Shown: positions 1 through 64,000 of the stretch, piece after piece | Position numbering within the stretch: the stretch's first letter is position 1 | How the letters are laid out: each line of letters starts with the position of its first letter | DNA from: Wenzhouxiangellaceae bacterium | Lineage (GTDB): Bacteria > Pseudomonadota > Gammaproteobacteria > Xanthomonadales > Wenzhouxiangellaceae | DNA length: 64,000 nucleotides | Assembly (NCBI GenBank): GCA_965230265.1 | Contig: OZ245999.1 | Span: forward strand, 1,755,158 to 1,819,157 | Reading direction: 5' to 3' | Program-made: the position numbers and the translations under genes | The notes under the pieces: model-generated | What the model was told of the DNA's origin: nothing | The model's input: the letters and a program-made list of their open reading frames with translations, nothing else | Databases searched by the model: none

Positions 1-130
1 TTGCGGGTACGGCTTTATCACAGCCAGCTATCTGGTCAAAGTGCGGTCATGATGTATTAAATAAAAACTGATTGGCGAATTGGAATCATCGATTTGGCTG
101 GTATAGTGTTGGTTTTGTCATGCACCAAAA

Positions 131-592
131 ATGAATCGCACATTTCAGCCTAGCAACCCTGATTTTAGGCAACGGGTTATCGATAGCTTTGCACAACAGC
201 AGGTCATGCAAACCCTGGGAGCTGAGTTAACCAAAGTAGACGCCGGGTTGGTTAGGGTCGAATTACCTTACCAGCCTGAACTTACTCAGCAGCATGGTTT
301 TCTACATGCCGGCATAATAACAACCATCATCGATTCTGCTTGCGGCTATGCCGCTTTTAGTCTTATGCCGGCCCACGCCGAGGTGCTGTCAGTAGAGTTC
401 AAGATTAACCTAATGGCACCGGCCAAAGGTGAACGTTTAATTGCCATTGGCACAGTCATTAAACCTGGGCGCACGCTAACCATTGTTCATGGTGACGCCT
501 ATATGCTTAGCGATAACAAGCAAAAACTGGTATCACACATGGTCGGTACCATGATGTGTTTACAAGAACGTTCAGATATCAATAAAGCTTAA
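131..592 (+). CDS. PaaI-family hotdog-fold acyl-CoA thioesterase (4HBT-like)
   Basis: 153 aa. Hotdog thioesterase pattern (…HGGxxxTLxDxA…GxxxAxxS…) read by eye. Intact ORF, with a hairpin after the stop. Confidence 0.65.
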   Translation: MNRTFQPSNPDFRQRVIDSFAQQQVMQTLGAELTKVDAGLVRVELPYQPELTQQHGFLHAGIITTIIDSACGYAAFSLMPAHAEVLSVEFKINLMAPAKGERLIAIGTVIKPGRTLTIVHGDAYMLSDNKQKLVSHMVGTMMCLQERSDINKA

Positions 593-643
593 TATTGATA
601 AGGCAACCATAGGTTGCCTCGATACGATAAAAGCAGCCTATAA

Positions 644-1162
644 TTATTCGGGAATAATAACGCTATCGATCACGTGAATAATGCCATTACTGGTTTTAAT
701 ATCCGTACTGACAACATTGGCGTTGTCCACCATCACATTATTGCCTTGGACACTGATCTCGATACTATCCCCATTTAATGATTCCAATGTGTGCTTCTCA
801 ATGACTTTTCCGGCCTTATACTTTCCAGCCACAACATGGTAGGTCAATATTGCCACCAGTTGGTCTTTATTTTCTGGTTTTAATAAATTTTCAACGGTTC
901 CTGCAGGCAACTTGGCAAAAGCTTCATCGGTTGGAGCAAAAACCGTCAGCGGACCATCAGCTTTCAATGCATCAACCAGACCGGCAGCTTGCACTGCTGC
1001 GACAAGGGTATTAAAAGAACCTGATTCCACGGCAGTATCCACAATATCCTTTTTGCTGCCATTATGACCTGCCATTGCACTGCTAACAGTCAGCAGCATA
1101 GAGACAAGCAAAGTGATTATTAAACGATTAAATTTGTTCATAGCAATAAACCTCTCAAACAA
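644..1162 (-). CDS. Fasciclin (FAS1) domain secreted protein
   Basis: N-terminal signal peptide. FAS1 hallmarks '[10 protein letters not shown]', 'LxYHVV' and 'GxIHVID' are present. Confidence 0.8.
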
Positions 1163-1562
1163 TTAAAAACAAAACATCACAGCATTTGATGTTGTGCTGA
1201 TACTTCGAGGGCCTGGTATTCCGTGGATGCAAAAAATCAATATTAATTATTGATTTAATTATACTTTTTATTAAAACCAACCGGTTAAATTCGTTATAAG
1301 AAACCGCTTTGGATGCAACTGTCTACCAAGGTATTATCCAGACTCTATTTATGCATCCAATGCCGGTTCTGCCACGAAATTAGCCGGTTGATCACAATCA
1401 TTCACTGCGCATTTGTATGCGCTTGTTGTATTAACAACCCGGCAGTCGCCTATGATTTAAGCAGGTTGGTATTTTATATCAGTGACTGTGATCCGATGAC
1501 ACCGATTATTGATAAGTCATATAACAACTTGCTAATCAGTCATCTATCTGAGGAGCAAAATT

Positions 1563-1883
1563 ATGCCTACACAGCATGGGAACATATTTGCCCAATGGGT
1601 TGGGTATTCAATAACAGCCAACGGCGGTATACACACTTATACGTTAAACCCCAATAACCGCGACATTACAGCCGAAGCAGCTATAGCACTGTTAAGCACC
1701 AACGGCAGAAGTCATTTTGCAGAAACGGGTATCTCACGGATTGTTTCCAATGGCGTGACCGAAAACTTCGACCCTCCATTACCGAGAATTAAACGTGGCA
1801 ACGTCACACAAATTACATTCCGTACCGCCAGCACCAGCAACAATCGAGTACACGCCCGTCACATTGTGCATTACTGGAATTAA
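1563..1883 (+). CDS. Hypothetical protein (106 aa)
   Basis: ATG is preceded by GAGGAG 8 nt upstream, and the composition is non-repetitive. I recognise no domain. The overlapping frames 1313..1657 and 1779..2195 look spurious. Confidence 0.35.
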   Translation: MPTQHGNIFAQWVGYSITANGGIHTYTLNPNNRDITAEAAIALLSTNGRSHFAETGISRIVSNGVTENFDPPLPRIKRGNVTQITFRTASTSNNRVHARHIVHYWN

Positions 1884-1895
1884 CAGGAAACCATT

Positions 1896-2234
1896 ATGAA
1901 CTATACAAACATTGATAATATCTCCGTGGGTACCGTAATTGCCTACGACACAGACACCGGTGAAGTCATCTGGACACATGAAGAAATCATTGAGGTAAAG
2001 GGCGATCAGAAAGAATGCCCCAAGCATATATCGCAAAGCGATTGTGAGCATATCCGGACAACAGCTGAGCAGGTTTTCCCTGGTCGGAAAATTGACACCC
2101 TGATCGCACCAGAGCATTTCACCCTGCGGGAAAATATACGTATCGCGGTTGACCCCGATAAAAAATCGCTTATACAGCAAACAGATAAAAAGCAAAGCCT
2201 GGCTGAACGACTTTCAGCATTTAAACAGGAATAA
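1896..2234 (+). CDS. Hypothetical protein (112 aa)
   Basis: ATG with AGGAAA RBS, 12 nt after the preceding ORF, so probably a two-gene operon. No recognised domain. Confidence 0.4.
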   Translation: MNYTNIDNISVGTVIAYDTDTGEVIWTHEEIIEVKGDQKECPKHISQSDCEHIRTTAEQVFPGRKIDTLIAPEHFTLRENIRIAVDPDKKSLIQQTDKKQSLAERLSAFKQE

Positions 2235-2298
2235 CTCTACCCCTGATAGCACGAGCTGTTTTATACAATCATCTGCCCTGTTATGCTGCCGCAGATGA

Positions 2299-3504
2299 TT
2301 ACCGAACCAGACCTAAACCAATTCTGAAACGGGTATCGCGTTGATTAAAATCCAGTAGACTTTCACCAAAACCACGGAACAGTTGCGCATGCAGATAAAA
2401 ACCCAATGTGTTATTGGTTACCTGTGTCAGCGGGTATGTAAAATCAAGTTGTACAGCGCCATTACCCGTCCCCGGATTGCCACGCAAATACGCTTCTAGC
2501 TGAAAGCCCTGACGGCGACCATAAGTTGCTGTCAAACTGGCGTTACCACGAAAATCACTGATGTCTTCATTGCCTTGCCTGCTGCCAAAATAACTCCACA
2601 CCCGCGGCACCAGTGATAACTCATAACCATTATCCAGTTCAAAGTATAAAGCGGGCTCAATGTAGGCAATATTCAGACTGCGAGAATCATCACCGTCACG
2701 GCCGTTGGATTCATGCTGTATGCCAACCTGCAAATCTGCATGACTGGCTTCACGCAGTATCGGCAAATTGACATCACTGAACTGATAAAACAATTCCGGC
2801 AAAAAGTTGGTGTCTTCAAATGGCAATGAGTCAGCTTCTAAATCCCATAGCGACAATTGTGTATAGGCAAAATAAAAGCCACGTAACCAATCATATTCTT
2901 CAGCGATAACACTATTGGGATTAATAAACTGATACTTAAAGCTGAGCTGAAACTTCGCATCATCCAGATCTGCACCTGCAAGAAAATAATTGGGATGATA
3001 AGCCTGGATACTGCCGAGAAAATCATTGTTTTTCAAATCATCATCTTCGCTCTCGACCGCACTTAAAAATGCAAAACTTTGATCTTCACGCACCGGTGAA
3101 TAAGCCAGCAAATGTGCTACCGGACCATCAAAATGCTTAATCGTCACAGCCACCGGTCCATCATGTACAAAACTTTCTGGAAGCCGTACCTGATAATCAG
3201 CCTGTCTGATCTGGGGGCTTTGCGCAGAACGGCTTGCACTGCCTGGTATACGTGTCAGTATCAGGTTGAGTGATTTTTCCTGCAAGTCGATACTGGCTTC
3301 AAGGTTTTCCGGCAGTGTTGCTGCTGCATCAAAAATATTGTGAAATAAAACCGTTATGGTAATTCTTTCACCGGCTGTCACCGGCTGTGATGGCGGCACT
3401 GCAACAAGCTGTTGTGCCTGGACTGTAATGCTTGTTAATACTGTTAGAGTCAACAACGTATACAACAATGCCCCTGAGCATTTAGTCTTCATAATGAGAT
3501 CCAT
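2299..3504 (-). CDS. pldA: Outer-membrane phospholipase A1 (OMPLA)
   Basis: Signal peptide. Has the catalytic 'HESNGR' His-Ser motif and the 'YTQLSLWD' motif typical of PldA; its ~400 aa length also fits. Confidence 0.8.
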   Translation of the reverse strand: MDLIMKTKCSGALLYTLLTLTVLTSITVQAQQLVAVPPSQPVTAGERITITVLFHNIFDAAATLPENLEASIDLQEKSLNLILTRIPGSASRSAQSPQIRQADYQVRLPESFVHDGPVAVTIKHFDGPVAHLLAYSPVREDQSFAFLSAVESEDDDLKNNDFLGSIQAYHPNYFLAGADLDDAKFQLSFKYQFINPNSVIAEEYDWLRGFYFAYTQLSLWDLEADSLPFEDTNFLPELFYQFSDVNLPILREASHADLQVGIQHESNGRDGDDSRSLNIAYIEPALYFELDNGYELSLVPRVWSYFGSRQGNEDISDFRGNASLTATYGRRQGFQLEAYLRGNPGTGNGAVQLDFTYPLTQVTNNTLGFYLHAQLFRGFGESLLDFNQRDTRFRIGLGLVR

Positions 3505-3536
3505 TTAAATGAGCGTAATGTAAAGAAACGTCTGAT

Positions 3537-6170
3537 TTATTGTGTAAATACATCCACATAGGTTTTCGCCAGCTCGCGCCAGTCCAGCTTTTGTGCATAT
3601 TTACGGCCAGCGCCCGCCAGCTTTTGGTGCGTTTTAGGCTCGGTCAGTAAACGCATAATATGATCGGCCAGCACATCCCAGTCATCGTCAATATAGGCTT
3701 CCAGCCCAGGTCGTGCCGGTATACCTTCAATCCCCTTACTGGTACTGACCACAGGCACACCACAGGCAAAATAATCAATAATTTTCATGCGTGTCCCGCC
3801 CCCATCCAATAACGGCACCACTGCCACATCTGCCCCTTTCAGATATTCAGCAACTATTTCCACACTGCCAGTGAAATGGACATCTTTATGAATAAAGTCT
3901 TTGGGGATCATTTTCCCAACGGCCATTACCTTAGGTTGCAGGCCGCGTGCATGCAGACGCGGCAATATTTCTGTTGCCATGGTTTTTATCGCCGTTAAAT
4001 TCGGCGGATATTCATAGGTTCCGTGGTATACCAGCACCTTGTCATCTTTATCCCAGCCACATTCGCTGCGTATATCTCTGGGCTGGGCTTTATCAAAAGT
4101 TGTAAGATCCACGCCATGCGGTATCAGGTGCAGCAGTTGGCGTTTAACACCATCGGCTTCCAGTTTTTCACGATCGTTTTCCGATACACAAATGACCGCA
4201 TCAGATAAATTGGCAAAATCAATTTCCAGCCGTTTTAAGCGTTGATATTGATCATCGGTCAGACTGGGTTCCTGGTTTTTAAGGCGCTCGTACTCTACAT
4301 TGTGTTCAACCAGAATCACCTTACCGCCACGAATTCGTTTGGTCAGCCAGCACGGTCGCACATAGGCGGGAAACTCCGCCTGATAGATATTCGCATTAAT
4401 TTTTTTCGCCACATGCAAAGTGCGCCAGGTAAAACTGTTATCACTGAGCGGCATATACAAAAATGCATTGCTGCGTGGTACCTCACGCGCATAGTGCAAT
4501 AACATGCTGAACCGTTCCGGCAGACTGGTGAATTTTTGCCAGAACGGTAATTTCCGCTCATGTCGCTGGCCGTTTTTGTATAACCAATATCGATGCCTTT
4601 CACTGGTGACAATTGCAACATCACGACCCGTTAATGACAAAGCTTTGGCGGTCTCTACAATTTTTACTGCACCACCATGATCAGTGGGATAAATATCCGC
4701 ACGTGTCACAATCACTACATTACCCGGGTGATCGGTTTTCACCTTGCGTGAAAACAACCGGGCCAGACGCACCTCAACAGCACCAATAAGATGCTTGGGC
4801 AATTGTCTCAACGGATAGGGGTAAGGAATACGTGCGCGCAATTGCCGGTACAAACTTCGCACATTGGGTTTACCCAGGCTGCGTTTAGCACTGTACATCA
4901 GATACGGATCAGCATCGGGTGGCAGCGATTCTGATACTGTCACATCTGCAGTAACCAACTCGGATTCTGATGTAGACACCGTGCTTGCAGAAACCTCTGA
5001 TGCCAGCCCTCCGCCTGCTGCTGTTGCATTTTCAGACTGGGCCAGGCGTTGTGTGCGAATCGGGTTACGCAAATAATCCAATAACGGATCAATGCAGTCT
5101 TTGGGCTGAAACTGTTCTTTCACCAACTGCAGAGCGTTGTTGGAACGCCTGCAGAACTCCACTGAATCGCTGGTTATGGCCTGCAAAACGTCAGGTAAAT
5201 CAGCAGGCTTTGACACCGTCCAGCCCGCCTCATAGTCGCGCACATACGCTGCCAGGTTAATAAAATCGTTACAGATAATCGGCATACCATGGCGTAAAAA
5301 CTCCATGGCGCGAAATGATTGGCTGAAATAACGCTCGACATTAAACTCTGCCAGTTCAATACCAATATGTCCTCGCTGCTCCAAAAAACGCGTGTAATCG
5401 GCATAGCTATGCAGGGCCATGCTGTGTACGGCTTCACTCAATTGCAGACCATCGAGCGCGTCTTCACCAACATCCTGAATTTTTGGATAATCGCCGCCGA
5501 ACATTACCAGGTGGGCTTTTTTTTCATTACCGGTATTGTGTTGTTGCAGCCACGTGTCAATCTGATCGATATACCCTTGCTGTATCCGCCACGGCCACTC
5601 TACTCCACCCCCGATCAATAACATGGTTTGATCTGGTGCTGACTTGGATCGATCAGTAGCTGTCTGGGCTGCTATGGGCACCACGCCAACCGGAATGTTA
5701 CTGCGCACATCCAAACCGGCCTGAATCAGATAGGGAATTAATAAATCGGCCTGACGCTGATTGCCCACCAAAAAATAATCTGCACGTGCCAGGCAATCCA
5801 ATAGCTTCTGCAATGATAGATCACGCGTTTCTACTGGCTCATATAAAGCTTCTAACGGCCTGGGCGCAATAAAATCCAGGACCATGGGAATATCAATATC
5901 TGCAGGCAAATCCGCGATTAACATCCAATAACCAAACAAAATCACATCAGGCTGCTGGCTCTCGATATGTCGCACCAGCTCATCGCTGTTGCGATACATA
6001 TTGCGAATATCCGGTACGGGCGATTTATCGTAGGGTTGGCGAAACACCTGTGCGACCTGATGCCCATGCGCTTGCAAAGCCTGCAGCAAATGCGCAGCAC
6101 GTACCATATTGCCACGCGCGGCCAGTTCAGCCTCCAGGGGTGGCTCTAGAGTGATAAAAAGTATTTTCAT
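3537..6170 (-). CDS. Two-domain glycosyltransferase (N-terminal GT-B domain plus C-terminal GT4 family-1 domain)
   Basis: The C-terminal half carries the GT4 signature (…GxxxxEYxxGADVAVVPLLDGGGTRMKIIDYFACGVPVVST…). The N-terminal half is a second GT-B-like Rossmann pair, joined by a Ser/Thr/Ala-rich linker. I re-assigned the start to ATG 6170 (MKILFITLE…), which overlaps the mgtE stop as TAATG. The track's upstream extension to 6413 overlaps mgtE and has no domain. Confidence 0.7.
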   Translation of the reverse strand: MKILFITLEPPLEAELAARGNMVRAAHLLQALQAHGHQVAQVFRQPYDKSPVPDIRNMYRNSDELVRHIESQQPDVILFGYWMLIADLPADIDIPMVLDFIAPRPLEALYEPVETRDLSLQKLLDCLARADYFLVGNQRQADLLIPYLIQAGLDVRSNIPVGVVPIAAQTATDRSKSAPDQTMLLIGGGVEWPWRIQQGYIDQIDTWLQQHNTGNEKKAHLVMFGGDYPKIQDVGEDALDGLQLSEAVHSMALHSYADYTRFLEQRGHIGIELAEFNVERYFSQSFRAMEFLRHGMPIICNDFINLAAYVRDYEAGWTVSKPADLPDVLQAITSDSVEFCRRSNNALQLVKEQFQPKDCIDPLLDYLRNPIRTQRLAQSENATAAGGGLASEVSASTVSTSESELVTADVTVSESLPPDADPYLMYSAKRSLGKPNVRSLYRQLRARIPYPYPLRQLPKHLIGAVEVRLARLFSRKVKTDHPGNVVIVTRADIYPTDHGGAVKIVETAKALSLTGRDVAIVTSERHRYWLYKNGQRHERKLPFWQKFTSLPERFSMLLHYAREVPRSNAFLYMPLSDNSFTWRTLHVAKKINANIYQAEFPAYVRPCWLTKRIRGGKVILVEHNVEYERLKNQEPSLTDDQYQRLKRLEIDFANLSDAVICVSENDREKLEADGVKRQLLHLIPHGVDLTTFDKAQPRDIRSECGWDKDDKVLVYHGTYEYPPNLTAIKTMATEILPRLHARGLQPKVMAVGKMIPKDFIHKDVHFTGSVEIVAEYLKGADVAVVPLLDGGGTRMKIIDYFACGVPVVSTSKGIEGIPARPGLEAYIDDDWDVLADHIMRLLTEPKTHQKLAGAGRKYAQKLDWRELAKTYVDVFTQ

Positions 6171-7534
6171 TACAACAGCAGCAGTGTGCCCAAACCAAGA
6201 AACGCCAGGAAACCTATCACATCGGTGACTGTGGTCAAGACCACACCACCTGCCAGAGCCGGATCGATTGATAATCGTTTCAGCACCATTGGCACCACCA
6301 CACCTGCCAAGGCAGCACAAATCAGGTTGATGGCTATTGCACAAGCGATCACCAGGCCCAGTGATAAATCCTGAAACCACAGCATTGCGACCAGACCAAC
6401 CACCAGAGACCAAATCAGACCATTTAAGGACCCCACCAATAGCTCTTTGCGCAGCATGTAATAAGCATTACCCGAACCGATCTGCCCTAAGGCCATGCCG
6501 CGGATCATCAAGGTCAATGTCTGGGTGCCGGCAATTCCACCCATACTGGCGACTACCGGCATCAAAATGGCTAATGCCACTACTTTGTCCAGCGTTGCTT
6601 CAAAGTGACCGATGACCCAGGCAGCCAGAAAAGCCGTCAGCAAATTAACCCCTAACCATACTGTGCGTCTGAAAGTGGTACGAAACACCGGGGCAAACAT
6701 ATCCTCTTCTTCATCCAGCCCGGCCACTGCCAATACCGAATGCTCTGCTTCATCCCGAATCACATCAACGACATCGTCAATGGTAATCCGGCCCAGCAGA
6801 TTGTTTTCCGCATCCACCACCGGTGCTGAGATCAAGTCAAAATGGGTAAATTCGCGTGCCACCGCGTTGGCAGACATGGTCACAGGAATGGCGCTGATTT
6901 CCTGATTAATGGTATCGGATACTGCCTGATCAGTATCTTTGGTTAACAAATCCACCAGGCTCAAAGTGCCCAGGTATTTGCCATTGCGGTTAACCACAAA
7001 TAACTGATCCGACATTTCTGGCAGCTCGCCACGCGCACGCAAATAACGCTGTACCACATCCAGACTGACATCCGGACGAACCGTAACCACATTAGGGTTC
7101 ATCAGGCCACCGGCTGAATCTTCATCGTATTGCAGTACCTGCACCAGTCGGTCACGGTTCTGGCGATCCATCGACGACAGGACTTCACGCACCACCGCAT
7201 CTGGAACATCTTCCAGAATATCCGCAACATCATCGATATCCAGCGAACCGATGGCAGTGACCAGTTCGGTGTCATCCATGTCACGGATTAATTGAACGCG
7301 AACCTCGTCATTGACCTCAACCAGAACCTCACCATCGAGCTCTGGATCCACCAATTCCCAAATCACTTGACGCTTAACGGGCGGCAAAGACTCCAGCAAT
7401 TCGGCAACTTCCGCCCCCGATAAAGTGGCGATCATGCGACGAACACGCGCTAACGTGCCCGCATCCAGTGCTTCTGAAATGCGATGTATCTGTCTGGCGT
7501 GTTGTTCTTCGAAGACGACTTCAGTCATGGCCAT
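6170..7534 (-). CDS. mgtE: Magnesium transporter MgtE
   Basis: Has an MgtE N-domain, two CBS domains (…VVDxxxxLxGxIxxxDxx…) and a C-terminal five-TM MgtE channel domain carrying the conserved 'LxxxVxDxxG' end. Confidence 0.9.
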   Translation of the reverse strand: MAMTEVVFEEQHARQIHRISEALDAGTLARVRRMIATLSGAEVAELLESLPPVKRQVIWELVDPELDGEVLVEVNDEVRVQLIRDMDDTELVTAIGSLDIDDVADILEDVPDAVVREVLSSMDRQNRDRLVQVLQYDEDSAGGLMNPNVVTVRPDVSLDVVQRYLRARGELPEMSDQLFVVNRNGKYLGTLSLVDLLTKDTDQAVSDTINQEISAIPVTMSANAVAREFTHFDLISAPVVDAENNLLGRITIDDVVDVIRDEAEHSVLAVAGLDEEEDMFAPVFRTTFRRTVWLGVNLLTAFLAAWVIGHFEATLDKVVALAILMPVVASMGGIAGTQTLTLMIRGMALGQIGSGNAYYMLRKELLVGSLNGLIWSLVVGLVAMLWFQDLSLGLVIACAIAINLICAALAGVVVPMVLKRLSIDPALAGGVVLTTVTDVIGFLAFLGLGTLLLL

Positions 7535-7670
7535 ACTCCGCTTGATATCCGCTTAATCGCTGACAGGCATTATGCAACAGGCTGTGTGCTGACAGCCAGC
7601 TATATATGCAAACTGAATAACCGGACGAAAGCCCGGAGATCGGTCCTAACTCAGCAAAGGTGACAGGTAA

Positions 7671-8273
7671 TCAGACTGCCTGTAATTGATGCCAGCGTTT
7701 GCATGCCAGCGCAAACCCGCCAAACAATATGGTGCAGTAAAACAGATCACCCAGCAGGTTGTTGCCATAAAATGGCAAGCCTGCAGTGTAACAGGCCACC
7801 AGCCCCTGCCACGTTTGTGGGTACAGTTGCCCACTGGCCCATACTCCAAAGTTGGACAACAAAAAGAACAGCGTTGAACTGGCCACACTGCATCCGGCAA
7901 TTCGCGTGACCGTGCGCTGGTTATTCAATACCACATGCCCTAACAGAACCACCAGGGCAAATGCTGCATAAGTCCACAATGCGTCCGGGTAAGTGAATAC
8001 AAAACCATCGAAGTATGCGCCATAAACAAAGTTGTTCAGCAGCAAATCGCTCAGCCATAAAGCAGCCAGCGTCACAATCAATGCCAGTTTTCGATCACCC
8101 AGGTATGCGCCACCGAACAACGCCATTGCGCCAATCGGTGTAAAGTTCCAAGGGTGCGGCAATAATCGGCTAAGCGCAGCCACAAGGATCACCAGCACAA
8201 TCCAGGGAATCATGGAACGACGGGCTTGGTTGGTAATGCTGTTGTTAATATTTGAGGGCATAGCAGTCATCAA
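7671..8273 (-). CDS. Hypothetical polytopic membrane protein
   Basis: 200 aa with 5-6 hydrophobic helices; family not recognised. The true start may be the internal M at 'MIPWIV'. Confidence 0.45.
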   Translation of the reverse strand: MMTAMPSNINNSITNQARRSMIPWIVLVILVAALSRLLPHPWNFTPIGAMALFGGAYLGDRKLALIVTLAALWLSDLLLNNFVYGAYFDGFVFTYPDALWTYAAFALVVLLGHVVLNNQRTVTRIAGCSVASSTLFFLLSNFGVWASGQLYPQTWQGLVACYTAGLPFYGNNLLGDLFYCTILFGGFALACKRWHQLQAV

Positions 8274-8402
8274 CGTGTTTGATGTACCAATTATAAAGTG
8301 TGTTTGAGAATAAACTAGCCCAAATATTGTTGAACAGCAGCAAGACGCAACGAACCTGACCGCCCTACAACAACTTGCAACGTAAAATTCAATGGCGCTC
8401 GT

Positions 8403-8915
8403 TCACCGCTCACTGGCATCAAAGTTGCGAAGCCAGGAAAAAAGCTTTGCCAAACCACCCGAACCAAACATTAGGCAAACGCTAAAAGCCAGACCCAGAA
8501 GGCCAATAACCAACTTAATTGTAAAGTCACCCGGAAGCAACATTACTTCAGATGAAGCCTGTGAAATAACGATCAGGTAGATCACATCACCAATGCTTTG
8601 ATAAAAGATCCAAATACCAAGCAAAACCACACCAATTCTGAAAATAGCCGTGTGGTTTACCGCCCCCTGTAAAGCACCTTTGTCCAAACCTGGCGCGAGT
8701 TTTTTGGCGAGAGTGTATGGAAACAGCCATAAAACAACAGCGGCCACCGCAGGCAGCATAATGACCCCAAAAGAAGTCCATGGGAACTGCAACCAATCAC
8801 CGTTGGCTCGTTGGATTAGCCAGGCGCTACCAAGTTGCTTTAACGCCAGCCAGGCAAGAAAAATGGCAAGCAACCTAATGCCCGCTGCAACCACTGCATA
8901 GACATTAACTGCCAT
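8403..8915 (-). CDS. Hypothetical membrane protein
   Basis: 170 aa with 4 predicted TM helices, and 2 nt from the downstream gene. No domain recognised. Confidence 0.45.
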   Translation of the reverse strand: MAVNVYAVVAAGIRLLAIFLAWLALKQLGSAWLIQRANGDWLQFPWTSFGVIMLPAVAAVVLWLFPYTLAKKLAPGLDKGALQGAVNHTAIFRIGVVLLGIWIFYQSIGDVIYLIVISQASSEVMLLPGDFTIKLVIGLLGLAFSVCLMFGSGGLAKLFSWLRNFDASER

Positions 8916-8917
8916 AT

Positions 8918-9802
8918 TTACCCCTTCAGAAACAATAAAGTCATCCGATCACTTTCACCTATTGACTGATATTTTGCCCGATCTGTTTCCCCCAGGCGTA
9001 ACGATGGCGGTAATGTCCATACGCCTTCAGGATGATCATGCGTGTCTTTGGGGTTGGCGTTGATTTCAGATTTTTTGGCCAGCTCAAAACCGGCCTGCTC
9101 TGCCAATTCAATGATGGTCGCTTCTGACACATAGCCATTGGGCGCGGTTTGCTTAGGGTCACTGCCTGCTGTTGCACGATGCTGCACTATACCCAAGTGA
9201 CCGCCATGCTTTAGCACATCGTAAAAATCGGCAAATACCTCTTCAGCGATACCATCTTCAACCCAGCCATGCGCGCTGCGAAAAGTCACAACCAAATCAA
9301 CCGTCTCGCTTTTACCGAGCTGTTGTTGAGCCGGGTCCACATAGCCTGTGACTTTTACATCACCAAACACCTCTTTATTTTCAGACAACTTGCTCAGCAG
9401 TTGCCGATCCAGATTAAAACGATAACTTGGATTTTCCGGTTCAGTTTCCAGATGAGGCTCATAAGCCACAGCAATCAATTGGCCATTGCCCTTTACCACA
9501 GGCCCCAGAATATCGGTATACCAACCGGCACCTGGCCAGATTTCCATGACCGTCATATCATCACGTAAACCAAAAAACTCTAGCGTTTCTAATGGATGGC
9601 GATATTGATCACGTGCCTTGTTCGATTGGCTACGGTGCCCCCCGTCTATCGCCGTCTGAATTTTTTTACTGACGTGATGCGTTTTACTCTCTCCAGCCAG
9701 TACGCCACTGATCGAACCCCCTATTGATACAACCAAAGTACTCAGCACTATTGCGACAAGTCGTTTCATATTAAATCCTGCTCTAAATGCTACGATTAGC
9801 AT
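8918..9802 (-). CDS. Signal-peptide-bearing class-I SAM methyltransferase-like protein (paralogue A)
   Basis: Signal peptide. The 'LExxxFFGxxxxMxVxExxPGxGWYTxxL' and '…FRxxHxW' blocks are shared with the paralogue at 14870..15658. Confidence 0.6.
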   Translation of the reverse strand: MLIVAFRAGFNMKRLVAIVLSTLVVSIGGSISGVLAGESKTHHVSKKIQTAIDGGHRSQSNKARDQYRHPLETLEFFGLRDDMTVMEIWPGAGWYTDILGPVVKGNGQLIAVAYEPHLETEPENPSYRFNLDRQLLSKLSENKEVFGDVKVTGYVDPAQQQLGKSETVDLVVTFRSAHGWVEDGIAEEVFADFYDVLKHGGHLGIVQHRATAGSDPKQTAPNGYVSEATIIELAEQAGFELAKKSEINANPKDTHDHPEGVWTLPPSLRLGETDRAKYQSIGESDRMTLLFLKG

Positions 9803-9805
9803 ACA

Positions 9806-9840
9806 AAAAAGCCCGGCAATTTACCGGGCTTTGCTAAAAA
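9806..9840 (-). terminator. Rho-independent terminator (bidirectional-capable hairpin)
   Basis: AAAAAAGCCCGG-caattta-CCGGGCTTTGCtaaaaaa. A GC stem is flanked by an A-run and a T-run, immediately after the minus-strand gene that ends at 9849. Confidence 0.6.
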
Positions 9841-9848
9841 ATGATGCT

Positions 9849-10301
9849 TTAACTCTCTGGTGACAGTGTCTGGCTGACCCAGCCCAATACCACACCACCA
9901 ACGATGCAATACACCAAGGAATCAACAGCCCACCAGCCCCAAATTGCATCGGGAAGGTTAAAAATGCCAGACCAGCCGGCCATTTGGCAAATCGCCAGGA
10001 ACCACAGCACAAAACCGTATTTCAAACCTTTCAGCCAGCCGGCGCCATTAAATGCACTGCGAATAAGCGCATAGATCGCTGCGGCTATAAATGAGCAAAT
10101 TAAACCAGTGGTAATCCAGCGCGGCATTAATGCCGCCATGTCAGGCGGGTCCTGAACCAGTTCAGGCCGCCAAAAACTGGCATTGGCCATATATAAGCTG
10201 TCTAGCACACCTTCATGAATCAGTGGCCCAGTCAAAAAGGACATCAAAAACTGTGCAGCATATAAAGCAGCACCCCCGATAAAAATAATTTTCCAATTCA
10301 T
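9849..10301 (-). CDS. Hypothetical membrane protein
   Basis: 150 aa with 4 TM helices, followed by a terminator. Confidence 0.45.
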   Translation of the reverse strand: MNWKIIFIGGAALYAAQFLMSFLTGPLIHEGVLDSLYMANASFWRPELVQDPPDMAALMPRWITTGLICSFIAAAIYALIRSAFNGAGWLKGLKYGFVLWFLAICQMAGWSGIFNLPDAIWGWWAVDSLVYCIVGGVVLGWVSQTLSPES

Positions 10302-10410
10302 TGATAAACTCCCGGATTGTTATAGTAGTCCACCATTGCGGTATCACGAGTATAGAGGGCCATGGGTTAAGCTGTCGAATTCAACTGCCTGCCAACGAAC
10401 AACCATGCAA

Positions 10411-11541
10411 TCAATAACCTGTCAACTCAACATAACCATAACCAGGCGTCGGTTGCCCCATCAAGCGGGCTCGTACATCCACAGCACCTTCCCAATACCT
10501 GACCCAACCCCGCCAGTGTTGATTGGGTATTACAGCGCTAATCTCTAATTCCAGGTTCAATCGTTCGATGGTCATCGTCCAGGAGACTGGATAACGCTTA
10601 CCCGTCTCTGGTTCTCGCCAAAAGTCATGTGGTTTCAATTGAACATCATCGACGGTGAGCCGGGTAACCTGACCGACCGGATCAACCCATACGCCTGCGC
10701 TGGCAGCATCAGCACTACTGTCACTTAATCTCAGACGATAAAACATCAACTCGTATTGATTATCCAGTTGCAGAGCAAACCAGTCCCAACCTGCCTGGCG
10801 GGCATTCAAAGCGCTGGTGCTCCATTCTCTGTCAAACCAGCTATCGCCTGTCACTATCAGTTGCTGCTCAACCTGCTGTTGATTGAACAACCGTAACTCA
10901 CCATTGGTTTGCAAACGGGTTTGGCTGTAGTAATAAGAAGCATTTAATGGATCATCCGCGCTTTTCTGGCTTAAACCGTTATCTCCCTGCAGCACCACCG
11001 GCTTGCTCGATTCCAACATCATTGACAGGCTAAATTCATCGGCCTGAATCTCCAGCTGGTAAGGGCCTTGCGGTACTGGTTGATACAAGCGCCAACCATT
11101 GGACTGGACATCCAATCCGTTGTTGGTTGCACCAGCCAACCCAGCTAATTCACGATTTAGATGCTCACTGGTTAAAAACACGCCATTGTCCACATCCGTC
11201 AATGCAGCCTGTGCCAACCAAACAGCATCCGATTCCCATAATGATTCGCTCTGTTCTTTGGGATCGATAACAAAGCGGAAGAAAGTCACCTGATAACCAA
11301 ACCGACGTCCTGCAGATTCAAGGTTGCCAGTTAAATACCACCACTCGCTGCGAAACCCCGGGTGTTTACCGTGATCCCTCGGAAAACTGAATTGACGTGG
11401 ACGGTCAGCCCTTAGAAAACCTTCGGTTGCCGGCAAGGAAAGCAGTTCCACACCACTGCGTTCGTTATTCTGCGAGGCAAAATCACAGGCAAGCATCATC
11501 ACACCCAGCATACCGCCCATCAAAAAATTGACCATTTTCAT
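10411..11541 (-). CDS. AttH-like (CrtC/lipocalin-like, hydroxyneurosporene-synthase-fold) lipoprotein of the AttFGH-type ABC system
   Basis: Signal/lipobox-like N-terminus after the MKMVNF start. The start ATG overlaps the permease stop as ATGA. The pattern 'HxxxxxEWWYxTGN' resembles the AttH/CrtC N-domain. Confidence 0.6.
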   Translation of the reverse strand: MKMVNFLMGGMLGVMMLACDFASQNNERSGVELLSLPATEGFLRADRPRQFSFPRDHGKHPGFRSEWWYLTGNLESAGRRFGYQVTFFRFVIDPKEQSESLWESDAVWLAQAALTDVDNGVFLTSEHLNRELAGLAGATNNGLDVQSNGWRLYQPVPQGPYQLEIQADEFSLSMMLESSKPVVLQGDNGLSQKSADDPLNASYYYSQTRLQTNGELRLFNQQQVEQQLIVTGDSWFDREWSTSALNARQAGWDWFALQLDNQYELMFYRLRLSDSSADAASAGVWVDPVGQVTRLTVDDVQLKPHDFWREPETGKRYPVSWTMTIERLNLELEISAVIPNQHWRGWVRYWEGAVDVRARLMGQPTPGYGYVELTGY

Positions 11542-14039
11542 AGACTCGTCACCCAACCATTGTCTGCCGATGACGCTGCGCGATTGGTACGGATACACAA
11601 CAGAGCTGCCAACAAGGTAGCCAATAAACCCACAACTGCAGCCAGCAGGTAATGTTCTGGTAATAAGCGCACAGCGATATGCCAGCCAAATGCACGCTGA
11701 TTGATAACCTCACACAACATCCACGCCAATAAAGCCCCCAAAGGCAACGCCAGCAATACGGCCAGAATACCTAACAGACTCGACTCGTAGAGCATCAGCC
11801 GTCGTTGCTCTGTCACACTCAGGCCTAAGCGCTGCAATAATTGCAGTTCATGACGACGCCCCAATTGCAAAGCCAACAACGCCCCACTGACACCTATCAA
11901 TGCCACCAACGCGACAATCCAGCGTAAAGCATTGGTGAGTAAAAAGGTTTGATCAAAAATCCGCAGTGTTTCAGATTTGATGTCGTCCGTCGGGAACCAA
12001 TCCATGGTCATAGGCAGGCTATTTAGTCTTTGCTGCACCCGCTCTAAAGAACTTTCCGGCTGGGCCGGTTTTAAATAAATGCCCAAACCAGTCGCTGACA
12101 TTGGTGTTGATACCAGCGCCGAGCGTAAAACCACCATGCGCCCTGCCCCTGCTCGATAGTCTTGAAAAACCCCTGCTACCCTTGCATCCACAGATGCTTG
12201 CAATGCAGGGATATCAAAACGGACGCTCTGGCCGGTTTCGATACCCTGTCTGGCTGCCAGGGTTTCCCCCACCATCACTGGGACTAACTGATGGTTTTGT
12301 GCCTGCCAAACACTTTGCCCGGATAACATCCGATACGATTGCTGTCCCTGTTCAGGTAGCTCGATAATACTCAGCTCAGCCCTGTAATCCGTCAGGCGAA
12401 TAGCTTCCGTACGCAACCAGCCCACTGCAGCCACTTCAGGCCACTGCTGGATATCATGCTGCAGGCTGTCTGGTAAATCTTTACCTTCCGCACCAATATA
12501 AGCATCGGCACTCAAGGTAACATCCATCCAATCACTGACACTCAGGCGAAAGCTATTAATCATGCTGCCAATACCAACAATGCTTGCCACTGCCAATACC
12601 AGCGCGATCAGAGCAGGACCAGTATGTTCCAGACTGGCTTGTAAACGGCGAGCAGCCACTACCCCCAACATACGCCGCCAATCAATCCAATGACGAAAAA
12701 TACCTGCCAACACACCAAGCACCGCTACTGATAACAACAGATAGCCCATGGTGACAGCAAATAATCCTGCCAGCGCCAGTAACAGCTGGTCATTGGTGAA
12801 TAATAAAACCACCCCCGATAGCAATAGCAAAATACCAACAATAACCGGCCAGCGATGGGCACCCATGACCGGAGGTCTGCCGATATAACCTGTTTTGTAA
12901 ACTTTCCACACCAACGGTGTTGCCGCCAACAATGCTCCACCAATACCTGCCAGCACACTCAATACCAGCATTTTCGCAGTTATCTGAATACTGCTGTTAA
13001 ACCCTGATACCCATAAATCCGATAGCGTTTGTTGTATCCAGCCAATCACCAAATACGCCAGCCCCAAACCCATCACTAAGCCCGCCACTGTACCAACCAG
13101 CCCAAGCAATAAAGCTTCCCGCAATGCATCATAGGCCTGAGATGCCGGACTGCTGCCTAGGGCATGCCGTAAACGTGTCAATGAACTGCGTTGCAACAGC
13201 AGCAAACGAAAGGTACTGAATACAATCAACACGCCCATTAACAAAGCCAGCAATCCCATTGCCAGCAGATTTAAACCAAATGCTGCTCCTATTCCGGACT
13301 GGTCAGCATTGCTAGGACGCAACTCCAACTCAGGCGGCAGATGTTCCAGCAGTTGTCGAGCCTGTTGGCTATTCATTTGTAGGCGTACACTGTCAATGCC
13401 ATCACGGTTGAACAACCGTGCAGCCACGCCTATATCGACGACAATGACATTCTCGGCCAATACGCTGTCAGGGTTGGTTTGACCCGCCAGCTGCAAAGCG
13501 ATTGTTTGATCAGCCCACTGCAGTGTCAATTGCCGGGTATCATCAGTCGCCAGCAATCGGGGACTGACCAGTGCCATTGGCTCTCCACCCAGCCATGCAG
13601 CCATATCAATATCATCTGTACTCGGTAACAAACTTGCCGCCAATGAAGCACCGGTAGCCTCTTTGGAGAATGCCGCCTCACTGATTACATCAACCCCCAG
13701 TACCGTTACCCGTAGACTGTCTTGTTGATGATTGGTTGTTTGCAATCTGGCACGTTCACGTATTACCGGCGCCATCGCCACGCTGGGTAAACGCTTGCGA
13801 ATTCGGTAATAATCATCCAGGCTTATTTGGCTTTGTAGCGCCACCACAGTGTGTGTGCTCGTGCCCTGCATGAGTTGCAGATTACGACCAAATGAAGTCT
13901 CGATTGCCTGCCGTGCTGCAGTGACGGCAACAATCGCCGCCACACCAACGCTGACGCCTAAAATACCCAGCACAAGCTGTAATGGGTGCGCACGGAAATA
14001 ACGCCAGGATGACAACCAACGCAACCGCTGGGCACTCAT
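11538..14039 (-). CDS. ABC transporter permease, FtsX/MacB-like with duplicated FtsX domains
   Basis: About 830 aa with two four-helix FtsX-like bundles separated by large periplasmic domains. The probable start is MSAQRLRW (14039); the track extension to 14147 overlaps the ATPase gene. Confidence 0.75.
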   Translation of the reverse strand: MSAQRLRWLSSWRYFRAHPLQLVLGILGVSVGVAAIVAVTAARQAIETSFGRNLQLMQGTSTHTVVALQSQISLDDYYRIRKRLPSVAMAPVIRERARLQTTNHQQDSLRVTVLGVDVISEAAFSKEATGASLAASLLPSTDDIDMAAWLGGEPMALVSPRLLATDDTRQLTLQWADQTIALQLAGQTNPDSVLAENVIVVDIGVAARLFNRDGIDSVRLQMNSQQARQLLEHLPPELELRPSNADQSGIGAAFGLNLLAMGLLALLMGVLIVFSTFRLLLLQRSSLTRLRHALGSSPASQAYDALREALLLGLVGTVAGLVMGLGLAYLVIGWIQQTLSDLWVSGFNSSIQITAKMLVLSVLAGIGGALLAATPLVWKVYKTGYIGRPPVMGAHRWPVIVGILLLLSGVVLLFTNDQLLLALAGLFAVTMGYLLLSVAVLGVLAGIFRHWIDWRRMLGVVAARRLQASLEHTGPALIALVLAVASIVGIGSMINSFRLSVSDWMDVTLSADAYIGAEGKDLPDSLQHDIQQWPEVAAVGWLRTEAIRLTDYRAELSIIELPEQGQQSYRMLSGQSVWQAQNHQLVPVMVGETLAARQGIETGQSVRFDIPALQASVDARVAGVFQDYRAGAGRMVVLRSALVSTPMSATGLGIYLKPAQPESSLERVQQRLNSLPMTMDWFPTDDIKSETLRIFDQTFLLTNALRWIVALVALIGVSGALLALQLGRRHELQLLQRLGLSVTEQRRLMLYESSLLGILAVLLALPLGALLAWMLCEVINQRAFGWHIAVRLLPEHYLLAAVVGLLATLLAALLCIRTNRAASSADNGWVTSL

Positions 14040-14082
14040 TGCTCTGGTAATGATTAATTCAGACACTGTGGTTTTGTAACCA

Positions 14083-14766
14083 TCATTCGAACACCAGCTG
14101 GCCTTGCTGCAGACGGGCGACTGTATCCAGGCCATCGGGTAATTCACTGCTATGTGTGACCAATACCAGACCAGCCTGACGACTTCTGCAGGCCGAAATC
14201 AATAGTTCAATCACCAACCGGGCATTATCCAGATCCAAATTCCCCGTTGGCTCGTCCGCCAGCACCAAAGCAGGTTTGTGTGCCAAAGCTCTGGCCACAG
14301 CCACTCGCTGCTGCTCACCACCAGATAACTGTGCAGGAAAGCGATCATGCTTGTCGGCAATACCCAGGCTACTCAAAAACTCCAGCAACTCATCCCCCTG
14401 CGTCATTTGTTGGTTCAGAGCACAAACAAACTGCAGGTTTTCAAGCACCGTTAGGGTGGGAATCAGGTTAAATTGCTGAAAGATTAAGCCAATATGCTGC
14501 CGTCGAAAAGCGGTACGCTGTGTTTCATTCATCTGATCCAGCGACTGTTCACAGACTTTCAGGTTACCCGAACTTACCGGCAACAACCCTGCACAGGCGT
14601 GCAGCAAGGTGGTTTTCCCCGAACCACTGCGACCCAGCAATGCCATCTGCTGCCCCGCCAATAAATTAAAGCTGAGCTTATCCAGAATAGGCGGCTGATC
14701 AGTTGCTGCAGGGTAACGTAGTTGAACGTTGCTGGCTTGAATGACTTCAGATTCAAAATGATTCAT
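14083..14766 (-). CDS. ABC transporter ATP-binding protein (LolD/MacB-ATPase-like)
   Basis: Walker A 'GRSGSGKTT', ABC signature 'LSGGEQQRVAVARAL' and Walker B 'LVLADEPTGNLD' are all present. Confidence 0.9.
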   Translation of the reverse strand: MNHFESEVIQASNVQLRYPAATDQPPILDKLSFNLLAGQQMALLGRSGSGKTTLLHACAGLLPVSSGNLKVCEQSLDQMNETQRTAFRRQHIGLIFQQFNLIPTLTVLENLQFVCALNQQMTQGDELLEFLSSLGIADKHDRFPAQLSGGEQQRVAVARALAHKPALVLADEPTGNLDLDNARLVIELLISACRSRQAGLVLVTHSSELPDGLDTVARLQQGQLVFE

Positions 14767-14869
14767 GTCGTCAATGTTCGCATGAATCCCGCTTGAGTTG
14801 AACGGCAGCTTAAATTCTACCCGGCGTGATGTTCAGACACGCCGGGGCCATTCAAAATAACCGATCTAT

Positions 14870-15658
14870 TTATTCTGCTGGTTTGCGGAATAAAAAAGTA
14901 AAGCGGTCGGTATTACCTGACACCGTTTTACGGCCGACCTCATAACGCAGCTCATCATCCAGGCGTGAGTGCAAAGTGGTGTAATCCACAAACTCAAAGC
15001 CAGCCTCCTGGATTTCCTTAATGGCCAACACCGGATCAACACGACGACGGTTCTCAGAGTTATCCGCTTCCATATGCCGACGGGTATGATCGACCACACC
15101 ATAGATACCACCTGGCTTTAAAGCAGCAAATACCGCCGCATTCATACTGGCGCGGCCTGCGGCATCAAAGTTATGCACATTGCGGAATGTCAACGCTGCA
15201 TCCAAGCCAGTTACGCCCAAAGAAAAAGCACCAATGGTCGCCAGCCGGCCGTCTTCGCTACGGCCTATCTGTGCATCAATGCTTAACAGCTCAACTTGCT
15301 CGAAACCAGGTTCATTCAGCAGTTCAGAAGCTTCCAAACGCCCGGTACCCAAACCGACATACAATTTGCCTGTATCGCGCAAGGCAGGGGCGAGTAACTT
15401 GGTGTACCAGCCTGCACCTGGAATCAACTCCAGCACACGCATGTTTTCATCAATACCAAAAAAATCCAGTGTCTGCTCCGGCAGGCGATTGGCATCGCGC
15501 TCTATCTCTGCCTCCGTGCGGATGTCGGACTGCATAGCAGCTTCAATATTTTGCAAAAATGGACGCTTTTCCTCTTCTGCTACTGGCTGCGCGGTCACTG
15601 CCGTAGCCAACAATGTCAGCGCTAAAAATAAACATAGTGTCAATAAACGGTATCGCAT
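14870..15658 (-). CDS. Signal-peptide-bearing class-I SAM methyltransferase-like protein (paralogue B)
   Basis: Paralogue of 8918..9802. I re-assigned the start to ATG 15658 (MRYRLLTLCLFLA… signal peptide) with an AGGGA RBS. Confidence 0.6.
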   Translation of the reverse strand: MRYRLLTLCLFLALTLLATAVTAQPVAEEEKRPFLQNIEAAMQSDIRTEAEIERDANRLPEQTLDFFGIDENMRVLELIPGAGWYTKLLAPALRDTGKLYVGLGTGRLEASELLNEPGFEQVELLSIDAQIGRSEDGRLATIGAFSLGVTGLDAALTFRNVHNFDAAGRASMNAAVFAALKPGGIYGVVDHTRRHMEADNSENRRRVDPVLAIKEIQEAGFEFVDYTTLHSRLDDELRYEVGRKTVSGNTDRFTFLFRKPAE

Positions 15659-15768
15659 GGAATTTTCCCTGTGTTTTACGTTAACAAAAACTTCTGGCAT
15701 TCTAGCGGCTTGGGGCGTAGACAACCACCTGGGGCGAATGAAACCAACACCACCAAACGGGAGCTTAT

Positions 15769-16198
15769 CGTGAATCACAACATTGCCATCGAAAACCTTG
15801 CGCCCATTCGTTTTATTGCCCGTTGGATGTTAGGCATCATCTTTGGCATGGCAGGCTTCTGGAAAGTGTTTACCTTGGGTAGTGCCAATCATGCCAATCA
15901 ATTTTTCGTGCAGGGCTTTGCTGAGCACTGGATTCCAGAATGGTTATTGTTGATGCTCGGTCACATTATCCCGTACTGGGAACTGGCTGGCGGCATATTG
16001 CTGTTGATCGGTTTTAAAGTACGCTGGGTATTGATAAGTTTTGGCCTGTTATTGTTGATAACCACATACGGCCATGCGCTGCAACAACCATTGTTTGATA
16101 TTGATGGGCATACCTTTACTCGTCTGATATTGATTTTTATAGTGTTGGCCATTGCCGATGAACACGATTGGCTAAGTGTTGATAAGCCCACCCGGTAA
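15769..16198 (+). CDS. DoxX-family membrane protein
   Basis: GTG start with a GGAG RBS. It shows the DoxX-like pattern of 4 TM helices ('…GxxKxxxG…WxExxGGxxLLxG…'). Confidence 0.5.
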
Positions 16199-16269
16199 GA
16201 TTGGCATAGTCAACGCTTAACCATCCAGCAAATCTGAACCAAAACCGGAAAAACCAGACGAATACCAGC

Positions 16270-17454
16270 ATGATCGAAAGATTTTCCTTGATAACCCAAT
16301 TAATAATTGGCCTGATACTTATCTGCCTGACATTACCTGTCACCGCTGACTCGGTCGCACCAGCACTACAGCTCAAACAATCATCGCAACACGCCAATAT
16401 TGATCGCGCCTTGATTCGCACATTTGAACATCAGTTTCATCACCTAATGAATGATGCTGATATTCCCGGTGGGGCATTTGTGATTGTTACCCCAGAGGCA
16501 ATTGCCGGCCTGGGTACATCCGGGCATACCGTTGTTGATGGCAGCGATGTGGTAACTGCGAAAACCGTTTTTCGTCTGGCTTCAGTGTCCAAAACTTTTG
16601 CAGCAGAGCTGACTGCGCTGTTGGTCGAACAAGGCAAACTCACCTGGCAAGACCCTGCCAACCGTTACGTGCCGGATTTTAAAATCAACGGTAATACCCA
16701 ACAAATCACACTGGAAGACCTACTGGGCCAAAGTACTGGCATTATCGGACATGCCTACGATCATTTAATTGAAGAAGGCCAATTGGTAGAACAGATTCTG
16801 CCTAAGTTCGCCAGCCTTAAACCCGTGTGTTCGCCCAGCACCTGTTACACCTATCAAAATGTGGCTTTCAGCCTGATTGAACCGGCCATTCAAAATGTCA
16901 GCCAGACCAGCTATACCCAAAATTTGAGCACACATATATTTGAACCGCTAAAGATGCAAACGGCCTCCGTGGGCCTGAATAATTTATTGAGCAGCAACAG
17001 CTATGCCCGCCCCCACCGCAAACGGGGCTCAAACTGGCAAGAGGTTCCGGTATTACCCACTTACTATCGCATCAGCCCCGCCGCAGGCGTCAATGCCAGC
17101 ATCCTGGATATGGCTCGCTGGCTACAGGCCCAACTGGGCGCAAACCCTGCTGTCATTCCCAAAAGTGTAGTGGACAGCGTAACGGCACCGCGCCTGCACA
17201 CGCGCGGGGATTTACGACGCAAGTTCTGGCGTGACCATTTAACGGACGCACATTATGGCCTGGGCTGGCGTGTATATCGTTGGGGTGATGAAACTTTGAT
17301 TTATCATGGTGGCTGGGTATCCGGGTTCCGAGCCGATATCGCCTTTTCACGTGAACACAATGTAGGGTTTGCATTACTGACCAATGCAGAGGGCAGTACT
17401 GTCAGTGAAATCACCACTACATTTTGGGAGATGTTTTTCGATAAGCACAAATAA
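16270..17454 (+). CDS. Serine hydrolase of the beta-lactamase / PBP-like (class C / esterase) family
   Basis: Signal peptide. The 'S-V-S-K' (SxxK) active-site motif, a YxN-like 'YTYQN' motif and a 'GGW'/'HGG' box are present. Confidence 0.8.
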   Translation: MIERFSLITQLIIGLILICLTLPVTADSVAPALQLKQSSQHANIDRALIRTFEHQFHHLMNDADIPGGAFVIVTPEAIAGLGTSGHTVVDGSDVVTAKTVFRLASVSKTFAAELTALLVEQGKLTWQDPANRYVPDFKINGNTQQITLEDLLGQSTGIIGHAYDHLIEEGQLVEQILPKFASLKPVCSPSTCYTYQNVAFSLIEPAIQNVSQTSYTQNLSTHIFEPLKMQTASVGLNNLLSSNSYARPHRKRGSNWQEVPVLPTYYRISPAAGVNASILDMARWLQAQLGANPAVIPKSVVDSVTAPRLHTRGDLRRKFWRDHLTDAHYGLGWRVYRWGDETLIYHGGWVSGFRADIAFSREHNVGFALLTNAEGSTVSEITTTFWEMFFDKHK

Positions 17455-17755
17455 TACCGACCAGACAAATGTACTTACTGATTCCTAAACACAGTTCTCT
17501 TGCCCTCACAACAATTTAGTAACATAACGAATGTTATAAATCCTGATACTTTCATCAACACTGGACTAAATACGTCAAGATTCTAATTATTAATAAACAG
17601 CCTCAAGTTATTTTGTTTAAACCTTGTTGAAAAACTCGGCAATCATAAAGTTTCAACCAGCAAGCAGGCATTTATTATCATCGACTTCCTCATTAAAATC
17701 TGCTATTACTAGCTTCCGGCAGATGCAAAGGTGAGGCAATCTGGGCAAATAAAGT

Positions 17756-18364
17756 ATGTCTGACACATTGAATGCCGCAGGTCAGCAAGACCTTACAAAG
17801 CTACTAAAAGACTGGAACCACGGTGACGCCTCAGCAGGGGATGTCCTATTCACAGAAATATATCAAGCCTTAAAAGTCATCGCTTCGAACCGGTTACGAG
17901 ATGTCAACGCATCAGTACAAACCACAGAGTTGGTACACGAAGGGTTTTTAGTACTCAGCCAGAAAGCCAGCATCCAGTGGCAAGACAGAAAACATTTTTT
18001 TGCGATCGCGGCCAACGTTATCCGCAGACTATTGGTCGATCGCGCACGAGCCAGTCATGCAGCAAAAAGAGGAGGTGCCAATACTCGGTATATTCCTCTG
18101 GATGATATTCGGCTCCCAGCATGCGATCAACAGATCGATTGGATTGAATTCGACAAAGTATTTCAAGAACTAGAGTCTCTGGACAAAACATTAACCCGCG
18201 TTATGGAGTTACGTTTAATCATGGGGCTAACTGTTCGGGAAACAGCCGATATTCTATTGGTTAGCACAGCAACCATCTCTCGAAAATGGAATTTCGGCCT
18301 GGTGTGGTTGCAAGACCGTATGACAACACCGCCGTTCCCTAAAAGAAACAATATCCAGCATTAG
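17756..18364 (+). CDS. ECF sigma factor of the STK-associated type (Sigma70_ECF, ECF43-like)
   Basis: About 200 aa with sigma region 2/4 organisation. It ends 2 nt before the kinase ATG (TAGtcATG). Confidence 0.75.
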   Translation: MSDTLNAAGQQDLTKLLKDWNHGDASAGDVLFTEIYQALKVIASNRLRDVNASVQTTELVHEGFLVLSQKASIQWQDRKHFFAIAANVIRRLLVDRARASHAAKRGGANTRYIPLDDIRLPACDQQIDWIEFDKVFQELESLDKTLTRVMELRLIMGLTVRETADILLVSTATISRKWNFGLVWLQDRMTTPPFPKRNNIQH

Positions 18365-18366
18365 TC

Positions 18367-21126
18367 ATGACAGAAGAGCATCAACAGCATCCAACCCTGA
18401 GCAATACTCAGTTCCAACAAGCACAACTATTGTTCACACAGGCGAACCAGCTTCCCCATCACCAACGTAACCATTGGCTTGAACAGCAAACAGCTGATCC
18501 TGTAGTCATTGAAAAAGTGCGTCAATTGCTGGACATTTCCAATCAACCCCAACAACACAGTACTCATAAGCCGATATCGGCTATCGATATGCTGGAACTG
18601 GCTTTGATCGAATCAGAATTGGGCAAATACCAGCTGACCAAAAGCCTGGGTGAAGGCGGTATGGGCAGAGTCTATTTAGCCCGCAGAAATGACCAGGCGT
18701 TTGATAAAGACGTTGTCATCAAATTAATGAAGGGCTTCCATAAAAAAGACTCTACCCTTCAGCGCTTTCATTTTGAACGACAAGTACTGGCCAAAATGGA
18801 ACACTCCAATATTGCCAGGCTGCTCGATGGTGGTGAATGCCAGGATGGCACCCCATTTTATGTCATGGAATATGTGGATGGCAGCAACCTTATTGAATAT
18901 TCCCGTCAGCATCAGCTAAATCTTAATCAGCGTCTGGGATTGTTCCAGAAAATCTGTGCTGCTGTTCATTACGCTCATCAGAATCTGATTATTCATCGTG
19001 ATTTAAAGCCCAGCAATATTCTGATAAATCAGGAAGGCGAGCCAAAACTGCTGGATTTTGGCATTGCTAAACGACTCAGTGACGACAGCGCCGCACTGAC
19101 CCAAACCGCCATGCATCCAATGACACCGGCATACTCCAGCCCCGAACAAATACTTGGCAAACATTTAACCACTGCCAGTGATGTTTATTCACTGGGTATG
19201 ATTCTGTTTGAAATCCTTGCTGGACAAAGCCCTTACGATGAGTACAACACTGATCCACTGCGCTTAAAAGTAGCCATCTGTGAGCATGAGCCTGAAGCAC
19301 CATCAAAGCTTAATAGCAGAAGCAAACTTCGCTGGTCTCGCGACCTGGACAATATCGTATTAAAAACACTGCGCAAAGACCCCACCAGGCGTTATCGTTC
19401 TGTGCTGCAATTATCGGATGATATACAGCGCTACCGTGATGGACACCCGGTCAGCGCCAGCCGCAATACCTGGTTATACCGTGGTACTAAATTGCTATTT
19501 CGCCATCGTTGGGCCGCGGCTGGCATATTGCTTGCGGTAGTGTTATTAGCTGCACAACAAATAAGAGTCCTGCAACAGCGCGACCAGGCACAGCTAAATG
19601 CTCAACGAGCAGAGCAAAATCGTGACTTCCTAATTAACATGTTCGACACGCTCGACCCCAATGTTTCACAACAGATTGATATCTCTGCTAAGGCAGTTTT
19701 GGATCATGGTGCCCGTCAATTAGATAATAGTTTGCTTGACCAACCTGAGCTGCGGGCAGAACTAATGACAACCCTGGCCAGTCTTTACCAACAACATGGT
19801 TTATTTCAAGAGGCTGCTACACTGGCCGAAAATGCCATCAACATAAAACAAAGTCTATATCTTGACCAAAGCCCAGAATTAGCAGAAACTCTTAATACCT
19901 TAGCCAATACATATATTCATCAAGGGCTAAATAATAAAGCTTTATCCATCGCCCAAAAATCTCTAAATATTCTTAAACCCCATCAACAGCAATATCTCGA
20001 AGATTATGTATTTGCACTTAATATACTTAGCTTGGCGCACTTGAACAGTGGCCAATTAGAAACATCCAGACAAGTCAGTGAACGAAGTGTCGCTATTGCA
20101 AGAACATTACAAGACAAGAATCCTGAACTGCTCGTAGAAACACTTGAGATATTCGGATTAGCAGACTTTTATCTGGATAACTATAAAGACGCAGAACAAA
20201 CATTCCTGGAGTCTTTAACCATATGCAATAACTACTTAGAGAAAATGCATATCATTCGTGCATCAATTAATAATAACCTGGGATCAGTACTTGCAGAACA
20301 AGGATTGTATGAAAAAGCTGAAGACCATCATCGCCAGGCGCTTGCCATCATCACAAAGACACTGGGTGAAGAGCACCCTGATGTAGCATTTATTCAGAAT
20401 ACGCTTGGCTTATTATTACAGAATACCGGTCGTTTTGAAGAAGCCGAAGCTGCATTTAAGAACAGTTTACAATTAATGGAACAGACCATAGGAACCGAAC
20501 ATACCAAATTCATCACAACGCTCGGAAATTTGGCCCTGCTCTATCGAGAAACCAATAGGCTTGAACAGGCACTGGAATTAGCATACCAAGCACTGGAAAT
20601 TCAACAAAAAATTGCACCCGATAATCTAGATCAGATTGCGATCAGGCAATATGTGGTCGCGCTGACACTATCAGCCTTGCAGCGATTTGAACTTGCTGAG
20701 CAAATGTACTTAACAGTCATAGCTATATGGATTAACACACGTGGTAAAAACAGTAATGATTTAGCCACGGCACGCTCCAGCCTTGCCACCATGCTTGCGC
20801 GTCAAGAGAAATACCCTCAAGCAGAAATGCAAATGCGTTCGGCATTGGTTATTTATCAGCAAAAGTTAGCACCGGAACATTGGCATATCGCGGTAGTAAA
20901 CTATAGTTTAGGCAATATAGTTATGCAGCAGGGTCGATTTGGAGAAGCTGAATCACTGCTAGTGCCCGCTTGTGATCGATTGTTCGAAGCAAAGTCAATC
21001 CAGTCCAGATACACTAGAAATTGTTATAAATTTATCATCGAATTATACCGAAAAACTGATCGCTTAGCGGAAGCTGAGCCGTATCAAAAACAATTGGATA
21101 ACACTGAGTCTGGTCAGCTCGGCTAA
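18367..21126 (+). CDS. Serine/threonine protein kinase with transmembrane segment and C-terminal TPR repeats
   Basis: Hanks kinase motifs 'GEGGMGRVY', 'VIK', 'HRDLKPSNIL' and 'DFGIAK…APE'. A single TM helix 'AAAGILLAVVLLAA' is followed by about 500 aa of TPR repeats. Confidence 0.9.
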   Translation: MTEEHQQHPTLSNTQFQQAQLLFTQANQLPHHQRNHWLEQQTADPVVIEKVRQLLDISNQPQQHSTHKPISAIDMLELALIESELGKYQLTKSLGEGGMGRVYLARRNDQAFDKDVVIKLMKGFHKKDSTLQRFHFERQVLAKMEHSNIARLLDGGECQDGTPFYVMEYVDGSNLIEYSRQHQLNLNQRLGLFQKICAAVHYAHQNLIIHRDLKPSNILINQEGEPKLLDFGIAKRLSDDSAALTQTAMHPMTPAYSSPEQILGKHLTTASDVYSLGMILFEILAGQSPYDEYNTDPLRLKVAICEHEPEAPSKLNSRSKLRWSRDLDNIVLKTLRKDPTRRYRSVLQLSDDIQRYRDGHPVSASRNTWLYRGTKLLFRHRWAAAGILLAVVLLAAQQIRVLQQRDQAQLNAQRAEQNRDFLINMFDTLDPNVSQQIDISAKAVLDHGARQLDNSLLDQPELRAELMTTLASLYQQHGLFQEAATLAENAINIKQSLYLDQSPELAETLNTLANTYIHQGLNNKALSIAQKSLNILKPHQQQYLEDYVFALNILSLAHLNSGQLETSRQVSERSVAIARTLQDKNPELLVETLEIFGLADFYLDNYKDAEQTFLESLTICNNYLEKMHIIRASINNNLGSVLAEQGLYEKAEDHHRQALAIITKTLGEEHPDVAFIQNTLGLLLQNTGRFEEAEAAFKNSLQLMEQTIGTEHTKFITTLGNLALLYRETNRLEQALELAYQALEIQQKIAPDNLDQIAIRQYVVALTLSALQRFELAEQMYLTVIAIWINTRGKNSNDLATARSSLATMLARQEKYPQAEMQMRSALVIYQQKLAPEHWHIAVVNYSLGNIVMQQGRFGEAESLLVPACDRLFEAKSIQSRYTRNCYKFIIELYRKTDRLAEAEPYQKQLDNTESGQLG

Positions 21127-22563
21127 TCAAGTCAGAGGTGTTGTTCGTCTCGCCTGATGCAACAACGCTACCAGCTCATCAATGTGCCTTGTTTCGGTTA
21201 AGTAACTGGTCACACACACCCGTATAACCGGCCGCCCTGCAATTTGAGTGATAGAAATCCAGGCACGACCTGTATTCACCACAGCATCAACAATGGCTGC
21301 CTGATGTGCCGCAAGTTGTTCGCGATTCAAGCCGTCTGCGAGAGCATCTTCAAAACAGACAATCGCTAAAGAAGCTTCGGTCACCAAACGCCAATCGCGT
21401 GTCTGTAGCTGTTCCGCCAGATAACCGGCCATCGCTACCTGATGTTCGATGGTTTCGGCATAGCCATGACGACCAACACTGGCCATGGTCATAAACAGCT
21501 TCAAACCAATCAGACGACGGGAAAACTGCAAGCTAAGCCGGTAGTTATCCATGCCTACCTCGCTGCTTTCCGGTACGTAGGCCGTTTCCAGATGAAAAGT
21601 ATCAGCCAGCCAGCGGCCCTCGCGTGCGATCAGTACACCAGCAGCCATTGGCACCGATAACAGTTTATGCGGATCAAATGTGATGGTATCAGCATGCTCG
21701 ATACCGGCCAGCTTACCTTTGAGCTTGTCAGATAAAATAACTGCCCCGCCCCAGGCCGCATCCACATGCAAATGTAACTGCTCGCGTTGACAAACCTCTG
21801 CAATGGCAGACATCGGATCAATAATGCCTGCATTGGTGGTACCAGCAGTCGCCACCACCATAAACGGTAAATTTCCTTTGGCTCGGTCAGCTTCAATCAC
21901 CTTCTGCAAATGGTCCACGCGCAGCCGGTAACCATCATCGGTAGCAATAGTGCGCACAGCGTCGCGCCCCAAGCCACAGGTATGAGCAATTTTTTCAAAA
22001 GAGTGGTGGAATTCGTCAGAACAGTAAAATACCGGTTGTCCGGACAATGCTCTTAATCCCTGCCGGGTAAATTCAGGGAACTGCCGCGTCAACGCCAGCA
22101 ATACGCCTGTAGAGTTAGCCTCAGAGCCACCGGTAGTGAAGCTGCCATAAGCCTGCTCCACCGGCAAGCCGAAACGCCCAGCGAAATACTTGATCAAATG
22201 GCGCTCCATCTCCACACCAAAAGGATTGTGATGGTAAGCACCAACCTGCGGGTTTAATGCTGCTGCCAGCAGATCAGCCAATACACCGGCAAAGCTTGGC
22301 GCGGGGTTAAAGAGGCCATAATAATTTGGATGAGCAACTTTCATTCCACCATCACGAAGCGATTGATAGGCGCTTTCGACCACTTCACCCAGGTCTTTTT
22401 CTGATTCAAAATCAATGCTTTGTAATCCTTTTCTCAGTTCAGTAGCTGTAAGCACGGGCGTCACTGATGAGTTTTGCAACTGCTGGTAATAATCATCGAT
22501 AAGCAAAGCGGTTTGTTGCAACAGCTGCAGGCGGTGCGAAGAATCAGGTAGTAATCGGTGCAT
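21127..22563 (-). CDS. PLP-dependent group-II amino-acid decarboxylase (AAT fold)
   Basis: The lysine motif 'TFDPHKLLSVPMAAG' (S-x-H-K-type PLP lysine) and its ~480 aa length fit. It is convergent with the kinase, and the two stop codons abut. Confidence 0.8.
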   Translation of the reverse strand: MHRLLPDSSHRLQLLQQTALLIDDYYQQLQNSSVTPVLTATELRKGLQSIDFESEKDLGEVVESAYQSLRDGGMKVAHPNYYGLFNPAPSFAGVLADLLAAALNPQVGAYHHNPFGVEMERHLIKYFAGRFGLPVEQAYGSFTTGGSEANSTGVLLALTRQFPEFTRQGLRALSGQPVFYCSDEFHHSFEKIAHTCGLGRDAVRTIATDDGYRLRVDHLQKVIEADRAKGNLPFMVVATAGTTNAGIIDPMSAIAEVCQREQLHLHVDAAWGGAVILSDKLKGKLAGIEHADTITFDPHKLLSVPMAAGVLIAREGRWLADTFHLETAYVPESSEVGMDNYRLSLQFSRRLIGLKLFMTMASVGRHGYAETIEHQVAMAGYLAEQLQTRDWRLVTEASLAIVCFEDALADGLNREQLAAHQAAIVDAVVNTGRAWISITQIAGRPVIRVCVTSYLTETRHIDELVALLHQARRTTPLT

Positions 22564-22819
22564 CAGATATCCAGTGCTTTGAGTGTTTGGTTAGGCGTTC
22601 TACAATCATCCAATAGGATTGCCCCATCAGCAAGCATTATGCAGGGATGGCAGGCCAACTAATCATGATCATTGTCCGCAAAAAAATGCCGCCTGTCACC
22701 CATTTTGCTATAGTCGGTCACACAGGCTTTTATCGCATAAAACAAAAGTAATCAGCCTGAATATATTTTACCCATTCAATAATTATCTTGAACTATTCTA
22801 TTTAATCGGGAGAGAACTC

Positions 22820-23212
22820 ATGCAGCATTCTAAGATACAGGCCATCGGCCGTATTCTGTTAGCATTAATTTTTGTTGTTTATGGTTTCGATAAAGCCTTC
22901 GGTTTTATTGGCGGTGGCTTTAGTGGAACCTCCGGCGCCATTGCCAGTAAAGGGTTGCCATTACCGGACGTGTTAACTGCAATCACGATTCTTATTGAAG
23001 CCGGCGGTGGCTTAATGTTGTTATTCGGTTTTAAAACACGGTTGGCGGCCTGGGCGATATTTCTGCTGCTGATTCCAATCACCTTCTTCTTCCACCCGGC
23101 ATGGTCTGATATTGGCCAGTTATCCAGCTTCCTGAAAAACCTGGCAGTAATGGGTGGCATGCTTTGTCTGGTTGCACATGGTCCTGGTGCTTGGGCTGTT
23201 GATAAGCGCTAG
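22820..23212 (+). CDS. DoxX-family membrane protein (paralogue 2)
   Basis: I re-assigned the start to MQHSKIQ with a GGGAGAG RBS; the upstream part of the track ORF is non-coding-like. It has 4 TM helices and DoxX motifs. Confidence 0.65.
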   Translation: MQHSKIQAIGRILLALIFVVYGFDKAFGFIGGGFSGTSGAIASKGLPLPDVLTAITILIEAGGGLMLLFGFKTRLAAWAIFLLLIPITFFFHPAWSDIGQLSSFLKNLAVMGGMLCLVAHGPGAWAVDKR

Positions 23213-23320
23213 ACACTCTATTGTGATGACTGGGCGCAATTTTGTTGCGCCCAGTTACGATATGCTTGTAAAGCCGCACCTCACCTACCAAGCCGCTTAA
23301 TGGATAAAAAGGGGTTGATC

Positions 23321-23473
23321 GCATGCGCTTTTTACTAAGAAGTTTATGTTTATTTTGTTTGGCCACTATCGCTAATGCACAAATAATCAGTCCTGTTGGT
23401 TTTGTTGAGTCAAATCCTTTTGCCGAATTTGAAGTCACCAGTGATGGCTCCGCCTATTTATGCTATCGGCTTT
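23321..23473 (+). CDS. Possible small secreted peptide (50 aa, below the ORF-track cutoff)
   Basis: ATG with an AAGGGG RBS. It has a classical signal peptide MRFLLRSLCLFCLATIANA|QI, and the ~31 aa mature part contains a single Cys. Confidence 0.25.
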
Positions 23474-23624
23474 GAAGACGATAGCATCACAACTTTCAAT
23501 CGCAATGCCAAAAGTGGTTAGCTAAACCTTGCAGGTGTTACGCCTTTATCGCAAATAGCATCGAGCATGCAACTAATGCCTGATGACCAATTTATGTACG
23601 TACGATTGACAGTTTTGCCCTTGA

Positions 23625-24041
23625 TTATTCAGGGTATTCCGAAAACACTGGTGTATTGGCATCCGAACAAGACCAATCGCTGCGTGAGTCCCAAAAAATC
23701 CTCGCCTGTGGCTTGATGGTTGTTTCAGAATCCAATGAGCCTGCAGGAATAATCACCATATTACCGCCGGGAATTTCGCGTGGCAGTAAACTGCCACAGG
23801 TTTTGCAAAAACAGGTAGAAAAGCGAATCGCATCGGGCACTTTGTAGTGTGTCAAGTGGTCTGCACCACGTGTCCAGCTAATGCTCTGCGCCTCGGGCAT
23901 AATAATATTGCTGCAGTGTCCGGTACCACTGGCCTTACGACAGCGTTGACAATGGCAATGGTAAAACTTGGCTGCTTCGCCTTTAATTTCATAAGCCACT
24001 GCACCACACAAACAGCTACCATTTAATGTATCTGTTGCCAT
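23625..24041 (-). CDS. GFA-family protein (glutathione-dependent formaldehyde-activating enzyme / CENP-V fold)
   Basis: Zn-binding Cys pattern CxC…C(H)CxxC ('CLCGAV…CHCQRCRK…CxxC'). Confidence 0.75.
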   Translation of the reverse strand: MATDTLNGSCLCGAVAYEIKGEAAKFYHCHCQRCRKASGTGHCSNIIMPEAQSISWTRGADHLTHYKVPDAIRFSTCFCKTCGSLLPREIPGGNMVIIPAGSLDSETTIKPQARIFWDSRSDWSCSDANTPVFSEYPE

Positions 24042-24161
24042 CTCGATCTCCAGTACGTGCCAACACCTATCTATGCTAGGTGATCAATGCTGGAATAACC
24101 AGTGATCACTCCAGTATTGATTGCTATTAGCTAATGCCTGTTGGTTTTCTGGTCAGTGCAT

Positions 24162-24665
24162 TTAGCCTAGCACTTTGTTCCATTGATCCACGCGATCCTG
24201 AACCATGGCATATACACTAGCGGTATCGCCTTCAATGGTGACACTGTCAATTGAATCACCCTGGGCGATGCTATTGACCACATCCTGGTCAGCCTGGCTA
24301 ACGACTTCACCAAATACAGTGTGTTTACCATCCAGCCATGGTGTCGGTTCATGAGTAATAAAAAACTGACTGCCATTGGTGCCTGGCCCGGCATTGGCCA
24401 TAGACAGCTTACCAGGCGCATCATGACGCAAGTCAGTATCTACTTCATCTTCAAAACGGTAACCCGGACTGCCTGCACCTGTGCCGTTAGGGCATCCACC
24501 CTGAATCATAAAATTAGGAATAACACGGTGGAAATTGAGGTTATCGTAAAAACCTTTTTCAACCAGGTTACAAAAATTTGCTACGGTCAATGGTGTTTTG
24601 TCTGCATGCAACTTAAGGTTAATCGGACCTTTGCTGGTTTGCATTACTGCAGTTAAATCGCTCAT
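24162..24665 (-). CDS. ppiB: Peptidyl-prolyl cis-trans isomerase B (cyclophilin type)
   Basis: Carries '[15 protein letters not shown]', '[22 protein letters not shown]' and related cyclophilin motifs. Confidence 0.9.
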
Positions 24666-24771
24666 GTAAACTCCTTGATTGATATTGGATAGGCAAACGA
24701 CGGATTTTACCTGAAATCATCACCATGAGTAATGATTATGGTATTAACCTTCTTTTAATCACCGTAACCCA

Positions 24772-26013
24772 TTACGGGCTGCTACAAGTCCAACTTGAAG
24801 TGTCCCCCGACTCAAAACCGTCTGCAAAAAAGTTCTCTCCAATGCGTGTGTTAATCACGGTATCATTATTAGGGCCTGCGGTAATGTATCTCGTATCAAA
24901 ACTTTTACTGTTGGTCCTGTGTACAACACACCCATCAACGGGCCCACCAAACCCTTGTGCTGGATACTCAGGGTCAATACTTACTAGCCCACCAACAAAG
25001 GGGTCTTCAACAATGAAATAATCCCCCCACAAGACATTGGTTTTTAACGAGTTATCGTTTTCATCAACAATACCTACCAAAGCACCACTTTGGAAATTAA
25101 AAAACATACCGTTATTATCGATAGTTCCCAAATTGCCAGTGGTGAATAAGCCAGGGTTATCTATAGGAATATTCGCAGTCCGTGCATCGCCATCGGCATT
25201 ATAAGTGAAGCGCACCTGCATACCTGATGCGGTATCAATCACAATACCGCCAGACTCCCTGACAAAAGTAAACCCAGCAGGCGGAGGTAAATTGACTATA
25301 TCGGTATCGGTTCGGCTGGGCGGGTTATTTGTAGTGCTAAAAGTACTTACCCGCACCATGCCATTATCCAACTGATACAAACTGGCCGCATCACCATGGT
25401 GATTCATTGCCAGTTGGTCGCGTACCGCACCATCAAACGGGCCACTGATCGTTCTTCCAGGACCACCTGTAATGGTTTCATAAATACTCCAGTTCAACCC
25501 ACCATTGATAGAAAGAAAAATCAGCAGTGAGTCATTGGTATCATTATGTGCACTGACAAAAATACCCTGTTCAGAGGTGGCGCAATCAGCGCTATCAAAA
25601 TTATCGGTTTGCGTAAATGGAATGGAAAGCGTTGACCAGCTGGAACCATTAAAGCGGGCATACTCAACATTAAAATTATCAATATAAGGCGCTACCACCA
25701 CATTGCCTTCGGTGCATAAATCACCCAGAGAAAACAATGTTGCAGAGTTATCCAGAGCGGTTGTCATTAAGCCTGTGCCATCATACGGTGGGGGCATCAT
25801 TAGAGCATCGAGCCGATTATTTGCTCCATCATTCCATAAAACAATACCGGCAAGATGAGGGTCTGGAATATCTTCCAACACCCCCAGCTTCGCTTCTAAT
25901 GGGAGCTCATCAAAAACGGTCACAGAAGTCCAGCCATTACCCGTACTGACCACACCAGAATTAACTGCAGATACGCATAACAACAAAACCAGCAAACAAA
26001 AAACTTTCATCAC
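24772..26013 (-). CDS. Secreted protein with BNR/Asp-box-like repeats and a conserved C-terminal GENFFxDGFE tail
   Basis: Strong AGGAGG RBS and signal peptide. It has Asp-box-like 'SINGGLNW' and a C-terminus '…GENFFADGFESGDTSSWTCSSP'. Confidence 0.55.
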   Translation of the reverse strand: MMKVFCLLVLLLCVSAVNSGVVSTGNGWTSVTVFDELPLEAKLGVLEDIPDPHLAGIVLWNDGANNRLDALMMPPPYDGTGLMTTALDNSATLFSLGDLCTEGNVVVAPYIDNFNVEYARFNGSSWSTLSIPFTQTDNFDSADCATSEQGIFVSAHNDTNDSLLIFLSINGGLNWSIYETITGGPGRTISGPFDGAVRDQLAMNHHGDAASLYQLDNGMVRVSTFSTTNNPPSRTDTDIVNLPPPAGFTFVRESGGIVIDTASGMQVRFTYNADGDARTANIPIDNPGLFTTGNLGTIDNNGMFFNFQSGALVGIVDENDNSLKTNVLWGDYFIVEDPFVGGLVSIDPEYPAQGFGGPVDGCVVHRTNSKSFDTRYITAGPNNDTVINTRIGENFFADGFESGDTSSWTCSSP

Positions 26014-26292
26014 AAACCTCCTGGCATCAGGAAACGAAGCCCCTTTTCATGATTGTGTTGTTTGTTATGCTTTCCAAAACAATACGCCGATGCATCAATC
26101 AATGCAAAGGGTCGATGGTCAAAAACCATAATACCAATAAAGTATTAACTTTATTTATCAAATACTTGGAAGGTTTATTTATAAATTATAATTAATATGA
26201 AATACGACCAATGAATATGCTGCTGATGTATTCACTGGATAAACACAAGCAGGACATTACGCCTGCTTGTGTCGCGAGCCTACAGCTATCAT

Positions 26293-27780
26293 TTAAATAA
26301 TAGAGTCATCCTCAACTTGCTCGGCTTCGATCCACTCAAATTCAACATCAGGCTGTACTTCATCTTCATCGGTGCTGAACTCAAAATGCAGCCCGTTGAT
26401 AAAGCCATCTTCCATCAGCACCTCAAAGTCATTGCTTAAAGCCTCACCCAGCTCCCCAGAGAAATCCTTTAATAAACCCAGGCTTTCCAAGTCGTCCAGA
26501 TCCATCTCGCTTAAAGCTTCTAAGCCTTTTATCTGAAAGCCACCACTTAAATCCAGGCCTTCAAGCGCTTTGAACATTTTATGCCCTTTCAGCATACTCA
26601 GACTTTTAAAAGGGTGTGAGCTTTCCGGCACTTCGAAACTGACTTCAATGTCATCGCGGTCACGCAAAATTTCAAGCGTTACCGTTTCACTGGTGTCGTA
26701 GGAACGTAAGATACGAAAAGCATGGTGTGGGTCATTTGGCTTACGACCATTAATTCGCATCAACACGTCGCCACCACGTATATCAGCCGGAAAAAAATCA
26801 TCGGGCACGCTGATGACTAACAACCCTTCACTGGTACCGAAATACCGTCCCAGATCAGGATTTAAATTGACCAGCTCCAACCCACCAACAAAACTGCCGC
26901 CAAGAGCATTAAAAATCACATTGGGCGCAGTTGGTGCCAGAGGTGCATTCTCTGGTAGAGGTGCCAATGGTGCAATCGGCGCGAAACTTTGCGGTGAGCG
27001 CCGTTCTGCCACCAGCACCGCATCGTCAATCACGCCATCACGCTGATACTCCAGGTTGACTTCATCACCTGGTTCCAGTTCTGACATGACTTCCAATACC
27101 TTACCGGCCGGACTGTCCAATTGAGTATCATCCAGGCGTACATCATTAATAGCCAATAAAATATCTTTGGATTGCAAACCGGCTTGATCAGCCGGGCCAC
27201 CAGGGCTAACCGAATTAATGCGCACACCTGTTTGTTCATCGTTGTCAGAAATACTCACACCTAACATAGCGCGGTTGGCATCTCTCAAAAAGCGAAAAGC
27301 GTAGCCACGTGCCGGCGTTAGGTCAGCTGATAGTTCAGCGACTTTATTGGCGGCAGCCCGCAACTCTTCACGCGCACTCTCGTAGTCAGCTCGTGCTCGC
27401 TCCCTATCCTGGCGGGCCCGTTCACGTTGTTGCTCTGCCTGTTCTCGCACTTGTGCTGCCTGTTCGCGAGCCTGTTGCTGATTTTGCACCTGCAGCATCC
27501 GTGCTTGATGAGCCTGCTCTCGATCTGTCATGACCTGCTGGCGCATCTGCTGCACTCTGACATGCTGCTCAGCACGAGCGTCTGCCAGTGCTTCATGGCG
27601 ACGTTTTAGTTGTTCACGAGCCTGTTGGTGTATTGCCGCCTGATGCGCTAACAGCGCTTGCCGCTGCTCAGCTTCATGTTGGACATGGCCACCATCTTGA
27701 GCCATTGATGGTGCTGAAAGCACCGTCGCCAAAGCGATGACCCATACACTGCTAATATTTAGAATCGTCCTGTCTGTCAT
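26293..27780 (-). CDS. Periplasmic coiled-coil protein with two PDZ domains and no protease domain
   Basis: Signal peptide, then a Q/R/E-rich heptad region. Two PDZ-like modules ('GVSISDNDEQTGVRINSVSPGGPADQAGLQSKDILLAIND' and 'GLLVISVPDDFFPADIRGGDVLMRINGRKP') are followed by an acidic C-terminus. Confidence 0.7.
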   Translation of the reverse strand: MTDRTILNISSVWVIALATVLSAPSMAQDGGHVQHEAEQRQALLAHQAAIHQQAREQLKRRHEALADARAEQHVRVQQMRQQVMTDREQAHQARMLQVQNQQQAREQAAQVREQAEQQRERARQDRERARADYESAREELRAAANKVAELSADLTPARGYAFRFLRDANRAMLGVSISDNDEQTGVRINSVSPGGPADQAGLQSKDILLAINDVRLDDTQLDSPAGKVLEVMSELEPGDEVNLEYQRDGVIDDAVLVAERRSPQSFAPIAPLAPLPENAPLAPTAPNVIFNALGGSFVGGLELVNLNPDLGRYFGTSEGLLVISVPDDFFPADIRGGDVLMRINGRKPNDPHHAFRILRSYDTSETVTLEILRDRDDIEVSFEVPESSHPFKSLSMLKGHKMFKALEGLDLSGGFQIKGLEALSEMDLDDLESLGLLKDFSGELGEALSNDFEVLMEDGFINGLHFEFSTDEDEVQPDVEFEWIEAEQVEDDSII

Positions 27781-27851
27781 GCGTTTGCCTCATTAAGATA
27801 ATCAATAAAATAAATGAGTGGTGATTAAAAAATTACCCGGTTGTTTTCCGG

Positions 27852-28568
27852 TTAAATCTGCTGGTTCAATAGGCTGGTTGTATCAGTATCCAGCTCGGTA
27901 TCTGAACTGGCTCTCAAACCGCCATAACGCCCGGCGTATTGATTGATCAGCAATTCACTCAGTAACGCGACCCGCTGTTGCCATAGGCCGGTACGTTCAT
28001 TGCTGATCAACTCATTGTCTCCAACCGAGTTACGGCTGACTTCCGAGGCTGCTATTTGTAAATCCACAAAAGCAATCATACGTTCTAGCTCATCGGTGGT
28101 GACTGCCTGATAGCCGGATAACACCTGCCCGTTGTCTTGTTGTCGCAATGCCCTAAGCGTGTTTTCCAAAAACTGTGAGCGCTCAACCAGTTGCCGTAGA
28201 TGCTCACCGCCCTGTTCCACTACCTGCACTGGTTGCGGGGAAATGCTTAACGGTGGCCGATAAAACACCACCGAAATCACCACCAGCAATGCTGCCGCAA
28301 TACCAATCCATTCATCAGCACGCAACCAGCCATGGCTGGCTTTACGTTTCCTGATGCTTGCAGGGCCAGCGAGGGTGTCATGATTCAACTGCTGTGATAT
28401 CTGCTCCCAACCGGCAGTTTCTGGAACCGCCTTCAGCGGCAGACCCTGTAAGGCCGTTTTCAATCCTCGCAGGGATTGCAGCTCATCATCACCAGAGAGG
28501 AAGTCCTGCAAAGCTTTGGTGGAATCAGCGGTCGATGGCTTGCTTGATGAATGGGTAGGCTTGTTCAT
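27852..28568 (-). CDS. Single-pass membrane anti-sigma factor (putative)
   Basis: Its start overlaps the sigma gene's stop (ATGA). About 90 aa of cytoplasmic N-terminal region is followed by one TM helix 'WIGIAAALLVVISVVFY' and a periplasmic C-domain. Confidence 0.5.
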   Translation of the reverse strand: MNKPTHSSSKPSTADSTKALQDFLSGDDELQSLRGLKTALQGLPLKAVPETAGWEQISQQLNHDTLAGPASIRKRKASHGWLRADEWIGIAAALLVVISVVFYRPPLSISPQPVQVVEQGGEHLRQLVERSQFLENTLRALRQQDNGQVLSGYQAVTTDELERMIAFVDLQIAASEVSRNSVGDNELISNERTGLWQQRVALLSELLINQYAGRYGGLRASSDTELDTDTTSLLNQQI

Positions 28569-29254
28569 GAATTTGCCTCAAACAGCACATTGCTGTTCAG
28601 ATGATGATTTTGGGGTGATGGGTGAGCTGACACTGATCCAGTATTTGATTCGGACTCAGATGGGGATGGACCCAATAGTTCTCTTAATTGAATATGCGCT
28701 CTTGCCAGACGAGATTTGGAAAAACTGACACTGCGGTCCATCAACTGTGCCACTTCGGCATGCGTATAACCTTCTACATGGTATAACCAAACCACCATCC
28801 GCGATAAACCCGGCAGTTTCTGCAAAGCCACCTCCAGTTCATTGCACTGGGTATATTGGGTGGCCTTTAACGAACTGGCTAACTCCGGGCTATGCAAGGC
28901 ATCTTCCATATCAACCTCTATACCTCGGCGCTTGTCAGAACGCATTCTCATTAAAGCAGTGGTACTGACAATTGTTCGCAGCCAACACCAAAATGGTGCA
29001 TCGCTACGGTATTGATACAAACATTTAAAGCATTTCACAAAACTGTCCTGCATCACATCCTGAGCATCCGCCTGGTGACACAACAGCCGCAGCGCCAGGT
29101 TATACACCTGCCTGGAATATCTTTGATACAACCACTGCATTGCTACCTGATCACCTGTTTGAGCCTGAAAAATCATATCCTGCTCTTGCTGTTGGTGGTT
29201 ATCTGTTGCTGTCGGTGGTTTTTTGGAAGCTTCTGAACCCAAGCACCCGCTCAC
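28565..29254 (-). CDS. ECF (sigma-24-like) RNA polymerase sigma factor
   Basis: Sigma region 2 ('…YxxLxxxALRLLxxxxDAQDVMQDSFVK…') and region 4 HTH ('…GYTHAEVAQLMDRSVSFSKSRLARA'). The start may instead be the internal MIFQAQ at 29176. Confidence 0.8.
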   Translation of the reverse strand: MSGCLGSEASKKPPTATDNHQQQEQDMIFQAQTGDQVAMQWLYQRYSRQVYNLALRLLCHQADAQDVMQDSFVKCFKCLYQYRSDAPFWCWLRTIVSTTALMRMRSDKRRGIEVDMEDALHSPELASSLKATQYTQCNELEVALQKLPGLSRMVVWLYHVEGYTHAEVAQLMDRSVSFSKSRLARAHIQLRELLGPSPSESESNTGSVSAHPSPQNHHLNSNVLFEANS

Positions 29255-29416
29255 TATTGTTGTTGGCTATAGGTATAGATGTCGAAATCGCGAAAAAGGT
29301 CGCAATCAATTCAGACGAATAAATGACTCACAACATGGCACTATTTGAATACTTTGCCTAAACCCCGGTAAAACCGCTGCAATAAGCGTTATCTGCTAGT
29401 GCTGATGCCACTGTCA

Positions 29417-31324
29417 TCACCCCCCATTGGACCAAAGATAAACCAGCGCCAGACAGGCCAGCGCATTATTGATGGCATGCAAAAGGATACTCGGCATCAG
29501 GCTTTTAGAGTGCTTGACAAAATACCCGGCAACCAAACCCAATGCCGTATAAAAGATAAATAACTGGGTATCCTCATGGACCAGCGCAAACAGCACCGCT
29601 TGGATACTGTTTGCCCAGAAAAAGTTCAGGTGCTTAGACAACGCCGATAACAGCACACCTCTAAACAACAACTCTTCAACAATCGGCGTAATCACCGCCA
29701 CCGACAACAGCATTGCCCACAGCCCATACAAATTGTAAATGGACTGAACAGATTCTTCGGTGAATGTTTGGTTGGTTTGCCCAATACCGGCAGCACCTGC
29801 AGTAAAACCTTCTGCCAATACTGCCACCACTCGCAAGCAAATATACAAAACCAGTGACAAGCCAACACTCTTGCCCCAGGACCATTCGCCCGTATCAAAC
29901 AATCGCCAATTACCTCTGGCTACTAGCAACACAGCAGCCAGCATACAAACATCCACAAAGAACAGTGTGTGCGCTTTTGCCTGCTGAGTTAGCTCATCGG
30001 CTGACCATTCAATATCCGGGAGAAATAACGATGCAAGCTCTGGGTATGACCAGATATACAAGGTAATAAAGTCAACCAACAGATAGACCGTCAATAACCA
30101 CCATGCATGCTTCAGGTTCCAGGTCCCGATAAATGCATTGGTCTGCCAACCTTTGCGCTGTTTCAATAAGCTGCGGTAATGAACCGGCAGGATTAATACC
30201 AGTGGGATAGCCGCGCAAAACAACAGCAATAACACCCAGTTCAGTGACCATAGAAAATCTTTGACAGTAAAAGCAATTTCAGGGAAAACTCGCTTGAGTT
30301 GCCAACGGTAATACAACAATGGATCACTGCTATAACCTTGCTGGCGGTACAGCTGGTATACCTGGTTGGCTTGCTCTGGGTACGGTTGCTGTAAAGCAAA
30401 CTCCAGAAGCGCTTTGCCACTTTTGAGCGGGTCATAGTTATCTTGCAAATAACTCGACATGGCATCCAGGGCTTGCTGCTGTTTACCCTGCGCCATATAT
30501 AGACGTATCAGATCATCATTTGATGGCGTTATGCCATAGTCGGCCTGCATGGTTTGATACAGCGTTTCAGCTTCACCCAGATACCCATGGTTAACCAAGT
30601 GTTCAAACGCCAGACGCGTTGTCCAATTATTGTCATCGTTGTATTGCAAAGAAGAAAGGATATCCAGCGCCTGCGGGGCCTCACCGATAGAGAAATAATA
30701 CTTGGCGGCCCTTACCCCTTCGTACACCATTGATCGATCCAGCTCATAGGCTTCTGCTGCCAGCTTGCCGGCCAACTCATCATCCAGCCAGCTGGTGTTA
30801 TCAGCAGCCGCAATTGTGTAGCGGTTGATTTGTTCGTTACTCCATCCGGAAATATCGGCAGATTGCCATTGCCGATAAATTTCCAGCGCATCTTCCCCAT
30901 AAGCGGTCTCTATATTCCGGATATCAATTTCCGGGTGTTCTGGGTAAGCCTCTTGTATTTGCTCAAAACAATCCGTGTTGATGTCTTCTGCGGCTTGAAC
31001 CCATGTATAGCCCTCATCGTTATAAGCAAACAATGCCGCCAGACGACAACGCTCGATCTGAACCGCTACCGTGTCCCTCTCGGGGTTATCTTGAATATAG
31101 ACTTCATAGGCCCGGTTAGCGTGGTTATAAAAGTTTTCGCTATCCTGTTCAGCCTGCTGATAAAGGCGTTCAGCACTGCCTGTTCCAAGGTCAATACTTT
31201 GTGCTGCTATTGATACACTGACAAGGCAAACAAAGCCGCCCACCATCAATGGCAAAAAGCAGTCAATAAAACGGGCCATCTGGCGGGTGAAAACCATGAT
31301 CATAGATAAGCAGGTGTCAATCAA
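29417..31324 (-). CDS. CPBP-family (CAAX/PrsW-type, Abi) intramembrane metalloprotease with N-terminal TPR-like domain
   Basis: The C-terminal membrane domain carries the CPBP motifs 'EELLFRG', 'FALVHE' and 'HAINN'. The N-terminal ~350 aa is TPR-like and helical. Confidence 0.7.
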   Translation of the reverse strand: MIDTCLSMIMVFTRQMARFIDCFLPLMVGGFVCLVSVSIAAQSIDLGTGSAERLYQQAEQDSENFYNHANRAYEVYIQDNPERDTVAVQIERCRLAALFAYNDEGYTWVQAAEDINTDCFEQIQEAYPEHPEIDIRNIETAYGEDALEIYRQWQSADISGWSNEQINRYTIAAADNTSWLDDELAGKLAAEAYELDRSMVYEGVRAAKYYFSIGEAPQALDILSSLQYNDDNNWTTRLAFEHLVNHGYLGEAETLYQTMQADYGITPSNDDLIRLYMAQGKQQQALDAMSSYLQDNYDPLKSGKALLEFALQQPYPEQANQVYQLYRQQGYSSDPLLYYRWQLKRVFPEIAFTVKDFLWSLNWVLLLLFCAAIPLVLILPVHYRSLLKQRKGWQTNAFIGTWNLKHAWWLLTVYLLVDFITLYIWSYPELASLFLPDIEWSADELTQQAKAHTLFFVDVCMLAAVLLVARGNWRLFDTGEWSWGKSVGLSLVLYICLRVVAVLAEGFTAGAAGIGQTNQTFTEESVQSIYNLYGLWAMLLSVAVITPIVEELLFRGVLLSALSKHLNFFWANSIQAVLFALVHEDTQLFIFYTALGLVAGYFVKHSKSLMPSILLHAINNALACLALVYLWSNGG

Positions 31325-31415
31325 AGAACAGTGTTAATGGTTACAGTATTGTTAATAGATAACAACCCGCAGCAGTGCCACGGGTTTTAATTCGCTTGGG
31401 TCTTATCAAAGACTA

Positions 31416-32585
31416 TCAACTGGTGCTGATCCGACTGGTCGTTTGCGTGTTGCCCTGCTCAATCTGAACCAGATTGCTCAAAACGCCATCCAAACCACCG
31501 AATACCGTCAGCGATCCGATCTTGTCGGTCACCTGCTCCAGCGCCTCCAGTTCTTTCAAACGCAACAGCGTTGGATTATCGGTCATCAACCGGGCAGTGT
31601 TCATTAAACTACGGGTAGCTGCAGTTTCTTCACGCCGCTTGATCAGGTTAGCCTGAGCCACTTTTTCTGCCTCAACCACCTGATTCAAAATGCTCTTCAT
31701 TTCGCCAGGCAGGATAATATCCTTGATCCCGGCAGAATGCAGTTGCATCCCAACTTCGATGGCTTTCGGTGCCACTTGTTTGCTAACCAGCGTACCGATG
31801 GCATCCTTATCACTTAGCAATTCATCCAGTGTGCGAGTACCAACGGTTTCCCGCAGGGCAAACTGCAATTCACGATAAATAAATGCCTCGTGGTTTTTCA
31901 CCTTGCTAATCAACAACTCTGCATCGATTACCCGAAAAGCAGCAGACAAATTAACCCGCAGTGATACCTTGTCTTTGGTCAGCATTTCCTGGCCATTGAT
32001 GTCCAGCAGCTGCTCACGATTATCAAAACTCAACACTTCAATTTTCCGCAAACAGGTCCAGAACGCATACCGGCCAGGGCTTAAGCTGCGTTGCAACTGG
32101 CCATCGACCATCAACAGTGCGGTTTCGTTCTGGGCAACTTCACTGCTGCACACCAACTTGCGAAACACGGTTGGGAAAATATCTGCGCCACGTTCCAGCA
32201 ACACTCTGGTCAAGCCAGGTTCAATTTCAAAGGTCTTGCTTACGTCAATGGTTTGCACCTGCACATCAACAACACCCTTCCAGAAAACCTGACGTGTACC
32301 GGGTCTGATCAGATTCCATAATTTACCATCACGGTACACCAGACCAACCTGCGTATCACTGATGTTGGCAATCTCCACGTGCTTTGCAAACAGTTCTGAA
32401 TGACGCTCCAGCAAAACATCCAGCTGCGGATGCCGCAGTATCAATGCGCCCGCATCACAACGCTCAAAGCTCACACGACCGAAAGCCCAGTGAACCCCTG
32501 GTGTTAAAATATCTTCCAGCTGACCATTACGGAACTGCAAGACCCGTTCATTTTCTGCAATGACAATACGATACAAACCAAACAT
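31416..32585 (-). CDS. SPFH/band-7 (stomatin/slipin-like) domain protein
   Basis: I re-assigned the start to ATG 32585 with a GAGGT RBS; the track's TTG at 32624 is unlikely. The C-terminus is band-7-like ('…AIEVGMQLHSAGIKDIILPGEMKSILNQVVEAEKVAQAN…') and sits after repeated beta-rich modules. Confidence 0.5.
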   Translation of the reverse strand: MFGLYRIVIAENERVLQFRNGQLEDILTPGVHWAFGRVSFERCDAGALILRHPQLDVLLERHSELFAKHVEIANISDTQVGLVYRDGKLWNLIRPGTRQVFWKGVVDVQVQTIDVSKTFEIEPGLTRVLLERGADIFPTVFRKLVCSSEVAQNETALLMVDGQLQRSLSPGRYAFWTCLRKIEVLSFDNREQLLDINGQEMLTKDKVSLRVNLSAAFRVIDAELLISKVKNHEAFIYRELQFALRETVGTRTLDELLSDKDAIGTLVSKQVAPKAIEVGMQLHSAGIKDIILPGEMKSILNQVVEAEKVAQANLIKRREETAATRSLMNTARLMTDNPTLLRLKELEALEQVTDKIGSLTVFGGLDGVLSNLVQIEQGNTQTTSRISTS

Positions 32586-32954
32586 AATTTTTACCTCATA
32601 ATTTCTCCGATCAATTAATATCAATCATTAATAAAACACTGACTGGGTTATCCAGCAGCACATATTGGTGCGGTCAGCCCACGCCAATCAGGCGGGTTCA
32701 CAGTGAATTCGCCCCAGAAATTAACACCGATGGAACCGCTTTTAATGATTTAATTCAATCGAACTTGATTAAGCACAGCGCTGATTATTCAACGGCAATA
32801 CTCAACCCGTTTTCGACGTCATTTAAACCACGCCAAACGGTCGCATCGGGAACCAGGCCCAGCCGGCGCTGCTTCAGCTTTCAGCAATATTGAACAAGCC
32901 AACACTGCATCCGGCATCCGCCGGGCTTCCCGCGTTTTGTGGAAGCTTAGGCTC

Positions 32955-32992
32955 CCGGATTGTGGATTCGAACCACAAGGCTTTGCCTTTAC
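32955..32992 (-). pseudogene. Degenerate tRNA 3'-fragment (T-arm plus acceptor 3' strand only)
   Basis: A perfect T-arm GTGGTTCGAATCCAC is followed by ATCCGGGAGCC. I could find no matching 5' acceptor, D-arm or anticodon arm. The 7-mer GCCTAAG follows both this fragment and the intact tRNA. Confidence 0.2.
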
Positions 32993-33014
32993 CGTCATTG
33001 GCGTCTTAGGCCAT

Positions 33015-33088
33015 TTTTGAGAGCGGGATTCGAACCCGCCACACAACGATTATGAGTCGTCTGCTCTACCCATATGAGCTACCTCAAA
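33015..33088 (-). tRNA. tRNA with CAT anticodon (elongator Met, or tRNA-Ile2 with lysidine)
   Basis: Cloverleaf by eye: acceptor TTTGAGG/TCTCAAA, D-arm GCTC…GAGC, anticodon stem-loop GACGA-CTCATAA-TCGTT (identical loop to E. coli ileX/metT), T-arm GCGGG-TTCGAAT-CCCGC. CCA is not encoded. Confidence 0.6.
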
Positions 33089-33240
33089 GGTGCATCCAGC
33101 CATGCTCGATATCGGTATACATTGACCGCACAGCGGTTACGCACCAGGCAGGCATACAGAACCTGCGCCGCTGATATCAAACACACTTAGGTGCCTGGGG
33201 TTTTATTGGCAGGAATATCCGGCCATAAAACCGGCCGGGG

Positions 33241-33279
33241 AAATAAAAAAGCCCCGGCAATGGCCTGCCAGGGCTTTTA
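33241..33279 (-). terminator. Rho-independent terminator downstream of the TolB-like gene
   Basis: The minus-strand reading is AAGCCCTGGCAggccatTGCCGGGGCTTTTTTATTT. A second perfect 9-bp hairpin lies at 33286..33310. Confidence 0.6.
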
Positions 33280-33521
33280 AAAGCTCATGGAAGGCCGTGC
33301 AGCCTTCCATTAAGATGAAGGCTACAAAATCATATCCGCGCGTATAAATTTCGGGCACTCGGGCCTCGAAATCGGCGCTGAATTTAAATAATGATGTTGC
33401 ATGTGTTTATTCATAGCGACGGGATACTACGCCTATAGTTTTTTAATTGCAAGTATTTTTTGATTAATTTTCAATTTTATTTAATTGACTAAATAAATCA
33501 TCGAAACAATCGTTAACTAAT

Positions 33522-34385
33522 TCACTGCTCATATGACATGGAGACTATCAGATCCAGATCAATCATCACCAGATCGGTATGCTTACGCCCTGCCGAGCTG
33601 GCATAAACCAAACGGTTGCCAACTCTACGCGGGTTTAGTTGCGAACCAATAGCATTGATCCGGCGCACAGGCTTTGGCAATGACCAGGCGTTATCATACA
33701 TACGCTGACTGATATACAAATCACCGGATACCGTAATATTTTGCAAGCGCCCGGAGGCTTCAAAAACCAGCCATTGTTCATCCTGAGATACCCAAAGGTT
33801 CCATTCACCGGTATCGGCATTGAGTGTTGAACTCAACGCCTTAACCTGCCAGCCATCTTTGTTTTGTTCAGCCACGTATAAATTACCATCACCACCGCGA
33901 CCGGATGCAAAATAAAGCTTCCCCGATCTGGGTATGGGGCTGTATTCATCTCCCGAGGAATTTATCGGTGCAGGCAAACGTATCGGCTGAGACCAACCCG
34001 AATCGGTAAAACCAACTTTAAAAATATCCGCCCCGGTTTCTGAATTTTCACTCACACGCTGTGATGTTAGCCATAAGGTCTGATCGCTTTCATCAAAATA
34101 AGGATCGCCAGCATTCTGTAATCCAGCCAATGATAAACTTTTGACCTTCTCCGATTGACAGTCATAAACCAATAATTCACTATTGAACCCCTGCTGCCCC
34201 CACTCGCCATCACGCCGTTCAAAAATAAATTGCCCTGCCAGCGGCCCGGCTGTGATTGCCAGCTCATTGGCAGATGTATTGATTTGCTCCAGTGCCGTTG
34301 GTAAACACGCCTCCCCAGCAGCCACACTGCAACCGGCAACCAAACCGAGCAAAATCACCCAATATCGAAAAGAAGCTTTATTCAT
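33522..34385 (-). CDS. Secreted TolB-like / PD40 beta-propeller repeat protein
   Basis: Signal peptide, then repeated '…SxDGxxLxFxSxR…/…SPxxxSGKLYFASxRGG…' PD40-like blades. Confidence 0.5.
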   Translation of the reverse strand: MNKASFRYWVILLGLVAGCSVAAGEACLPTALEQINTSANELAITAGPLAGQFIFERRDGEWGQQGFNSELLVYDCQSEKVKSLSLAGLQNAGDPYFDESDQTLWLTSQRVSENSETGADIFKVGFTDSGWSQPIRLPAPINSSGDEYSPIPRSGKLYFASGRGGDGNLYVAEQNKDGWQVKALSSTLNADTGEWNLWVSQDEQWLVFEASGRLQNITVSGDLYISQRMYDNAWSLPKPVRRINAIGSQLNPRRVGNRLVYASSAGRKHTDLVMIDLDLIVSMSYEQ

Positions 34386-34422
34386 CTGAACTATAATAAC
34401 GTTTTGTTTACCGGAGCCGACT

Positions 34423-34965
34423 GTGCCCGTTAAAGCGGTTTTACGAATAGGTCATCCATCTCTACGCCAAACAGCTCAGCCGGTCCATCAGTTTGATACA
34501 CCAAAGCTGCATGCTCTAATTGCCGACATGCTGGACACCATGGCGCATTATAATGGTGCCGGTCTGGCGGCACCACAAATTGGTGTTGGTTTGCGAGTGG
34601 TTATTTTTGGTGTGGGCACCAACCCCCGTTATCCGCAAGCTGAACCGGTACCACAGACTGTGCTTATCAACCCGGTCATTGCACCGGTTAGTGATGGTCA
34701 ATCCAGCGATTGGGAAGGCTGCTTAAGCGTACCTGGAATGCGTGGTAAAGTTTCGCGCTATCAGCGCATTCGTTACCAAGGCTTTGATCAGTTTGGCCAA
34801 CCAATAGAGCGCACTGCTGAACAATTCCATGCCCGTGTGGTACAGCATGAATGTGACCATTTGGATGGCGTGCTGTATACCGATCGACTGGATCATTCGG
34901 GTGAATTTGGTTTTATCGAAGAACTGACTGCTGCCGGTTTACTCAATACATCGCCAGTTGAATGA
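34423..34965 (+). CDS. def: Peptide deformylase
   Basis: All three motifs are present: 'GAGLAAPQIGV', 'EGCLSVPG' and 'QHECDHLDG'. GTG start with a GGAG RBS. Confidence 0.9.
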   Translation: MPVKAVLRIGHPSLRQTAQPVHQFDTPKLHALIADMLDTMAHYNGAGLAAPQIGVGLRVVIFGVGTNPRYPQAEPVPQTVLINPVIAPVSDGQSSDWEGCLSVPGMRGKVSRYQRIRYQGFDQFGQPIERTAEQFHARVVQHECDHLDGVLYTDRLDHSGEFGFIEELTAAGLLNTSPVE

Positions 34966-35014
34966 CCGCGCTGCCGCTACCATTTATCCAGTATTGTTTG
35001 AGCCAGGAACCATT

Positions 35015-35497
35015 ATGCCTTCATTTGATGTCGTCTCAGAAGTAGACCAACACGAACTAAGCAACGCTATTGATCAAGCCAATCGCGAGGTTGCCACCCG
35101 TTTTGACTTTAAAGGCAGCGGCGCAAAATTCACAGCGGCAGACAACACCATCACCATGCATGCACAAGCAGAGTTTCAGTTGCAGCAAATGATGGACATT
35201 TTACGTAAGAAGATGGCCAGTCGAGGTATTGATCTGTATTGCCTGGAGGCCAAAGACCCGGTGGTTCAGAACAAAACCGCCACACAAATGCTGTTGGTTA
35301 ATGAAGGTATTGATACCCCTACAGCCAAAAAGCTGGTGAAAATGATCAAGGACAGCAAAATCAAGGTGCAAACTGCCATTCAAGATCAACAGCTGCGCGT
35401 TACCGGTAAAAAACGCGACGATCTGCAATCAGCCATCGCCCTGCTAAAAGGTGCAGAATTGAAGTTGCCACTGCAATATAAAAATTTCAGAGACTGA
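35015..35497 (+). CDS. yajQ: YajQ-family (UPF0234) nucleotide/c-di-GMP-binding protein
   Basis: 'MPSFDVVSEVDxxELxNAxDQAxREVxxRFDFKG' is the canonical YajQ N-terminus. AGGAA RBS. The track's upstream extension overlaps def. Confidence 0.85.
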   Translation: MPSFDVVSEVDQHELSNAIDQANREVATRFDFKGSGAKFTAADNTITMHAQAEFQLQQMMDILRKKMASRGIDLYCLEAKDPVVQNKTATQMLLVNEGIDTPTAKKLVKMIKDSKIKVQTAIQDQQLRVTGKKRDDLQSAIALLKGAELKLPLQYKNFRD

Positions 35498-35577
35498 TAG
35501 TCGTTACGACGACAAAACACCATTAGGTTTACTCGAAGCACTGTCAAAACAGTGCTATCAATCGCAATCCCAATACC

Positions 35578-36438
35578 CTAACGATTGATCACACGGATTA
35601 AACCTTCCTGTGCGGTACTGGCTACCAGTGTTCCGCCTTCTGTGAATATCATTCCGCGCGATGTACCACGTCCACCATGTGCGCTCGGGCTATCGAAGCT
35701 GTATAGCAACCACTGATCGACTTTCACTCTTTGATGGAACCACATGGCATGATCAAGACTGGCCATTACAACATTGCCTTTATCGAACCTTAACGCATGT
35801 GGCAAAGTGGCTGTGCCCAGCAATTCATAGTCGGATACATAGGCCAATAAGTTTCTATGCAATGCCGGTTCATCCGGCAAGCCATCACAGGCTCGCATCC
35901 AGACATGTTTGATCGGTGGCTGCTTTACCGGATCAAGAAAATTGGGCGGCGTGACCGGGCGAAACTCAAACGGTGGCTGATGAGCCAGATACCGACGCAT
36001 CTTCTCGGGCACGGTATCCAGCAGCGCCTGCTTGATATCAAACGAGCTTTGCAATCCTTCTGGCCCAGCAACATCCGGCATCTTTGCCTGATGCTCCAGG
36101 CCTTGCTCTTCATGTTGAAACGACGCTGCCATATTAAAGATCGGTTTGCCGTGTTGAATCGCCACTACTCGCCGATTGGAAAAACTGCCGCCATCACGGG
36201 CTCTTTCCACCTGGTAAACAATGGGTGCATTAAAGTCACCGCGCCTTAAAAAATAGGCATGCAAAGAGTGCGGAATCCGATCTTCAACCGTATTGTGTGC
36301 CGCTGACAAAGCCTGCCCCAGCACTTGTCCACCAAACACCTGTGGACTGCCAATATCCCGGCTTTCGCCACGGAAGATATTTTCTTCGATACGTTCGAGC
36401 TGTAAAAGATTTACAACGTCAGCGAGTACAGGGTTCAT
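35578..36438 (-). CDS. tesB: Acyl-CoA thioesterase II
   Basis: 286 aa. It has the 'LExIEENIFRGxSxDxGxxxVFGGQVLGQAL' N-terminus and a double hotdog fold. Confidence 0.85.
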   Translation of the reverse strand: MNPVLADVVNLLQLERIEENIFRGESRDIGSPQVFGGQVLGQALSAAHNTVEDRIPHSLHAYFLRRGDFNAPIVYQVERARDGGSFSNRRVVAIQHGKPIFNMAASFQHEEQGLEHQAKMPDVAGPEGLQSSFDIKQALLDTVPEKMRRYLAHQPPFEFRPVTPPNFLDPVKQPPIKHVWMRACDGLPDEPALHRNLLAYVSDYELLGTATLPHALRFDKGNVVMASLDHAMWFHQRVKVDQWLLYSFDSPSAHGGRGTSRGMIFTEGGTLVASTAQEGLIRVINR

Positions 36439-36465
36439 CGTTTTCTCTTATCCGCTGGCAACCGG

Positions 36466-37224
36466 TCAGTTTTCATCTTTGCTTGCCTGCTTTTCCTCAA
36501 CACCATACTCTTTCAATTTCTGGCTGGCCTTACGGCCAACAATCCAGGTTACCGCTATAGTGGCAACAATACCTACAGCAAAAAAAACATATTTCAAAGT
36601 ACTGGTTGAAGCGCCTCCGCTGGCTGCCTCTCCCCCGAGTGAGGCAATCCATAGGTACAGCAATGTTCCCGGCATAATTCCAAAAAATGTCGCCAGGGTA
36701 TAAGGCCAAAACCTGACCGATGTGATACCAAAAAACCAGTTCTGCAGATTAAATGGCACGGCTGGTGACAGGCGTAATAACCCCACCACCTTCCAACCAT
36801 CTTCCTCAACGGCCCGATCAACCGCTTTAAGCTTGGGATTGTCCGAAACCCAGCCCTGTACTCGGTCACGAAACAGATACCGCCCCGCCAAAAACGACAA
36901 TGATGCCCCCACCGTTGCACCTGCGATAACGATGGGAAAACCTGCCAATCCATATGCCAGACCGGCTGCCAGTGTTAAAACAGAACCTGGGAAAAACACC
37001 AGACATGCGAGCGCATAGACGCAGGCAAACACCAGTGCACCAAACACCCCTTGATTGGCGGTCCATTCTCTCAACGCTGTAATCCACTCTGTGACCGGCA
37101 AAAAATACCACATGGCAAATATCGCCAGAATGACCAGCAAATAAATAACCCAGGTTTTCGATCTAGTTTCTTCCACAGCCACTGCAGGTTCCTTTTGTTT
37201 TATTCGATACCCAATATACCGCAC
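36466..37224 (-). CDS. TVP38/TMEM64 (DedA-like) family membrane protein
   Basis: Has the characteristic 'FFPGSVLTLAAGLAYG…' re-entrant motif and 5-6 TM helices. Confidence 0.7.
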   Translation of the reverse strand: MRYIGYRIKQKEPAVAVEETRSKTWVIYLLVILAIFAMWYFLPVTEWITALREWTANQGVFGALVFACVYALACLVFFPGSVLTLAAGLAYGLAGFPIVIAGATVGASLSFLAGRYLFRDRVQGWVSDNPKLKAVDRAVEEDGWKVVGLLRLSPAVPFNLQNWFFGITSVRFWPYTLATFFGIMPGTLLYLWIASLGGEAASGGASTSTLKYVFFAVGIVATIAVTWIVGRKASQKLKEYGVEEKQASKDEN

Positions 37225-37815
37225 TCAACACATTTCGCTTTCGTTTGCCGGCAGCCAGGAATACAACCTGACCTGGTCATCTGTATTGGGCAAGCCGATC
37301 ATTTTGACATACTCAAATTCCAGTTTTTCCAGCAAACGAGTTGAATTTTGATTATCTGGTGAAGTAATGGCGACCACTTTATTTAAGCCCAAATCATACT
37401 GTGCGTGATGCATTACAGCTTTCGCTGATTCAATGGCATAGCCATAGCCACAGAACTCGGGCAAAAATGCGAAACCAATGTCCACATCATTCAAACCAGG
37501 GCGTTTCACCAGACCACAGATACCGATTGGTGCAGGCGGGTTCTGTGGGTCTGTTTTGCGCACCACCACATACATACCAAAACCATATTGTTTATAACTG
37601 GCGAGCATATTTTCGCTGATGTATTGCTCCGCATCGCCAGTGCTTCGCACGCCCCTGTCTCCGATATAGCGGATAAACCGTGGGTCATTCAGCATCTTCA
37701 GCATAAAGACCGCATCGTCAGTCGATACGTCCCGTAAAATTAACCTTGATGTTCCTAATCGTTGCATGCTCTCAGTGTAAGCCATTTGATGCTTGATCGC
37801 AGCACACATCAACAC
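37225..37815 (-). CDS. GNAT-family N-acetyltransferase (RimJ/RimL-like)
   Basis: The 'SxRLILRxxxxDD' N-terminus is followed by acetyl-CoA binding motifs ('IGICGL…GYGYAIESAKAVMHHA'). The start may be internal. Confidence 0.7.
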   Translation of the reverse strand: MLMCAAIKHQMAYTESMQRLGTSRLILRDVSTDDAVFMLKMLNDPRFIRYIGDRGVRSTGDAEQYISENMLASYKQYGFGMYVVVRKTDPQNPPAPIGICGLVKRPGLNDVDIGFAFLPEFCGYGYAIESAKAVMHHAQYDLGLNKVVAITSPDNQNSTRLLEKLEFEYVKMIGLPNTDDQVRLYSWLPANESEMC

Positions 37816-37946
37816 ATTCGCTTATGGTGTCAATGGCTTGGCAAAAATTCCTCAGCCTGCTGGTCTCAGGCACAAAAACAAAGTAACCTAAAACCAATAA
37901 AGGCTACCTGAATATGTGGCCAGCCGGAATATGTGGCCAGGGTTAT

Positions 37947-38591
37947 AAAATAATGATAAACAACGCTATCAAGCGCTATGTTTCGCCTGCTTTAATTCTG
38001 CTGATTCTAAGCAACCTGATTCCCATTTATTTGGTACTAAATGATCACTGGAGTGTCAGCCAGCTGGTTTTGTTATTTTGGTTGGAAAATATCATTATCG
38101 GGGTTATCAATATTTTTAAAATGCGAGCCTGTCAACCAGATAAACGGCCGCGCCATCAAAATGACCGAAGAAACATCACCTTTTTTGCTATCCATTATGG
38201 GGGTTTCACCTTAGTGCATGGTATTTTTGTGATGGTCTTCTTTTTTGTTATCGATTTCGATAACGGTCCAATTGCCGGTGATTATGGGCTGGCAGACACT
38301 TTCTCCAACAGTGATTTTTGGTGGGCTTTCATGGCACTGCTGCTAAGCCATGGCTTTTCTTATTATTGGCATTTTTATAAGGGCGGTGAGAGAAACAAAG
38401 AAACGGTTGATAGTTTGTTTTTTAAGCCTTATGGCCGAGTGGTGATTCTACATTTAACAATCATTCTCGGTGCATGGCTTGTCATCGCGCTAAAACAGCC
38501 AATATGGGCTTTATTGCTATTGGTTTTCCTCAAAATTTTGCTTGATGCAGCCGCCCACCTCTGGAGCCATAAGCACTCATCGTCTCATTAA
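37947..38591 (+). CDS. Hypothetical polytopic membrane protein
   Basis: About 214 aa with 5-6 TM helices. I chose the start at MINNAIK. Confidence 0.45.
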   Translation, partial: KIMINNAIKRYVSPALILLILSNLIPIYLVLNDHWSVSQLVLLFWLENIIIGVINIFKMRACQPDKRPRHQNDRRNITFFAIHYGGFTLVHGIFVMVFFFVIDFDNGPIAGDYGLADTFSNSDFWWAFMALLLSHGFSYYWHFYKGGERNKETVDSLFFKPYGRVVILHLTIILGAWLVIALKQPIWALLLLVFLKILLDAAAHLWSHKHSSSH

Positions 38592-39739
38592 CCCACCAGC
38601 CGGACCACCAAAAAGCCCAGATAAGTCCCTAACCCGTTGCCCAAGCTGCCAGCCAATATGCCCGGTAGCAATAAATCCATTCGCCTAAAAGTTTGTACCA
38701 ATGGCAATACCACTGTAGAACCACCGATATTGGCCGCTGACGCCACAGCCACCATCTCTGGCGGCTGTCGCAGCAAAACACCACCAGCAAAAAGTATCAA
38801 ACCGTGTATCAATACCGCCAAACCAACAAACAACAACAACAGCAGCCCCAGCTGACCCAACTCAATCATTGCTGATAATTCACAGTAAGCGCCTAAAGTT
38901 CCTAAAAATAAATAAGCACCATACATGCCCAGCATTTGTGTACCCTTCAGGCGCTGCACTACGGGCAGTTGTGCAGCAATTAGAGCCAATGTTGTCAAAA
39001 TCAAAATGGAGGGAGTGGAAAAACCCAACAAAGCCGACCAGGCACTAAGCTGCAGCGAGATCCAGTGCGCTGCAAAAGCCATTGCCAACAGTATCGCCAG
39101 GTCACCCATAGCAGGCCGATCACCATTATGGTTTTGCTGCTCTGCCTGGCTAGCAATAATAGGGTCATTTAATTGCGGGTGGCTGCGCATAACGCCATGA
39201 ATCAATCTGGGCATAATCAGCAAAGCAGTAATCCACACCACTGTCACGACATGATCAACCACGGTCGCTGCCACAAACAAGTTACCCTGTTCAACAAAAT
39301 TATAATGCAAAGCCAAAGCATTGAAATTGGCACCGCCACCAATATAGGTGGCCGTAAACATACCGCTCAATGGCCCGAACCACTCACCCAGCCAATCACT
39401 GCCACCAGTCACCCAGCCAGCAAACCATACACCACTCATCGTGGCCAGTGCGCCCACAACGAATAATGACAACATTGGCAAGCCAGCTTGTTTTAAAGCC
39501 GATATACGCACTTGCAATAATAAAAAGAAAATGGATACCGGTGCCCCCACAGAGATCAATAACCCGTATAGCGGCGGCGCATTGGAGGCTGAAGGGATCA
39601 CTCCTATATTGGCCAGTAGTGCTACCAGCAAAATCACCAGAATCGCCCCGCCAATGGCCCGCCCCACCGGCTTATCAGCCAACCAGTGTGCCAATGCCAC
39701 ACAGCTCAGCAATACCACCAAAATAAATAATTGATCCAT
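38588..39739 (-). CDS. Polytopic membrane protein (DUF819-like putative transporter)
   Basis: About 383 aa with 10-12 TM helices. It ends 4 nt inside the upstream gene. This is weak family recognition. Confidence 0.45.
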   Translation of the reverse strand: MDQLFILVVLLSCVALAHWLADKPVGRAIGGAILVILLVALLANIGVIPSASNAPPLYGLLISVGAPVSIFFLLLQVRISALKQAGLPMLSLFVVGALATMSGVWFAGWVTGGSDWLGEWFGPLSGMFTATYIGGGANFNALALHYNFVEQGNLFVAATVVDHVVTVVWITALLIMPRLIHGVMRSHPQLNDPIIASQAEQQNHNGDRPAMGDLAILLAMAFAAHWISLQLSAWSALLGFSTPSILILTTLALIAAQLPVVQRLKGTQMLGMYGAYLFLGTLGAYCELSAMIELGQLGLLLLLFVGLAVLIHGLILFAGGVLLRQPPEMVAVASAANIGGSTVVLPLVQTFRRMDLLLPGILAGSLGNGLGTYLGFLVVRLVG

Positions 39740-39903
39740 GATTGTATTCTTGACCACTTAATTCGAGCGCCAATGCATGCTAGCACAGCAACATTGATCA
39801 TCTGCTTTCTACAGCAATACCTCATACAGCAGCAATGTGATCATGAGTCATTGAGCACCCCGGTATTTGTGCTGAATTAGACCGATCTATACAATGCCCG
39901 CTG

Positions 39904-41817
39904 ATGATTCGCTGCACCGATCTAAGCCTGCGTCGAGGGGCTAACGAGCTGTTTTCCAATGCTGAGTTTTCTATTCAGCAAGGTGAACGTGTGGGTGTTA
40001 TTGGCAGCAATGGTTGCGGAAAATCCAGTTTGTTTGCCTTGTTGATGGGCGAGCTAAGTGCTGATACCGGTGAGCTAGATATCCCCAAACACTGGCGGAT
40101 CGCCATTATGCTGCAGGAAACTGGTCACACCACCAGCAGCGCATTGGATTATGTGATTGACGGTGATATGGAGCTGCGCAGCTTGCAAGCCAGCCTTACC
40201 AAAGCCGAACAGGCACAAGATAACCATGCCATCGCCAATATTCTGGGTGAACTGGACACCATTCAGGCTTATAACGCCGAAACCCGTGCCAGCCAGTTAC
40301 TTACCGGTCTGGGTTTTAAAACCGAGCAACTGGATAACCCCGTACAATCGTTTTCCGGCGGTTGGAGAATTCGATTGAACCTGGCCAAGGCATTGATGCG
40401 CCGTTCGGATCTATTATTGCTGGATGAGCCTACCAACCATTTGGATGTAGACGCTGTTGCCTGGCTGGAGAGCTGGCTGTTACGCTACCCTGGCACCTTG
40501 ATGCTGATTTCGCACGACCGGGACTTTCTGGACAACATCACCCGCCGGACCTTGCATTTCGAACGAGGCCGGATACAGGTTTACAAAGGCAATTACTCTG
40601 CTGCGGAACAACAAAAAGCAGAACGTCTGGCGCAACAGCAGGCCATGTATCTCAAACAGCAGGAGCGCATCAAACAAATTGATCAGTTTGTGCGTCGTTT
40701 CCGCTATAAAGCCAGCAAGGCCAAGCAGGCGCAAAGTCGTTTAAAGGAGCTGGATCGACTGGAAACCATTGAAGCTGCCCATGTGGATTCTCCTTTCAGT
40801 TTTTCGCTGCCCTGCTGGGAAAAACTGTCTGATCCGTTGGTGGATTTGCGTGAAGCCGATCTGGGCTATGGTGAAAACATCGTCATTGAGCAGGCCCGTA
40901 TCAGCATTCGCCCCGGCGATCGTATCGGTATTTTAGGCCCCAATGGTGCCGGAAAAACCACCTTATTAAAAAGCATTGCCGGACACCTGCCACTGGTCAA
41001 TGGCGACCGGGTTGTCGGTGATTATTTCCGCATAGGTTATTTTGCACAGCACCAGCTGGAAGCACTGGATATGCAGGCCAGCCCGATGCTGCATTTGCAG
41101 CGTTTAAACCAGCAAGCGAAAGAGCAGGAAATACGCAATTTTCTCGGTGGTTTTGGTTTTGGTGAACAGGCCACTGCCGACTCCATTGCACACTTTTCCG
41201 GCGGTGAAAAAGCCCGTTTGGCATTGGCGATTATTGCCTGGCAAAAACCCAATGTACTGATTCTGGATGAACCCACCAACCACCTGGATATGGACATGCG
41301 CCATGCATTGACGATGGCTTTGCAGCAGTATGAGGGGGCGGTGCTGCTGGTTTCACACGATCGACACTTATTGCGCAACACCGTTGATGACTTATTACTG
41401 GTTAATAACGCTCGAGTGGCCATTTTTGATGGCAGCCTGGGTGATTATCAAAAACAATTGCGAGAGCATTATCGAACCATCGACAAAAGCTCTGACAGCC
41501 GGCCCAGTGACAATACATCAATCACCGATAACAGAAAAGCCAAGCGCCAGCAGGCCGCAGAGATGCGTCAACAACTGCAGCCTTTAAGCAAAGCCATCAA
41601 AAAAACCGATCAGGAGTTAAACCAAGTCAGCAGTCAACTGGAAAAACTGGATACACTAATTGCTGATCCGGAAATATACACTGCAGAGAACTCGGATCAA
41701 TTGCAGCAACTATTAAAAGACCAGGGGAAGCTACGCTCACGTCAAACTGAGCTGGAACAGCAATGGCTGGAGCAACAAGAAGCACTGGAACAAGCCCAGC
41801 AAGCTTTAAACCAATAA
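39904..41817 (+). CDS. yheS: ABC-F family ATPase (YheS-like, tandem ABC domains, no TMD)
   Basis: Two full ABC cassettes (Walker A 'GSNGCGKSS' and 'GPNGAGKTT', signatures 'FSGGWRIRLNLA' and 'FSGGEKARLALA') plus a C-terminal coiled-coil tail. The 637 aa length equals that of E. coli YheS. Confidence 0.85.
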   Translation: MIRCTDLSLRRGANELFSNAEFSIQQGERVGVIGSNGCGKSSLFALLMGELSADTGELDIPKHWRIAIMLQETGHTTSSALDYVIDGDMELRSLQASLTKAEQAQDNHAIANILGELDTIQAYNAETRASQLLTGLGFKTEQLDNPVQSFSGGWRIRLNLAKALMRRSDLLLLDEPTNHLDVDAVAWLESWLLRYPGTLMLISHDRDFLDNITRRTLHFERGRIQVYKGNYSAAEQQKAERLAQQQAMYLKQQERIKQIDQFVRRFRYKASKAKQAQSRLKELDRLETIEAAHVDSPFSFSLPCWEKLSDPLVDLREADLGYGENIVIEQARISIRPGDRIGILGPNGAGKTTLLKSIAGHLPLVNGDRVVGDYFRIGYFAQHQLEALDMQASPMLHLQRLNQQAKEQEIRNFLGGFGFGEQATADSIAHFSGGEKARLALAIIAWQKPNVLILDEPTNHLDMDMRHALTMALQQYEGAVLLVSHDRHLLRNTVDDLLLVNNARVAIFDGSLGDYQKQLREHYRTIDKSSDSRPSDNTSITDNRKAKRQQAAEMRQQLQPLSKAIKKTDQELNQVSSQLEKLDTLIADPEIYTAENSDQLQQLLKDQGKLRSRQTELEQQWLEQQEALEQAQQALNQ

Positions 41818-41825
41818 TTCCGTAT

Positions 41826-42725
41826 TCAAGTCGGTATCCGCTGCCGCCAGTTTCTGAACACAGGATCCAGAGAAAAAATCAGCAGCGCCAGCCAAATTCC
41901 GCCAAAAGCAATCTTATGCCCAAAGGTAAAGGCTTCCTGGAATAGAAATACCGCCAGCAGAAAACTGATGGAAGGTGCGAGGTATTGAAAAAAACCAATC
42001 ACCGTCAGGCTCAGTCGCTTGGCAGCATAGGCAAAACCAATCAATGGCAGTACAGTCACCAACCCGGAAAAAATCAGTAACAGCATATTTAAAGGGCCGT
42101 CATTGAGAAACGTTAAAGTCTCATTGTGGAATAACCCAGATAGATACAGGCAAGCAGGAAGGCTCAATAATATGGTCTCCCATAACAGCCCTACCATCGG
42201 CCCAACATCCAATTGCTTACGTATCAGACCATAAAAACCAAAACTGAATGCCAACATCAGCGCTATCCATGGGGGTTGCCCCAGGTAAATACCCAGGTAA
42301 ACCGTGGCAGAGCCTGCAATGATTACGGCTATCCAACGTGCTGGTGTTAAACGCTCACCCAAAAACAGCATGCCCAGCAATACATTAATCAATGGGTTAA
42401 TAAAATACCCTAGACTGGTAGCCAGCACCTGATCATTCACCACTGCCCATACAAACAACAACCAGTTAAACGCCACCAGTGTGCCGCTCAATGCCAGCCA
42501 GGCAATGGTTTTTTTAGGAATACGCAAACGCTGCCAGAACTGTACCCCATCACGCAGCAACAAAAACCCTGCAACAAAAAAGATTGACCAGATTATTCGG
42601 TGCGCAATAATTTCATACGGCAAGACCCCACCCAACCATTTGAAATAAATCGGTGCAACGCCCCAAAAGGCGAAGGTCAACAAGGCGACTATAACGCCTT
42701 GACGGTGTGAGGATGACTCGGGCAT
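41826..42725 (-). CDS. rarD: EamA-family transporter RarD
   Basis: 299 aa with 10 TM helices. The RarD-like N-terminus is 'GxxxALxAFxxWGxxPIYFK'. Confidence 0.75.
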   Translation of the reverse strand: MPESSSHRQGVIVALLTFAFWGVAPIYFKWLGGVLPYEIIAHRIIWSIFFVAGFLLLRDGVQFWQRLRIPKKTIAWLALSGTLVAFNWLLFVWAVVNDQVLATSLGYFINPLINVLLGMLFLGERLTPARWIAVIIAGSATVYLGIYLGQPPWIALMLAFSFGFYGLIRKQLDVGPMVGLLWETILLSLPACLYLSGLFHNETLTFLNDGPLNMLLLIFSGLVTVLPLIGFAYAAKRLSLTVIGFFQYLAPSISFLLAVFLFQEAFTFGHKIAFGGIWLALLIFSLDPVFRNWRQRIPT

Positions 42726-42945
42726 TGACGGTTAATATAAATGGCAATGCCTATGATACCGCATGTGGCTTCTTGTCGATATGACACATACTGATGAAGA
42801 CCTTGCCTGGCATAGCTACCAGATAGCTTACTTGTCAGCCCTAAAGCATAAACTCAAAGAGCCAGGTATACTGGATGGGTAAAATCGAAAGCCCCCAACT
42901 GGGAGCTTTCAATGTAATGACAGACATTGCTCAGAGCCAATTAAA

Positions 42946-43021
42946 GCGGGAGTAACTCAGATGGTAGAGTGCAAGCTTCCCAAGCTTGATGTCGCGGGTT
43001 CGATCCCCGTCTCCCGCTCCA
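42946..43021 (+). tRNA. tRNA-Gly (anticodon CCC)
   Basis: GCGGGAG-TA-ACTC…GAGT-G-CAAGC-TTCCCAA-GCTTG-ATGTC-GCGGG-TTCGATC-CCCGT-CTCCCGC-T-CCA. It is a full cloverleaf with encoded CCA. Confidence 0.85.
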
Positions 43022-43054
43022 GCTATATCTCTAGCAACCGAAACCATTGATTGC

Positions 43055-43744
43055 TCATGACTGTTTGATCTGATGCAACGGCCCCCACAACATCTGAATA
43101 CCAATGATCAAATACCAGACGCAGTGAAGCACCACAACCATCGTCATACCTGTAACATCCAAATGAAGATAACCACTGAGTAATAACAATACTGGCAGCA
43201 CACCCGCGAAAATGCCAAGCACACCGGTCACTCGTGCAACACCCGTGTGCGTGATCAATGCACCACCCCAGGCCAGAATAGCCAGTGATGTGCCTATTAA
43301 ACCAAGGTTGGCGAATGCCTGATTGACCACCCAGCTAATTCGTAGCAGGTTTCTGCCCTGCTCCATTTGTGCAGTGGATGTACCTGCAAATATCTCTGCA
43401 ATTTCCGGCGCAACAAAACCACTGGCAATGGCTGCTAGGCTGTATCCGAATATACCAACACTAAACATCAGTAGACCCGTAACAGGCAGTAAACGATGAT
43501 GCCCCAAGCGCACTGTCAACCCGTATGCTGCAAGCCACCAGCCCATCATTACGACAATTAATAAACCATGCACCCAGGCTGATAGCATGCCTTTATCACG
43601 CAACTCTGCCAGCATCTTCGCAGTTTCATGCGAGCTGGTACTGGGATGATGTAACATAAACACTATAGCCAGCACTGCGCCAACAACCCAGAGCCAACCA
43701 GCCGCAGGAATTAATCGTGATTCGGATAATGTATTCATAATCAT
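43055..43744 (-). CDS. Hypothetical membrane protein
   Basis: 229 aa with 6 TM helices, divergent from the TetR gene. It is a likely regulated partner of that regulator. Confidence 0.45.
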   Translation of the reverse strand: MIMNTLSESRLIPAAGWLWVVGAVLAIVFMLHHPSTSSHETAKMLAELRDKGMLSAWVHGLLIVVMMGWWLAAYGLTVRLGHHRLLPVTGLLMFSVGIFGYSLAAIASGFVAPEIAEIFAGTSTAQMEQGRNLLRISWVVNQAFANLGLIGTSLAILAWGGALITHTGVARVTGVLGIFAGVLPVLLLLSGYLHLDVTGMTMVVVLHCVWYLIIGIQMLWGPLHQIKQS

Positions 43745-43901
43745 GTACTCTTTAATTATTAATCAATAGCAAGATGGATCATCAATATGTTCAAGCTTTT
43801 GACCAACAGCTCGATCATTAGCTGCACAATCTGCAATAAGTGGATTGACAATGGAAGCTTTTTAAAACGTTAATGGACAAACATCTGATATTGTCCGATA
43901 A

Positions 43902-44459
43902 ATGAATCACTCTCACCCCATAGAATCAACCGACAGCCGGATACAGCGGACGCGGCAGATCCTTTTTCAGGCATTTTCAGAGCTGGTTTTATCGCGGCCT
44001 TATCAAGACATTCGGGTTGCCGATATTATCGAACGAGCGGGCATTGCGCGTTCGACTTTTTATCAACACTATCAAAATAAAGACGATATTCTGGTAGACA
44101 GCATGACAGGCATGCTGGAAACAATTGCAGATTCGGCAATAGGACGTGCTGACCACAACCAACTGGCTTTTATTCTGGAACACTTTTGGGAAAACCGGCG
44201 TTTGGGCAGAATCATCCTGAATGCGCCGCCTTATAAACGAATTATTCGACAATTATCAGTGATGATTGAACTTCGTTGGGAAAATTCAGCCAAGCATCAA
44301 AATGCGCCTGTTGCAAAACCATTCGACCCAACTTTTCCCATTCGAATGCAATCTATCCAGCTGGCCGAAAAACAGTTTACCGTTATCCGTGAGTGGTTAT
44401 CAGGTACTGCTGCCTGCTCTGCGGATGATCTTGCACGTTATCTGCTGACCCAACCTTAA
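43902..44459 (+). CDS. TetR/AcrR-family transcriptional regulator
   Basis: N-terminal HTH 'VADIIERAGIARSTFYQHYQNKDDIL'. Confidence 0.8.
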   Translation: MNHSHPIESTDSRIQRTRQILFQAFSELVLSRPYQDIRVADIIERAGIARSTFYQHYQNKDDILVDSMTGMLETIADSAIGRADHNQLAFILEHFWENRRLGRIILNAPPYKRIIRQLSVMIELRWENSAKHQNAPVAKPFDPTFPIRMQSIQLAEKQFTVIREWLSGTAACSADDLARYLLTQP

Positions 44460-44493
44460 TTGCCTGTCAGATTGTTGCAAATGATTGAACCTT

Positions 44494-44982
44494 CTATGGG
44501 TAGACCCGGCATAAGCCCTGTCCTTTAATCACTTTTTGCATCTGCAATCTAATCAGTGCTCGAGCAGCCACATAATTGCCATGATGCAGTGAATACAAGC
44601 AGTCACTGGATTCAGCAATAACGGTAATACTAAAGTTATCATCAGGCCTTACTGTGATACTTTTAATCTTCAACACGTTTGACTCAAGCGGTAACTTGAA
44701 CTCATGGTTCTCATAATGAGGCATACCAGTGCTGGCACAGTGGCTGGGCACATTACCAGGTTTACTCAAATTAGAGCAGTCCAGAAACCTTTTACTCTGA
44801 TTGTCTTCTTGCCGAGAAAAATTATTGACCTTCACAGCCAAACCATACATGTTCGCTACAAAAGCATTGTCCGGAAACACCAACTCAAACGCTATAAACT
44901 GGCTCTCACCAGAACCCTTCTCTAATGCGCTGCAACCCATTAACAAAAGCGCCCATGCGACAAACGTTATGAATTTTCTCAT
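44494..44982 (-). CDS. Hypothetical lipoprotein
   Basis: Lipobox 'LLMGCSA'. No recognised domain. Confidence 0.45.
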   Translation of the reverse strand: MRKFITFVAWALLLMGCSALEKGSGESQFIAFELVFPDNAFVANMYGLAVKVNNFSRQEDNQSKRFLDCSNLSKPGNVPSHCASTGMPHYENHEFKLPLESNVLKIKSITVRPDDNFSITVIAESSDCLYSLHHGNYVAARALIRLQMQKVIKGQGLCRVYP

Positions 44983-45234
44983 TGCTTTTTCTAGCGTTTT
45001 TTAACCACTAAAATAAATTTTATCATTACTTATATAGAAATATGATTCTCACCCTTTTGCAAAAAATCGCATTGATTGGCTTGTCGATATGATTCAGTCA
45101 TCTAAATTAGAAACCAACCTCTGATTATTTTTCAAGCAGTGTTTATGCTGTTTAAATCGCGAAAAATAAAACCTCAAATTTAAGAAATGGATTTCCAGAT
45201 AAGCAAAACGCTATCGTGTCTCATCAATTGGTGT

Positions 45235-46641
45235 TTACTTTTTACCTCCTGACGCCGAACCTGATTTACTCCGCCCAGCCCAAGGGTTATTCGTCGATGC
45301 GACATTGCTTGAAGCTTTCATTGACTGCCTGTTCTTCGATTTATTTCTACTATTCTTGCCCGGTCTGTTTGAACCTGGTGCCTTTTGGCTGTTTCTTTTC
45401 TGACCAGACGACTTGCCATTACGCCCCTTTGCTTGCCGATGTTTGAGCCCACGACGCTGATTATTCTGCGGTTTCTTCAAAGGCTCTGGTTGAATAGTAG
45501 GGTCTGGTTCATAGCCTGCTAATACAACTTTGGGTATTTCACGTTTTAATAGCTTTTCAATATCTGCCAGGTGCTTTTGTTCATCCACGCAAACCAGAGA
45601 AACCGCTTCACCATCTTTGCCTGCACGACCAGTACGACCTATACGGTGCACATAATCTTCCGGCACATTGGGTAACTCATAATTCACGACATGCGGCAAT
45701 TGATCGATATCCAGACCACGGGCGGCAATATCAGTAGCGACCAATACCCGAATTTGACCATTTTTAAAGCCTTCCAATGCCCGGGTGCGTGCGCCCTGGC
45801 TTTTGTTGCCATGTATGGCATCGGCACGCAGACCATCCTGCACCAATTGTTTAGCCAAGCGGTTAGCGCCATGCTTGGTGCGAGTGAACACCAATACCTG
45901 GCGCCAGTTATTAGAACCAATCATATGGCTCAATAGTTCACGTTTACGGCTTTTATCCACTGGGTGAATAACCTGTGCGATCAGCTCTGCAGCGGTATTA
46001 CGGCGTGCAACCTCGATTAATTCAGGTTGATTCAACAGGCGATCTGCCAGTTGTTTAATTTCTTTTGAAAAAGTGGCTGAGAACAACAAGTTCTGACGCT
46101 TACGGGTATCTGGCATTAACGCCAGTAACTTGCGAATATCATGGATAAAGCCCATATCCAACATACGATCGGCTTCATCCAGGACTAAAATTTCCACTCG
46201 AGATAAGTCCACGGTGCGCTGACCGGCATGGTCCAGTAAGCGACCTGGTGTAGCCACTAGAATATCGACACCACGTTGCAGCTTTTGAATTTGTGGGTTA
46301 ATTTTGACACCGCCAAAAATAACCGCTGATTTTAATGGTAGATAACGGCCATAATCGATGACGCTTTGCTCTACCTGTGCAGCCAATTCACGCGTCGGGG
46401 TCAACACCAGTGCACGCACCGGACGCCGGCCATTACTGGCTTTGTTGTTGTATAAGCGGTGCAATAACGGCAGAGTAAAACCAGCTGTTTTACCTGTCCC
46501 GGTCTGAGCACCAGCGAGTACGTCCCTGCCCGCCATAATTACAGGAATAGCCTGATTCTGAATAGGGGTAGGGTCGGTATAGCCCTGCTCACTAATGGCG
46601 CGCAGCAGTTCAGCCGATAGGCCGAGAGTATCAAATGACAT
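45235..46641 (-). CDS. rhlE: ATP-dependent DEAD-box RNA helicase RhlE
   Basis: Q-motif, 'AQTGTGKT', 'PTRELA', 'DEAD', 'SAT' and '[10 protein letters not shown]' are present, with an R/K/N/S-rich C-terminal tail. There is a long (~330 nt) 5' leader. Confidence 0.9.
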
Positions 46642-46976
46642 TAGAATTTAGCTCCAGTGTTGCCATTCGATTCGCATCACTGCGTTCGAGAGCCGGCCCA
46701 GGCTGTGTAAGGGGTTGCTTAAAATCAAGCGGGAGGCCCCGATGTTAAAGGGCGAACGGCTCAAGCGGTTTTCCGCGGCTGTGCCGCAATGGGTGCTAAC
46801 CGGTCAAACACCCGAAAACATGTATTATAACAGACCTATGAGTCAATGTTGTTGACATAAAAACCTTTCATTCAGTCCCGCCGCGATTAAACAACCATCA
46901 ACAATCAGCATTTTTTAGCCGTCTTATGCCGTTGAAAAGACAAAGCCAGTTACCCAGTGCCTCAGACTTCTTGGGG

Positions 46977-48203
46977 CTATAATGGTGGGCAGACAATGCT
47001 TTGCCCCTCAAAGCCATTGTCCAGCAATGTCTCTATTACCACACTGCCCAGCAGTAGATAGTCGCTACCACCAAATACGCCAAGGTAAAGATCTACCGCA
47101 CCATCACGATTGACATCTCTGGCTTCAATATCAATACCGCTGCCTGTGGCTGTTGCCGGTAAAACCTGATCAGTGGCTTCGGTATAATTACCTACCCCAT
47201 CATTTAGCATTGCCTGGAAAGTGCCGTCAAAAGCCGTGGCAAACAATAAGTCCAGATCGTTATCACCATCAACATCCAGAAAGTCCGCATCCACCGAGTT
47301 AATATTAAACGCCGGCAGTGATGCCGCACTGATATCTGTAAACCCACCACAGCCATTGTTTCGTAATAACCGGTTGCGACCAGTGCTGCCTGCAGCAAAA
47401 CTCACATTGGCCAAGACCAGATCCAAATCACCATCGTTGTCGATATCGCCAAGATCAGCTTCACGGGTTTCTTCGCCAGCCACTAATGGAAAATTCCCCG
47501 CTGCTGTATCGCTAAACACACCACTGCCATTGTTCAGCCATAGACGGTTACCATTTTCGTTACCAACCACTATGTCAATATCACCATCACTATCAACATC
47601 GCCTGCCTCCAGATCCTGAGTAATCTCATTATTTACTGGCAAGCGTGCTGCTGTTTGATCAGCAAAGACGCCATTCCCATCATTGATCAGTAAAACATTG
47701 GCACCCGCATTACCAATCATAATGTCCAGATCGTTATCATGATCCAGATCCGCGGCCAATACTGCATTGGAGGTTCTGGTAACACCCAGTCTGGCCGTTT
47801 CATCCGTGTAGCTGCCATTGCCTGCATTGAAATACAGTTCATTGATCTGGTCATCTTCTGCAACAAACAACACATCCGGGTCGTTATCACGATCATAGTC
47901 AGCAATGGCAATATCCTCACTATCATGCGAAGGCTGTGGTTGTGGAAATGCAGCATCTGAGGCATCGCTGAAAATACCATTGCCATCATTGATCAGCAGG
48001 ATATTGGTACAAAATTCACAGGCAATAAAAATATCCAGATCACCATCAGCATCGACATCCGCCATTTCCACATCCATGCTATTGCCTGCTAATGCAGCCA
48101 ATGGCAAATGAGTAGCAGATACATCGGTATAAATTGAACCACAGTAGCCGTTGACTGCAGCTGACAACAGCAGCATGAGCATGTATCTCCAATAGTGCTG
48201 CAT
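46977..48203 (-). CDS. Secreted FG-GAP / VCBS repeat (integrin-alpha-like beta-propeller) protein
   Basis: At least 6 repeats of 'D(V/L)DxDGDxDIxxxN' Ca-binding FG-GAP blades. I re-assigned the start to ATG 48203 (GGAG RBS, signal peptide MQHYWRYMLMLLLSAA). Confidence 0.7.
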   Translation of the reverse strand: MQHYWRYMLMLLLSAAVNGYCGSIYTDVSATHLPLAALAGNSMDVEMADVDADGDLDIFIACEFCTNILLINDGNGIFSDASDAAFPQPQPSHDSEDIAIADYDRDNDPDVLFVAEDDQINELYFNAGNGSYTDETARLGVTRTSNAVLAADLDHDNDLDIMIGNAGANVLLINDGNGVFADQTAARLPVNNEITQDLEAGDVDSDGDIDIVVGNENGNRLWLNNGSGVFSDTAAGNFPLVAGEETREADLGDIDNDGDLDLVLANVSFAAGSTGRNRLLRNNGCGGFTDISAASLPAFNINSVDADFLDVDGDNDLDLLFATAFDGTFQAMLNDGVGNYTEATDQVLPATATGSGIDIEARDVNRDGAVDLYLGVFGGSDYLLLGSVVIETLLDNGFEGQSIVCPPL

Positions 48204-48421
48204 CTTATAGCTCCAAATAAACCCGTTTAATGGTAATGCTGCCAGATTTTCCATTCCAATAATAGGGACTTCTTAAGGAAACCCATCACCCCTGATAATG
48301 ACTTTGATGAGTCTGAAAACATCACCGCTATCGTGTCTTATGATGATACGCCTAAAAACTGGTTGCATTGATATACGAAAATGTTAGTATTAAGCCACTT
48401 CATTACCAGGGAAAATACATT

Positions 48422-49174
48422 ATGCATAAAGCGTATATACTTTTAATTCTGCTCAGTATTGCCGGTGCTACCCATGCACAAGGTTCGGCTGGCATTCCAC
48501 AGCTGGACTTTGGCAACTCAATTTTAGGCGTTACCGGCTCAGAAGCAGGTACTGTCAATGCCGTTTTGGCCTTTAAGAAAATGCAAGAAACTGCAGATGC
48601 AGAATACAAAGCTGAACGTTACCAACAAGCTTTTAAGTATTACCACGAACTGGCCAAGTTCAACGATAAATTCTCTCAGTATCGTATTGGCTATATGTAC
48701 GCGACTGGTCGTGGCGTAGAAAAAGACATGCCAAAGGCTTATGCCTGGACCTATGTCGCATCTGAAACCCGTCAAAAAGGTTTTGTTAATTACCATGTTA
48801 AGGTTCGCTCTGAATTGTCACCTGCAGAATTGGCTATAGGCAAAGAGCTTGCCAATGAATATTTTGAACATTACGGCACTTTTGCCGTTGCCACCGGTGC
48901 CCGGAAGTTAATCCGCAAACAAAAACGACAGTGCACAGGCTCACGGGTTGGCGGCAGCTGTGATCGTACTGCCAGCACCGGGTTCAACTGCGGACTCACC
49001 AGCCAGGGCGTAATCGGCCGTGAGTGTTTGACCCTGGGCGCTGTTGGTCTGCCATCGGTTTCCGGCTTACAGCCGGCAGATCTGCGTAACGCTGAAAAGC
49101 AACTCGAGGTAATAATCGATACTTATAACCCTGGGCAAGTCGAGCTGGGCGAACTGGAATTAATCGAAGACTAA
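48422..49174 (+). CDS. Sel1-like repeat secreted protein with Cys-rich C-terminal region
   Basis: Signal peptide. Sel1-like 'YRIGYMYATGRGVEKDMPKAYAWTYVAS' is followed by a C-terminal segment containing 6 Cys. Confidence 0.55.
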   Translation: MHKAYILLILLSIAGATHAQGSAGIPQLDFGNSILGVTGSEAGTVNAVLAFKKMQETADAEYKAERYQQAFKYYHELAKFNDKFSQYRIGYMYATGRGVEKDMPKAYAWTYVASETRQKGFVNYHVKVRSELSPAELAIGKELANEYFEHYGTFAVATGARKLIRKQKRQCTGSRVGGSCDRTASTGFNCGLTSQGVIGRECLTLGAVGLPSVSGLQPADLRNAEKQLEVIIDTYNPGQVELGELELIED

Positions 49175-49294
49175 CCCACACAATGCCTGCCCGCAGCTTT
49201 AACAGTTGCGGGTTGTCTTAATGCCTTGCTAATGTCTCCGGATCAGTTTGTTATAGTGCATGGCTTACTGCTAAATATTTTCGGAAGAACCTGC

Positions 49295-50158
49295 ATGAAA
49301 TTTATCGCTAGTTGTATTATTTGTTCTTTAATACTGTGCTCAACACAAGGCCGCGCCCATCCTCCCAGTACATTGAGCGAACCAGCTTGCGCACACTATA
49401 TTGGCAATGCAGGCATCATGGTCACATCAGGTGAAACCAAGGTATTGTTTGATGCTTTTTATGCAGAAGATTATGGTCAATATGCACTGGTCCCGGAAAC
49501 CACCCACCAAGCTCTGATTGATGCCATACTGCCATATAACGATGTCGATGCATTACTGATATCGCATGTGCATGGTGACCATTTCTCTCCTGTACCTACT
49601 TTAGAGTTTCTGCGGGCCAATAAAACTGTCCATGTCTATGCGAGCCAGCAGGTTATTGATGTTCTCATTGAGGCTGGCGCCGAAAAAAGCATGAATGAAC
49701 GGTTACACGCTTTTACACTCTCTGAAGGTGATCCTGCACAGGCGCTTCAGCTTGGCGGTTTAAATATCGAAGCAGTACGCATCCCCCATACGGGTGGTGA
49801 GCGAACGGCAATGGTTGAAAACCTGGCCTTTCGTGTGTCTTTGGATAATGATTTGACAGTACTGCATCTCGGCGATGCTGACCCGGATGAGCAACTGTTC
49901 GCCCCTCACCAAAGTCATTGGGACGCCAAACAGCTGGATGTCGCTTTTCCTCCCTATTGGTTCTTGGGCAGCGATGCGGGACGTCTGATTCTAAAAAACC
50001 ACCTCAAAGCACACCAAAGCATAGGTGTGCATGTGCCCATTGTTGCAAAAGACCAAACGGACAGGTGGCTCACCCAGTATGCTGCCGATCTGTTTACCAG
50101 CCCAGGGGAAACCCGCTCATTGTCAGAAGCAACAGGTTGCATATTAACAGCGGACTAA
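49295..50158 (+). CDS. MBL-fold metallo-hydrolase (secreted)
   Basis: Signal peptide. The 'HxHxDH' motif is present as 'SHVHGDHF', with downstream His/Asp ligands. Confidence 0.7.
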   Translation: MKFIASCIICSLILCSTQGRAHPPSTLSEPACAHYIGNAGIMVTSGETKVLFDAFYAEDYGQYALVPETTHQALIDAILPYNDVDALLISHVHGDHFSPVPTLEFLRANKTVHVYASQQVIDVLIEAGAEKSMNERLHAFTLSEGDPAQALQLGGLNIEAVRIPHTGGERTAMVENLAFRVSLDNDLTVLHLGDADPDEQLFAPHQSHWDAKQLDVAFPPYWFLGSDAGRLILKNHLKAHQSIGVHVPIVAKDQTDRWLTQYAADLFTSPGETRSLSEATGCILTAD

Positions 50159-50226
50159 TCAACGGCAATTCTGCTGCCATGACTAAGCCATAACCCGATT
50201 GCCAACAATAAAAATGATTAACCAGC

Positions 50227-51108
50227 ATGTCTAGATCCCAGCGGCTATGGGCTATTTCTGACATCCATATAGACAGCAGCAAGAACCATCAGTTGTTGCT
50301 CAGTCTTTGTGATGAGTCCTACCAGAACGACATGCTGGTTATTGCCGGTGATGCCACTGATAATCTCAGCAGATTAATGGGCTTTTTAAAAAATATGCAA
50401 CAGAAGTTCCACACGGTTGCTTTTGTTCCAGGCAACCATGAGCTATGGCTGCACAAACAAGATTTCCAAGACTCTATCGATAAGTTTGAGGCAATCCTGA
50501 ATGGCTGTCATTCCCTGGGGGTTGGCATTGAGCCGATACGCTTCGGACACAAACACGATGCTGTTTGGGTGGTGCCATTGTTTTCTTGGTATGAAGGACC
50601 AGAAGCTGGTGATACCAGCTTGTATGTGGAAAAAAAAGGCGTCAAAGATGAAACCAAAAACATGTGGCGAGATTATTTTTTGACACGCTGGCCTCAGAAT
50701 ATACAAAAATCGATAGTTGACTATTTTCTCGGCCTCAATACAAACAGTTTATCAATGGCATTCGATGCACCAGTGATCAGCTTTAGTCACTTTTTGCCAC
50801 GCACTGAATTGATTTTTCGACGGCCAGATCACCAACCAGCCGCCCATGTAAACACCACCGATCCGCACCCTGAGTTTAATTTCAGCCGTGTAGCAGGCAG
50901 CTGGCGACTGGATGCTCAAATACGCTCACTTGGCAGCAGGGTACATATTTATGGGCACCAACACCGTAATCGTACTCGCCAGATTGATGATGTCACTTAC
51001 CTGTCTCATTGCCTGGGCTACCCTGCCGAACGTGATTCCGGGCATATCATGAACAATGCCGAGCACCCAAGGTTGATCTGGCAAACTGGCAACGGTTTTA
51101 TGCTGTGA
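50227..51108 (+). CDS. Calcineurin-like metallophosphoesterase
   Basis: Has the 'AISDIHID', 'VIAGDATD' and 'VPGNHE' motif series. Confidence 0.7.
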   Translation: MSRSQRLWAISDIHIDSSKNHQLLLSLCDESYQNDMLVIAGDATDNLSRLMGFLKNMQQKFHTVAFVPGNHELWLHKQDFQDSIDKFEAILNGCHSLGVGIEPIRFGHKHDAVWVVPLFSWYEGPEAGDTSLYVEKKGVKDETKNMWRDYFLTRWPQNIQKSIVDYFLGLNTNSLSMAFDAPVISFSHFLPRTELIFRRPDHQPAAHVNTTDPHPEFNFSRVAGSWRLDAQIRSLGSRVHIYGHQHRNRTRQIDDVTYLSHCLGYPAERDSGHIMNNAEHPRLIWQTGNGFML

Positions 51109-51743
51109 ATATCCTCTTGGCTGACTCCAGGCCGTTATTTCATTCACCTGTATTGCATCCGCTATTGCTTGGCCAGATCAGTCATCAGGCGGTCAATACC
51201 GGTATATATATTGGTGCTGCCAATCACGATGATCCAGAATTTTATGCCCTCGCCTGTGGCGCATTCGATCGCCTGGGACTTAACCATCATCATCATTTAA
51301 AAAGAGGTAACGAACAAGCAACAAACCTGACTTTGCAACCGGCCATTATTATTTTATCCGGCGGCCGCATGAACCCTGGCTGGGATTACCTATCGCAACC
51401 AAAAATCCGTCAGTGGCTGGATATTCATCGCTCACTGGGCAGCATGTTTATCGGTATTTCTGCTGGTGCTATCCATTTAGCGTCGGGCTTGGACGATTCT
51501 GGTCGTTTTCAGACTTATTTACATTGGGTGAAAACTGCCATTGCCGTTCATGAGGAGGCTGAAAACTGGCCATCTGTTCAGAAGCTCGGTCAACAAAACA
51601 TTACCAACGTGATGGCCATCCCTTTCAATGACGGTTTAATCACTGACTCTGAATCCTTTTACAGTCTACACGGCCACACTTGTCGACACGTTATGGCTGA
51701 TAAACAGTACCGCCAGGTTAATGTCCCTGTTATTGGTATATAA
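51105..51743 (+). CDS. Peptidase S51-like / class-I glutamine amidotransferase-like protein
   Basis: GTGA overlap with the upstream gene. The 'IIILSGGRMNPGWDYL…FIGISAGAI' nucleophile-elbow pattern fits peptidase E or a cyanophycinase-like fold. Confidence 0.5.
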   Translation: MNILLADSRPLFHSPVLHPLLLGQISHQAVNTGIYIGAANHDDPEFYALACGAFDRLGLNHHHHLKRGNEQATNLTLQPAIIILSGGRMNPGWDYLSQPKIRQWLDIHRSLGSMFIGISAGAIHLASGLDDSGRFQTYLHWVKTAIAVHEEAENWPSVQKLGQQNITNVMAIPFNDGLITDSESFYSLHGHTCRHVMADKQYRQVNVPVIGI

Positions 51744-51811
51744 AACTTCTAATCAAAAAATTAAGGCGACCTGAACAGGCCGCCTTAATGGTCATGCTTA
51801 GCAAAAGAGTT

Positions 51812-52930
51812 TTAGATATTTAACCCCATCTTACGAATGGTATCGGTTGGAATATAGCTATTGCTCTGGGCCAAACCTTCAGCCTTGGCATAACGGTTCA
51901 CAGCACTCATCGTTTGTGTTCCAAAAATCCCATCGATAGGACCGCTGTAATAGCCCAGATCTTTTAAGCGCTGTTGCATATCAACAGCCAACTCACGGGT
52001 CAGGTTAATGTCACAAACAACATCGCTCCATTCCAGCTCTTCATCAGTCACTTTAACCCTTTGGGTTACAGTGCGGTATTCAGCAGGTACCGTGTTACGG
52101 ATTTCACGAGCATCACGTACCAGTTTCTGCACACGTACCGTTTCATATTTTGCCGGTATAACCACTTCACGCGTCTGGGCTGGGCGTTTAACCACTTGCT
52201 TGCGGACAGTGTCATACTCTGCAGGAATAATGACTTCTTCCACGCGCGGTGGGCTAACCATTACGGTTTTACTGACTGTTTTGTAAACCGCTGGCACCTC
52301 AACCAGACACAACACCTCGCCACTGTTGTCGTTGGCCAAGGTGGTTTGAATGGCGCCGGCAATCGGGCTGCTGCTGCGTTTCCATTCAGTACGCGCGGGT
52401 GTTTCTAAAATCTGTTCTTGGACTTGATCAAACTGGGCAGGTACTTCTACCAGTTTTTTAGAAGCGGCTTTAACCAATACCCGCTCCTCTACCCACTCAT
52501 ACTCCGCAGGAATCACTTCCAAACGGGATGAAGCTTCTTGGACAAGCACGGTTTCTTCAGTCCACTCATATTCAGCAGGCGTCACTGCTAATGTCTCACT
52601 TTCACCACGTACCAGTACCTGTTCGGTTTTGGTGGTGTAAGTGGCAGGTGTTAAAACACGTGCATAGCAATGGCCTGGTTCAGGGTCTGGTGGAAACAAG
52701 TCGGAATTGATGCTTTCTACAGGCGCAGTAACTGCACCAGCGGCATTGCGCTCACTTTCCAGGTCCGCCTGCAGTCGACTGATTTCCTGCTCTTTATTGG
52801 CCAGTTCTTGACGGTAACGTGCTAACTCATCAGCATTGTTATCATGCTGCTGTGTCGCAGAGCAACCTGCCAATAGCGTGACTCCAACCGCGGTAATTAA
52901 CACATGTTTTGTGGTTTTATTTTTAAACAT
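51812..52930 (-). CDS. Lipoprotein with tandem 'PAEY-x-(T/W)V' repeats and C-terminal peptidoglycan-binding (PG_binding_1-like) domain
   Basis: Lipobox 'LLAGCSA' and a coiled-coil segment. About 9 repeats of ~17 aa (V/IPAEYEW/TV…V.V) precede the C-terminal 'LKDLGYYSGPIDGIFGTQTMSAVNRYAKAEGL'. Confidence 0.6.
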   Translation of the reverse strand: MFKNKTTKHVLITAVGVTLLAGCSATQQHDNNADELARYRQELANKEQEISRLQADLESERNAAGAVTAPVESINSDLFPPDPEPGHCYARVLTPATYTTKTEQVLVRGESETLAVTPAEYEWTEETVLVQEASSRLEVIPAEYEWVEERVLVKAASKKLVEVPAQFDQVQEQILETPARTEWKRSSSPIAGAIQTTLANDNSGEVLCLVEVPAVYKTVSKTVMVSPPRVEEVIIPAEYDTVRKQVVKRPAQTREVVIPAKYETVRVQKLVRDAREIRNTVPAEYRTVTQRVKVTDEELEWSDVVCDINLTRELAVDMQQRLKDLGYYSGPIDGIFGTQTMSAVNRYAKAEGLAQSNSYIPTDTIRKMGLNI

Positions 52931-53286
52931 TGGTTATTCCTTTTGTGTAAATTCAGTTAGTTACAAGGTTTTTTTAATAACTACTCAAGTGCTTAGAAAA
53001 TTAACCGTCTAAATATAGCAGTTAGTCTTTAGATCACTGTGATATTTGCTGCTTTCGACACAACAATTAACGAATATCTCAATAAGCGGTTGAACCATTA
53101 GTCAATTGAAAAATCAGCAGCTTATTTTTGCCTGTATCGTATAGCTCCTGACGTACGATGCTGATAGTATTTTTATATAATGCGATAAGCGCTTGCAGCT
53201 TTACAGTTCCAGACCATTGCTTGCCCAAACCGATAAAAGCACAATTGATAGGTTGTTAGAACCCACTTACTTCGTTATGATTTGTC

Positions 53287-54171
53287 TTGACTGCTTCCAG
53301 TAAAGAACTGTTCAAACCCTGCAATCACTCAGTGCTCACTCTCAACCCCATCCCACGCGTTGATAAGCTGGATAAAAAAGCATTCCAGCAGCGTTTTTTT
53401 GTCCCCAAGCTGCCAGTTGTCATCAAAAGCCTCACACATAATTGGCCTGCCTACGAAAAATGGAATCTGGATTATTTCCGTCAGGTCGCCGGAGATAACA
53501 TTATCCCGTTGTACAACAGCCAGCCTGCTCGTGGTAAACAGCACCAACATGCCGCTGCCGCACATCTGCCATTCAGCCAGTTTCTTGACTTGCTGGAACA
53601 AGGTGAAAAAGACCTAAGGATGTTTTTCTGGCAAATAATGAAAGAAGCGCCAGTCTTGACTGCTGACTTTCAATACCCTGATTTGGGTATGAGCTTTTTT
53701 AAACGCTTGCCGGTATTGTTTTTTGCCGGTAAGGATGCGCGAGTCAACCTGCACTTCGATATCGATCTGGCAGATATATTGCTCTGTCATTTTGGCGGCC
53801 CCAAAACCATCTATCTTTTCCCGCCCAGTCAAACCGAAAATTTATACCGGGTTCCTTTTTCGTTCAGCAGTATTTTTGATATTGATATCAGTCAACCTGA
53901 CTATCAGCGCTTTCCTAAACTGCGCCAGGCCCAAGGCTATCAGGTCACTCTCGAGCATGGCCAGGTGCTGTACATTCCTTCCGGGTACTGGCACTACGTT
54001 GTCTATAACGAAATCAGTTGCTCTATGTCGCTGCGGGCATTACCCACCAAGCTCACTGAACGAATCAAGGTATTCCACAACATTGCAATACTGCGAACAG
54101 TTGATGGGTTGATGCGAAAACTGTTAGGCGATCGCTGGGTAGAGCGTAACCTGAAACGCGCCTCTCGATGA
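53287..54171 (+). CDS. JmjC/cupin-8 domain protein (putative 2OG-Fe(II) oxygenase-like)
   Basis: Cupin_8-like blocks 'NLHFDxD…', 'HFGGPKTIYLFPP' and 'LYIPSGYWHYV'. The track start is TTG, so the true start is uncertain. Confidence 0.6.
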   Translation: MTASSKELFKPCNHSVLTLNPIPRVDKLDKKAFQQRFFVPKLPVVIKSLTHNWPAYEKWNLDYFRQVAGDNIIPLYNSQPARGKQHQHAAAAHLPFSQFLDLLEQGEKDLRMFFWQIMKEAPVLTADFQYPDLGMSFFKRLPVLFFAGKDARVNLHFDIDLADILLCHFGGPKTIYLFPPSQTENLYRVPFSFSSIFDIDISQPDYQRFPKLRQAQGYQVTLEHGQVLYIPSGYWHYVVYNEISCSMSLRALPTKLTERIKVFHNIAILRTVDGLMRKLLGDRWVERNLKRASR

Positions 54172-54182
54172 AAGCTTTGTTA

Positions 54183-55034
54183 TTAATTCAAATTAAAAGT
54201 GTAAGACACACTACTACCAACCGCGAACTGATTGGCTGATCCTAGCGGATCGACGATTGGGCTATTGGCAATATCACCCAGCAAACGGGTGTAACGGACA
54301 AAGCCGTTTAAGGACCAATGTTTATCAAACTCCCAACGCGCGCCCAGATTAACACGGACATCCTGAAAAGATGCCCCCGGAGAAAATTCGGGTAAGCCAG
54401 AATTGAACGACTGTTCTTCTGATACACCAAAAAACTGCTGCGCCCGATTGGACTGTGCCCAACTCCCGCGCACTCCCAAACCAAGGGAGAGTTTGTTTTT
54501 TCGGTATAACAGTCGCGATAGTGTCAAATCGACCACCCCGCCATTGCCACTGCGAATAATGGCATGGTAATAGCGCAAACGTGCGGTAAAGTAATCGTTA
54601 ACATTCACCCTGGCGTAAACCCCCAGATCCAGACTGCGACGAATCCTGCCCAAGCCTTCCAGTGCGGGATTACTGCTTTCACTGCGACCTCCAGTGGTTC
54701 TGACCACCGGACCAAACTGAAAATCCTTCAGCCCCAGCAGATTCAATTCGGCACCATCGTTACCCAAGGTTAAAACCTTGCCCAAACGCACCAGAAACAC
54801 CAGGTCAGGCTCAACTTCATAATCGTCTGAACCAAAGTAATCCGGCCCAAACTGTGGCCCAACACCAACGGTGATCTGGGTTCCATCAGGAACCATCACA
54901 TCCACAAACTCCACCAGGTCGGAGAAAAAGTCATCTTTGGATTGCGCCATGACCAACGTTACGTTGAAAAAGCAAACGAATAAAACCGCACTGAATTGCT
55001 TCATTATTTTCATTCTGGAATTCAAAAACATCAA
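54183..55034 (-). CDS. MipA/OmpV-family outer-membrane protein
   Basis: Signal peptide and beta-barrel alternation. The C-terminus '…SVSYTFNLN' ends in an aromatic residue. Confidence 0.7.
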   Translation of the reverse strand: MMFLNSRMKIMKQFSAVLFVCFFNVTLVMAQSKDDFFSDLVEFVDVMVPDGTQITVGVGPQFGPDYFGSDDYEVEPDLVFLVRLGKVLTLGNDGAELNLLGLKDFQFGPVVRTTGGRSESSNPALEGLGRIRRSLDLGVYARVNVNDYFTARLRYYHAIIRSGNGGVVDLTLSRLLYRKNKLSLGLGVRGSWAQSNRAQQFFGVSEEQSFNSGLPEFSPGASFQDVRVNLGARWEFDKHWSLNGFVRYTRLLGDIANSPIVDPLGSANQFAVGSSVSYTFNLN

Positions 55035-55278
55035 AACTGCTGGTAAATGCCTAATACTGATTTAATACTGTTGGTTCAATCATACAGAAGCACGACTCAG
55101 TGTTTGAATATCTTACCTTGTTTTCGTCCTGCAAAGTGACGCTTGAAACAATAAGCGTTCAAGTTGAATACAACCGAAACGACAATGCAGCGATGTTGTA
55201 TTAATGTTCAAGTGATTTCTGCTGTTGTATAGTATGCCATTGACTTTTCCTGCAAACACTCGACGGAAACCACTCAAA

Positions 55279-56997
55279 ATGAAGAACTCCTGCCTGCTGC
55301 TTTTACTGATTTTTGCTTTTGTTTTTAACGCACAAGCCCAACCGATTGATAATGCACGCGGCGTCGACGCCCGCGTTGATTACCAGGCACTGGCCAATAT
55401 CGGCGCCTGGGATGACCGGAACTACCTGCTGACCCAGGAAGATCTTGCTCTGTTGTCCGACACTGAAGCACAGCAGTTTACACCTGTGCCAGCATTCTAT
55501 CGCGTGATGTTGCGTCGTAACTATCCTGATCTACCACGCACCGGACCTGCACAGTACCCGCTGTCGGCTTATAACTATTTCCTGTTGAGATATGCCGGTT
55601 TTCTGATTGATGGAAGAATCTACACCGGGCTGCGGCGTGTCGATGATCGTTTTGAAGTGCTGCTACAGGATGGCCTGACCTTTACCCAGATGATCGAAAA
55701 CGATTTGCGGGTTCCCGATGGCAACGTTTTGGTTAATCCGACGGGCAGCGCCGCTGAATCCGCCGTATCCATTAACCCAATTAACCCGGATATTGTTCTG
55801 GCAGGCGTGAATGGTTCTGGACAGGATATGTACTTTTCCAGCGATCGAGGCAATACCTGGACCCAGGCCAGCGATTTACTGGGTGGAGAATGTTGTGACC
55901 CGACCATCGAATGGTCGACTGATGGTACTTTGGCTTACACCGCTACTCTGGGCGGTGGCCAGATATGGTTTTATCGATCTGACAACAATGGACAAACCTG
56001 GGATGGGTTGGAGTCCTTTACTCCAGGTGACCCACGCCGTGAAATAGATGCGCCTGGTGGCGGCTTCAACGACAAAGAGTTTTTGCATGTGGATTTAAGC
56101 CCCGAATCTCCGTTTCAAGACAATATCTACGTCAGCTGGCATGCAAGCAATGTTCTGCAGGTCGCTACATCCAGCGACTTGGGCAATACATTTAGTATAT
56201 TCACTTTTGCCGGCGAACCTTTGGGCATCGGCAGTGACCTGACCACCGACCGCAATGGCGTGGTCTACCATGTTTACCCTTCATTTGCGACCAATACCGT
56301 CCGCTTTAATATGTCAACAGATGGTGGTGCCAGCTTTACCGATACAACGGTAATCGCTAATACCAACGCCAGTTTCAACTACTTTATCCCATCGCAGGCC
56401 AACCGTGGTTCTGCCATTATTGCTTCGATTGATGTCGACAATTCCGGTGGCCCATTTGATGGCCGTATTTATATCGCCTGGAGTGATTTGACTGCCGATT
56501 CCGGTGGCACCCCTGCGACCAATCATGCACAGGTCACAGTGGCCTATTCAGATGATCAGGGAGCGACCTGGAATTTCACCACGCCTCACCCTGTGGATGA
56601 TGTCGATTCAGTTGATCGCTGGCAGCCCTGGCTGGATCTAGGGGTAGATGGCACAGTTAATATCATTTTTTATGACACCAGGGCTTTCCCCAACCGGGAC
56701 GGCGTGGATGTTTATCATGCGGTATCCACCGATGGCGCCGTCACTTTCAGTGAGCCCGAACTGATAACGGATGTTAGCTCACCTGCCCCTGGAGATGGCT
56801 TCCAGTTCGGCGACTACAGCAGCCTTGATATCAGTCGGTTAAGTGATAATGGTATCGCTATATTTACCGACACCCGCGCTGAAGGAGCTGGTAACTCTAT
56901 TGATGTTTATGTTGCACCTACCGGTCAGCCAGAACTGGGGGAAAACTTCTTTATCGATGGGTTTGAAGACATCATTGTTCCGCCGCAAAGCAATTGA
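55279..56997 (+). CDS. Secreted BNR/Asp-box repeat (sialidase-fold-like) protein with C-terminal GENFFxDGFE tail
   Basis: Signal peptide (re-assigned start MKNSCLLLLL). It has Asp-boxes 'SSDRGNTW', 'SDNNGQTW', 'STDGGASF' and 'SDDQGATW', and a C-terminus '…GENFFIDGFEDIIVPPQSN'. Confidence 0.7.
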   Translation: MKNSCLLLLLIFAFVFNAQAQPIDNARGVDARVDYQALANIGAWDDRNYLLTQEDLALLSDTEAQQFTPVPAFYRVMLRRNYPDLPRTGPAQYPLSAYNYFLLRYAGFLIDGRIYTGLRRVDDRFEVLLQDGLTFTQMIENDLRVPDGNVLVNPTGSAAESAVSINPINPDIVLAGVNGSGQDMYFSSDRGNTWTQASDLLGGECCDPTIEWSTDGTLAYTATLGGGQIWFYRSDNNGQTWDGLESFTPGDPRREIDAPGGGFNDKEFLHVDLSPESPFQDNIYVSWHASNVLQVATSSDLGNTFSIFTFAGEPLGIGSDLTTDRNGVVYHVYPSFATNTVRFNMSTDGGASFTDTTVIANTNASFNYFIPSQANRGSAIIASIDVDNSGGPFDGRIYIAWSDLTADSGGTPATNHAQVTVAYSDDQGATWNFTTPHPVDDVDSVDRWQPWLDLGVDGTVNIIFYDTRAFPNRDGVDVYHAVSTDGAVTFSEPELITDVSSPAPGDGFQFGDYSSLDISRLSDNGIAIFTDTRAEGAGNSIDVYVAPTGQPELGENFFIDGFEDIIVPPQSN

Positions 56998-57186
56998 TCA
57001 CTGGTCACCAGGACAATCATTGAAACCATAAAAAAATAGAGGCTTATTTTTCCACTGGAGAAATAAGCCTCTGCCTATATAAAAGCCCATATACAAAACA
57101 AGATTTTGTAACCAGCCTGGTTTAAGATATCTACTTAAATTTGGATGCTGCTTCATCCAGATCACAAACACCACTATGAGTAAACC

Positions 57187-57765
57187 ATGCGTACTACAAT
57201 CATAATCATCGCTATCAGCTTTCTCAGTGTAATCTCTGCATCACTAAACGCATCGGGTTACTTTAAGTGCAAAGATGCCGAAGGCAATATTATTTTTTCT
57301 GATACCGAGTGCCCGGTTGAAGCTGAGGTTCTGACTGAGAAAACCGTTCGTGCCAACGCCGTTACCGGGCGCTTTAGCTCACAACCTTATATAGATGATA
57401 GCAATATGGACCTGCAGGATATGCTGAAGCTGCGCTCGCAACTGGCCGAAGCCTTATCCGATATGACGCCGGTTAAACTTGCCGCCACAGAGTTCTACTT
57501 GCAGCAAGATCAATGGCCTGAAAACCTGGAAGCGCTTGGCTTTAACCCCAAGCAAACCAACAGCGAGCAGATTCATTCTGTCGAACTCGGTCAGCACGGT
57601 GCATTGGTTGCCAAGCTTCGGGAATCTTTCGGTGCTGACAAAATGATTGTCCTCAGCCCCAGTGAAGCAATGGATGGGACAGTGATCAAATGGAACTGTG
57701 CTGCTAACTTTTCACCGTTGCTGACCAATGAACTGTCCTGCGAGTCCCGCAATATTCACCCTTGA
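57187..57765 (+). CDS. DUF4124-like N-domain fused to a type-IV-pilin-like C-domain
   Basis: After the signal peptide comes 'YKCKDAEGNIIFSDTECP' (DUF4124 pattern). The C-terminus 'VKLAATEFYLQQDQWPENLEALGF…WNCAANFSPLLTNELSC' resembles the pilin globular domain with a terminal disulfide. Confidence 0.45.
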   Translation: MRTTIIIIAISFLSVISASLNASGYFKCKDAEGNIIFSDTECPVEAEVLTEKTVRANAVTGRFSSQPYIDDSNMDLQDMLKLRSQLAEALSDMTPVKLAATEFYLQQDQWPENLEALGFNPKQTNSEQIHSVELGQHGALVAKLRESFGADKMIVLSPSEAMDGTVIKWNCAANFSPLLTNELSCESRNIHP

Positions 57766-57794
57766 GCCTTTTCGTTTTCGAAACCATTGATGCA

Positions 57795-58718
57795 ATGATG
57801 CCAGCCAAACATTTCAGCAAATACCTGCTTATCGTACTGATTGCGTTTTCCAGTAATGCATCAGCACAACCCGAGCATGCTTTCCCTCAGCATTTTCTGC
57901 AGACTTCCGATGGCGCAAGCATTGCTTTTTACACCCGTAATGTACAACCCAATCAAACACCTCTGATCGTTATTTCGGGCGGACCTGGAACCGATCATCG
58001 ATATATGAATGCAGCCGGTGCATTTGAGCAACTGGCAGACCTGAGACCATTGGTCATGTATGACCAAAGAGCCACCGGCAGCTCTGCACCGGCGCCTGAA
58101 ACACCCACCATCGATTTATGGGTCGCTGATATTGAAGCATTGCGCAAGCAGCTTGGTGTTGATCAAGTGGACCTGCTGGGACATTCCTTTGGCGGTTATC
58201 TGGCCATGAGTTATGCAGCAGCCCATGCAGACAATGTCCGAAAGCTTATTCTGGTCGATTCAGCACCGCCCGATATTACTTCCGCTGTCAGCCTGCTGGC
58301 TGATGTCTATCCCGATCGATTTGAGCAATGGCGTGAATTACGTGCTGGCTTGGAAGATCAGTTCGCAGCCGAACAGATTCGGCTGTTTTTTTCGATGGAG
58401 TTTGTTGATCCGGACTGGGGTGATCGCTATACCTCCTACGTGACCGGCCTGACATACGATATTTCCGTCAACAATGCACTCAGACAGGATATGCAGCAAC
58501 GCGAGCTTGCCTCACAGCTTAGTCACATAACCGCACCTGCACTGGTTCTGCATGGGCGTTTTGATGCCATATTAGCGCCTTCAAACAGCTATAACATTCA
58601 CCAGCAATTACCCAACTCAGCCTTTACGGTTTTCGAGCAAAGCGGACATGCGCCTTTTGTTGAGCAGCCTGAGCTATTTGTTCAGACTGTTAATCAATAC
58701 CTCAAACAAAAGCAATAG
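57795..58718 (+). CDS. Secreted alpha/beta hydrolase (prolyl aminopeptidase-like)
   Basis: Signal peptide after the re-assigned ATG. It has the nucleophile elbow 'GHSFGG' and a downstream 'LHGRFD…SGHAPF' acid/His. Confidence 0.75.
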   Translation: MMPAKHFSKYLLIVLIAFSSNASAQPEHAFPQHFLQTSDGASIAFYTRNVQPNQTPLIVISGGPGTDHRYMNAAGAFEQLADLRPLVMYDQRATGSSAPAPETPTIDLWVADIEALRKQLGVDQVDLLGHSFGGYLAMSYAAAHADNVRKLILVDSAPPDITSAVSLLADVYPDRFEQWRELRAGLEDQFAAEQIRLFFSMEFVDPDWGDRYTSYVTGLTYDISVNNALRQDMQQRELASQLSHITAPALVLHGRFDAILAPSNSYNIHQQLPNSAFTVFEQSGHAPFVEQPELFVQTVNQYLKQKQ

Positions 58719-58743
58719 CGACACTAATTTCTAATCACTCTAT

Positions 58744-59901
58744 CTATGGTGATTTTGGTGTCAGCCTCAACAACCGCCCCTGACTGCTGGCACGCTCATC
58801 TTCCAGTACCCAGATAGCACCATCCGGGCCTTCTGCAGCGCTGCGCAGTCTTGCACCCATAGGGTAACGCGCTGCTTCAGTGGCCTGATCGCCGCTCAGT
58901 TCAATACGAATCAATGCCTGTGAAGACAGCCCGGCCACCAGCGCATCGCCCTGCCAGTCCGGGAATTGCCCTCCCTGATAAATCATCATATCCCCCGGTG
59001 AGATTACCGGTGTCCAGGTGATTTTTGGTGCGATAAATTCCGGACGGGTGTCGTGATCGGGTATTTCCCGGCCATCGTAATGATCGCCATTGGAAACTTC
59101 CGGATAGCCATAATTGCCGCCACGCTGGATAAGGTTCAGCTCATCGCCATTGGCCGGTCCCATCTCGATTTCCCATAAGTGACCGTCAGCATCAAACGCA
59201 ATGCCCAGTGGATTGCGATGACCCAGTGACCAGATCTGATCATAAACGCCGATATCATCCACCAGAGGGTTCTCATCGATATAGCCCACAAAAGGGTTAT
59301 CATCGGGCACCGAACCGTCGGCATTCAATCGCAACAGCTTGCCCACACTGGACTGCATATCCTGGGAAGGGGTGAATTTCTGTCGGTCTCCGGATGAAAT
59401 CCATAGATAGCCATCTGCATCAAACAGCAAACGATGGCCATAATGTCCTCGACCAACAAGCTTGGGATACTGACGCCAGATGACGGCTTTATCCGTCAGC
59501 GCAGGGCGGCGGCTATCCACATCCAGAGTTGCACGCATCACCGCTGCGCCGCGGGTATCGCCAATTCCGGCTTCTACATAACTGATGTATATCTGACCAT
59601 TGCTGGCAAAGTCGGGATGCAAAGCCACATCCCCCATACCACCCTGACCGCCATAGTCCACATCCGGCATATCCCCCACCGGTCGGGATTTTTCACCATC
59701 TTGCCCCACAATATACAAACTGCCCTTTTTCTCGGTCACCAGCAACCGACCATCCGGCAAAAATGCCATTGCCCATGGCTCATCAAACGATGCGATAGGT
59801 TCTACATTAAAAGGTAAATCAACCTGTGCCTGAACAGTTGCTGCAAAAACCAGAACAAATGCACAACCGATAAAAAGCGTGTATCGAAACTGAGTAAACA
59901 T
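58744..59901 (-). CDS. PQQ-dependent soluble sugar (glucose/sorbosone) dehydrogenase, YliI-like
   Basis: Signal peptide. Beta-propeller motifs 'PDGRLLVTEKKG', 'GLLGIAF'-like 'PLGIAFDADG' and 'GGNYGYPE' are present. Confidence 0.75.
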   Translation of the reverse strand: MFTQFRYTLFIGCAFVLVFAATVQAQVDLPFNVEPIASFDEPWAMAFLPDGRLLVTEKKGSLYIVGQDGEKSRPVGDMPDVDYGGQGGMGDVALHPDFASNGQIYISYVEAGIGDTRGAAVMRATLDVDSRRPALTDKAVIWRQYPKLVGRGHYGHRLLFDADGYLWISSGDRQKFTPSQDMQSSVGKLLRLNADGSVPDDNPFVGYIDENPLVDDIGVYDQIWSLGHRNPLGIAFDADGHLWEIEMGPANGDELNLIQRGGNYGYPEVSNGDHYDGREIPDHDTRPEFIAPKITWTPVISPGDMMIYQGGQFPDWQGDALVAGLSSQALIRIELSGDQATEAARYPMGARLRSAAEGPDGAIWVLEDERASSQGRLLRLTPKSP

Positions 59902-60229
59902 AGGGCCCTCGTACTCTTATAACCATCATTAGTTTAGCATTTCAAAAACAGCTTAAGGATACATCTGCCGCTCCAAAAGATGGCTTGGCCTGAAGCATCT
60001 GGATATTTCTATTGACACTTCCAAAAAGAATACTGGTTCCGAGTTTTCTTCTTCAATTTAATAACGGTTCCGTCTTTCCAACCCACATTCAATAGGCACC
60101 CGATGTAACAAACCATGCAGTTTCTACGATTAACCATTTGAGAATACCGCACAAATCAGTTTTTGATTTGAGCGATACCTATTTCTCAAAAACAATTTTC
60201 GTTATTTATCGGTAGCAAGGATATTATTT

Positions 60230-60871
60230 ATGCATAAATTTTTATTAACTTTCTTATTTCTTTTACTTTGTGGGCCAGCAATGGCTCAGCTCGCTATTAT
60301 CGAGGATGATGGAGATGGCGCTGGCCATGGTGGCACAGGTGGCACAGGTGGTACAGGTGGTACGGGTGGTACGGGTGGTACGGGTGGTGGCACCGGTAAC
60401 ACCACCAATGCACTGACCGTTCGCTGCGAAAGCCAACGTGGAAGGCTAGAAATTTGTAGATTACCAACATTTGCGATCGGTGCCCAGCTTGCGCGTCAAA
60501 TCTCCGATACCAGCTGTAATAACCGCTGGGACTTTATTCCCGGCAATTCTAACTCTGATCAACTAGCAGCGCTTTTCGTCGATGATGGCTGCCGTGGTGA
60601 GTTTCTTGTCCAACTGAGCCAATCAACAACAGTGGAAACCAGTACTTGTTGGAGCATTAATAATCAAGATGAATCATGTCCACGGCCAGGTGGCGCTATA
60701 TTTGGTGCGCCTGTTTGGGTGCAAGACAGAGTATCTGACAGGATTTGTTATACCCGTGAGAGTACTACCGACGGGAGTGGAACCTGGGGAACTAACATAG
60801 TGGGAGCTGAGCATCGTGTTTGGGTAGACAACGGCTGTCGTGCAACTTTTGCATCCGTGCCTTTTCCATAG
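60230..60871 (+). CDS. DUF3011-like secreted protein with N-terminal (GGT)n Gly/Thr linker
   Basis: Signal peptide. Two repeats of the Cys-containing module ('LFVDDGCRGEFLV' and 'VWVDNGCRATFAS') sit behind a 9-bp repeat tract that encodes the (GGT)n linker. Confidence 0.6.
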   Translation: MHKFLLTFLFLLLCGPAMAQLAIIEDDGDGAGHGGTGGTGGTGGTGGTGGTGGGTGNTTNALTVRCESQRGRLEICRLPTFAIGAQLARQISDTSCNNRWDFIPGNSNSDQLAALFVDDGCRGEFLVQLSQSTTVETSTCWSINNQDESCPRPGGAIFGAPVWVQDRVSDRICYTRESTTDGSGTWGTNIVGAEHRVWVDNGCRATFASVPFP

Positions 60872-61111
60872 ACAATCTATGCTTAAAGAAGCAGGTGTGA
60901 ATACACCTGCTTCTTACAGGAAAATTATTGAAAAGTTATTTGATATATGATTGCCTTTACTGCATTAAAAAACGAGTACTGAGAAACGAAAATAAGTTAT
61001 CAATTAGTAATTCTATTATTACTATTCCAATAAAAAACATTACATCAATAAATTTTATAAATAAGAATTAGAATGGTCATAAAAAAACTTTTGCTATTTT
61101 TATCACCATGC

Positions 61112-64000
61112 TTACATATTCCTCCGATACTCCCCTCCAACCCCATAAAGCGCCCCACTAATCTGCCCTAAACTGGCAACCTTTACAGCTTCCATTAAGG
61201 CTTCAAACACATTACCCCGCTCCCGGGCAACTTTCTGCAATTCAGCCAATACCTGATCAGCTTTATCCGTGTGCCGTTTCTGGAAATTACGTACACCGGT
61301 AATCTGATCCTGTTTTTCTTCTTCGGTGGCTCGAATCAATTCGATTTCGGGCATTTCTTCCTGTTCATCCTTTGGTGGCAGGAAGGTGTTGACACCGATC
61401 AGCGGCAGACTGCCGTCGTGTTTTTTGCTTTCGTAATACAACGATTCATCCTGAATCTTGCCGCGCTGATACATGGTATCCATGGCCCCCAGCACACCAC
61501 CGCGTTCGCTGATACGCTCAAACTCTGCATAAACCGCCTCTTCCACCAGGTCGGTTAGCTCATCCACCACAAAGCTGCCCTGCCAGGGGTTTTCGTTAAA
61601 GTTGAGACCCAGTTCTCGGTTAATGATTAACTGAATCGCCACCGCCCGTCGAACACTTTCTTCTGTCGGCGTGGTAATGGCTTCGTCGTAGGCATTGGTG
61701 TGCAGGCTGTTGCAGTTATCGAAGATCGCGTACAGCGCCTGCAGGGTGGTACGGATATCATTGAACTGAATTTCCTGCGCATGCAGGCTGCGGCCCGAGG
61801 TCTGGATATGGTATTTCAGCATCTGGCTGCGTTGGTTGGCACCATAACGCTCACGCATCGCCCTGGCCCAGATACGGCGGGCCACACGGCCAATGACTGT
61901 GTATTCAGGGTCCATGCCGTTACTGAAAAAGAACGACAAATTCGGCGCAAACTCATCAATGTGCATGCCCCGTGCCAGGTAATACTCCACGATGGTAAAA
62001 CCATTGGACAGGGTAAAGGCCAGCTGGCTGATGGGGTTCGCACCGGCTTCAGCGATGTGATAGCCGGAAATGGATACCGAATAGAAATTCCGGACCTGGT
62101 GATCAACAAAATACTGCTGAATATCGCCCATCATCTTCAGGGCAAATTCGGTTGAGAAAATACAGGTATTCTGTGCCTGATCCTCTTTGAGGATATCAGC
62201 CTGCACAGTACCGCGTACCGTACTCAGGGTTTTTCCCTTAATCTGCTTATAGGTTTCAGCATCCAGCAACTGATCGCCATTGACCCCCAGCATACCCAAA
62301 CCCAAACCATCATTGTGTTCAGGCACTTCGCGACGATAGCTGGGCAAGTTATTGTTTAGTAAAGACTTAATCTTATCCTGAGCGACTTCCCATTGGCCCT
62401 GCTCTTTCAAATATTTTTCCACCTGCTGATCGATCGCGGTGTTCATAAACATGGCCAGCAGCATCGGTGCCGGGCCATTGATGGTCATCGATACCGAGGT
62501 GGTTGGCAGGCACAGGTCAAAACCAGAATACAGGCGCTTCATATCATCCAGACAGGAAATCGATACTCCGGAATTGCCCACCTTGCCATAAATATCGGGC
62601 CGCTCATGCGGGTCTTCCCCATACAGCGTAACCGAATCAAACGCGGTGGATAATCGCGCCGCCGGCTGGCCGGCAGATAAATAGTGGAAACGTTTATTGG
62701 TCCTCTCCGGCATGCCCTCACCGGCAAACATACGGGTTGGGTCTTCACCGGCACGGCGATAAGGGAACACGCCACCGGTATAGGGGTAGGCACCCGGCAG
62801 GTTTTCTTTTAATAAGAACTTCAGTAAATCGCCCCAGTCCCGGAATTTGGGCGGCGCGATTTTGGGGATTTTGTTACCCGAAAGGCTAACTTTGTAATTG
62901 TCGCCTTTGATTTCCTTACCACGCACGGTATAGCTGAACTGATCCGCCATTACACCTTCCCTGCGTGCTGGCCATCGCTGCAGTTCATCAATGGCATCAG
63001 ATGAAAGAGCTTTCAGCGCCTCGTTATAACGTTCTCGCAGCAACTGGATACTGCCATCAGCATGTTCTGTGCCCTTGTATAAGGTCAATGGCTCTGGCAG
63101 ATCACTGTCTTCCAGTGCCGCCAATGCTTCATAATAACTCTGTGCCAGACTGGCGTTTTCCGCCATCTGGTCGATGCCCTGATTGATTCTACGGCCCTGT
63201 TCGGCAATCTCCGCCAGGTAGCGAATACGCGCACCGGGAATCAGTGCCATGGCCTTGGGTTCTTTGATTTCCGTGTTCAGGTCAACCGACCATTTGCCCT
63301 TATCAAGCTTCAGTTTTTCACTAAGTAACCGGCATAAGTTACTGAACATCCATGTAATTCCCGGATCATTAAACTGACTAGCAATGGTTGCATACACCGG
63401 CACGTCATCATCATTCATTTGAAATGCCAGGCGGTTCCGCTTCCACTGCTTCTTGACGTCACGCTGGGCGTCCTCGGCCCCTTTCTTATCAAATTTGTTC
63501 AACACCACCAGCTCGGCATAATCGAGCATATCGATTTTTTCCAGCTGGCTGGCTGCACCATAATCACTGGTCATCACGTACATCGGAAAATCGACCAGAT
63601 CGACAATTTCCGAGTCGGACTGACCAATGCCTGCAGTTTCCACAATCACCAAATCAAAACCCAGCGATTTCAGAAACAAGGTGGCATCACCCAGCATTTC
63701 TGATGTGGCCAGATGCTGGCGACGAGTGGCCATGCTACGCATGTAAACACGCTGATTACGCAGGCTGTTCATGCGGATACGGTCACCCAGCAATGCGCCA
63801 CCGGTTTTGCGCCGGGTCGGATCGACCGCCAATACCGCGATGCGCATATTTTCAAAATGCTGCAGGAAACGGTTCAAAAGCTCATCGGTTACCGATGACT
63901 TACCGGCGCCGCCGGTACCGGTAATACCCACTACCGGGGTATTACCTGCTGCCAGCTGCCACTGCTTACGCAGACTGTTCAACCGATCTTCACTCATCTG
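61112..64000 (-). CDS. icmF: Fused isobutyryl-CoA mutase IcmF (MeaB-like GTPase plus B12-dependent mutase domain), 5'-truncated at window edge
   Basis: G-domain '[12 protein letters not shown]…DxxG…NKFD' is followed by methylmalonyl/isobutyryl-CoA-mutase catalytic-domain blocks. The N-terminal B12-binding domain expected for IcmF would lie beyond 64000. Confidence 0.85.

What the first reader, a model, noticed from the sequence alone, without database searches (positions are those of the whole stretch)
17455..21126. ECF sigma factor translationally coupled to a 919-aa membrane TPR Ser/Thr kinase
The sigma gene's stop and the kinase ATG are 2 nt apart (TAGtcATG), with a 300-nt AT-rich promoter region upstream. 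The kinase has a complete Hanks catalytic domain, one TM helix and about 500 aa of C-terminal TPR repeats. This matches the STK-associated ECF class (ECF43-like), where phosphorylation rather than an anti-sigma factor is thought to control sigma activity. That class is poorly characterised in Gammaproteobacteria. No anti-sigma gene is present.
Basis: partly seen in the sequence, partly recalled or inferred. Interest (0 to 1): 0.55.

Follow-up and report, generated by a model that had tools for sequence, protein, structure and literature searches.

The report
Kinase-switched ECF sigma factor operon
This is a two-gene operon in which a membrane sensor kinase most likely switches on its partner sigma factor by phosphorylating one threonine; it is real and intact, but it belongs to a class (ECF43) whose two best-studied examples already come from Gammaproteobacteria.

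Summary
A 202-aa ECF sigma gene (17756-18364) is followed after TAGtcATG by a 919-aa Hanks kinase gene (18367-21126), behind a 301-nt, 35.5% GC spacer.

The sigma passes the curated cut-offs of PF07638 and TIGR02999. It is 36% identical to Xanthomonas citri EcfK. In place of the canonical acidic DAED motif of region 2.2 it carries Q55-T56-T57-E58, and T57 aligns with EcfK phospho-Thr51.

The kinase has every catalytic residue, one transmembrane helix and about 514 aa of predicted periplasmic TPR repeats. It also shares an N-terminal helical extension with X. citri PknS (PDB 9EED). No anti-sigma gene is linked.

The claim that the class is poorly characterised in Gammaproteobacteria is wrong: EcfP/PknT (Vibrio) and EcfK/PknS (Xanthomonas) are the two main characterised cases.

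Local details: EcfK's second (linker) phosphosite maps to a proline here, so a single T57 switch is predicted. A conserved sigma-70-like extended -10 promoter suggests constitutive transcription.

Side result: the kinase's N-terminal module is a very large family with no Pfam or NCBIfam model, and it sat beside a PF07638 sigma gene in all 9 loci examined.

Verdict: new member of a known kind, low-to-moderate interest.

The parts
17455..17755 (+). AT-rich intergenic/promoter region upstream of the sigma gene
   Evidence: It is 35.5% GC against a window mean of 47.4%, in the lowest 1.6% of 301-nt windows. It holds no credible ORF.
17681..17709 (+). Sigma-70-like promoter candidate: -35 TCGACT, 17-nt spacer, extended -10 TGcTATTAC
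   Evidence: This is the only block conserved in the otherwise diverged upstream regions of the window, L003 and L004 (TCGAyT-N14-TGyTAwTAm). It is the single match in the window. Function is inferred, not shown. It fell below the threshold of the simple consensus scan.
17756..18364 (+). ECF43-type sigma factor gene (202 aa)
   Evidence: PF07638 scores 1.4e-37 and TIGR02999 scores 164.5 bits against a cut-off of 126. It is 36% identical to reconstructed EcfK, E 3e-20. The AF2 model shows sigma2 helices 25-104, a disordered linker 107-124 and sigma4 helices 129-188.
17918..17929 (+). Codons for Q55-T56-T57-E58, the region-2.2 motif that replaces DAED; T57 (17924-17926) is the predicted phospho-acceptor
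   Evidence: T57 is invariant in 18/18 homologues. It aligns with the Glu of the canonical ED-L-x-Q-E in ECF sigma structures 9isn_F and 6dxo. It aligns with EcfK T51 in the peptide AGLQATELVHEAWMR.
18080..18106 (+). Linker segment N109-D117 (NTRYIPLDD), equivalent to the EcfK T104-S110 phosphosite cluster
   Evidence: The best register places EcfK T106 on P114 (r = 0.85 against the published ECF43 residue frequencies). BLASTP gives Y112 and MAFFT gives D116; none is Ser or Thr. The segment lies in the low-confidence linker of the AF2 model.
18367..21126 (+). Hanks-type receptor Ser/Thr kinase gene (919 aa)
   Evidence: Supported. The best solved relatives are M. tuberculosis PknB (4e-47) and X. 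citri PknS 9EED (2e-44, covering query residues 10-358).
18394..18546 (+). N-terminal helical module of the kinase (about residues 10-60), shared with PknS and other sigma-linked kinases
   Evidence: It aligns to PknS residues 3-83 (E 1.5e-7 for the single sequence, 5.7e-12 for the profile). AF2 predicts three helices at 13-26, 31-41 and 45-59 with pLDDT about 90. No Pfam or NCBIfam model matches.
18622..19464 (+). Catalytic kinase domain (residues 86-366)
   Evidence: Based on the alignment to PknB 12-289. K119, E137, D212, N217, D230 and T245/T247 are present. K119, D212, D230 and T245 are conserved in the kinases of L004, L005 and L002.
19510..19572 (+). Single transmembrane helix (about residues 382-402)
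   Evidence: It is the only 19-residue window with Kyte-Doolittle hydropathy above 1.6. The flanks follow the positive-inside rule.
19582..21123 (+). C-terminal TPR array (residues 406-919), predicted periplasmic sensor domain
   Evidence: TPR_12 5.9e-57 in 5 stretches, TPR_10 and TPR_NPHP3. The topology is inferred from the single TM helix and a cytoplasmic kinase domain. It is 48-52% identical in L004 and L005, against 69-73% for the kinase domain.

Best explanation
The two genes form an ECF43-type signalling operon. The operon is probably transcribed from a housekeeping-type (sigma-70-like, extended -10) promoter, so both proteins are made constitutively. The sigma is intrinsically weak at binding core RNA polymerase, because the acidic DAED patch of region 2.2 is replaced by Q55-T56-T57-E58. 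The kinase is a single-pass membrane receptor. Its N-terminal helical module and catalytic domain lie in the cytoplasm, and about 514 aa of TPR repeats lie in the periplasm. An unknown envelope or periplasmic cue, sensed through the TPR array, activates the kinase by autophosphorylation of the T245/T247 activation loop. The kinase then phosphorylates sigma T57. This restores negative charge next to E58 and lets the sigma bind the beta-prime clamp and direct transcription of its regulon. The position equivalent to EcfK's second switch (T106) is a proline here, so this sigma is predicted to use a single switch, like Vibrio EcfP. Shown here: gene structure, family membership by sequence, motif substitutions, catalytic completeness, conserved gene pairing. 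Inferred: phosphorylation of T57, its effect on RNA polymerase binding, membrane topology, promoter use. Unknown: the signal and the regulon.
For: The sigma passes the curated cut-offs of PF07638 and TIGR02999. It is 36% identical to experimentally characterised EcfK, with an identical TELVHE segment around the phosphosite. T57 is invariant in 18/18 homologues, and Thr or Ser occupies that position in 8/8 further sigma genes next to related kinases. A profile alignment to solved canonical ECF sigmas places T57-E58 on their acidic E-D pair. A second, conventional ECF sigma in the same window (28565-29254) keeps DAQD and is followed by a single-pass membrane protein, which serves as an internal contrast. 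The kinase has all catalytic residues, and the four checked (K119, D212, D230, T245) are conserved in relatives. The sigma-then-kinase order on one strand is kept in L003, L004 and L005, including L005 where all neighbouring genes differ. It is also kept in Acidobacteriota and other phyla (L001, L002, L009-L012). The published mechanism for ECF43 comes from EcfP/PknT and EcfK/PknS (PMC8999054, PMC13147305).
Against: There is no experimental datum for this locus. Formal assignment with the ECF-group HMMs could not be run. E58 retains a negative charge, as in EcfK, where T51A alone was still functional, so T57 may not be strictly required. The linker alignment is ambiguous: P114, Y112 or D116 by three methods. 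No cognate Ser/Thr phosphatase lies in the 64-kb window. The signal and the regulon are unknown. The promoter assignment rests on conservation in only three related loci and fell below the threshold of the simple scan.
Confidence: 0.75

Rival explanations
1. The kinase both tethers and activates the sigma. The conserved N-terminal helical module of the kinase docks or holds the unphosphorylated sigma at the membrane, acting in an anti-sigma-like or scaffold role. Phosphorylation then releases an active sigma. This extends the best explanation rather than excluding it.
For: The module is conserved from this gammaproteobacterium to Xanthomonas PknS and to Acidobacteriota and Verrucomicrobiota kinases. 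All 9 kinases with the module whose context was examined have a PF07638 sigma gene immediately upstream: the window, L001, L002, L004, L005 and L009-L012. Its position mirrors a membrane anti-sigma factor: an N-terminal cytoplasmic helical domain, then a TM helix, then a periplasmic domain. PMC13147305 notes that the PknS extension 'may play a functional role'.
Confidence: 0.25
2. Phosphorylation only tunes the sigma. It has substantial basal activity because E58 and the linker acids D116/D117 already provide the charges needed for core binding, so control is mainly through transcription or stability.
For: E58 is retained, which is true of only about 16% of ECF43 members; EcfK is one of them, and EcfK T51A still complemented. 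MAFFT places EcfK T106 on D116, which would act as a built-in phosphomimic. D116/D117 are conserved in the clade.
Against: T57 is invariant even within the E58-bearing clade, which argues for selection on the phospho-acceptor. The better-supported register puts T106 on P114, not on an acid. The strict genetic linkage to an intact kinase is kept across phyla.
Confidence: 0.15
3. The two genes are co-transcribed but functionally unlinked. The kinase acts on other substrates, and the sigma is controlled by an unlinked or unrecognised anti-sigma factor.
For: Hanks kinases usually have several substrates. Anti-sigma factors are diverse and can escape Pfam. Two neighbouring ORFs have no Pfam hit (14870-15778 and 24772-26013).
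Against: The pair stays together when the neighbourhood changes (L005) and across phyla. The region-2.2 substitution with an invariant Thr is the signature of direct phospho-control. The two homologous pairs detailed in the held texts, plus a third from Hyphomonas neptunium mentioned in the review, work by direct phosphorylation.
Confidence: 0.05

Closest known systems
EcfK / PknS of Xanthomonas citri (ECF43; PDB 9EED; PMC13147305)
   Same: The ECF sigma gene sits next to a Hanks receptor kinase gene. The sigma is 36% identical to reconstructed EcfK (E 3e-20). The phosphosite context is Q-x-T-E-LVHE, retaining the Glu after the Thr. The kinase has the same architecture: an N-terminal helical extension of about 85 aa homologous to PknS 3-83, a catalytic domain, one TM helix and periplasmic TPRs.
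   Different: EcfK's second functional phosphosite, T106 in the linker, is not conserved; it maps to P114 in the best register. The TPR array is much longer: 5 TPR_12 stretches over about 514 aa, against three TPRs reported for the 833-aa PknS. The locus is not inside a type VI secretion cluster; its neighbours are a serine hydrolase (beta-lactamase family), DoxX, a MacB-type ABC transporter and a PLP decarboxylase. The regulon is unknown.
EcfP / PknT of Vibrio parahaemolyticus (ECF43; Iyer et al. 2020, as summarised in PMC8999054 and PMC8103513)
   Same: The host is a gammaproteobacterium. The sigma is intrinsically inactive and lacks DAED. A single Thr in region 2.2 is phosphorylated by the neighbouring kinase to allow core RNA polymerase binding. 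The single-switch logic predicted here matches EcfP.
   Different: EcfP has STTA with no acidic residue, whereas the window sigma has QTTE. EcfP responds to polymyxin; no signal can be inferred here.
Other kinase-linked ECF groups (ECF59, ECF61, ECF62, ECF217, ECF283; PMC7826278, PMC8999054)
   Same: They have a Hanks kinase gene in the conserved neighbourhood and usually no anti-sigma gene.
   Different: According to PMC8999054, those groups keep a DAED-like acidic motif and are mostly planctomycetal or actinobacterial. The window sigma lacks DAED and is clearly homologous to EcfK. Formal exclusion would need the group HMMs.
Canonical ECF sigma / membrane anti-sigma pairs (for example the probable pair at window 28565-29254 and 27852-28568)
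   Same: Both are a sigma2 + sigma4 ECF sigma co-transcribed with a single-pass membrane protein that links the envelope to transcription.
   Different: Control there is by sequestration and release, and the sigma keeps the acidic motif (DAQD). Here the partner is an enzyme and the sigma lacks the acidic patch.

Membership tests
ECF43 (Ser/Thr-kinase-associated ECF sigma factors) | ECF-type sigma with only sigma2 and sigma4 domains, matching the family's sequence models | tested here: met
   PF07638 scores 129.8 bits against a cut-off of 21.1. TIGR02999 scores 164.5 bits against a cut-off of 126.15. The AF2 model shows two helical domains joined by a disordered linker.
ECF43 (Ser/Thr-kinase-associated ECF sigma factors) | Hanks-type kinase gene in the immediate, conserved neighbourhood | tested here: met
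   The kinase gene starts 2 nt after the sigma stop codon. The pairing is kept in L003-L005, L001, L002 and L009-L012.
ECF43 (Ser/Thr-kinase-associated ECF sigma factors) | DAED motif of region 2.2 replaced by uncharged residues with a conserved Thr (consensus QTTA) | tested here: met
   The motif is Q55-T56-T57-E58. T57 is invariant and lies on the acidic position of canonical ECFs. The fourth position keeps an acid, as in EcfK (QATE) and in 15.8% of ECF43 members.
ECF43 (Ser/Thr-kinase-associated ECF sigma factors) | Homology to an experimentally characterised member | tested here: met
   BLASTP against EcfK reconstructed from published peptides (about 94% of the protein) gives 36% identity over 168 aa, E 3e-20.
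ECF43 (Ser/Thr-kinase-associated ECF sigma factors) | No co-encoded anti-sigma factor | tested here: met
   No anti-sigma Pfam domain occurs in the ten flanking ORFs between 10411 and 26013. The spacer holds no credible small ORF. An unrecognisable anti-sigma factor cannot be excluded.
ECF43 (Ser/Thr-kinase-associated ECF sigma factors) | Assignment by the ECF Hub group-specific HMMs | not testable with these tools
   The ECF group HMM library is not among the available libraries.
ECF43 (Ser/Thr-kinase-associated ECF sigma factors) | Direct phosphorylation of the region-2.2 Thr by the cognate kinase, needed for RNA polymerase binding | not testable with these tools
   This requires biochemistry. 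It is inferred only from homology to EcfK and EcfP.
ECF43, two-switch subtype (EcfK-like) | Ser/Thr at the linker position equivalent to EcfK T106 | tested here: not met
   The best register gives P114 (r = 0.85 with Table S6 of PMC13147305). The alternatives are Y112 and D116. No Ser or Thr is conserved in the linker of this clade.
Hanks-type (eukaryote-like) Ser/Thr protein kinases, active form | Gly-rich loop, VAIK Lys, alpha-C Glu, HRD Asp, catalytic Asn, DFG Asp, APE motif | tested here: met
   GEGGMG 95-100, K119, E137, D212, N217, D230 and SPE 258-260 are present. Pkinase scores 7.1e-48. It is not a pseudokinase by sequence.
PknS-like receptor kinases | N-terminal helical extension + kinase domain + one TM helix + periplasmic TPRs | tested here: met
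   The extension aligns to PknS 3-83. The TM helix is at about 382-402. The TPRs span 406-919. Periplasmic location is inferred from topology.
Class I anti-sigma domain (considered for the kinase N-terminal module) | Sequence or fold similarity to solved anti-sigma domains | tested here: not met

The most novel reading that the evidence does not exclude
The roughly 55-aa N-terminal three-helix module of this kinase (consensus RWxxvKeLFxxAlELPxxeRaAFLdxaCggDxeLRrEVESLL) may be a dedicated sigma-recognition or holding domain that defines ECF43-coupled kinases in many phyla. It would give each kinase specificity for its own sigma, and possibly sequester the sigma at the membrane until it is phosphorylated. 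The module has no Pfam or NCBIfam model. A profile finds 68,848 cluster representatives at E <= 1e-3. It occurs almost only in front of Hanks kinase domains, sometimes in 2-10 tandem copies. In all 9 loci examined it lies next to a PF07638 sigma gene.
Probability: 0.3. Interest if true: 0.55.

Novelty: new member of a known kind. Interest (0 to 1): 0.25.

Why it matters
The locus itself adds one more ECF43 sigma/kinase pair, in an unnamed sulfur-oxidiser-like gammaproteobacterium whose RhlE is about 75% identical to those of Ca. Thiodiazotropha and Thiohalobacter. The mechanism of the class is already established, so the locus changes little. It does carry a natural combination that could help separate the one-switch and two-switch models proposed in 2026: QTTE, with the Glu retained as in EcfK, but a proline at EcfK's second phosphosite. 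The wider point, which is not specific to this window, is that the N-terminal extension noted in PknS as conserved among Xanthomonadaceae homologues is in fact a very large, cross-phylum module without a Pfam or NCBIfam model. It sat beside the sigma gene in all nine loci examined. That makes the question of how these kinases recognise their sigma directly testable.

Tried and rejected
(1) Finding the source genome. The genome-contig scan with the sigma returned only two distant loci. The exact-protein look-up found no contig. The cluster look-up gave no names. The taxon was therefore only bracketed through RhlE homologues.

(3) Solved homologues of the sigma. The single-sequence PDB search gave only SigK at E 0.49. 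A profile was needed to align it to canonical ECFs.

(4) The Iyer et al. 2020 primary paper is not held. EcfP and PknT sequences, the ECF43 promoter motif and the authors' survey of kinase domains could not be consulted. EcfK was reconstructed from mass-spectrometry peptides in the PMC13147305 supplement instead.

(5) Linker phosphosite mapping. BLASTP, MAFFT and a frequency-pattern register disagree. I adopted the pattern register (r = 0.85) but report the ambiguity.

(6) The simple sigma-70 scan reported no promoter in the spacer. The candidate at 17681-17709 comes from cross-locus conservation. My first pattern had the spacer off by one and found nothing.

(7) No PP2C or other obviously linked Ser/Thr phosphatase, FHA protein or second kinase was found among the ORFs of at least 150 aa that were scanned; four ORFs between 57187 and 60871 were not scanned. 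A Metallophos protein at 50227-51108 is 29 kb away and unlinked.

(8) No attempt to predict the regulon succeeded. Neighbour genes are syntenic in L003 and L004 but entirely different in L005, so synteny gives no target.


Full report
OBSERVATION. The ORF table and the sequence confirm the finding exactly.
- A 202-aa ORF lies at 17756-18364 and a 919-aa ORF at 18367-21126, both on the + strand and joined by TAGtcATG.
- Both ORFs begin at the first possible start codon after an upstream stop.
- The 301-nt spacer upstream (17455-17755) is 35.5% GC against 47.4% for the window, which is among the 1.6% most AT-rich 301-nt stretches.
- The spacer contains no credible small ORF.

THE SIGMA FACTOR.
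- Pfam gives Sigma70_ECF (PF07638) at 1.4e-37. NCBIfam gives TIGR02999 'Sig-70_X6' at 164.5 bits, above its curated cut-off of 126.
- The database holds the identical protein on a 3.6-Mb contig, three close relatives (92, 68 and 63% identity), and then a drop to 45% or less.
- In an alignment of 18 homologues, T57 is one of only 11 invariant columns. The local motif is Q55-T56-T57-E58-L-V-H-E.
- A profile of this alignment, searched against solved structures, aligns T57-E58 with the E-D pair of the canonical acidic region-2.2 motif (xEDLxQE) in ECF sigmas 9isn_F and 6dxo.
- The DAED patch that normally contacts the beta-prime clamp is therefore replaced here. A Gln takes the place of the first Asp, a Thr takes the place of the Glu, and one acid is retained.
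- A conventional ECF sigma in the same window (28565-29254) keeps DAQD, which is a useful internal contrast.
- An AF2 model shows sigma2 helices up to residue 104, a disordered linker at 107-124 and sigma4 helices at 129-188. T57 lies at the start of the helix 56-69.

THE KINASE.
- Pkinase scores 7.1e-48 over residues 88-343. The best solved relatives are M. tuberculosis PknB (4e-47) and 9EED (2e-44).
- All catalytic elements are present: GEGGMG 95-100, K119, E137, HRDLKPSN 210-217, DFG 230-232, SPE 258-260, and the activation-loop T245-Q-T247 aligned with the PknB phospho-threonines.
- K119, D212, D230 and T245 are conserved in the related kinases of L004, L005 and L002. By sequence it is not a pseudokinase.
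- One hydrophobic segment (about 382-402) is the only TM candidate. The basic residues lie on its N-terminal side, which puts the kinase domain in the cytoplasm and the 514-aa TPR array (TPR_12 5.9e-57 in five stretches, plus TPR_10) in the periplasm. This topology is inferred, not shown.

CONTEXT AND CONSERVATION.
- Flanking genes encode a serine hydrolase of the beta-lactamase family, DoxX proteins, a MacB-type ABC transporter, a lipocalin/AttH protein and a convergent PLP-dependent decarboxylase. None has an anti-sigma domain.
- The sigma-then-kinase arrangement is kept in the three close relatives. L003 and L004 share the window's synteny. In L005 every neighbouring gene differs, so the pair moves as a unit.
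- The arrangement recurs in a Blastocatellia genome (L001) and a high-GC uncultured bacterium (L002).
- Spacing between the two genes varies: -4, 4, 5, 13, 14, 23, 23, 38 and 184 nt. Operon organisation is conserved, but the 2-nt junction is not.
- The host is a gammaproteobacterium. Its RhlE is about 71-85% identical to those of Candidatus Thiodiazotropha, Thiohalobacter and Chromatiales MAGs.

WHAT IS KNOWN.
- ECF43 is the kinase-associated ECF group. In V. parahaemolyticus, EcfP lacks DAED (it has STTA) and is inactive until PknT phosphorylates the second Thr, which restores the charge needed for core binding (PMC8999054, PMC8103513).
- In X. citri, PknS phosphorylates EcfK at T51 (motif QATE) and in the sigma2-sigma4 linker (T104, T106, S108, S110). 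T51 and T106 act as alternative switches (PMC13147305).
- The Thr is conserved in 88% of ECF43 members. An acid follows it in 15.8%. Of the 1032 ECF43 sequences analysed, 343 are from Xanthomonadales.
The functional assignment is right.

COMPARISON WITH EcfK AND PknS.
- I reconstructed about 94% of EcfK from the tryptic peptides in the paper's supplement.
- BLASTP gives 36% identity over 168 residues, E 3e-20. EcfK Q49-A-T51-E-LVHE aligns with window Q55-T-T57-E-LVHE.
- 9EED is PknS(1-364). The window kinase aligns with it from residue 10, which includes the 83-aa N-terminal extension of PknS (E 1.5e-7 for residues 1-123 alone).
- For the linker sites, three methods give three registers. The register that reproduces the published residue frequencies (Table S6) puts T106 on P114 (r = 0.85, next best 0.35).
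- In no register is there a Ser or Thr at the T106 position. The only linker Thr (T110) is not conserved even in the 92%-identical relative.
- I therefore predict a single T57 switch, as in EcfP, but with the EcfK-like Glu retained.

PROMOTER.
- The only conserved block in the diverged upstream regions of the window, L003 and L004 is TCGAyT-N14-TGyTAwTAm. In the window this is 17681-17709: a -35-like hexamer, a 17-nt spacer and an extended -10.
- This looks like a housekeeping-type promoter rather than an autoregulated ECF promoter. That would fit a sigma that is harmless until phosphorylated.
- It is an inference from three loci. The generic scan did not flag the site.

THE N-TERMINAL MODULE (side result).
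- Of the 120 best kinase hits, about 100 have 80-99 residues before the Gly-rich loop, with a shared consensus (RWxxvKeLFxxAlELPxxeRaAFLdxaCggDxeLRrEVESLL).
- No Pfam or NCBIfam model matches it.
- A profile finds only PknS among solved chains (5.7e-12). Among 1.84 billion cluster representatives it finds 68,848 at E <= 1e-3 and 21,785 at E <= 1e-10.
- Of the top hits that are at least 350 aa long, 42 of 43 carry the kinase motifs HRDxKxxN and DFG. Some have 2-10 tandem copies of the module.
- Four kinases with the module, chosen only for lying on long contigs, all have a PF07638 sigma gene immediately upstream. The same is true of the window, L001, L002, L004 and L005.
- AF2 predicts a confident three-helix unit at 13-26, 31-41 and 45-59.
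- Its position (cytoplasmic helical domain, then TM helix, then periplasmic domain) resembles a membrane anti-sigma factor. However, neither profile nor fold searches link it to anti-sigma domains.
- A sigma-docking role is a reasonable but untested hypothesis.

VERDICT. The finding is real and correctly interpreted as an ECF43-type, kinase-activated sigma system. It is a new member of a known kind, in a phylum where the kind is already best understood. Its modest points of interest are three: the QTTE/Pro114 combination, the unusually long TPR sensor, and the cross-phylum N-terminal kinase module without a Pfam or NCBIfam model. Phosphorylation, signal, regulon, topology and promoter use all remain inferences.

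Noticed in passing
window 18394-18546 (kinase residues about 10-60); also P0274, P0275, P0283, P0286: The kinase's N-terminal three-helix module has no Pfam or NCBIfam model. A profile nevertheless finds 68,848 cluster representatives (E <= 1e-3), almost always in front of a Hanks kinase domain. Some proteins carry 2-10 tandem copies; P0274 has ten copies and then a kinase domain.
   Followed up: partly
window 26293-29254, minus strand: There is a second, conventional ECF sigma at 28565-29254 (Sigma70_r2 + r4_2, region 2.2 DAQD). It overlaps by 4 nt a 238-aa ORF with one TM helix and no Pfam hit (27852-28568), which is a probable anti-sigma factor. A 495-aa ORF with weak PDZ/DegP-like matches follows (26293-27780). 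This looks like a sigma/anti-sigma/protease operon 7 kb from the kinase.
   Followed up: partly
window 21126-21127: The kinase stop codon ends at 21126, and the convergent PLP-dependent decarboxylase ORF (21127-22563, minus strand) ends at 21127. There are no intergenic bases and no terminator-like hairpin between the two convergent genes.
   Followed up: no
L004 11525-13156; L005 11547-13811: In relatives the gene after the kinase differs. In L004 an S8 peptidase is inserted between the kinase and the decarboxylase. In L005 a 754-aa ORF without Pfam hits follows on the same strand, flanked by M16 peptidases. These are possible regulon members but were not examined.
   Followed up: no
L012 4001-6695: In one related locus the kinase (400 aa) and the TPR region (504-aa ORF, overlapping by about 20 nt) are called as separate genes. 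This is either a split architecture or a frameshift or assembly error.
   Followed up: no
window 14870-15778 and 24772-26013, minus strand: Two sizeable ORFs near the operon (302 aa and 413 aa, both with signal-peptide-like N-termini) have no Pfam match. The first is conserved in the same position in L003 and L004.
   Followed up: no
window 61112-63997, minus strand: A fused isobutyryl-CoA mutase/GTPase (IcmF-like, 1481 bits) runs to the right-hand end of the window. It is unrelated to the finding.
   Followed up: no

What the first reader, a model, noticed from the sequence alone, without database searches (positions are those of the whole stretch)
24772..24840. Conserved C-terminal 'GENFFxDGFE' tail shared by two unlinked secreted BNR/Asp-box proteins (first copy)
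The protein from 24772..26013 ends '…GENFFADGFESGDTSSWTCSSP', and the protein from 55279..56997 ends '…GENFFIDGFEDIIVPPQSN'. The 10-residue core is near-identical, although the proteins are 30 kb apart and otherwise dissimilar. A short conserved C-terminal tag on otherwise unrelated secreted proteins is the hallmark of a sorting or processing signal (compare PEP-CTERM, GlyGly-CTERM, LPXTG). I do not recognise this motif as a named sorting signal.
Basis: seen in the sequence. Interest (0 to 1): 0.55.

Follow-up and report, generated by a model that had tools for sequence, protein, structure and literature searches.

The report
Unnamed FxDGFE tail on secreted proteins
Three unrelated exported proteins in this window end in the same short peptide (…F‑x‑D‑G‑F‑E…), and the same tail ends thousands of unrelated exported proteins in Acidobacteria and Xanthomonas‑like bacteria; it behaves like a portable label that no searched database names, and what reads it is unknown.

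Summary
P1 (24772..26013, −) and P2 (55279..56997, +) share GENFFxDGFE 9–12 residues before the stop, and this is their only significant similarity. A third exported protein, P3 (46977..48254, −), ends …LLDNGFEGQSIVCPPL.

The tail is conserved by selection on the protein, not the DNA. It is kept in orthologues down to 34% identity. AlphaFold2 places it outside the folded β‑propeller of both P1 and P2.

It is a portable module. The long form is φF‑x‑DGFESGDTSAWS‑x‑x‑VP‑stop; the short form is φF‑x‑DGFE plus 0–11 residues. A profile of the long form matched 8,301 protein clusters, counting both free tails and domain starts. Tails sit on unrelated folds in diderm bacteria. Some P2 homologues carry a T9SS sorting domain at that position instead.

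The same motif is also the first strand of a roughly 200‑residue jelly‑roll‑like C‑terminal domain. The free tail is a distinct subtype of it.

No Pfam or NCBIfam model and no searched paper covers it. It lacks the transmembrane helix and basic cluster of PEP‑CTERM‑type signals, and no partner gene is linked. Reading it as a tag is supported. Sorting, cleavage or docking is not shown.

The parts
24775..24840 (-). P1 tail, GENFFADGFESGDTSSWTCSSP. This is the long, T-type form, with Cys in place of the usual penultimate Val.
   Evidence: Orthologues end [ILV]F.DGFESGD.S.W...C[PNE]. Predicted pLDDT is 52/48/32 for the last three blocks of ten residues.
24772..26013 (-). P1 gene: a 413-aa (412 from the ATG) signal-peptide protein with a sialidase-like β-propeller body.
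   Evidence: It has no Pfam hit.
56938..56994 (+). P2 tail, GENFFIDGFEDIIVPPQSN. This is the short form: the core followed by a Pro-containing end.
   Evidence: pLDDT is 51–54 for residues 551–572.
55279..56997 (+). P2 gene: a 572-aa signal-peptide BNR/sialidase-family β-propeller protein.
   Evidence: BNR_2, E=9.8e-9; P0046, 100% identical.
46980..47027 (-). P3 tail, LLDNGFEGQSIVCPPL. This is a probable short-form copy with the NGFE variant of the core.
   Evidence: The NGFE variant also occurs in P2-family tails. My own rough estimate for a chance match within 20 residues of a C-terminus among about 60 window proteins is 0.004. Orthologues were not examined.
46977..48254 (-). P3 gene: a 425-aa signal-peptide FG-GAP/VCBS repeat protein.
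   Evidence: (FG-GAP_3, E=1.1e-48).

Best explanation
What is shown. The tail is an autonomous peptide module under selection, appended to Sec-exported proteins of diderm bacteria. It is 8–20 residues long. The core is φ-F-x-[DN]-G-F-E. The long form continues S-G-D-T-S-A-W-S-x-x-V-P. It is a specialised free-standing derivative of the first β-strand or hairpin of a roughly 200-residue jelly-roll-like C-terminal domain.

What is inferred. After export and folding the tail stays on the protein as an exposed, flexible end whose terminal proline shields it from exopeptidases. It is read in trans by an envelope or surface component, as an address or docking label for export across, or retention at, the outer membrane. 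The most likely way it is read is by adding its β-strand to a partner. It is not an exosortase- or sortase-type signal that is anchored in the membrane and then cleaved.
For: **Modularity and spread**
- The tail is kept in P1 orthologues down to 34% identity.
- 65 of the 120 best P2 homologues carry it. It also sits after extra domains and occurs in tandem.
- In the tail-profile search, 106 of the top 120 hits have exactly 12 residues after GFE and then the stop, with unrelated upstream sequences.
- In reference genomes, 102 of 131 motif matches are terminal.
- A profile of the long form matched 8,301 protein clusters at E≤1e-3; this count mixes free tails with domain starts.
- Carriers include FG-GAP, BNR, S8, M14 and M28 peptidases, MAM, β-helix and cytochrome proteins.

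**Selection at protein level**
- Synonymous sites differ between the two window copies.
- The tail is at least as conserved as the folded body: 0.68 against 0.61 in the P1 family, and 0.69 against 0.66 for the core in the P2 family.

**Not part of the fold**
- Both AlphaFold2 models give low confidence for the tail and high confidence for the body.

**Swapped with known anchors**
- P2 homologues carry T9SS type A sorting domains or other C-terminal domains at the same position.

**Retained rather than cleaved**
- Pro is the last residue in 55 of 65 tails with exactly 12 residues after GFE.
- Tandem copies are spaced 21–24 residues apart.
- Copies occur inside low-complexity linkers and just after a signal peptide.

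**Origin in a strand of a larger domain**
- In 29 of 131 matches the motif continues for more than 29 residues, in most cases into a domain of about 190–290 residues.
- 74 of the 80 best relatives of that domain start with the motif.
- The residue after SGD is Thr in 75 of 102 tails but hydrophobic in 22 of 29 continuing copies. The free tail therefore has its own constraints.

**Taxa**
- Tail-only copies were seen only in taxa known to be diderm, or in MAGs without a named phylum. The domain form also occurs in monoderms and archaea.

**Lead for strand addition**
- In locus L068, a separately secreted protein consisting of that domain without its first strand lies just downstream of a tail-bearing gene.
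Against: - No reader, partner or processing enzyme was found.
- Neighbours of tail genes are not conserved.
- The strand-less 'receptor' is a single case. It was not seen among the best 80 of 492 relatives of the domain or in the window.
- There is no experimental evidence on localisation or on the mature C-termini.
- AlphaFold2 low confidence does not prove that the tail is free. In the P1 family a conserved tail Cys and a fourth conserved Cys (C361) suggest the tail can be stapled to the body.
- All three window carriers, and about a third of the sampled carriers, are β-propellers. This leaves room for an intramolecular role.
Confidence: 0.45

Rival explanations
1. Cleaved sorting signal. 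A dedicated transpeptidase or protease recognises FxDGFE, removes the tail, and anchors or releases the protein. This would be analogous to exosortase, rhombosortase, sortase or the T9SS PorU.
For: - It is a C-terminal tag on many unrelated exported proteins.
- It replaces T9SS sorting domains in homologues.
- It was seen only in diderm or unassigned taxa.
- In one case (L119) the tail is followed by a hydrophobic helix and a basic end.
Against: - Almost all copies lack a transmembrane helix and basic cluster; the stop follows within 0–12 residues.
- Tandem copies and copies inside linkers occur.
- The end is capped by proline.
- No candidate enzyme is linked.
- No NCBIfam sorting-domain model hits it.
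Confidence: 0.2
2. Intramolecular structural element. The tail folds back on its own protein, for example as an extra edge strand or closure of a β-propeller, and in the P1 family it is fixed by a disulfide.
For: - All three window carriers are β-propellers, and propellers are frequent among carriers.
- The P1 family has four conserved Cys, including one in the tail.
- The motif weakly resembles a WD-type blade hairpin (E=0.43, not significant).
Against: - AlphaFold2 does not pack the tail in P1 or P2.
- Carriers include unrelated folds: S8, M14 and M28 peptidases, β-helix, cytochromes.
- The tail follows Gly-rich or Pro-rich linkers, occurs in tandem, sits inside linkers and occurs right after signal peptides.
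Confidence: 0.12
3. Protective cap. The tail is a small proline-ended hairpin that shields exoproteins from carboxypeptidases and tail-specific proteases in protease-rich secretomes. No specific reader is involved.
For: - Pro is the last residue in 55 of 65 tails with exactly 12 residues after GFE.
- Short forms have Pro-rich ends.
- Many carriers are peptidases.
Against: - A cap would not need an almost invariant F-x-DGFE-SG-D-T-S-x-W sequence across phyla.
- Some copies end exactly at ...GFE with no proline.
- Internal copies exist.
Confidence: 0.1
4. Functionless relic. The tails are what is left after repeated truncation of the jelly-roll-like C-terminal domain.
For: - The motif is the first strand of that domain.
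- One protein (P0287) ends in what looks like an interrupted third domain copy.
Against: - There is a sharp length peak: 65 of 131 matches have exactly 12 residues after GFE, and the ending is conserved, with VP in 36 of those 65.
- The tails have their own residue preference, Thr in place of a hydrophobic residue.
- The tail is conserved across orthologues at least as well as the folded body.
- Tandem copies occur.
Confidence: 0.06

Closest known systems
PEP-CTERM/exosortase, GlyGly-CTERM/rhombosortase, MYXO-CTERM and LPXTG/sortase sorting signals
   Same: A short conserved motif at the C-terminus of many otherwise unrelated signal-peptide proteins, with the genes scattered around the genome.
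   Different: Those signals are a motif followed by a transmembrane helix and a basic cluster, and each co-occurs with a dedicated enzyme. Here the stop codon follows the motif within 0–12 residues. No enzyme is known. Tandem and internal copies exist.
T9SS C-terminal sorting domain (Por_Secre_tail, PF18962 / TIGR04183)
   Same: A C-terminal signal without a transmembrane segment on Sec-exported proteins. It occupies the same position in some homologues of P2.
   Different: The T9SS domain is a folded β-sandwich of about 70–100 residues, mainly in Bacteroidota (from my own knowledge). The tail is an 8–20 residue peptide found mainly in Acidobacteriota and Lysobacterales. PF18962 does not hit P1 or P2.
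'Choice-of-anchor' protein families (an NCBIfam naming concept)
   Same: The P2 family behaves this way: one conserved body with alternative C-terminal ends. These are the FxDGFE tail, a T9SS domain, Cys-rich knots and a CxPQxIGxCP domain. One member is named a choice-of-anchor J protein by its source.
   Different: The FxDGFE tail is not among the anchors for which the searched libraries hold a model.
First β-strand of an unnamed C-terminal jelly-roll-like domain of about 200 residues (two kinds; one has a weak hit to PF14099 Polysacc_lyase)
   Same: It has the identical motif, φF-x-DGFESG-x-x-S-x-W. This is almost certainly the evolutionary source of the tail.
   Different: In the domain the motif is followed by about 190–290 residues, and the residue after SGD is hydrophobic. 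In the tail it is Thr, and the chain stops 12 residues after GFE, usually with VP. The fold of the domain was not modelled here. Calling it jelly-roll or ConA-like rests on the weak PF14099 hit and on my own knowledge of F-x-D-x-F-E...W first strands.
Non-covalent docking tags (dockerin–cohesin) and strand-donation systems (chaperone–usher donor strand, split-domain tags such as SpyTag)
   Same: This is only an analogy for the proposed mechanism: a short terminal module, sometimes duplicated, that could be read by strand addition to a partner.
   Different: No partner has been identified. Dockerins are Ca-binding modules of about 70 residues. Nothing here shows binding.

Membership tests
PEP-CTERM / GlyGly-CTERM / MYXO-CTERM / IPTL-CTERM class (exosortase, rhombosortase and myxosortase substrates) | A signature motif followed by a hydrophobic transmembrane helix and a cluster of basic residues at the extreme C-terminus. 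| tested here: not met
   P1 has 12 residues after GFE, P2 has 9 and P3 has 9. None is a hydrophobic stretch or a basic cluster. The same holds for 102 of 131 genome matches.
PEP-CTERM / GlyGly-CTERM / MYXO-CTERM / IPTL-CTERM class | A match to the curated NCBIfam/TIGRFAM sorting-domain HMM. | tested here: not met
   NCBIfam release 20 at E≤1 gives no sorting-domain hit for P1, P2, P3 or the consensus tail P0173.
PEP-CTERM / GlyGly-CTERM / MYXO-CTERM / IPTL-CTERM class | Co-occurrence with the cognate processing enzyme in the same genome. | not testable with these tools
   Only 64 kb of the genome is available. The window holds an Rce1-like CPBP protease (29417..31324), but no link to the tail was shown and it is not a conserved neighbour.
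LPXTG / sortase | An LPXTG-like pentapeptide followed by a hydrophobic segment and a charged tail. | tested here: not met
   Direct reading of the three C-termini shows none of these.
T9SS C-terminal sorting domain | A folded C-terminal domain of about 70–100 residues matching PF18962 / TIGR04183. | tested here: not met
   There is no Pfam or NCBIfam hit in P1 or P2. Only about 20 residues follow the last strand of the propeller. Some homologues of P2 do carry PF18962 in place of the tail.
Jelly-roll-like C-terminal domain starting with F.DGFESG..S.W (unnamed) | The motif followed by the rest of the domain, including the YRARFYFDPN and YYFDAFES strands of kind (b), or the G.YAA region of kind (a). 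| tested here: not met
   HMMs of both kinds match only positions 2–19 (the motif) in the window, in P1 and nowhere else.
Free FxDGFE tail module (defined here) | The core φ-F-x-[DN]-G-F-E lies within about 20 residues of the C-terminus of a signal-peptide protein. It is conserved in orthologues and lies outside the folded domain. | tested here: met
   P1 and P2 meet this. P3 meets the sequence criteria only; its orthologues and structure were not examined.

The most novel reading that the evidence does not exclude
The tail is the orphan first strand of a split jelly-roll domain. Exported proteins carrying it dock, by strand complementation, into separately secreted or envelope-anchored 'receptor' domains that lack that strand. 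The protein encoded at L068 2209..2871, next to a tail-bearing gene, would be one such receptor. This would give diderm bacteria a natural split-domain tag system for displaying or routing exoproteins.
Probability: 0.1. Interest if true: 0.85.

Novelty: new variant of a known kind. Interest (0 to 1): 0.6.

Why it matters
C-terminal tags have repeatedly led to the discovery of new envelope machinery, including exosortases, rhombosortase and the T9SS. This tail ends unrelated exoproteins across two phyla whose secretomes are poorly understood: Acidobacteriota, and marine or predatory Lysobacterales. A profile of it matched 8,301 protein clusters, although that count also includes copies that start the larger domain.

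It has no model in Pfam or NCBIfam, so its carriers are currently annotated without it.

If it is an address or docking label, it gives three things:
- a handle for predicting the surface or secreted proteome of these groups;
- a bait for finding the unknown reader;
- a possible small natural tag for protein display.

If it proves to be only a structural cap, the practical gain is a new annotation model and a cautionary example.

Tried and rejected
- **DNA repeat, mobile element or gene conversion as the source of the similarity.** Rejected. Synonymous sites differ and the flanks are unrelated.
- **Last strand of a shared globular domain.** Not supported by the two AlphaFold2 models. BLASTP shows no other similarity between the bodies.
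- **A linked partner gene.**
  - Clustering of 2,773 ORFs from 120 tail-containing loci gave only Ser/Thr kinases (17 loci) and ECF sigma factors (8 loci) as recurrent neighbours. By my rough estimate this is about the background density for Acidobacteria.
  - The PDZ protein and ECF sigma factor upstream of P1 are not kept in Marinicella litoralis or Dokdonella. Only the downstream cyclophilin is kept, and only in M. litoralis.
- **CAAX-like reading of P1's ...CSSP end, given the nearby Rce1-like protease.** Rejected. In orthologues the Cys lies 0–4 residues from the end.
- **Search for strand-less 'receptor' domains.** There is one case (L068). None was found in the window or among the best 80 of 492 metagenomic relatives. 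That list is biased towards consensus-like domains.
- **Literature.** No paper contains DGFESG. Papers containing the other strings searched (GFESGD, xDGFE variants, 'DGFE') were all irrelevant. No paper combined Marinicella with C-terminal sorting.
- **Solved structures.** There is no sequence relative of the tail or of the parent domain in the PDB.
- **Tail-only query to the large protein database.** I used a tail+tail concatenation instead. This favours short fragments and tandem copies in its top list.
Full report
**1. The observation**

The ORF at 24772..26013 (−) is called P1 here. It is 413 aa and ends …RIGENFFADGFESGDTSSWTCSSP. The ORF at 55279..56997 (+), P2, is 572 aa and ends …ELGENFFIDGFEDIIVPPQSN.

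A six-frame regex places the ten-residue core at 24811..24840 (−) and 56938..56967 (+), 12 and 9 residues before the stops. Both proteins start with a typical signal peptide: MMKVFCLLVLLLCVSAVNSG… and MKNSCLLLLLIFAFVFNAQA….

BLASTP of P1 against P2 returns the tail as the only alignment with E<0.01 (E=0.003). The strict motif is expected about 1e-6 times by chance in the window (my own rough estimate).

The two DNA copies share 21 of 30 bases. Six of the nine codons for identical residues differ at the synonymous position, and the DNA after the stops is unrelated. The similarity is therefore kept by selection on the peptide. It is not a repeated DNA element or a recent conversion.

The same relaxed regex found one further hit in the whole window, and it too lies 9 residues before the stop of a long signal-peptide ORF. 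This is P3, 46977..48254 (−), an FG-GAP/VCBS repeat protein ending …VVIETLLDNGFEGQSIVCPPL.

**2. The carriers**

- P1 has no Pfam or NCBIfam family. Its AlphaFold2 model (mean pLDDT 86.9) is a β-propeller. Its best PDB matches by Foldseek are bacterial and human sialidases and other propellers.
- P2 is a BNR/sialidase-family propeller.
- P3 is an FG-GAP propeller.

All three are exported propellers without detectable sequence relationship to each other.

Identical proteins sit on a 3.6-Mb contig. The named relatives are Marinicella species, Dokdonella and Wenzhouxiangellaceae, which places it in or near the order Lysobacterales.

**3. The tail is conserved and lies outside the fold**

Of the 45 homologues of P1 (34–78% identical, one outlier at 28%), nearly all full-length ones end in [ILV]F-x-DGFESGD-x-S-x-W-x(1–3)-C-[PNE].

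Mean conservation of the last 22 residues is 0.68, against 0.61 for the body. In the P2 family the core scores 0.69 against 0.66, and F, D, G, F, E score 0.79–1.0.

Both models nevertheless give the tail low confidence:
- P1: blocks of 52, 48 and 32, against about 90 for the body.
- P2: 54, 53 and 51 after the last propeller strand at residues 542–547.

One caveat applies. The P1 family has four conserved cysteines: C99, C143, C361 and the tail Cys C411. In that family the tail may be tied to the body by a disulfide. The Cys replaces the Val of the usual …VP ending.

**4. It is a portable module**

Among the 120 best homologues of P2, 65 end in the tail. There are two forms:
- A long form, φF-x-DGFESG[DN]TSAWS-x-x-VP, with exactly 12 residues after GFE.
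- A short form, φφ-x-DGFE plus 0–11 often Pro-rich residues. This form includes the window's P2, and some proteins end exactly at …GFE.

Other observations in the same family:
- The tail also follows extra domains, separated by a Gly-rich linker (P0112, P0128, P0135, P0160, P0161).
- It occurs twice in tandem (P0091, P0053, P0061, P0065, P0075).
- Other homologues have, at the same place, a T9SS type A sorting domain (PF18962), Cys-rich knots, or a domain ending CxPQxIGxCP. This is the 'choice-of-anchor' pattern.

A profile made from tails alone found 2,215 proteins at E≤10 in the word-indexed database. In 106 of the top 120, exactly 12 residues follow GFE before the stop, and the upstream sequences are unrelated to each other.

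A full HMMER scan of 1.84 billion representative proteins gave 8,301 clusters at E≤1e-3. This count includes copies that begin the larger domain described in section 5.

Of these, 65 have exactly 12 residues after GFE and 102 have 29 or fewer. Several genomes contributed three to five loci even in this truncated scan.

Sixty-three complete carriers from those loci belong to many families: FG-GAP, BNR, sortilin-like, S8, M14 and M28 peptidases, trypsin-like peptidases, peptidyl-arginine deiminase, MAM, β-helix, multihaem cytochromes and glucose dehydrogenase. At least half have a recognisable signal peptide. That is a lower bound, because start codons are over-called in these GC-rich genomes.

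**5. Where the motif comes from**

In 29 of the 131 genome matches the chain continues for more than 29 residues. Several of these are only low-complexity or anchor extensions (L050, L055, L119). In most of the others, and in the multi-copy proteins that head the representative search (copies spaced 190–300 residues), the motif is the first strand of a C-terminal domain of about 190–290 residues. Two kinds exist.
- Kind (a): …SAWSGGSGLAVQQS…G-x-YAA…. It has a weak hit to Polysacc_lyase PF14099.
- Kind (b): …SAWSS-x-VTDGGDLSVS…YRARFYFDPNS…GTYYFDAFESRR-x-YIGP. It has no Pfam, NCBIfam or PDB relative.

A metagenome scan with kind (b), trimmed of its first strand, found 492 relatives. Of the best 80, 74 carry the motif directly after a Pro/Thr-rich linker, and the rest have slight variants or are cut by a contig end. 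The strand is therefore an integral part of that domain.

I call the domain jelly-roll or ConA-like on the basis of the weak Pfam hit and the general F-x-D-x-F-E…W signature of such first strands (my own knowledge). It was not modelled here.

The free tail is not simply a truncated domain:
- The residue after SGD is Thr in 75 of 102 tails, but hydrophobic (F, L, V, M, I, Y) in 22 of 29 continuing copies.
- Pro is the last residue in 55 of 65 tails with exactly 12 residues after GFE, and VP ends 36 of them.
- The Thr-type module also occurs as a stand-alone unit between low-complexity linkers of giant proteins, sometimes twice (P0293, P0308, P0323).
- It occurs directly after a signal peptide (P0383, P0180, P0226).
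- It occurs once in front of a hydrophobic helix with a basic end (L119).

Tail-only copies were seen in Thermoanaerobaculia (including Multivoradales), Holophagae, Lysobacterales, Kangiella, Polyangiaceae, a deltaproteobacterial MAG, Crocinitomicaceae, and sponge-associated or other MAGs with no named phylum. All the named taxa are diderms. The domain form also occurs in Actinomycetota, Chloroflexota, Armatimonadota, candidate phyla radiation bacteria and archaea.

**6. Surroundings**

On the minus strand, P1 follows an ECF sigma factor (28565..29254), an unassigned 238-aa ORF (27852..28568) and a two-PDZ protein (26293..27780). A cyclophilin (24162..24665) follows P1.

In Marinicella litoralis only the cyclophilin is kept next to the orthologue. 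In Dokdonella none of these neighbours is kept.

P2 lies between a MipA outer-membrane protein and a DUF4124/pilin-like protein. P3 lies next to a DEAD-box helicase and a Sel1 protein.

Clustering all ORFs of the 120 tail loci shows only Ser/Thr kinases (17 loci) and ECF sigma factors (8 loci) as recurrent neighbours. I estimate this to be about the background density in Acidobacteria. So no dedicated partner gene is linked. This is also typical of the substrates of known sorting systems.

**7. How it most likely works**

Shown: the tail is a selected, portable, terminal or linker-embedded peptide on exported proteins, and it is not predicted as part of the fold.

Inferred: it stays on the mature protein. 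The proline cap, the tandem copies and the linker copies all point that way. It is then read in trans, as an address or docking label at the outer membrane or cell surface.

The only element common to all forms is one amphipathic strand, φF-x-DGFE, which in its parent domain pairs with other strands. The simplest reading mechanism is therefore β-strand addition to a partner.

One concrete lead exists. In the Polyangiaceae locus L068, a tail-bearing haem protein (3106..4035, −) is followed by a separate gene (2209..2871, −). That gene encodes a signal peptide followed directly by kind-(b) domain positions 21–202. It is the domain without its first strand. This is one case only.

The rival explanations are weighed in the structured fields: a cleaved sorting signal, an intramolecular strand, a protease-protective cap and a functionless relic.

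**8. Comparison and novelty**

In distribution the tail behaves like the C-terminal sorting tags. It fails their defining features: there is no transmembrane helix or basic cluster, no HMM hit and no known enzyme. It is far smaller than a T9SS domain.

No Pfam-A or NCBIfam (release 20) model covers it, including when the 31-residue consensus protein P0173 is scanned alone. No solved structure contains it. No paper in the searched library contains the sequence DGFESG, and the papers holding the shorter strings were irrelevant.

I rate it a new variant of a known kind, namely C-terminal tags of exported proteins. Its function is undetermined.

Confidence is about 0.85 that it is a real, selected, portable module. 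Confidence is about 0.45 in the fuller statement that it is a retained tag read in trans.

Noticed in passing
window 46977..48254 (−): A third signal-peptide protein, an FG-GAP/VCBS propeller, ends in a short-form tail, ...LLDNGFEGQSIVCPPL.
   Followed up: partly
window 24162..29254 (−): A co-directional string of genes: ECF sigma factor (28565..29254), an unassigned 238-aa ORF that may be an anti-sigma factor, a protein with a Gln/Arg/Glu-rich N-terminal half followed by PDZ domains (two matched stretches), P1, and a cyclophilin. Only the cyclophilin stays next to the P1 orthologue in Marinicella litoralis.
   Followed up: partly
window 17756..21126 (+): An ECF sigma factor (PF07638) is followed directly by a 919-aa Ser/Thr kinase with TPR repeats. 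The same kind of pair lies near tail-bearing genes in Acidobacteria loci: kinases in 17 and sigma factors in 8 of 120 loci. This is probably background density or shared regulation.
   Followed up: partly
window 29417..31324 (−): A 635-aa protein whose last 90 or so residues match the Rce1-like CAAX/CPBP intramembrane protease family; the roughly 530 residues before that are unassigned. It lies 3.4 kb upstream of P1, whose tail ends C-S-S-P. The Cys position varies among orthologues, so a CAAX-type link is unlikely.
   Followed up: partly
L068 2209..2871 (−), Polyangiaceae MAG: A separately encoded secreted protein consisting of the jelly-roll-like domain without its first (FxDGFE) strand. It lies immediately downstream of a tail-bearing haem protein (3106..4035).
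   Followed up: partly
L119, Holophagae MAG (match at about 5483..5521, − strand): A single case in which the tail is followed by 41 residues containing a hydrophobic helix and a basic end (...TVIPALFGDGPLVNGMLLVLMVAGAAVMRLKER). This resembles a membrane-anchored sorting domain placed after the tail.
   Followed up: no
P2 homologues P0087, P0096, P0098–P0101, P0109 and others: An alternative C-terminal extension of about 110–160 residues ends in a conserved ...EGSYG...ER...C-x-PQ-x-IG-x-CP. Other homologues end in Cys-rich knot-like domains. Neither was identified.
   Followed up: no
P1 family alignment A1: There are four conserved cysteines: C99, C143, C361 and the tail Cys C411. The tail Cys takes the place of the Val in the usual ...VP ending, which suggests a family-specific disulfide tying the tail to the propeller.
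   Followed up: partly
window 57187..57765 (+): A small exported protein combines an N-terminal DUF4124 domain with a pilin-like C-terminal half (PF00114, E=1e-10). It lies just downstream of P2.
   Followed up: no
window 61112..63997 (−): A fused MeaB-like GTPase and methylmalonyl-CoA mutase domain protein (961 aa). This looks ordinary.
   Followed up: no

What the first reader, a model, noticed from the sequence alone, without database searches (positions are those of the whole stretch)
26293..32624. Candidate envelope-stress proteolysis module: SPFH protein, TPR-CPBP protease, ECF sigma, anti-sigma and a coiled-coil double-PDZ protein
Five co-directional genes sit in this block. They are an SPFH/band-7 protein, a CPBP (PrsW/CAAX-type) intramembrane protease with a ~350 aa TPR-like N-domain, an ECF sigma factor ATGA-coupled to a single-pass anti-sigma factor, and a periplasmic protein with a long Q/R/E coiled-coil and two PDZ domains but no trypsin-like domain. 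PrsW-type CPBP proteases are the site-1 proteases for anti-sigma RsiW in Bacillus. SPFH proteins commonly scaffold membrane proteases, and PDZ domains sense unfolded outer-membrane-protein C-termini in the RseA/DegS pathway. Here all three elements are combined in a configuration I do not recognise as a described system. That suggests a new regulated-intramembrane-proteolysis route for activating an ECF sigma factor.
Basis: partly seen in the sequence, partly recalled or inferred. Interest (0 to 1): 0.72.

Follow-up and report, generated by a model that had tools for sequence, protein, structure and literature searches.

The report
ECF sigma operon beside unrelated genes
The five genes are real, but only three of them (an ECF sigma factor, its membrane partner and a protease-less double-PDZ protein) travel together across many bacteria, so the proposed five-part proteolysis machine is mostly an accident of neighbourhood.

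Summary
All five minus-strand genes exist with the stated domains. Comparative genomics splits the block into three independent units.

1. The conserved module is the sigma, a single-pass anti-sigma-like protein and a periplasmic tandem-PDZ protein. The PDZ gene follows the sigma in 40 of 41 testable related loci. These come from Wenzhouxiangellaceae-like and Xanthomonadales-like Gammaproteobacteria. A conserved ECF-type promoter, TGCGAC(C/G)-N16-CATC, sits upstream of the sigma in 51 of 52 loci. The window has one copy, at 29276-29303.

2. The CPBP protease has intact catalytic motifs and a TPR-like periplasmic domain. It is next to the sigma in only three loci. It is cleanly absent in a close relative (L091). 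Its family sits in unrelated contexts elsewhere.

3. The SPFH protein has no membrane segment and more than 7,900 homologues. Its constant companion is not a protease. It is an upstream tRNA-like gene with a variable anticodon plus a conserved leader of about 430 nt.

The "new RIP route" reading is therefore only partly supported. The trio is a plausible, apparently uncharacterised envelope-signalling ECF group. Its PDZ partner looks like an HtrA protease that lost its protease domain. The tRNA-like/slipin unit is the most unexpected by-product.

The parts
26293..27780 (-). Periplasmic tandem-PDZ protein (495 aa). It has a signal-like N-terminus, one long helix (33-154), two HtrA-type PDZ domains and an acidic disordered tail ending in SII. 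It is the third gene of the conserved trio.
   Evidence: Pfam PDZ_2 E 2e-20 with two stretches and no protease domain. AF2 model. Foldseek best hits are the DegQ/DegP PDZ1-PDZ2 tandem at E about 1e-11, the RseP PDZ tandem at 3e-7 and the DegS PDZ at rmsd 1.5-1.9 A. A homologue lies within 1.2 kb downstream of the sigma in 40/41 testable loci.
27852..28568 (-). Single-pass membrane protein (238 aa, TM about 84-102). It is the presumed anti-sigma factor and the second gene of the trio. It has a conserved cytoplasmic motif, L-x2-AL-x-x-LP...W, and a conserved periplasmic helical domain, ELE-x-(L/M)IG-x-VD-x-QL ... LWQQRV-x-LL.
   Evidence: ATGA overlap with the sigma. One hydrophobic segment. An equivalent 155-240 aa single-pass ORF lies between the sigma and PDZ genes in nearly all related loci. 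There are only weak hits to NCBIfam NF052375 'antisigma' (5/17 members, best E 2e-4). There is no Pfam family and no PDB relative.
28565..29176 (-). ECF (group 4) sigma factor, probably 203 aa starting MIFQAQ. It has a C-terminal extension of about 35 aa ending in LFEANS.
   Evidence: Sigma70_r2 at 1.6e-13 and Sigma70_r4_2 at 4.4e-11. TIGR02937 scores 69 bits against a cutoff of 42.9. No equivalog model reaches its cutoff; RpoE TIGR02939 scores 85 against 236. Start inferred from alignment A1. The closest solved relatives are SigH, SigW and RpoE at E 1e-20 to 1e-23.
29276..29303 (-). ECF-type autoregulatory promoter candidate: GCGACC (-35-like), 16 nt, CATCTA (-10-like).
   Evidence: It is the only match in the 64-kb window. 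The same motif sits at the same place upstream of the sigma in 51 of 52 related loci, in 50 distinct sequences with otherwise unconserved flanks.
29417..31303 (-). CPBP (Rce1-like) glutamic-type intramembrane protease with an N-terminal signal-anchor and a helical-repeat (TPR-like) periplasmic domain of about 300 aa. It is a lineage-specific neighbour, not part of the conserved module.
   Evidence: PF02517 E 8e-20. EExxxR, FxxxH and HxxxN are invariant. An N-domain search found 91 representatives, 75 of them with the same N-domain plus CPBP layout. AF2 and Foldseek. It lies next to a sigma only in the window, L001 and L002-L004.
31364..31386 (-). GC-rich hairpin (10 pairs) just after the SPFH stop codon. 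It is a likely transcript end or processing site for the SPFH unit.
   Evidence: Terminator-like scan. The same hairpin follows the SPFH gene in L091, where the sigma promoter comes next with no CPBP.
31416..32585 (-). Soluble SPFH/Band-7 'slipin family' protein (389 aa) with no transmembrane segment. It belongs with the upstream tRNA-like gene and leader, not with the sigma operon.
   Evidence: PF01145 E 7e-31. HflK and HflC equivalogs are far below their cutoffs. No hydrophobic 19-mer. There are 7,943 homologues, mostly about 50% identical over the full length. Contexts are unrelated to sigma or CPBP.
32586..33014 (-). Conserved leader of about 430 nt between the tRNA-like gene and the SPFH start. 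It includes a T-arm-like hairpin, TGTGGTTCGAATCCACA.
   Evidence: The alignment of the window, L001, L091, L002 and L089 shows long invariant blocks, although L089 lies in a different genomic context. RNAalifold on the first 110 nt or so predicts 23 pairs, 8 with compensatory changes. There is no Rfam family.
33015..33088 (-). tRNA-like gene (called tRNA-Met, CAT). It is a member of a set with a shared body and variable anticodon that precedes slipin genes.
   Evidence: ARAGORN and Rfam at 57.9 bits. At the same position relatives carry TTT, ATA plus CAG, CGA, GTG or AAA anticodons. The cloverleaf is kept in 95.7% of cells, with 14 of 21 pairs changed on both sides.

Best explanation
The interval is a juxtaposition of three units with separate evolutionary histories.

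Unit A (26293-29303) is a three-gene, autoregulated ECF operon. It encodes the sigma factor, a single-pass membrane protein that most likely acts as its anti-sigma factor, and a secreted tandem-PDZ protein. The PDZ pair is of the DegP/DegQ/DegS type, but the protease domain is replaced by a helix of about 120 residues.

Proposed working of unit A:
1. At rest the anti-sigma's short cytoplasmic segment holds the sigma.
2. Its conserved periplasmic helical domain is bound or shielded by the PDZ protein, possibly through the helix that is conserved just before PDZ1.
3. When the PDZ domains bind exposed C-terminal peptides of misassembled envelope proteins, the anti-sigma is left open to housekeeping site-1 and site-2 proteases encoded elsewhere.
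4. The sigma is freed and transcribes its own operon from TGCGACC-N16-CATC.

Shown:
- gene order and coupling
- conservation of the trio
- the conserved promoter
- domain and fold content

Inferred:
- the anti-sigma function
- the sensor role of the PDZ protein
- the nature of the signal
- proteolytic release

Unit B (29417-31303) is a stand-alone TPR-like-CPBP intramembrane protease of a rare but recurrent family. It happens to lie upstream of the sigma in one small lineage.

Unit C (31364-33088) is a tRNA-like gene, a structured leader and a soluble slipin-type SPFH gene. It moves as a block and is unrelated to the sigma operon.

The confidence value is a blend. The three-unit decomposition is about 0.85 likely. 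The proposed PDZ-sensor mechanism is about 0.35 likely.
For: Trio:
- A scan of species-representative genomes with the sigma alignment gave 52 loci with a close sigma (E<1e-30).
- 40 of the 41 loci with at least 1.9 kb downstream have the PDZ homologue within 1.2 kb. The 41st is an ORF-calling fusion.
- A 155-240 aa single-pass ORF lies in between. It usually overlaps the sigma stop and ends 0-30 nt from the PDZ start.
- Of the 28 loci with a more distant sigma, none has the PDZ gene except L060, where the sigma match is partial.

Promoter:
- It is found in 51 of 52 loci at the expected site, against 56 matches in the remaining 1.5 Mb of both strands.
- The window has a single copy.

PDZ fold.

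Independence of the CPBP:
- A full-length search found only 4 clusters.
- It is next to the sigma in the window, L001 and L002-L004 only.
- It is absent without remnant in L091.
- L005, L093 and L094 family members sit beside patatin-like, TonB_C, PhoU, DUF1820 and MBL genes.

Independence of the SPFH:
- In the MAG that carries the trio in L006, the 71%-identical SPFH is on another contig (L089).
- Its other contexts are also unrelated to the sigma or the CPBP.
- Its upstream tRNA-like gene and leader go with it.
Against: - No experiment or direct computation shows that the middle protein binds the sigma. It matches no Pfam anti-sigma domain and only weakly matches NF052375. In many Xanthomonadales members the cytoplasmic part is only about 35-40 residues.
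- The PDZ protein could be an output of the regulon rather than a sensor.
- The CPBP and sigma genes are co-directional. No convincing terminator lies between the CPBP stop (29417) and the promoter (29303), so read-through and a lineage-specific functional tie cannot be excluded.
- CPBP adjacency is kept between the window and L002 although those proteins are only 41% identical.
- Loci were anchored on the sigma. I could not test whether the many stand-alone double-PDZ proteins from metagenomes (666 hits) are also sigma-linked.
Confidence: 0.6

Rival explanations
1. All five genes form one regulated-proteolysis pathway. The CPBP is the site-1 protease for the anti-sigma, the SPFH protein scaffolds it, and the PDZ protein senses unfolded proteins.
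For: The genes are co-directional and the five-gene order is kept in L001 and L002-L004. The CPBP catalytic motifs are intact. Its N-domain is probably periplasmic, with a signal-anchor and conserved Cys86 and Cys112. That would place it in the same compartment as the anti-sigma's conserved domain.
Against: The trio occurs without either gene in about 48 loci, and with SPFH but no CPBP in L091. The SPFH protein has no membrane segment. In a related MAG it sits on another contig. CPBP family members elsewhere have unrelated neighbours. No sigma-type promoter precedes the SPFH or CPBP gene. A hairpin separates SPFH from CPBP. The Pfam scan listed only Rce1-like, so nothing places the protein in the PrsW family.
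Confidence: 0.07
2. A lineage-specific add-on. The trio is the ancestral module. In the window's clade and in L002 the TPR-like-CPBP has been recruited to cleave or process the anti-sigma or the PDZ protein, for example its acidic tail ending in SII. The SPFH gene is not involved.
For: CPBP-sigma adjacency persists between lineages whose CPBPs are 41% identical. No clear terminator lies between the CPBP stop and the sigma promoter. The acidic tail ending in (S/D)II is specific to the Wenzhouxiangellaceae-like clade that includes the CPBP carriers.
Against: The same tail occurs in L006, L007 and L008, which lack the CPBP. L091 lost or never had the CPBP while keeping everything else. Flanking synteny (def, yajQ, PPIase, GFA, DoxX) is conserved in all these genomes. 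Simple inheritance of gene order therefore explains the adjacency.
Confidence: 0.12
3. The PDZ protein is an effector, not a sensor. It would be a periplasmic holdase or adaptor derived from an HtrA protease. The sigma induces it as part of the response, and the signal is sensed by the anti-sigma alone.
For: It is the last gene of an autoregulated operon, so its level rises with sigma activity. DegP-type PDZ tandems bind unfolded substrates (fold match). No data show a PDZ-anti-sigma contact.
Against: Near-perfect co-occurrence and tight coupling with the sigma and anti-sigma pair across wide divergence is typical of regulatory partners such as RseB, MucB and CnrX. It is less typical of single regulon members, which are usually more dispersed.
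Confidence: 0.25

Closest known systems
RpoE-RseA-RseB with DegS and RseP (Escherichia coli); AlgU-MucA-MucB-MucD (Pseudomonas); rpoE-rseA-mucD (Xanthomonas)
   Same: An ECF sigma, a single-pass anti-sigma and a periplasmic third protein in one autoregulated operon. The PDZ domains are of the HtrA type that read C-terminal peptides. The DegS PDZ superposes at 1.5-1.9 A and the DegP/DegQ tandem matches at E about 1e-11.
   Different: The sigma does not reach the RpoE equivalog cutoff (85 against 236 bits). No RseA or RseB domains are detected. The PDZ protein has no protease domain at all, carrying a 120-residue helix instead. The promoter is TGCGACC-N16-CATC rather than the GGAACTT-N16-TCTGA type that I recall for RpoE (from memory).
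CnrH-CnrY-CnrX (Cupriavidus metallidurans)
   Same: It works alike on paper. A short single-pass anti-sigma with a small cytoplasmic sigma-binding segment is paired with a dedicated periplasmic sensor protein encoded in the same operon. This rests on my own knowledge. CnrH is a detectable but distant relative of the sigma (4cxf, E 1e-10).
   Different: The sensor here is a PDZ tandem, not a metal-binding four-helix protein. The gene order differs, and no homology of the anti-sigma to CnrY was detected.
SigW-RsiW-PrsW (Bacillus subtilis)
   Same: A polytopic membrane protease of the Rce1/ABI-related superfamily performs site-1 cleavage of an anti-sigma (PMC9263693).
   Different: The window protein is a CPBP (PF02517). 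The Pfam scan at E<=0.1 listed no other family. It carries a 300-aa helical-repeat periplasmic domain. Its family is not sigma-linked elsewhere, and the trio exists without it.
HflK/HflC-FtsH and NfeD-SPFH pairs
   Same: An SPFH/Band-7 domain is present.
   Different: There is no transmembrane anchor. The HflK and HflC models score far below their cutoffs. No protease or NfeD gene is a regular neighbour of this slipin family in the loci seen.
[quoted passage not shown] 2021, PMC8421152)
   Same: Two distant slipin homologues lie directly after arrays of 20 tRNA genes (L092, with HNH, PcfJ and RtcB) and 36 tRNA genes (L173). The paper reports HNH and rtcB in the neighbourhood of such arrays.
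   Different: The window has a single tRNA-like gene plus a conserved structured leader. SPFH, band 7, stomatin and slipin are not mentioned in that paper's main text.

Membership tests
ECF (group 4) sigma-70 factors | Sigma-2 and sigma-4 domains only; score above the family cutoff | tested here: met
   PF04542 at 1.6e-13 and PF08281 at 4.4e-11. TIGR02937 scores 69.3 bits against a cutoff of 42.9.
RpoE/RseA/RseB envelope-stress system | Sigma reaches the RpoE equivalog score; RseA-type anti-sigma; RseB partner | tested here: not met
   TIGR02939 scores 85 bits against a cutoff of 236. The middle protein has no Pfam family. Only weak NF052375 hits were found. The third gene is a PDZ protein, not RseB.
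Zinc-binding class I anti-sigma domain (ZAS) | HxxxCxxC motif in an N-terminal domain of about 80 residues | tested here: not met
   The window protein has no such motif (sequence). One distant family member (L048) does carry HVESCDRC. This suggests descent from a ZAS-type ancestor.
Anti-sigma factor (functional class) | Binds and inhibits the cognate sigma | not testable with these tools
   Only indirect support is available: the ATGA coupling, the single TM segment, and conserved position between the sigma and PDZ genes in about 50 loci.
CPBP / Rce1-like glutamic intramembrane proteases (PF02517) | EExxxR, FxxxH and HxxxN motifs in consecutive TM helices | tested here: met
   E543, E544, R548, F572, H576, H609 and N613 are invariant in 62 sequences. 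PF02517 scores 71 bits against a cutoff of 22.4.
PrsW site-1 protease family (M82) | Match to the PrsW-protease profile; genetic or functional link to an anti-sigma | tested here: not met
   The Pfam scan at E<=0.1 listed only Rce1-like for this protein. The family is not sigma-linked in L005, L093 or L094. PrsW is described as a separate family with only predicted structural similarity to Rce1 (PMC9263693).
TPR repeat proteins | Match to TPR sequence profiles; helix-turn-helix repeat solenoid fold | tested here: inconclusive
   No TPR Pfam hit at E<=0.1. The AF2 N-domain is made of confident paired helices. The best PDB matches are TPR/PPR/HAT proteins, but at E 1e-3 to 5e-2 and low TM scores.
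HtrA/DegP/DegS serine proteases | Trypsin-like protease domain followed by PDZ domain(s) | tested here: not met
   The PDZ tandem matches DegQ/DegP at E about 1e-11. Residues 33-154 are one helix, with no protease domain in Pfam or in the model.
HflK/HflC-type membrane SPFH scaffolds | N-terminal membrane anchor; equivalog score; protease partner | tested here: not met
   No hydrophobic segment. TIGR01933 scores 49 against 159 and TIGR01932 scores 17 against 134. No regular protease neighbour was seen.
Five-gene functional module (operational test: conserved neighbourhood) | All five genes stay together in related genomes beyond background synteny | tested here: not met
   All five occur together only in the window, L001 and L002-L004. 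L091 has four genes. About 48 loci have three.
Three-gene sigma / anti-sigma / tandem-PDZ operon | Conserved order, tight spacing and a shared upstream promoter motif across divergent genomes | tested here: met
   40/41 loci have the PDZ gene. Spacing. Promoter in 51/52 loci.
Known anti-phage defence systems (PADLOC) | Profile match of any of the proteins | tested here: not met
   No match was found. The one exception is a spurious coiled-coil hit of the PDZ protein's helix to JetC.

The most novel reading that the evidence does not exclude
The SPFH gene in this block is the protein-coding end of a mobile unit that, as far as I could find, is undescribed. The unit consists of a tRNA-like gene, a conserved structured leader of about 430 nt with a second T-arm-like hairpin, and a soluble slipin-type SPFH gene.

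The tRNA-like gene keeps its cloverleaf, while its anticodon arm is swapped or drifts between relatives. Anticodons seen are CAT, TTT, ATA, CAG, CGA, GTG and AAA. These include anticodons and class-II identities that a normal bacterial decoder would not have.

The unit would link an SPFH protein to tRNA biology, through tRNA-array elements, RNA repair or a tRNA-mimic cis-regulator. It would not link it to membrane proteolysis.
Probability: 0.4. Interest if true: 0.7.

Novelty: new variant of a known kind. Interest (0 to 1): 0.4.

Why it matters
The conserved trio defines an ECF signalling group found in dozens of Xanthomonadales-like and Wenzhouxiangellaceae-like species. Its accessory periplasmic protein is an HtrA-style PDZ tandem without a protease.

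If that protein gates anti-sigma destruction, peptide sensing by PDZ domains would be separable from proteolysis in envelope-stress signalling. It would be a protease-less counterpart of DegS. The sharply defined promoter, TGCGACC-N16-CATC, could be used to map the regulon.

The negative result also matters. Co-directional adjacency of 'protease-flavoured' genes was misleading here, and the SPFH and CPBP genes should not be annotated as parts of a sigma-activation pathway.

The tRNA-like/slipin association, if confirmed on a larger sample, would give a first functional handle on a very large SPFH subfamily. That subfamily has more than 7,900 clusters and is present in about 30% of complete E. 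coli genomes.

Tried and rejected
- **Genomic island.** I looked for island signatures around the tRNA-like gene. No direct repeat of the tRNA 3' end and no integrase were found. G+C is uniform at 0.47-0.48. An integration-island explanation is therefore not supported.
- **Second promoter copy.** I searched the whole window for further copies of the sigma's promoter, with up to 3 mismatches and variable spacing. None was found.
- **Literature.** I searched the ECF re-classification paper for PDZ, CAAX, CPBP, SPFH and Band 7. Nothing appears in the main text and no supplements are held. Searches for ECF with PDZ, and for CPBP with anti-sigma, found no description of such an operon or link. Searches for tRNA arrays with SPFH found nothing.
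- **Anti-sigma family.** I tried to place the protein in a family through Pfam, NCBIfam and a PDB profile search. Only weak NF052375 hits came back.
- **Metagenome scan for the CPBP.** The 62-sequence alignment was too diverse to use. A 15-sequence subset mostly returned generic CPBPs, with only three full-length relatives.
- **Phage origin of the slipin gene.** There was no full-length match in 50,697 phage records and only 3 viral contigs.
- **Defence-system models.** No match.
- **Other conserved neighbours of the trio.** Only clade-specific ones turned up: a Ser/Thr kinase and a MacB-type ABC transporter, in at most 19 loci. No protease was among them.
- **Window genome.** Its nearest relatives are a Wenzhouxiangellaceae MAG and two unclassified gammaproteobacterial MAGs.

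Full report
**1. Observation**

The window carries five minus-strand ORFs at the reported coordinates.

- Pfam finds Band_7 in 31416-32624, Rce1-like/CPBP in the C-terminal 90 residues of 29417-31324, and Sigma70_r2 plus r4_2 in 28565-29254. It finds nothing in 27852-28568. In 26293-27780 it finds two PDZ stretches and no protease domain.
- NCBIfam places the sigma in the ECF superfamily (TIGR02937, 69 bits against a cutoff of 42.9). No equivalog is reached; RpoE scores 85 against 236.
- The sigma and the next ORF overlap by ATGA.
- Homologue alignments move three starts inward: SPFH ATG 32585, CPBP ATG 31303 and sigma ATG 29176.
- Hydrophobicity shows one segment in the anti-sigma-like protein (84-102), a signal-like N-terminus in the PDZ protein, and a signal-anchor plus six further segments in the CPBP. 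The SPFH protein has none.

**2. Synteny test**

Full-length relatives of the CPBP are very rare. Four clusters were found among 5.8 billion proteins. Two of them keep all five genes: L001 (84% identical) and L002-L004 (41-42%). The third (L005, 27%) has neither an SPFH nor a sigma gene nearby.

Searching from the PDZ protein gave a different picture. L006, L007 and L008 share the wider gene order: yajQ or def on one side and PPIase, GFA, DoxX and a PLP decarboxylase on the other. They carry only the sigma, the anti-sigma-like gene and the PDZ gene.

L091 is closer to the window than L002 is, with sigma 75% and PDZ 70% identical. It has the SPFH gene, the same post-SPFH hairpin, then the sigma promoter and the trio. 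It has no CPBP and no tblastn remnant of one. In the MAG that supplies L006, the 71%-identical SPFH gene lies on another contig (L089) among unrelated genes.

**3. The conserved unit**

A scan of one genome per species with the sigma alignment returned 80 loci. Fifty-two have a close sigma, with phmmer E<1e-30 and 37-64% identity. They include Rudaea, Dokdonella, Luteimonas, Ahniella, Pseudolysobacter, Rhodanobacteraceae, Salinisphaerales/Abyssibacter, a Wenzhouxiangellaceae MAG and unclassified MAGs.

- Forty of the 41 loci with enough downstream sequence have a PDZ homologue within 1.2 kb of the sigma stop. The exception is an ORF-calling fusion.
- Between the two genes lies a 155-240 aa ORF with a single hydrophobic segment in nearly all loci. 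It usually overlaps the sigma stop and ends 0-30 nt from the PDZ start.
- None of these loci has the CPBP or this SPFH within 10 kb.
- Of the 28 loci with a more distant sigma, none has the PDZ gene except L060, where the sigma match is partial.
- No other gene is conserved across the set. The commonest neighbours are a Ser/Thr kinase and a MacB-type ABC system, in at most 19 loci.

**4. Promoter**

Upstream of the sigma, six related loci share GCGACC-TTTTT-N11-CATCTA in otherwise divergent DNA. The relaxed form GC(G/A)AC(C/G)-N16-CATC is present at the expected place in 51 of 52 loci, in 50 distinct sequences. It gives 56 matches in the remaining 1.5 Mb of both strands.

The window has exactly one copy (29276-29303), roughly 100 nt upstream of the sigma ATG. 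No degenerate copy lies in front of the SPFH or CPBP gene. The two-block layout and spacing fit an ECF-type autoregulatory promoter. Its activity is inferred, not shown.

**5. The three proteins of the trio**

*Sigma.* Its nearest solved relatives are SigH, SigW and RpoE, at E 1e-20 to 1e-23.

*Middle protein.* It has a conserved cytoplasmic motif, L-x2-AL-x2-LP-x(5-8)-W, then basic residues and the TM segment. Its conserved periplasmic domain reads S-x2-LE ... ELE-x-(L/M)IG-x-VD-x-QL ... LW-x-(Q/R)RV-x-LL. It matches no Pfam family and no PDB chain, and only weakly matches NCBIfam 'antisigma' NF052375. One distant member (L048) has an HxxxCxxC motif in front of the shared L-x2-L-x2-LP motif. 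This suggests descent from a zinc-type anti-sigma domain that has been shortened in most members.

*PDZ protein.* The AF2 model shows one helix over 33-154 (pLDDT 91-97) and two PDZ domains over 170-260 and 300-385 (pLDDT above 90). It also has a disordered acidic tail. The tandem matches DegQ/DegP PDZ1-PDZ2 at E about 1e-11 and the RseP tandem at 3e-7. The DegS PDZ superposes at 1.5-1.9 A. A helix just before PDZ1, (R/K)-x-E-L-x2-A-x2-x-L-x2-A-x3-(V/I)AELS, and the motif YAFR(F/Y)L are conserved across the whole family. The long Q/R/E helix and the acidic tail ending in SII are restricted to the window's clade. Xanthomonadales members have Pro-rich tails instead.

**6. Most likely mechanism**

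The architecture is that of an envelope-signalling ECF system with a dedicated periplasmic partner, as in RseB/MucB or CnrX. The partner is built from HtrA-type peptide-binding PDZ domains. I therefore propose that the PDZ protein reads exposed C-terminal peptides. It would control access of housekeeping proteases to the anti-sigma's periplasmic domain. The freed sigma then amplifies its own operon.

Shown: gene order, coupling, conservation, the promoter motif and the folds. Inferred: sigma binding, the sensor role, the signal and the proteolysis. The main rival is that the PDZ protein is an induced effector rather than a sensor.

**7. The CPBP**

- The catalytic triad of motifs is intact and invariant.
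- The N-domain search over 1.84 billion representatives found 91 hits. Seventy-five have the same layout: an N-domain of about 300 residues followed by EExxxR, FxxxH 29 residues on and HxxxN 37 residues after that. The fusion is therefore a real, rare and unnamed family.
- Family signatures are G(F/W/Y)-x2-DP-x4-R-x2-L, P(V/I)HY(R/W)G, and a conserved Cys pair (C86, C112). The Cys pair is consistent with a periplasmic domain.
- The fold is a helical-repeat solenoid whose closest matches are TPR/PPR/HAT proteins.
- Family members in L005, L093 and L094 sit beside patatin-like, TonB_C, PhoU, DUF1820 and metallo-beta-lactamase genes.
- Nothing links the family to ECF sigmas in general. A lineage-specific role cannot be excluded, but inherited gene order explains the adjacency.

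**8. The SPFH gene and what actually accompanies it**

The protein belongs to a very large 'slipin' subfamily, with 7,943 hits that are mostly about 50% identical over the full length. In every relative that has the gene, ARAGORN and Rfam find a tRNA-like gene 180-480 nt upstream on the same strand.

| Locus | tRNA-like gene(s) called upstream |
|---|---|
| window, L001 | Met(CAT) |
| L091, L002 | Lys(TTT) |
| L089, L090 | 'Tyr'(ATA) plus 'Leu'(CAG), both short |
| L176 | 'Ser'(CGA), 75 nt |
| L179 | His(GTG) |
| L185 | Met(CAT) plus a second gene whose anticodon ARAGORN could not assign |
| L186 | 'Phe'(AAA) |

- Two distant homologues follow arrays of 20 and 36 tRNA genes (L092, L173).
- Three loci lack a called tRNA within about 500 nt upstream: E. 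coli L187, L174 and L188. Each still shows a T-arm-like hairpin or a degenerate tRNA-like sequence in the leader.
- Among close relatives the tRNA body and both flanks are nearly identical, while the 17-nt anticodon arm is replaced.
- Across ten elements the cloverleaf is kept in 95.7% of cells. Fourteen of 21 pairs are changed on both sides, including all five anticodon-stem pairs.
- The leader is conserved even in L089, which lies in a different genomic context. It contains a second T-arm-like hairpin and shows some covariation.
- A simpler alternative is that different members of an ancestral tRNA array were retained in different lineages. I could not enlarge the sample because the context look-ups were exhausted.
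- Loci without the SPFH gene (L006, L007, L008, L011) have no tRNA at the site.

**9. Comparison and novelty**

The trio works like RpoE/RseA/RseB-DegS or CnrYXH on paper, but it fails the membership tests for those families. I found no description of a sigma / anti-sigma / protease-less PDZ operon in the searchable literature. It may still be one of the catalogued but uncharacterised ECF groups. I rate it a new variant of a known kind. The five-gene 'module' is not a unit.

**10. Verdict**

- Interest is moderate at 0.4. It rests mainly on the widely conserved PDZ-partnered ECF group and on the unexpected tRNA-like/slipin association.

Noticed in passing
window 32586-33088 (minus strand); also L001 143-645, L091 1533-2053, L002 8105-8651, L089 7448-8000, L176 6596-7000, L179 6637-7000, L185 3674-4000, L186 3666-4000: Slipin-type SPFH genes are preceded on the same strand by tRNA-like genes. 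The cloverleaf is conserved, but the anticodons differ between relatives: CAT, TTT, ATA, CAG, CGA, GTG and AAA. Several are non-canonical, such as short 'Leu', 'Ser' and 'Tyr' genes and A34 anticodons. A conserved leader with a second T-arm-like hairpin lies between the tRNA-like gene and the SPFH start.
   Followed up: partly
L092 249-7152; L173 2893-9083: Distant homologues of the SPFH protein (49% and 38% identical) lie immediately after long tRNA arrays of 20 and 36 genes. In L092 the array comes with HNH, PcfJ and RtcB genes. This resembles the published L-array neighbourhoods, in which SPFH is not mentioned.
   Followed up: partly
L187 (E. coli CP061233.1 611814-613738) and hits H11-H15: About 30% of complete E. 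coli genomes (1,625 of 5,426) carry a slipin homologue about 44% identical to the window protein. It sits in a small accessory island with a nucleotidyltransferase-domain gene and a zeta-toxin-family gene, between yjbD and lysC. No tRNA is called there, but the leader has a T-arm-like hairpin, ATGGGTTCGATTCCCAC.
   Followed up: partly
window 28565-28670 (sigma C-terminus): The sigma has an extension of about 35 residues after region 4, ending in a conserved LFE(A/V)N(S/Q) just before the overlapping anti-sigma start. The tail is shared by the Wenzhouxiangellaceae-like clade only.
   Followed up: no
window 26293-26580 (PDZ protein C-terminus); L018, L020, L025: The PDZ protein's tail is acidic (29% D+E) and ends in (S/D)II in the window's clade. 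It is proline-rich in Xanthomonadales, where it often ends in a hydrophobic or aromatic residue (LY, IY, IF). Such ends could be ligands for the protein's own PDZ domains.
   Followed up: no
L008 9441-9953: One relative has an extra single-PDZ gene (170 aa) inserted between the anti-sigma-like gene and the tandem-PDZ gene.
   Followed up: no
window 24772-26013 (minus strand): A 413-aa protein without any Pfam family lies directly downstream of the PDZ gene. It is kept there in L001 and L091, lies elsewhere in L011, and is replaced by a GH18 gene in L002.
   Followed up: no
L012-L059, about 10-15 nt downstream of the -10-like CATC: In most Xanthomonadales loci the sigma's GTG or ATG start lies only about 10-15 nt after the promoter's -10-like element. 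This suggests a leaderless or very short-leader mRNA. The window's clade instead has a leader of roughly 100 nt.
   Followed up: no
window 33247-33278 (minus strand): A strong terminator-like hairpin (14 pairs plus a T run) lies between the 287-aa PD40-like gene and the tRNA-like gene. The same hairpin sequence is present upstream of the tRNA-like gene in L091. Rfam gives only sub-threshold leader and sRNA matches here.
   Followed up: no
window 30968-31048 (CPBP residues 86 and 112): Two cysteines in the CPBP's helical-repeat domain are invariant or nearly so across the family. This is consistent with a periplasmic disulfide.
   Followed up: no
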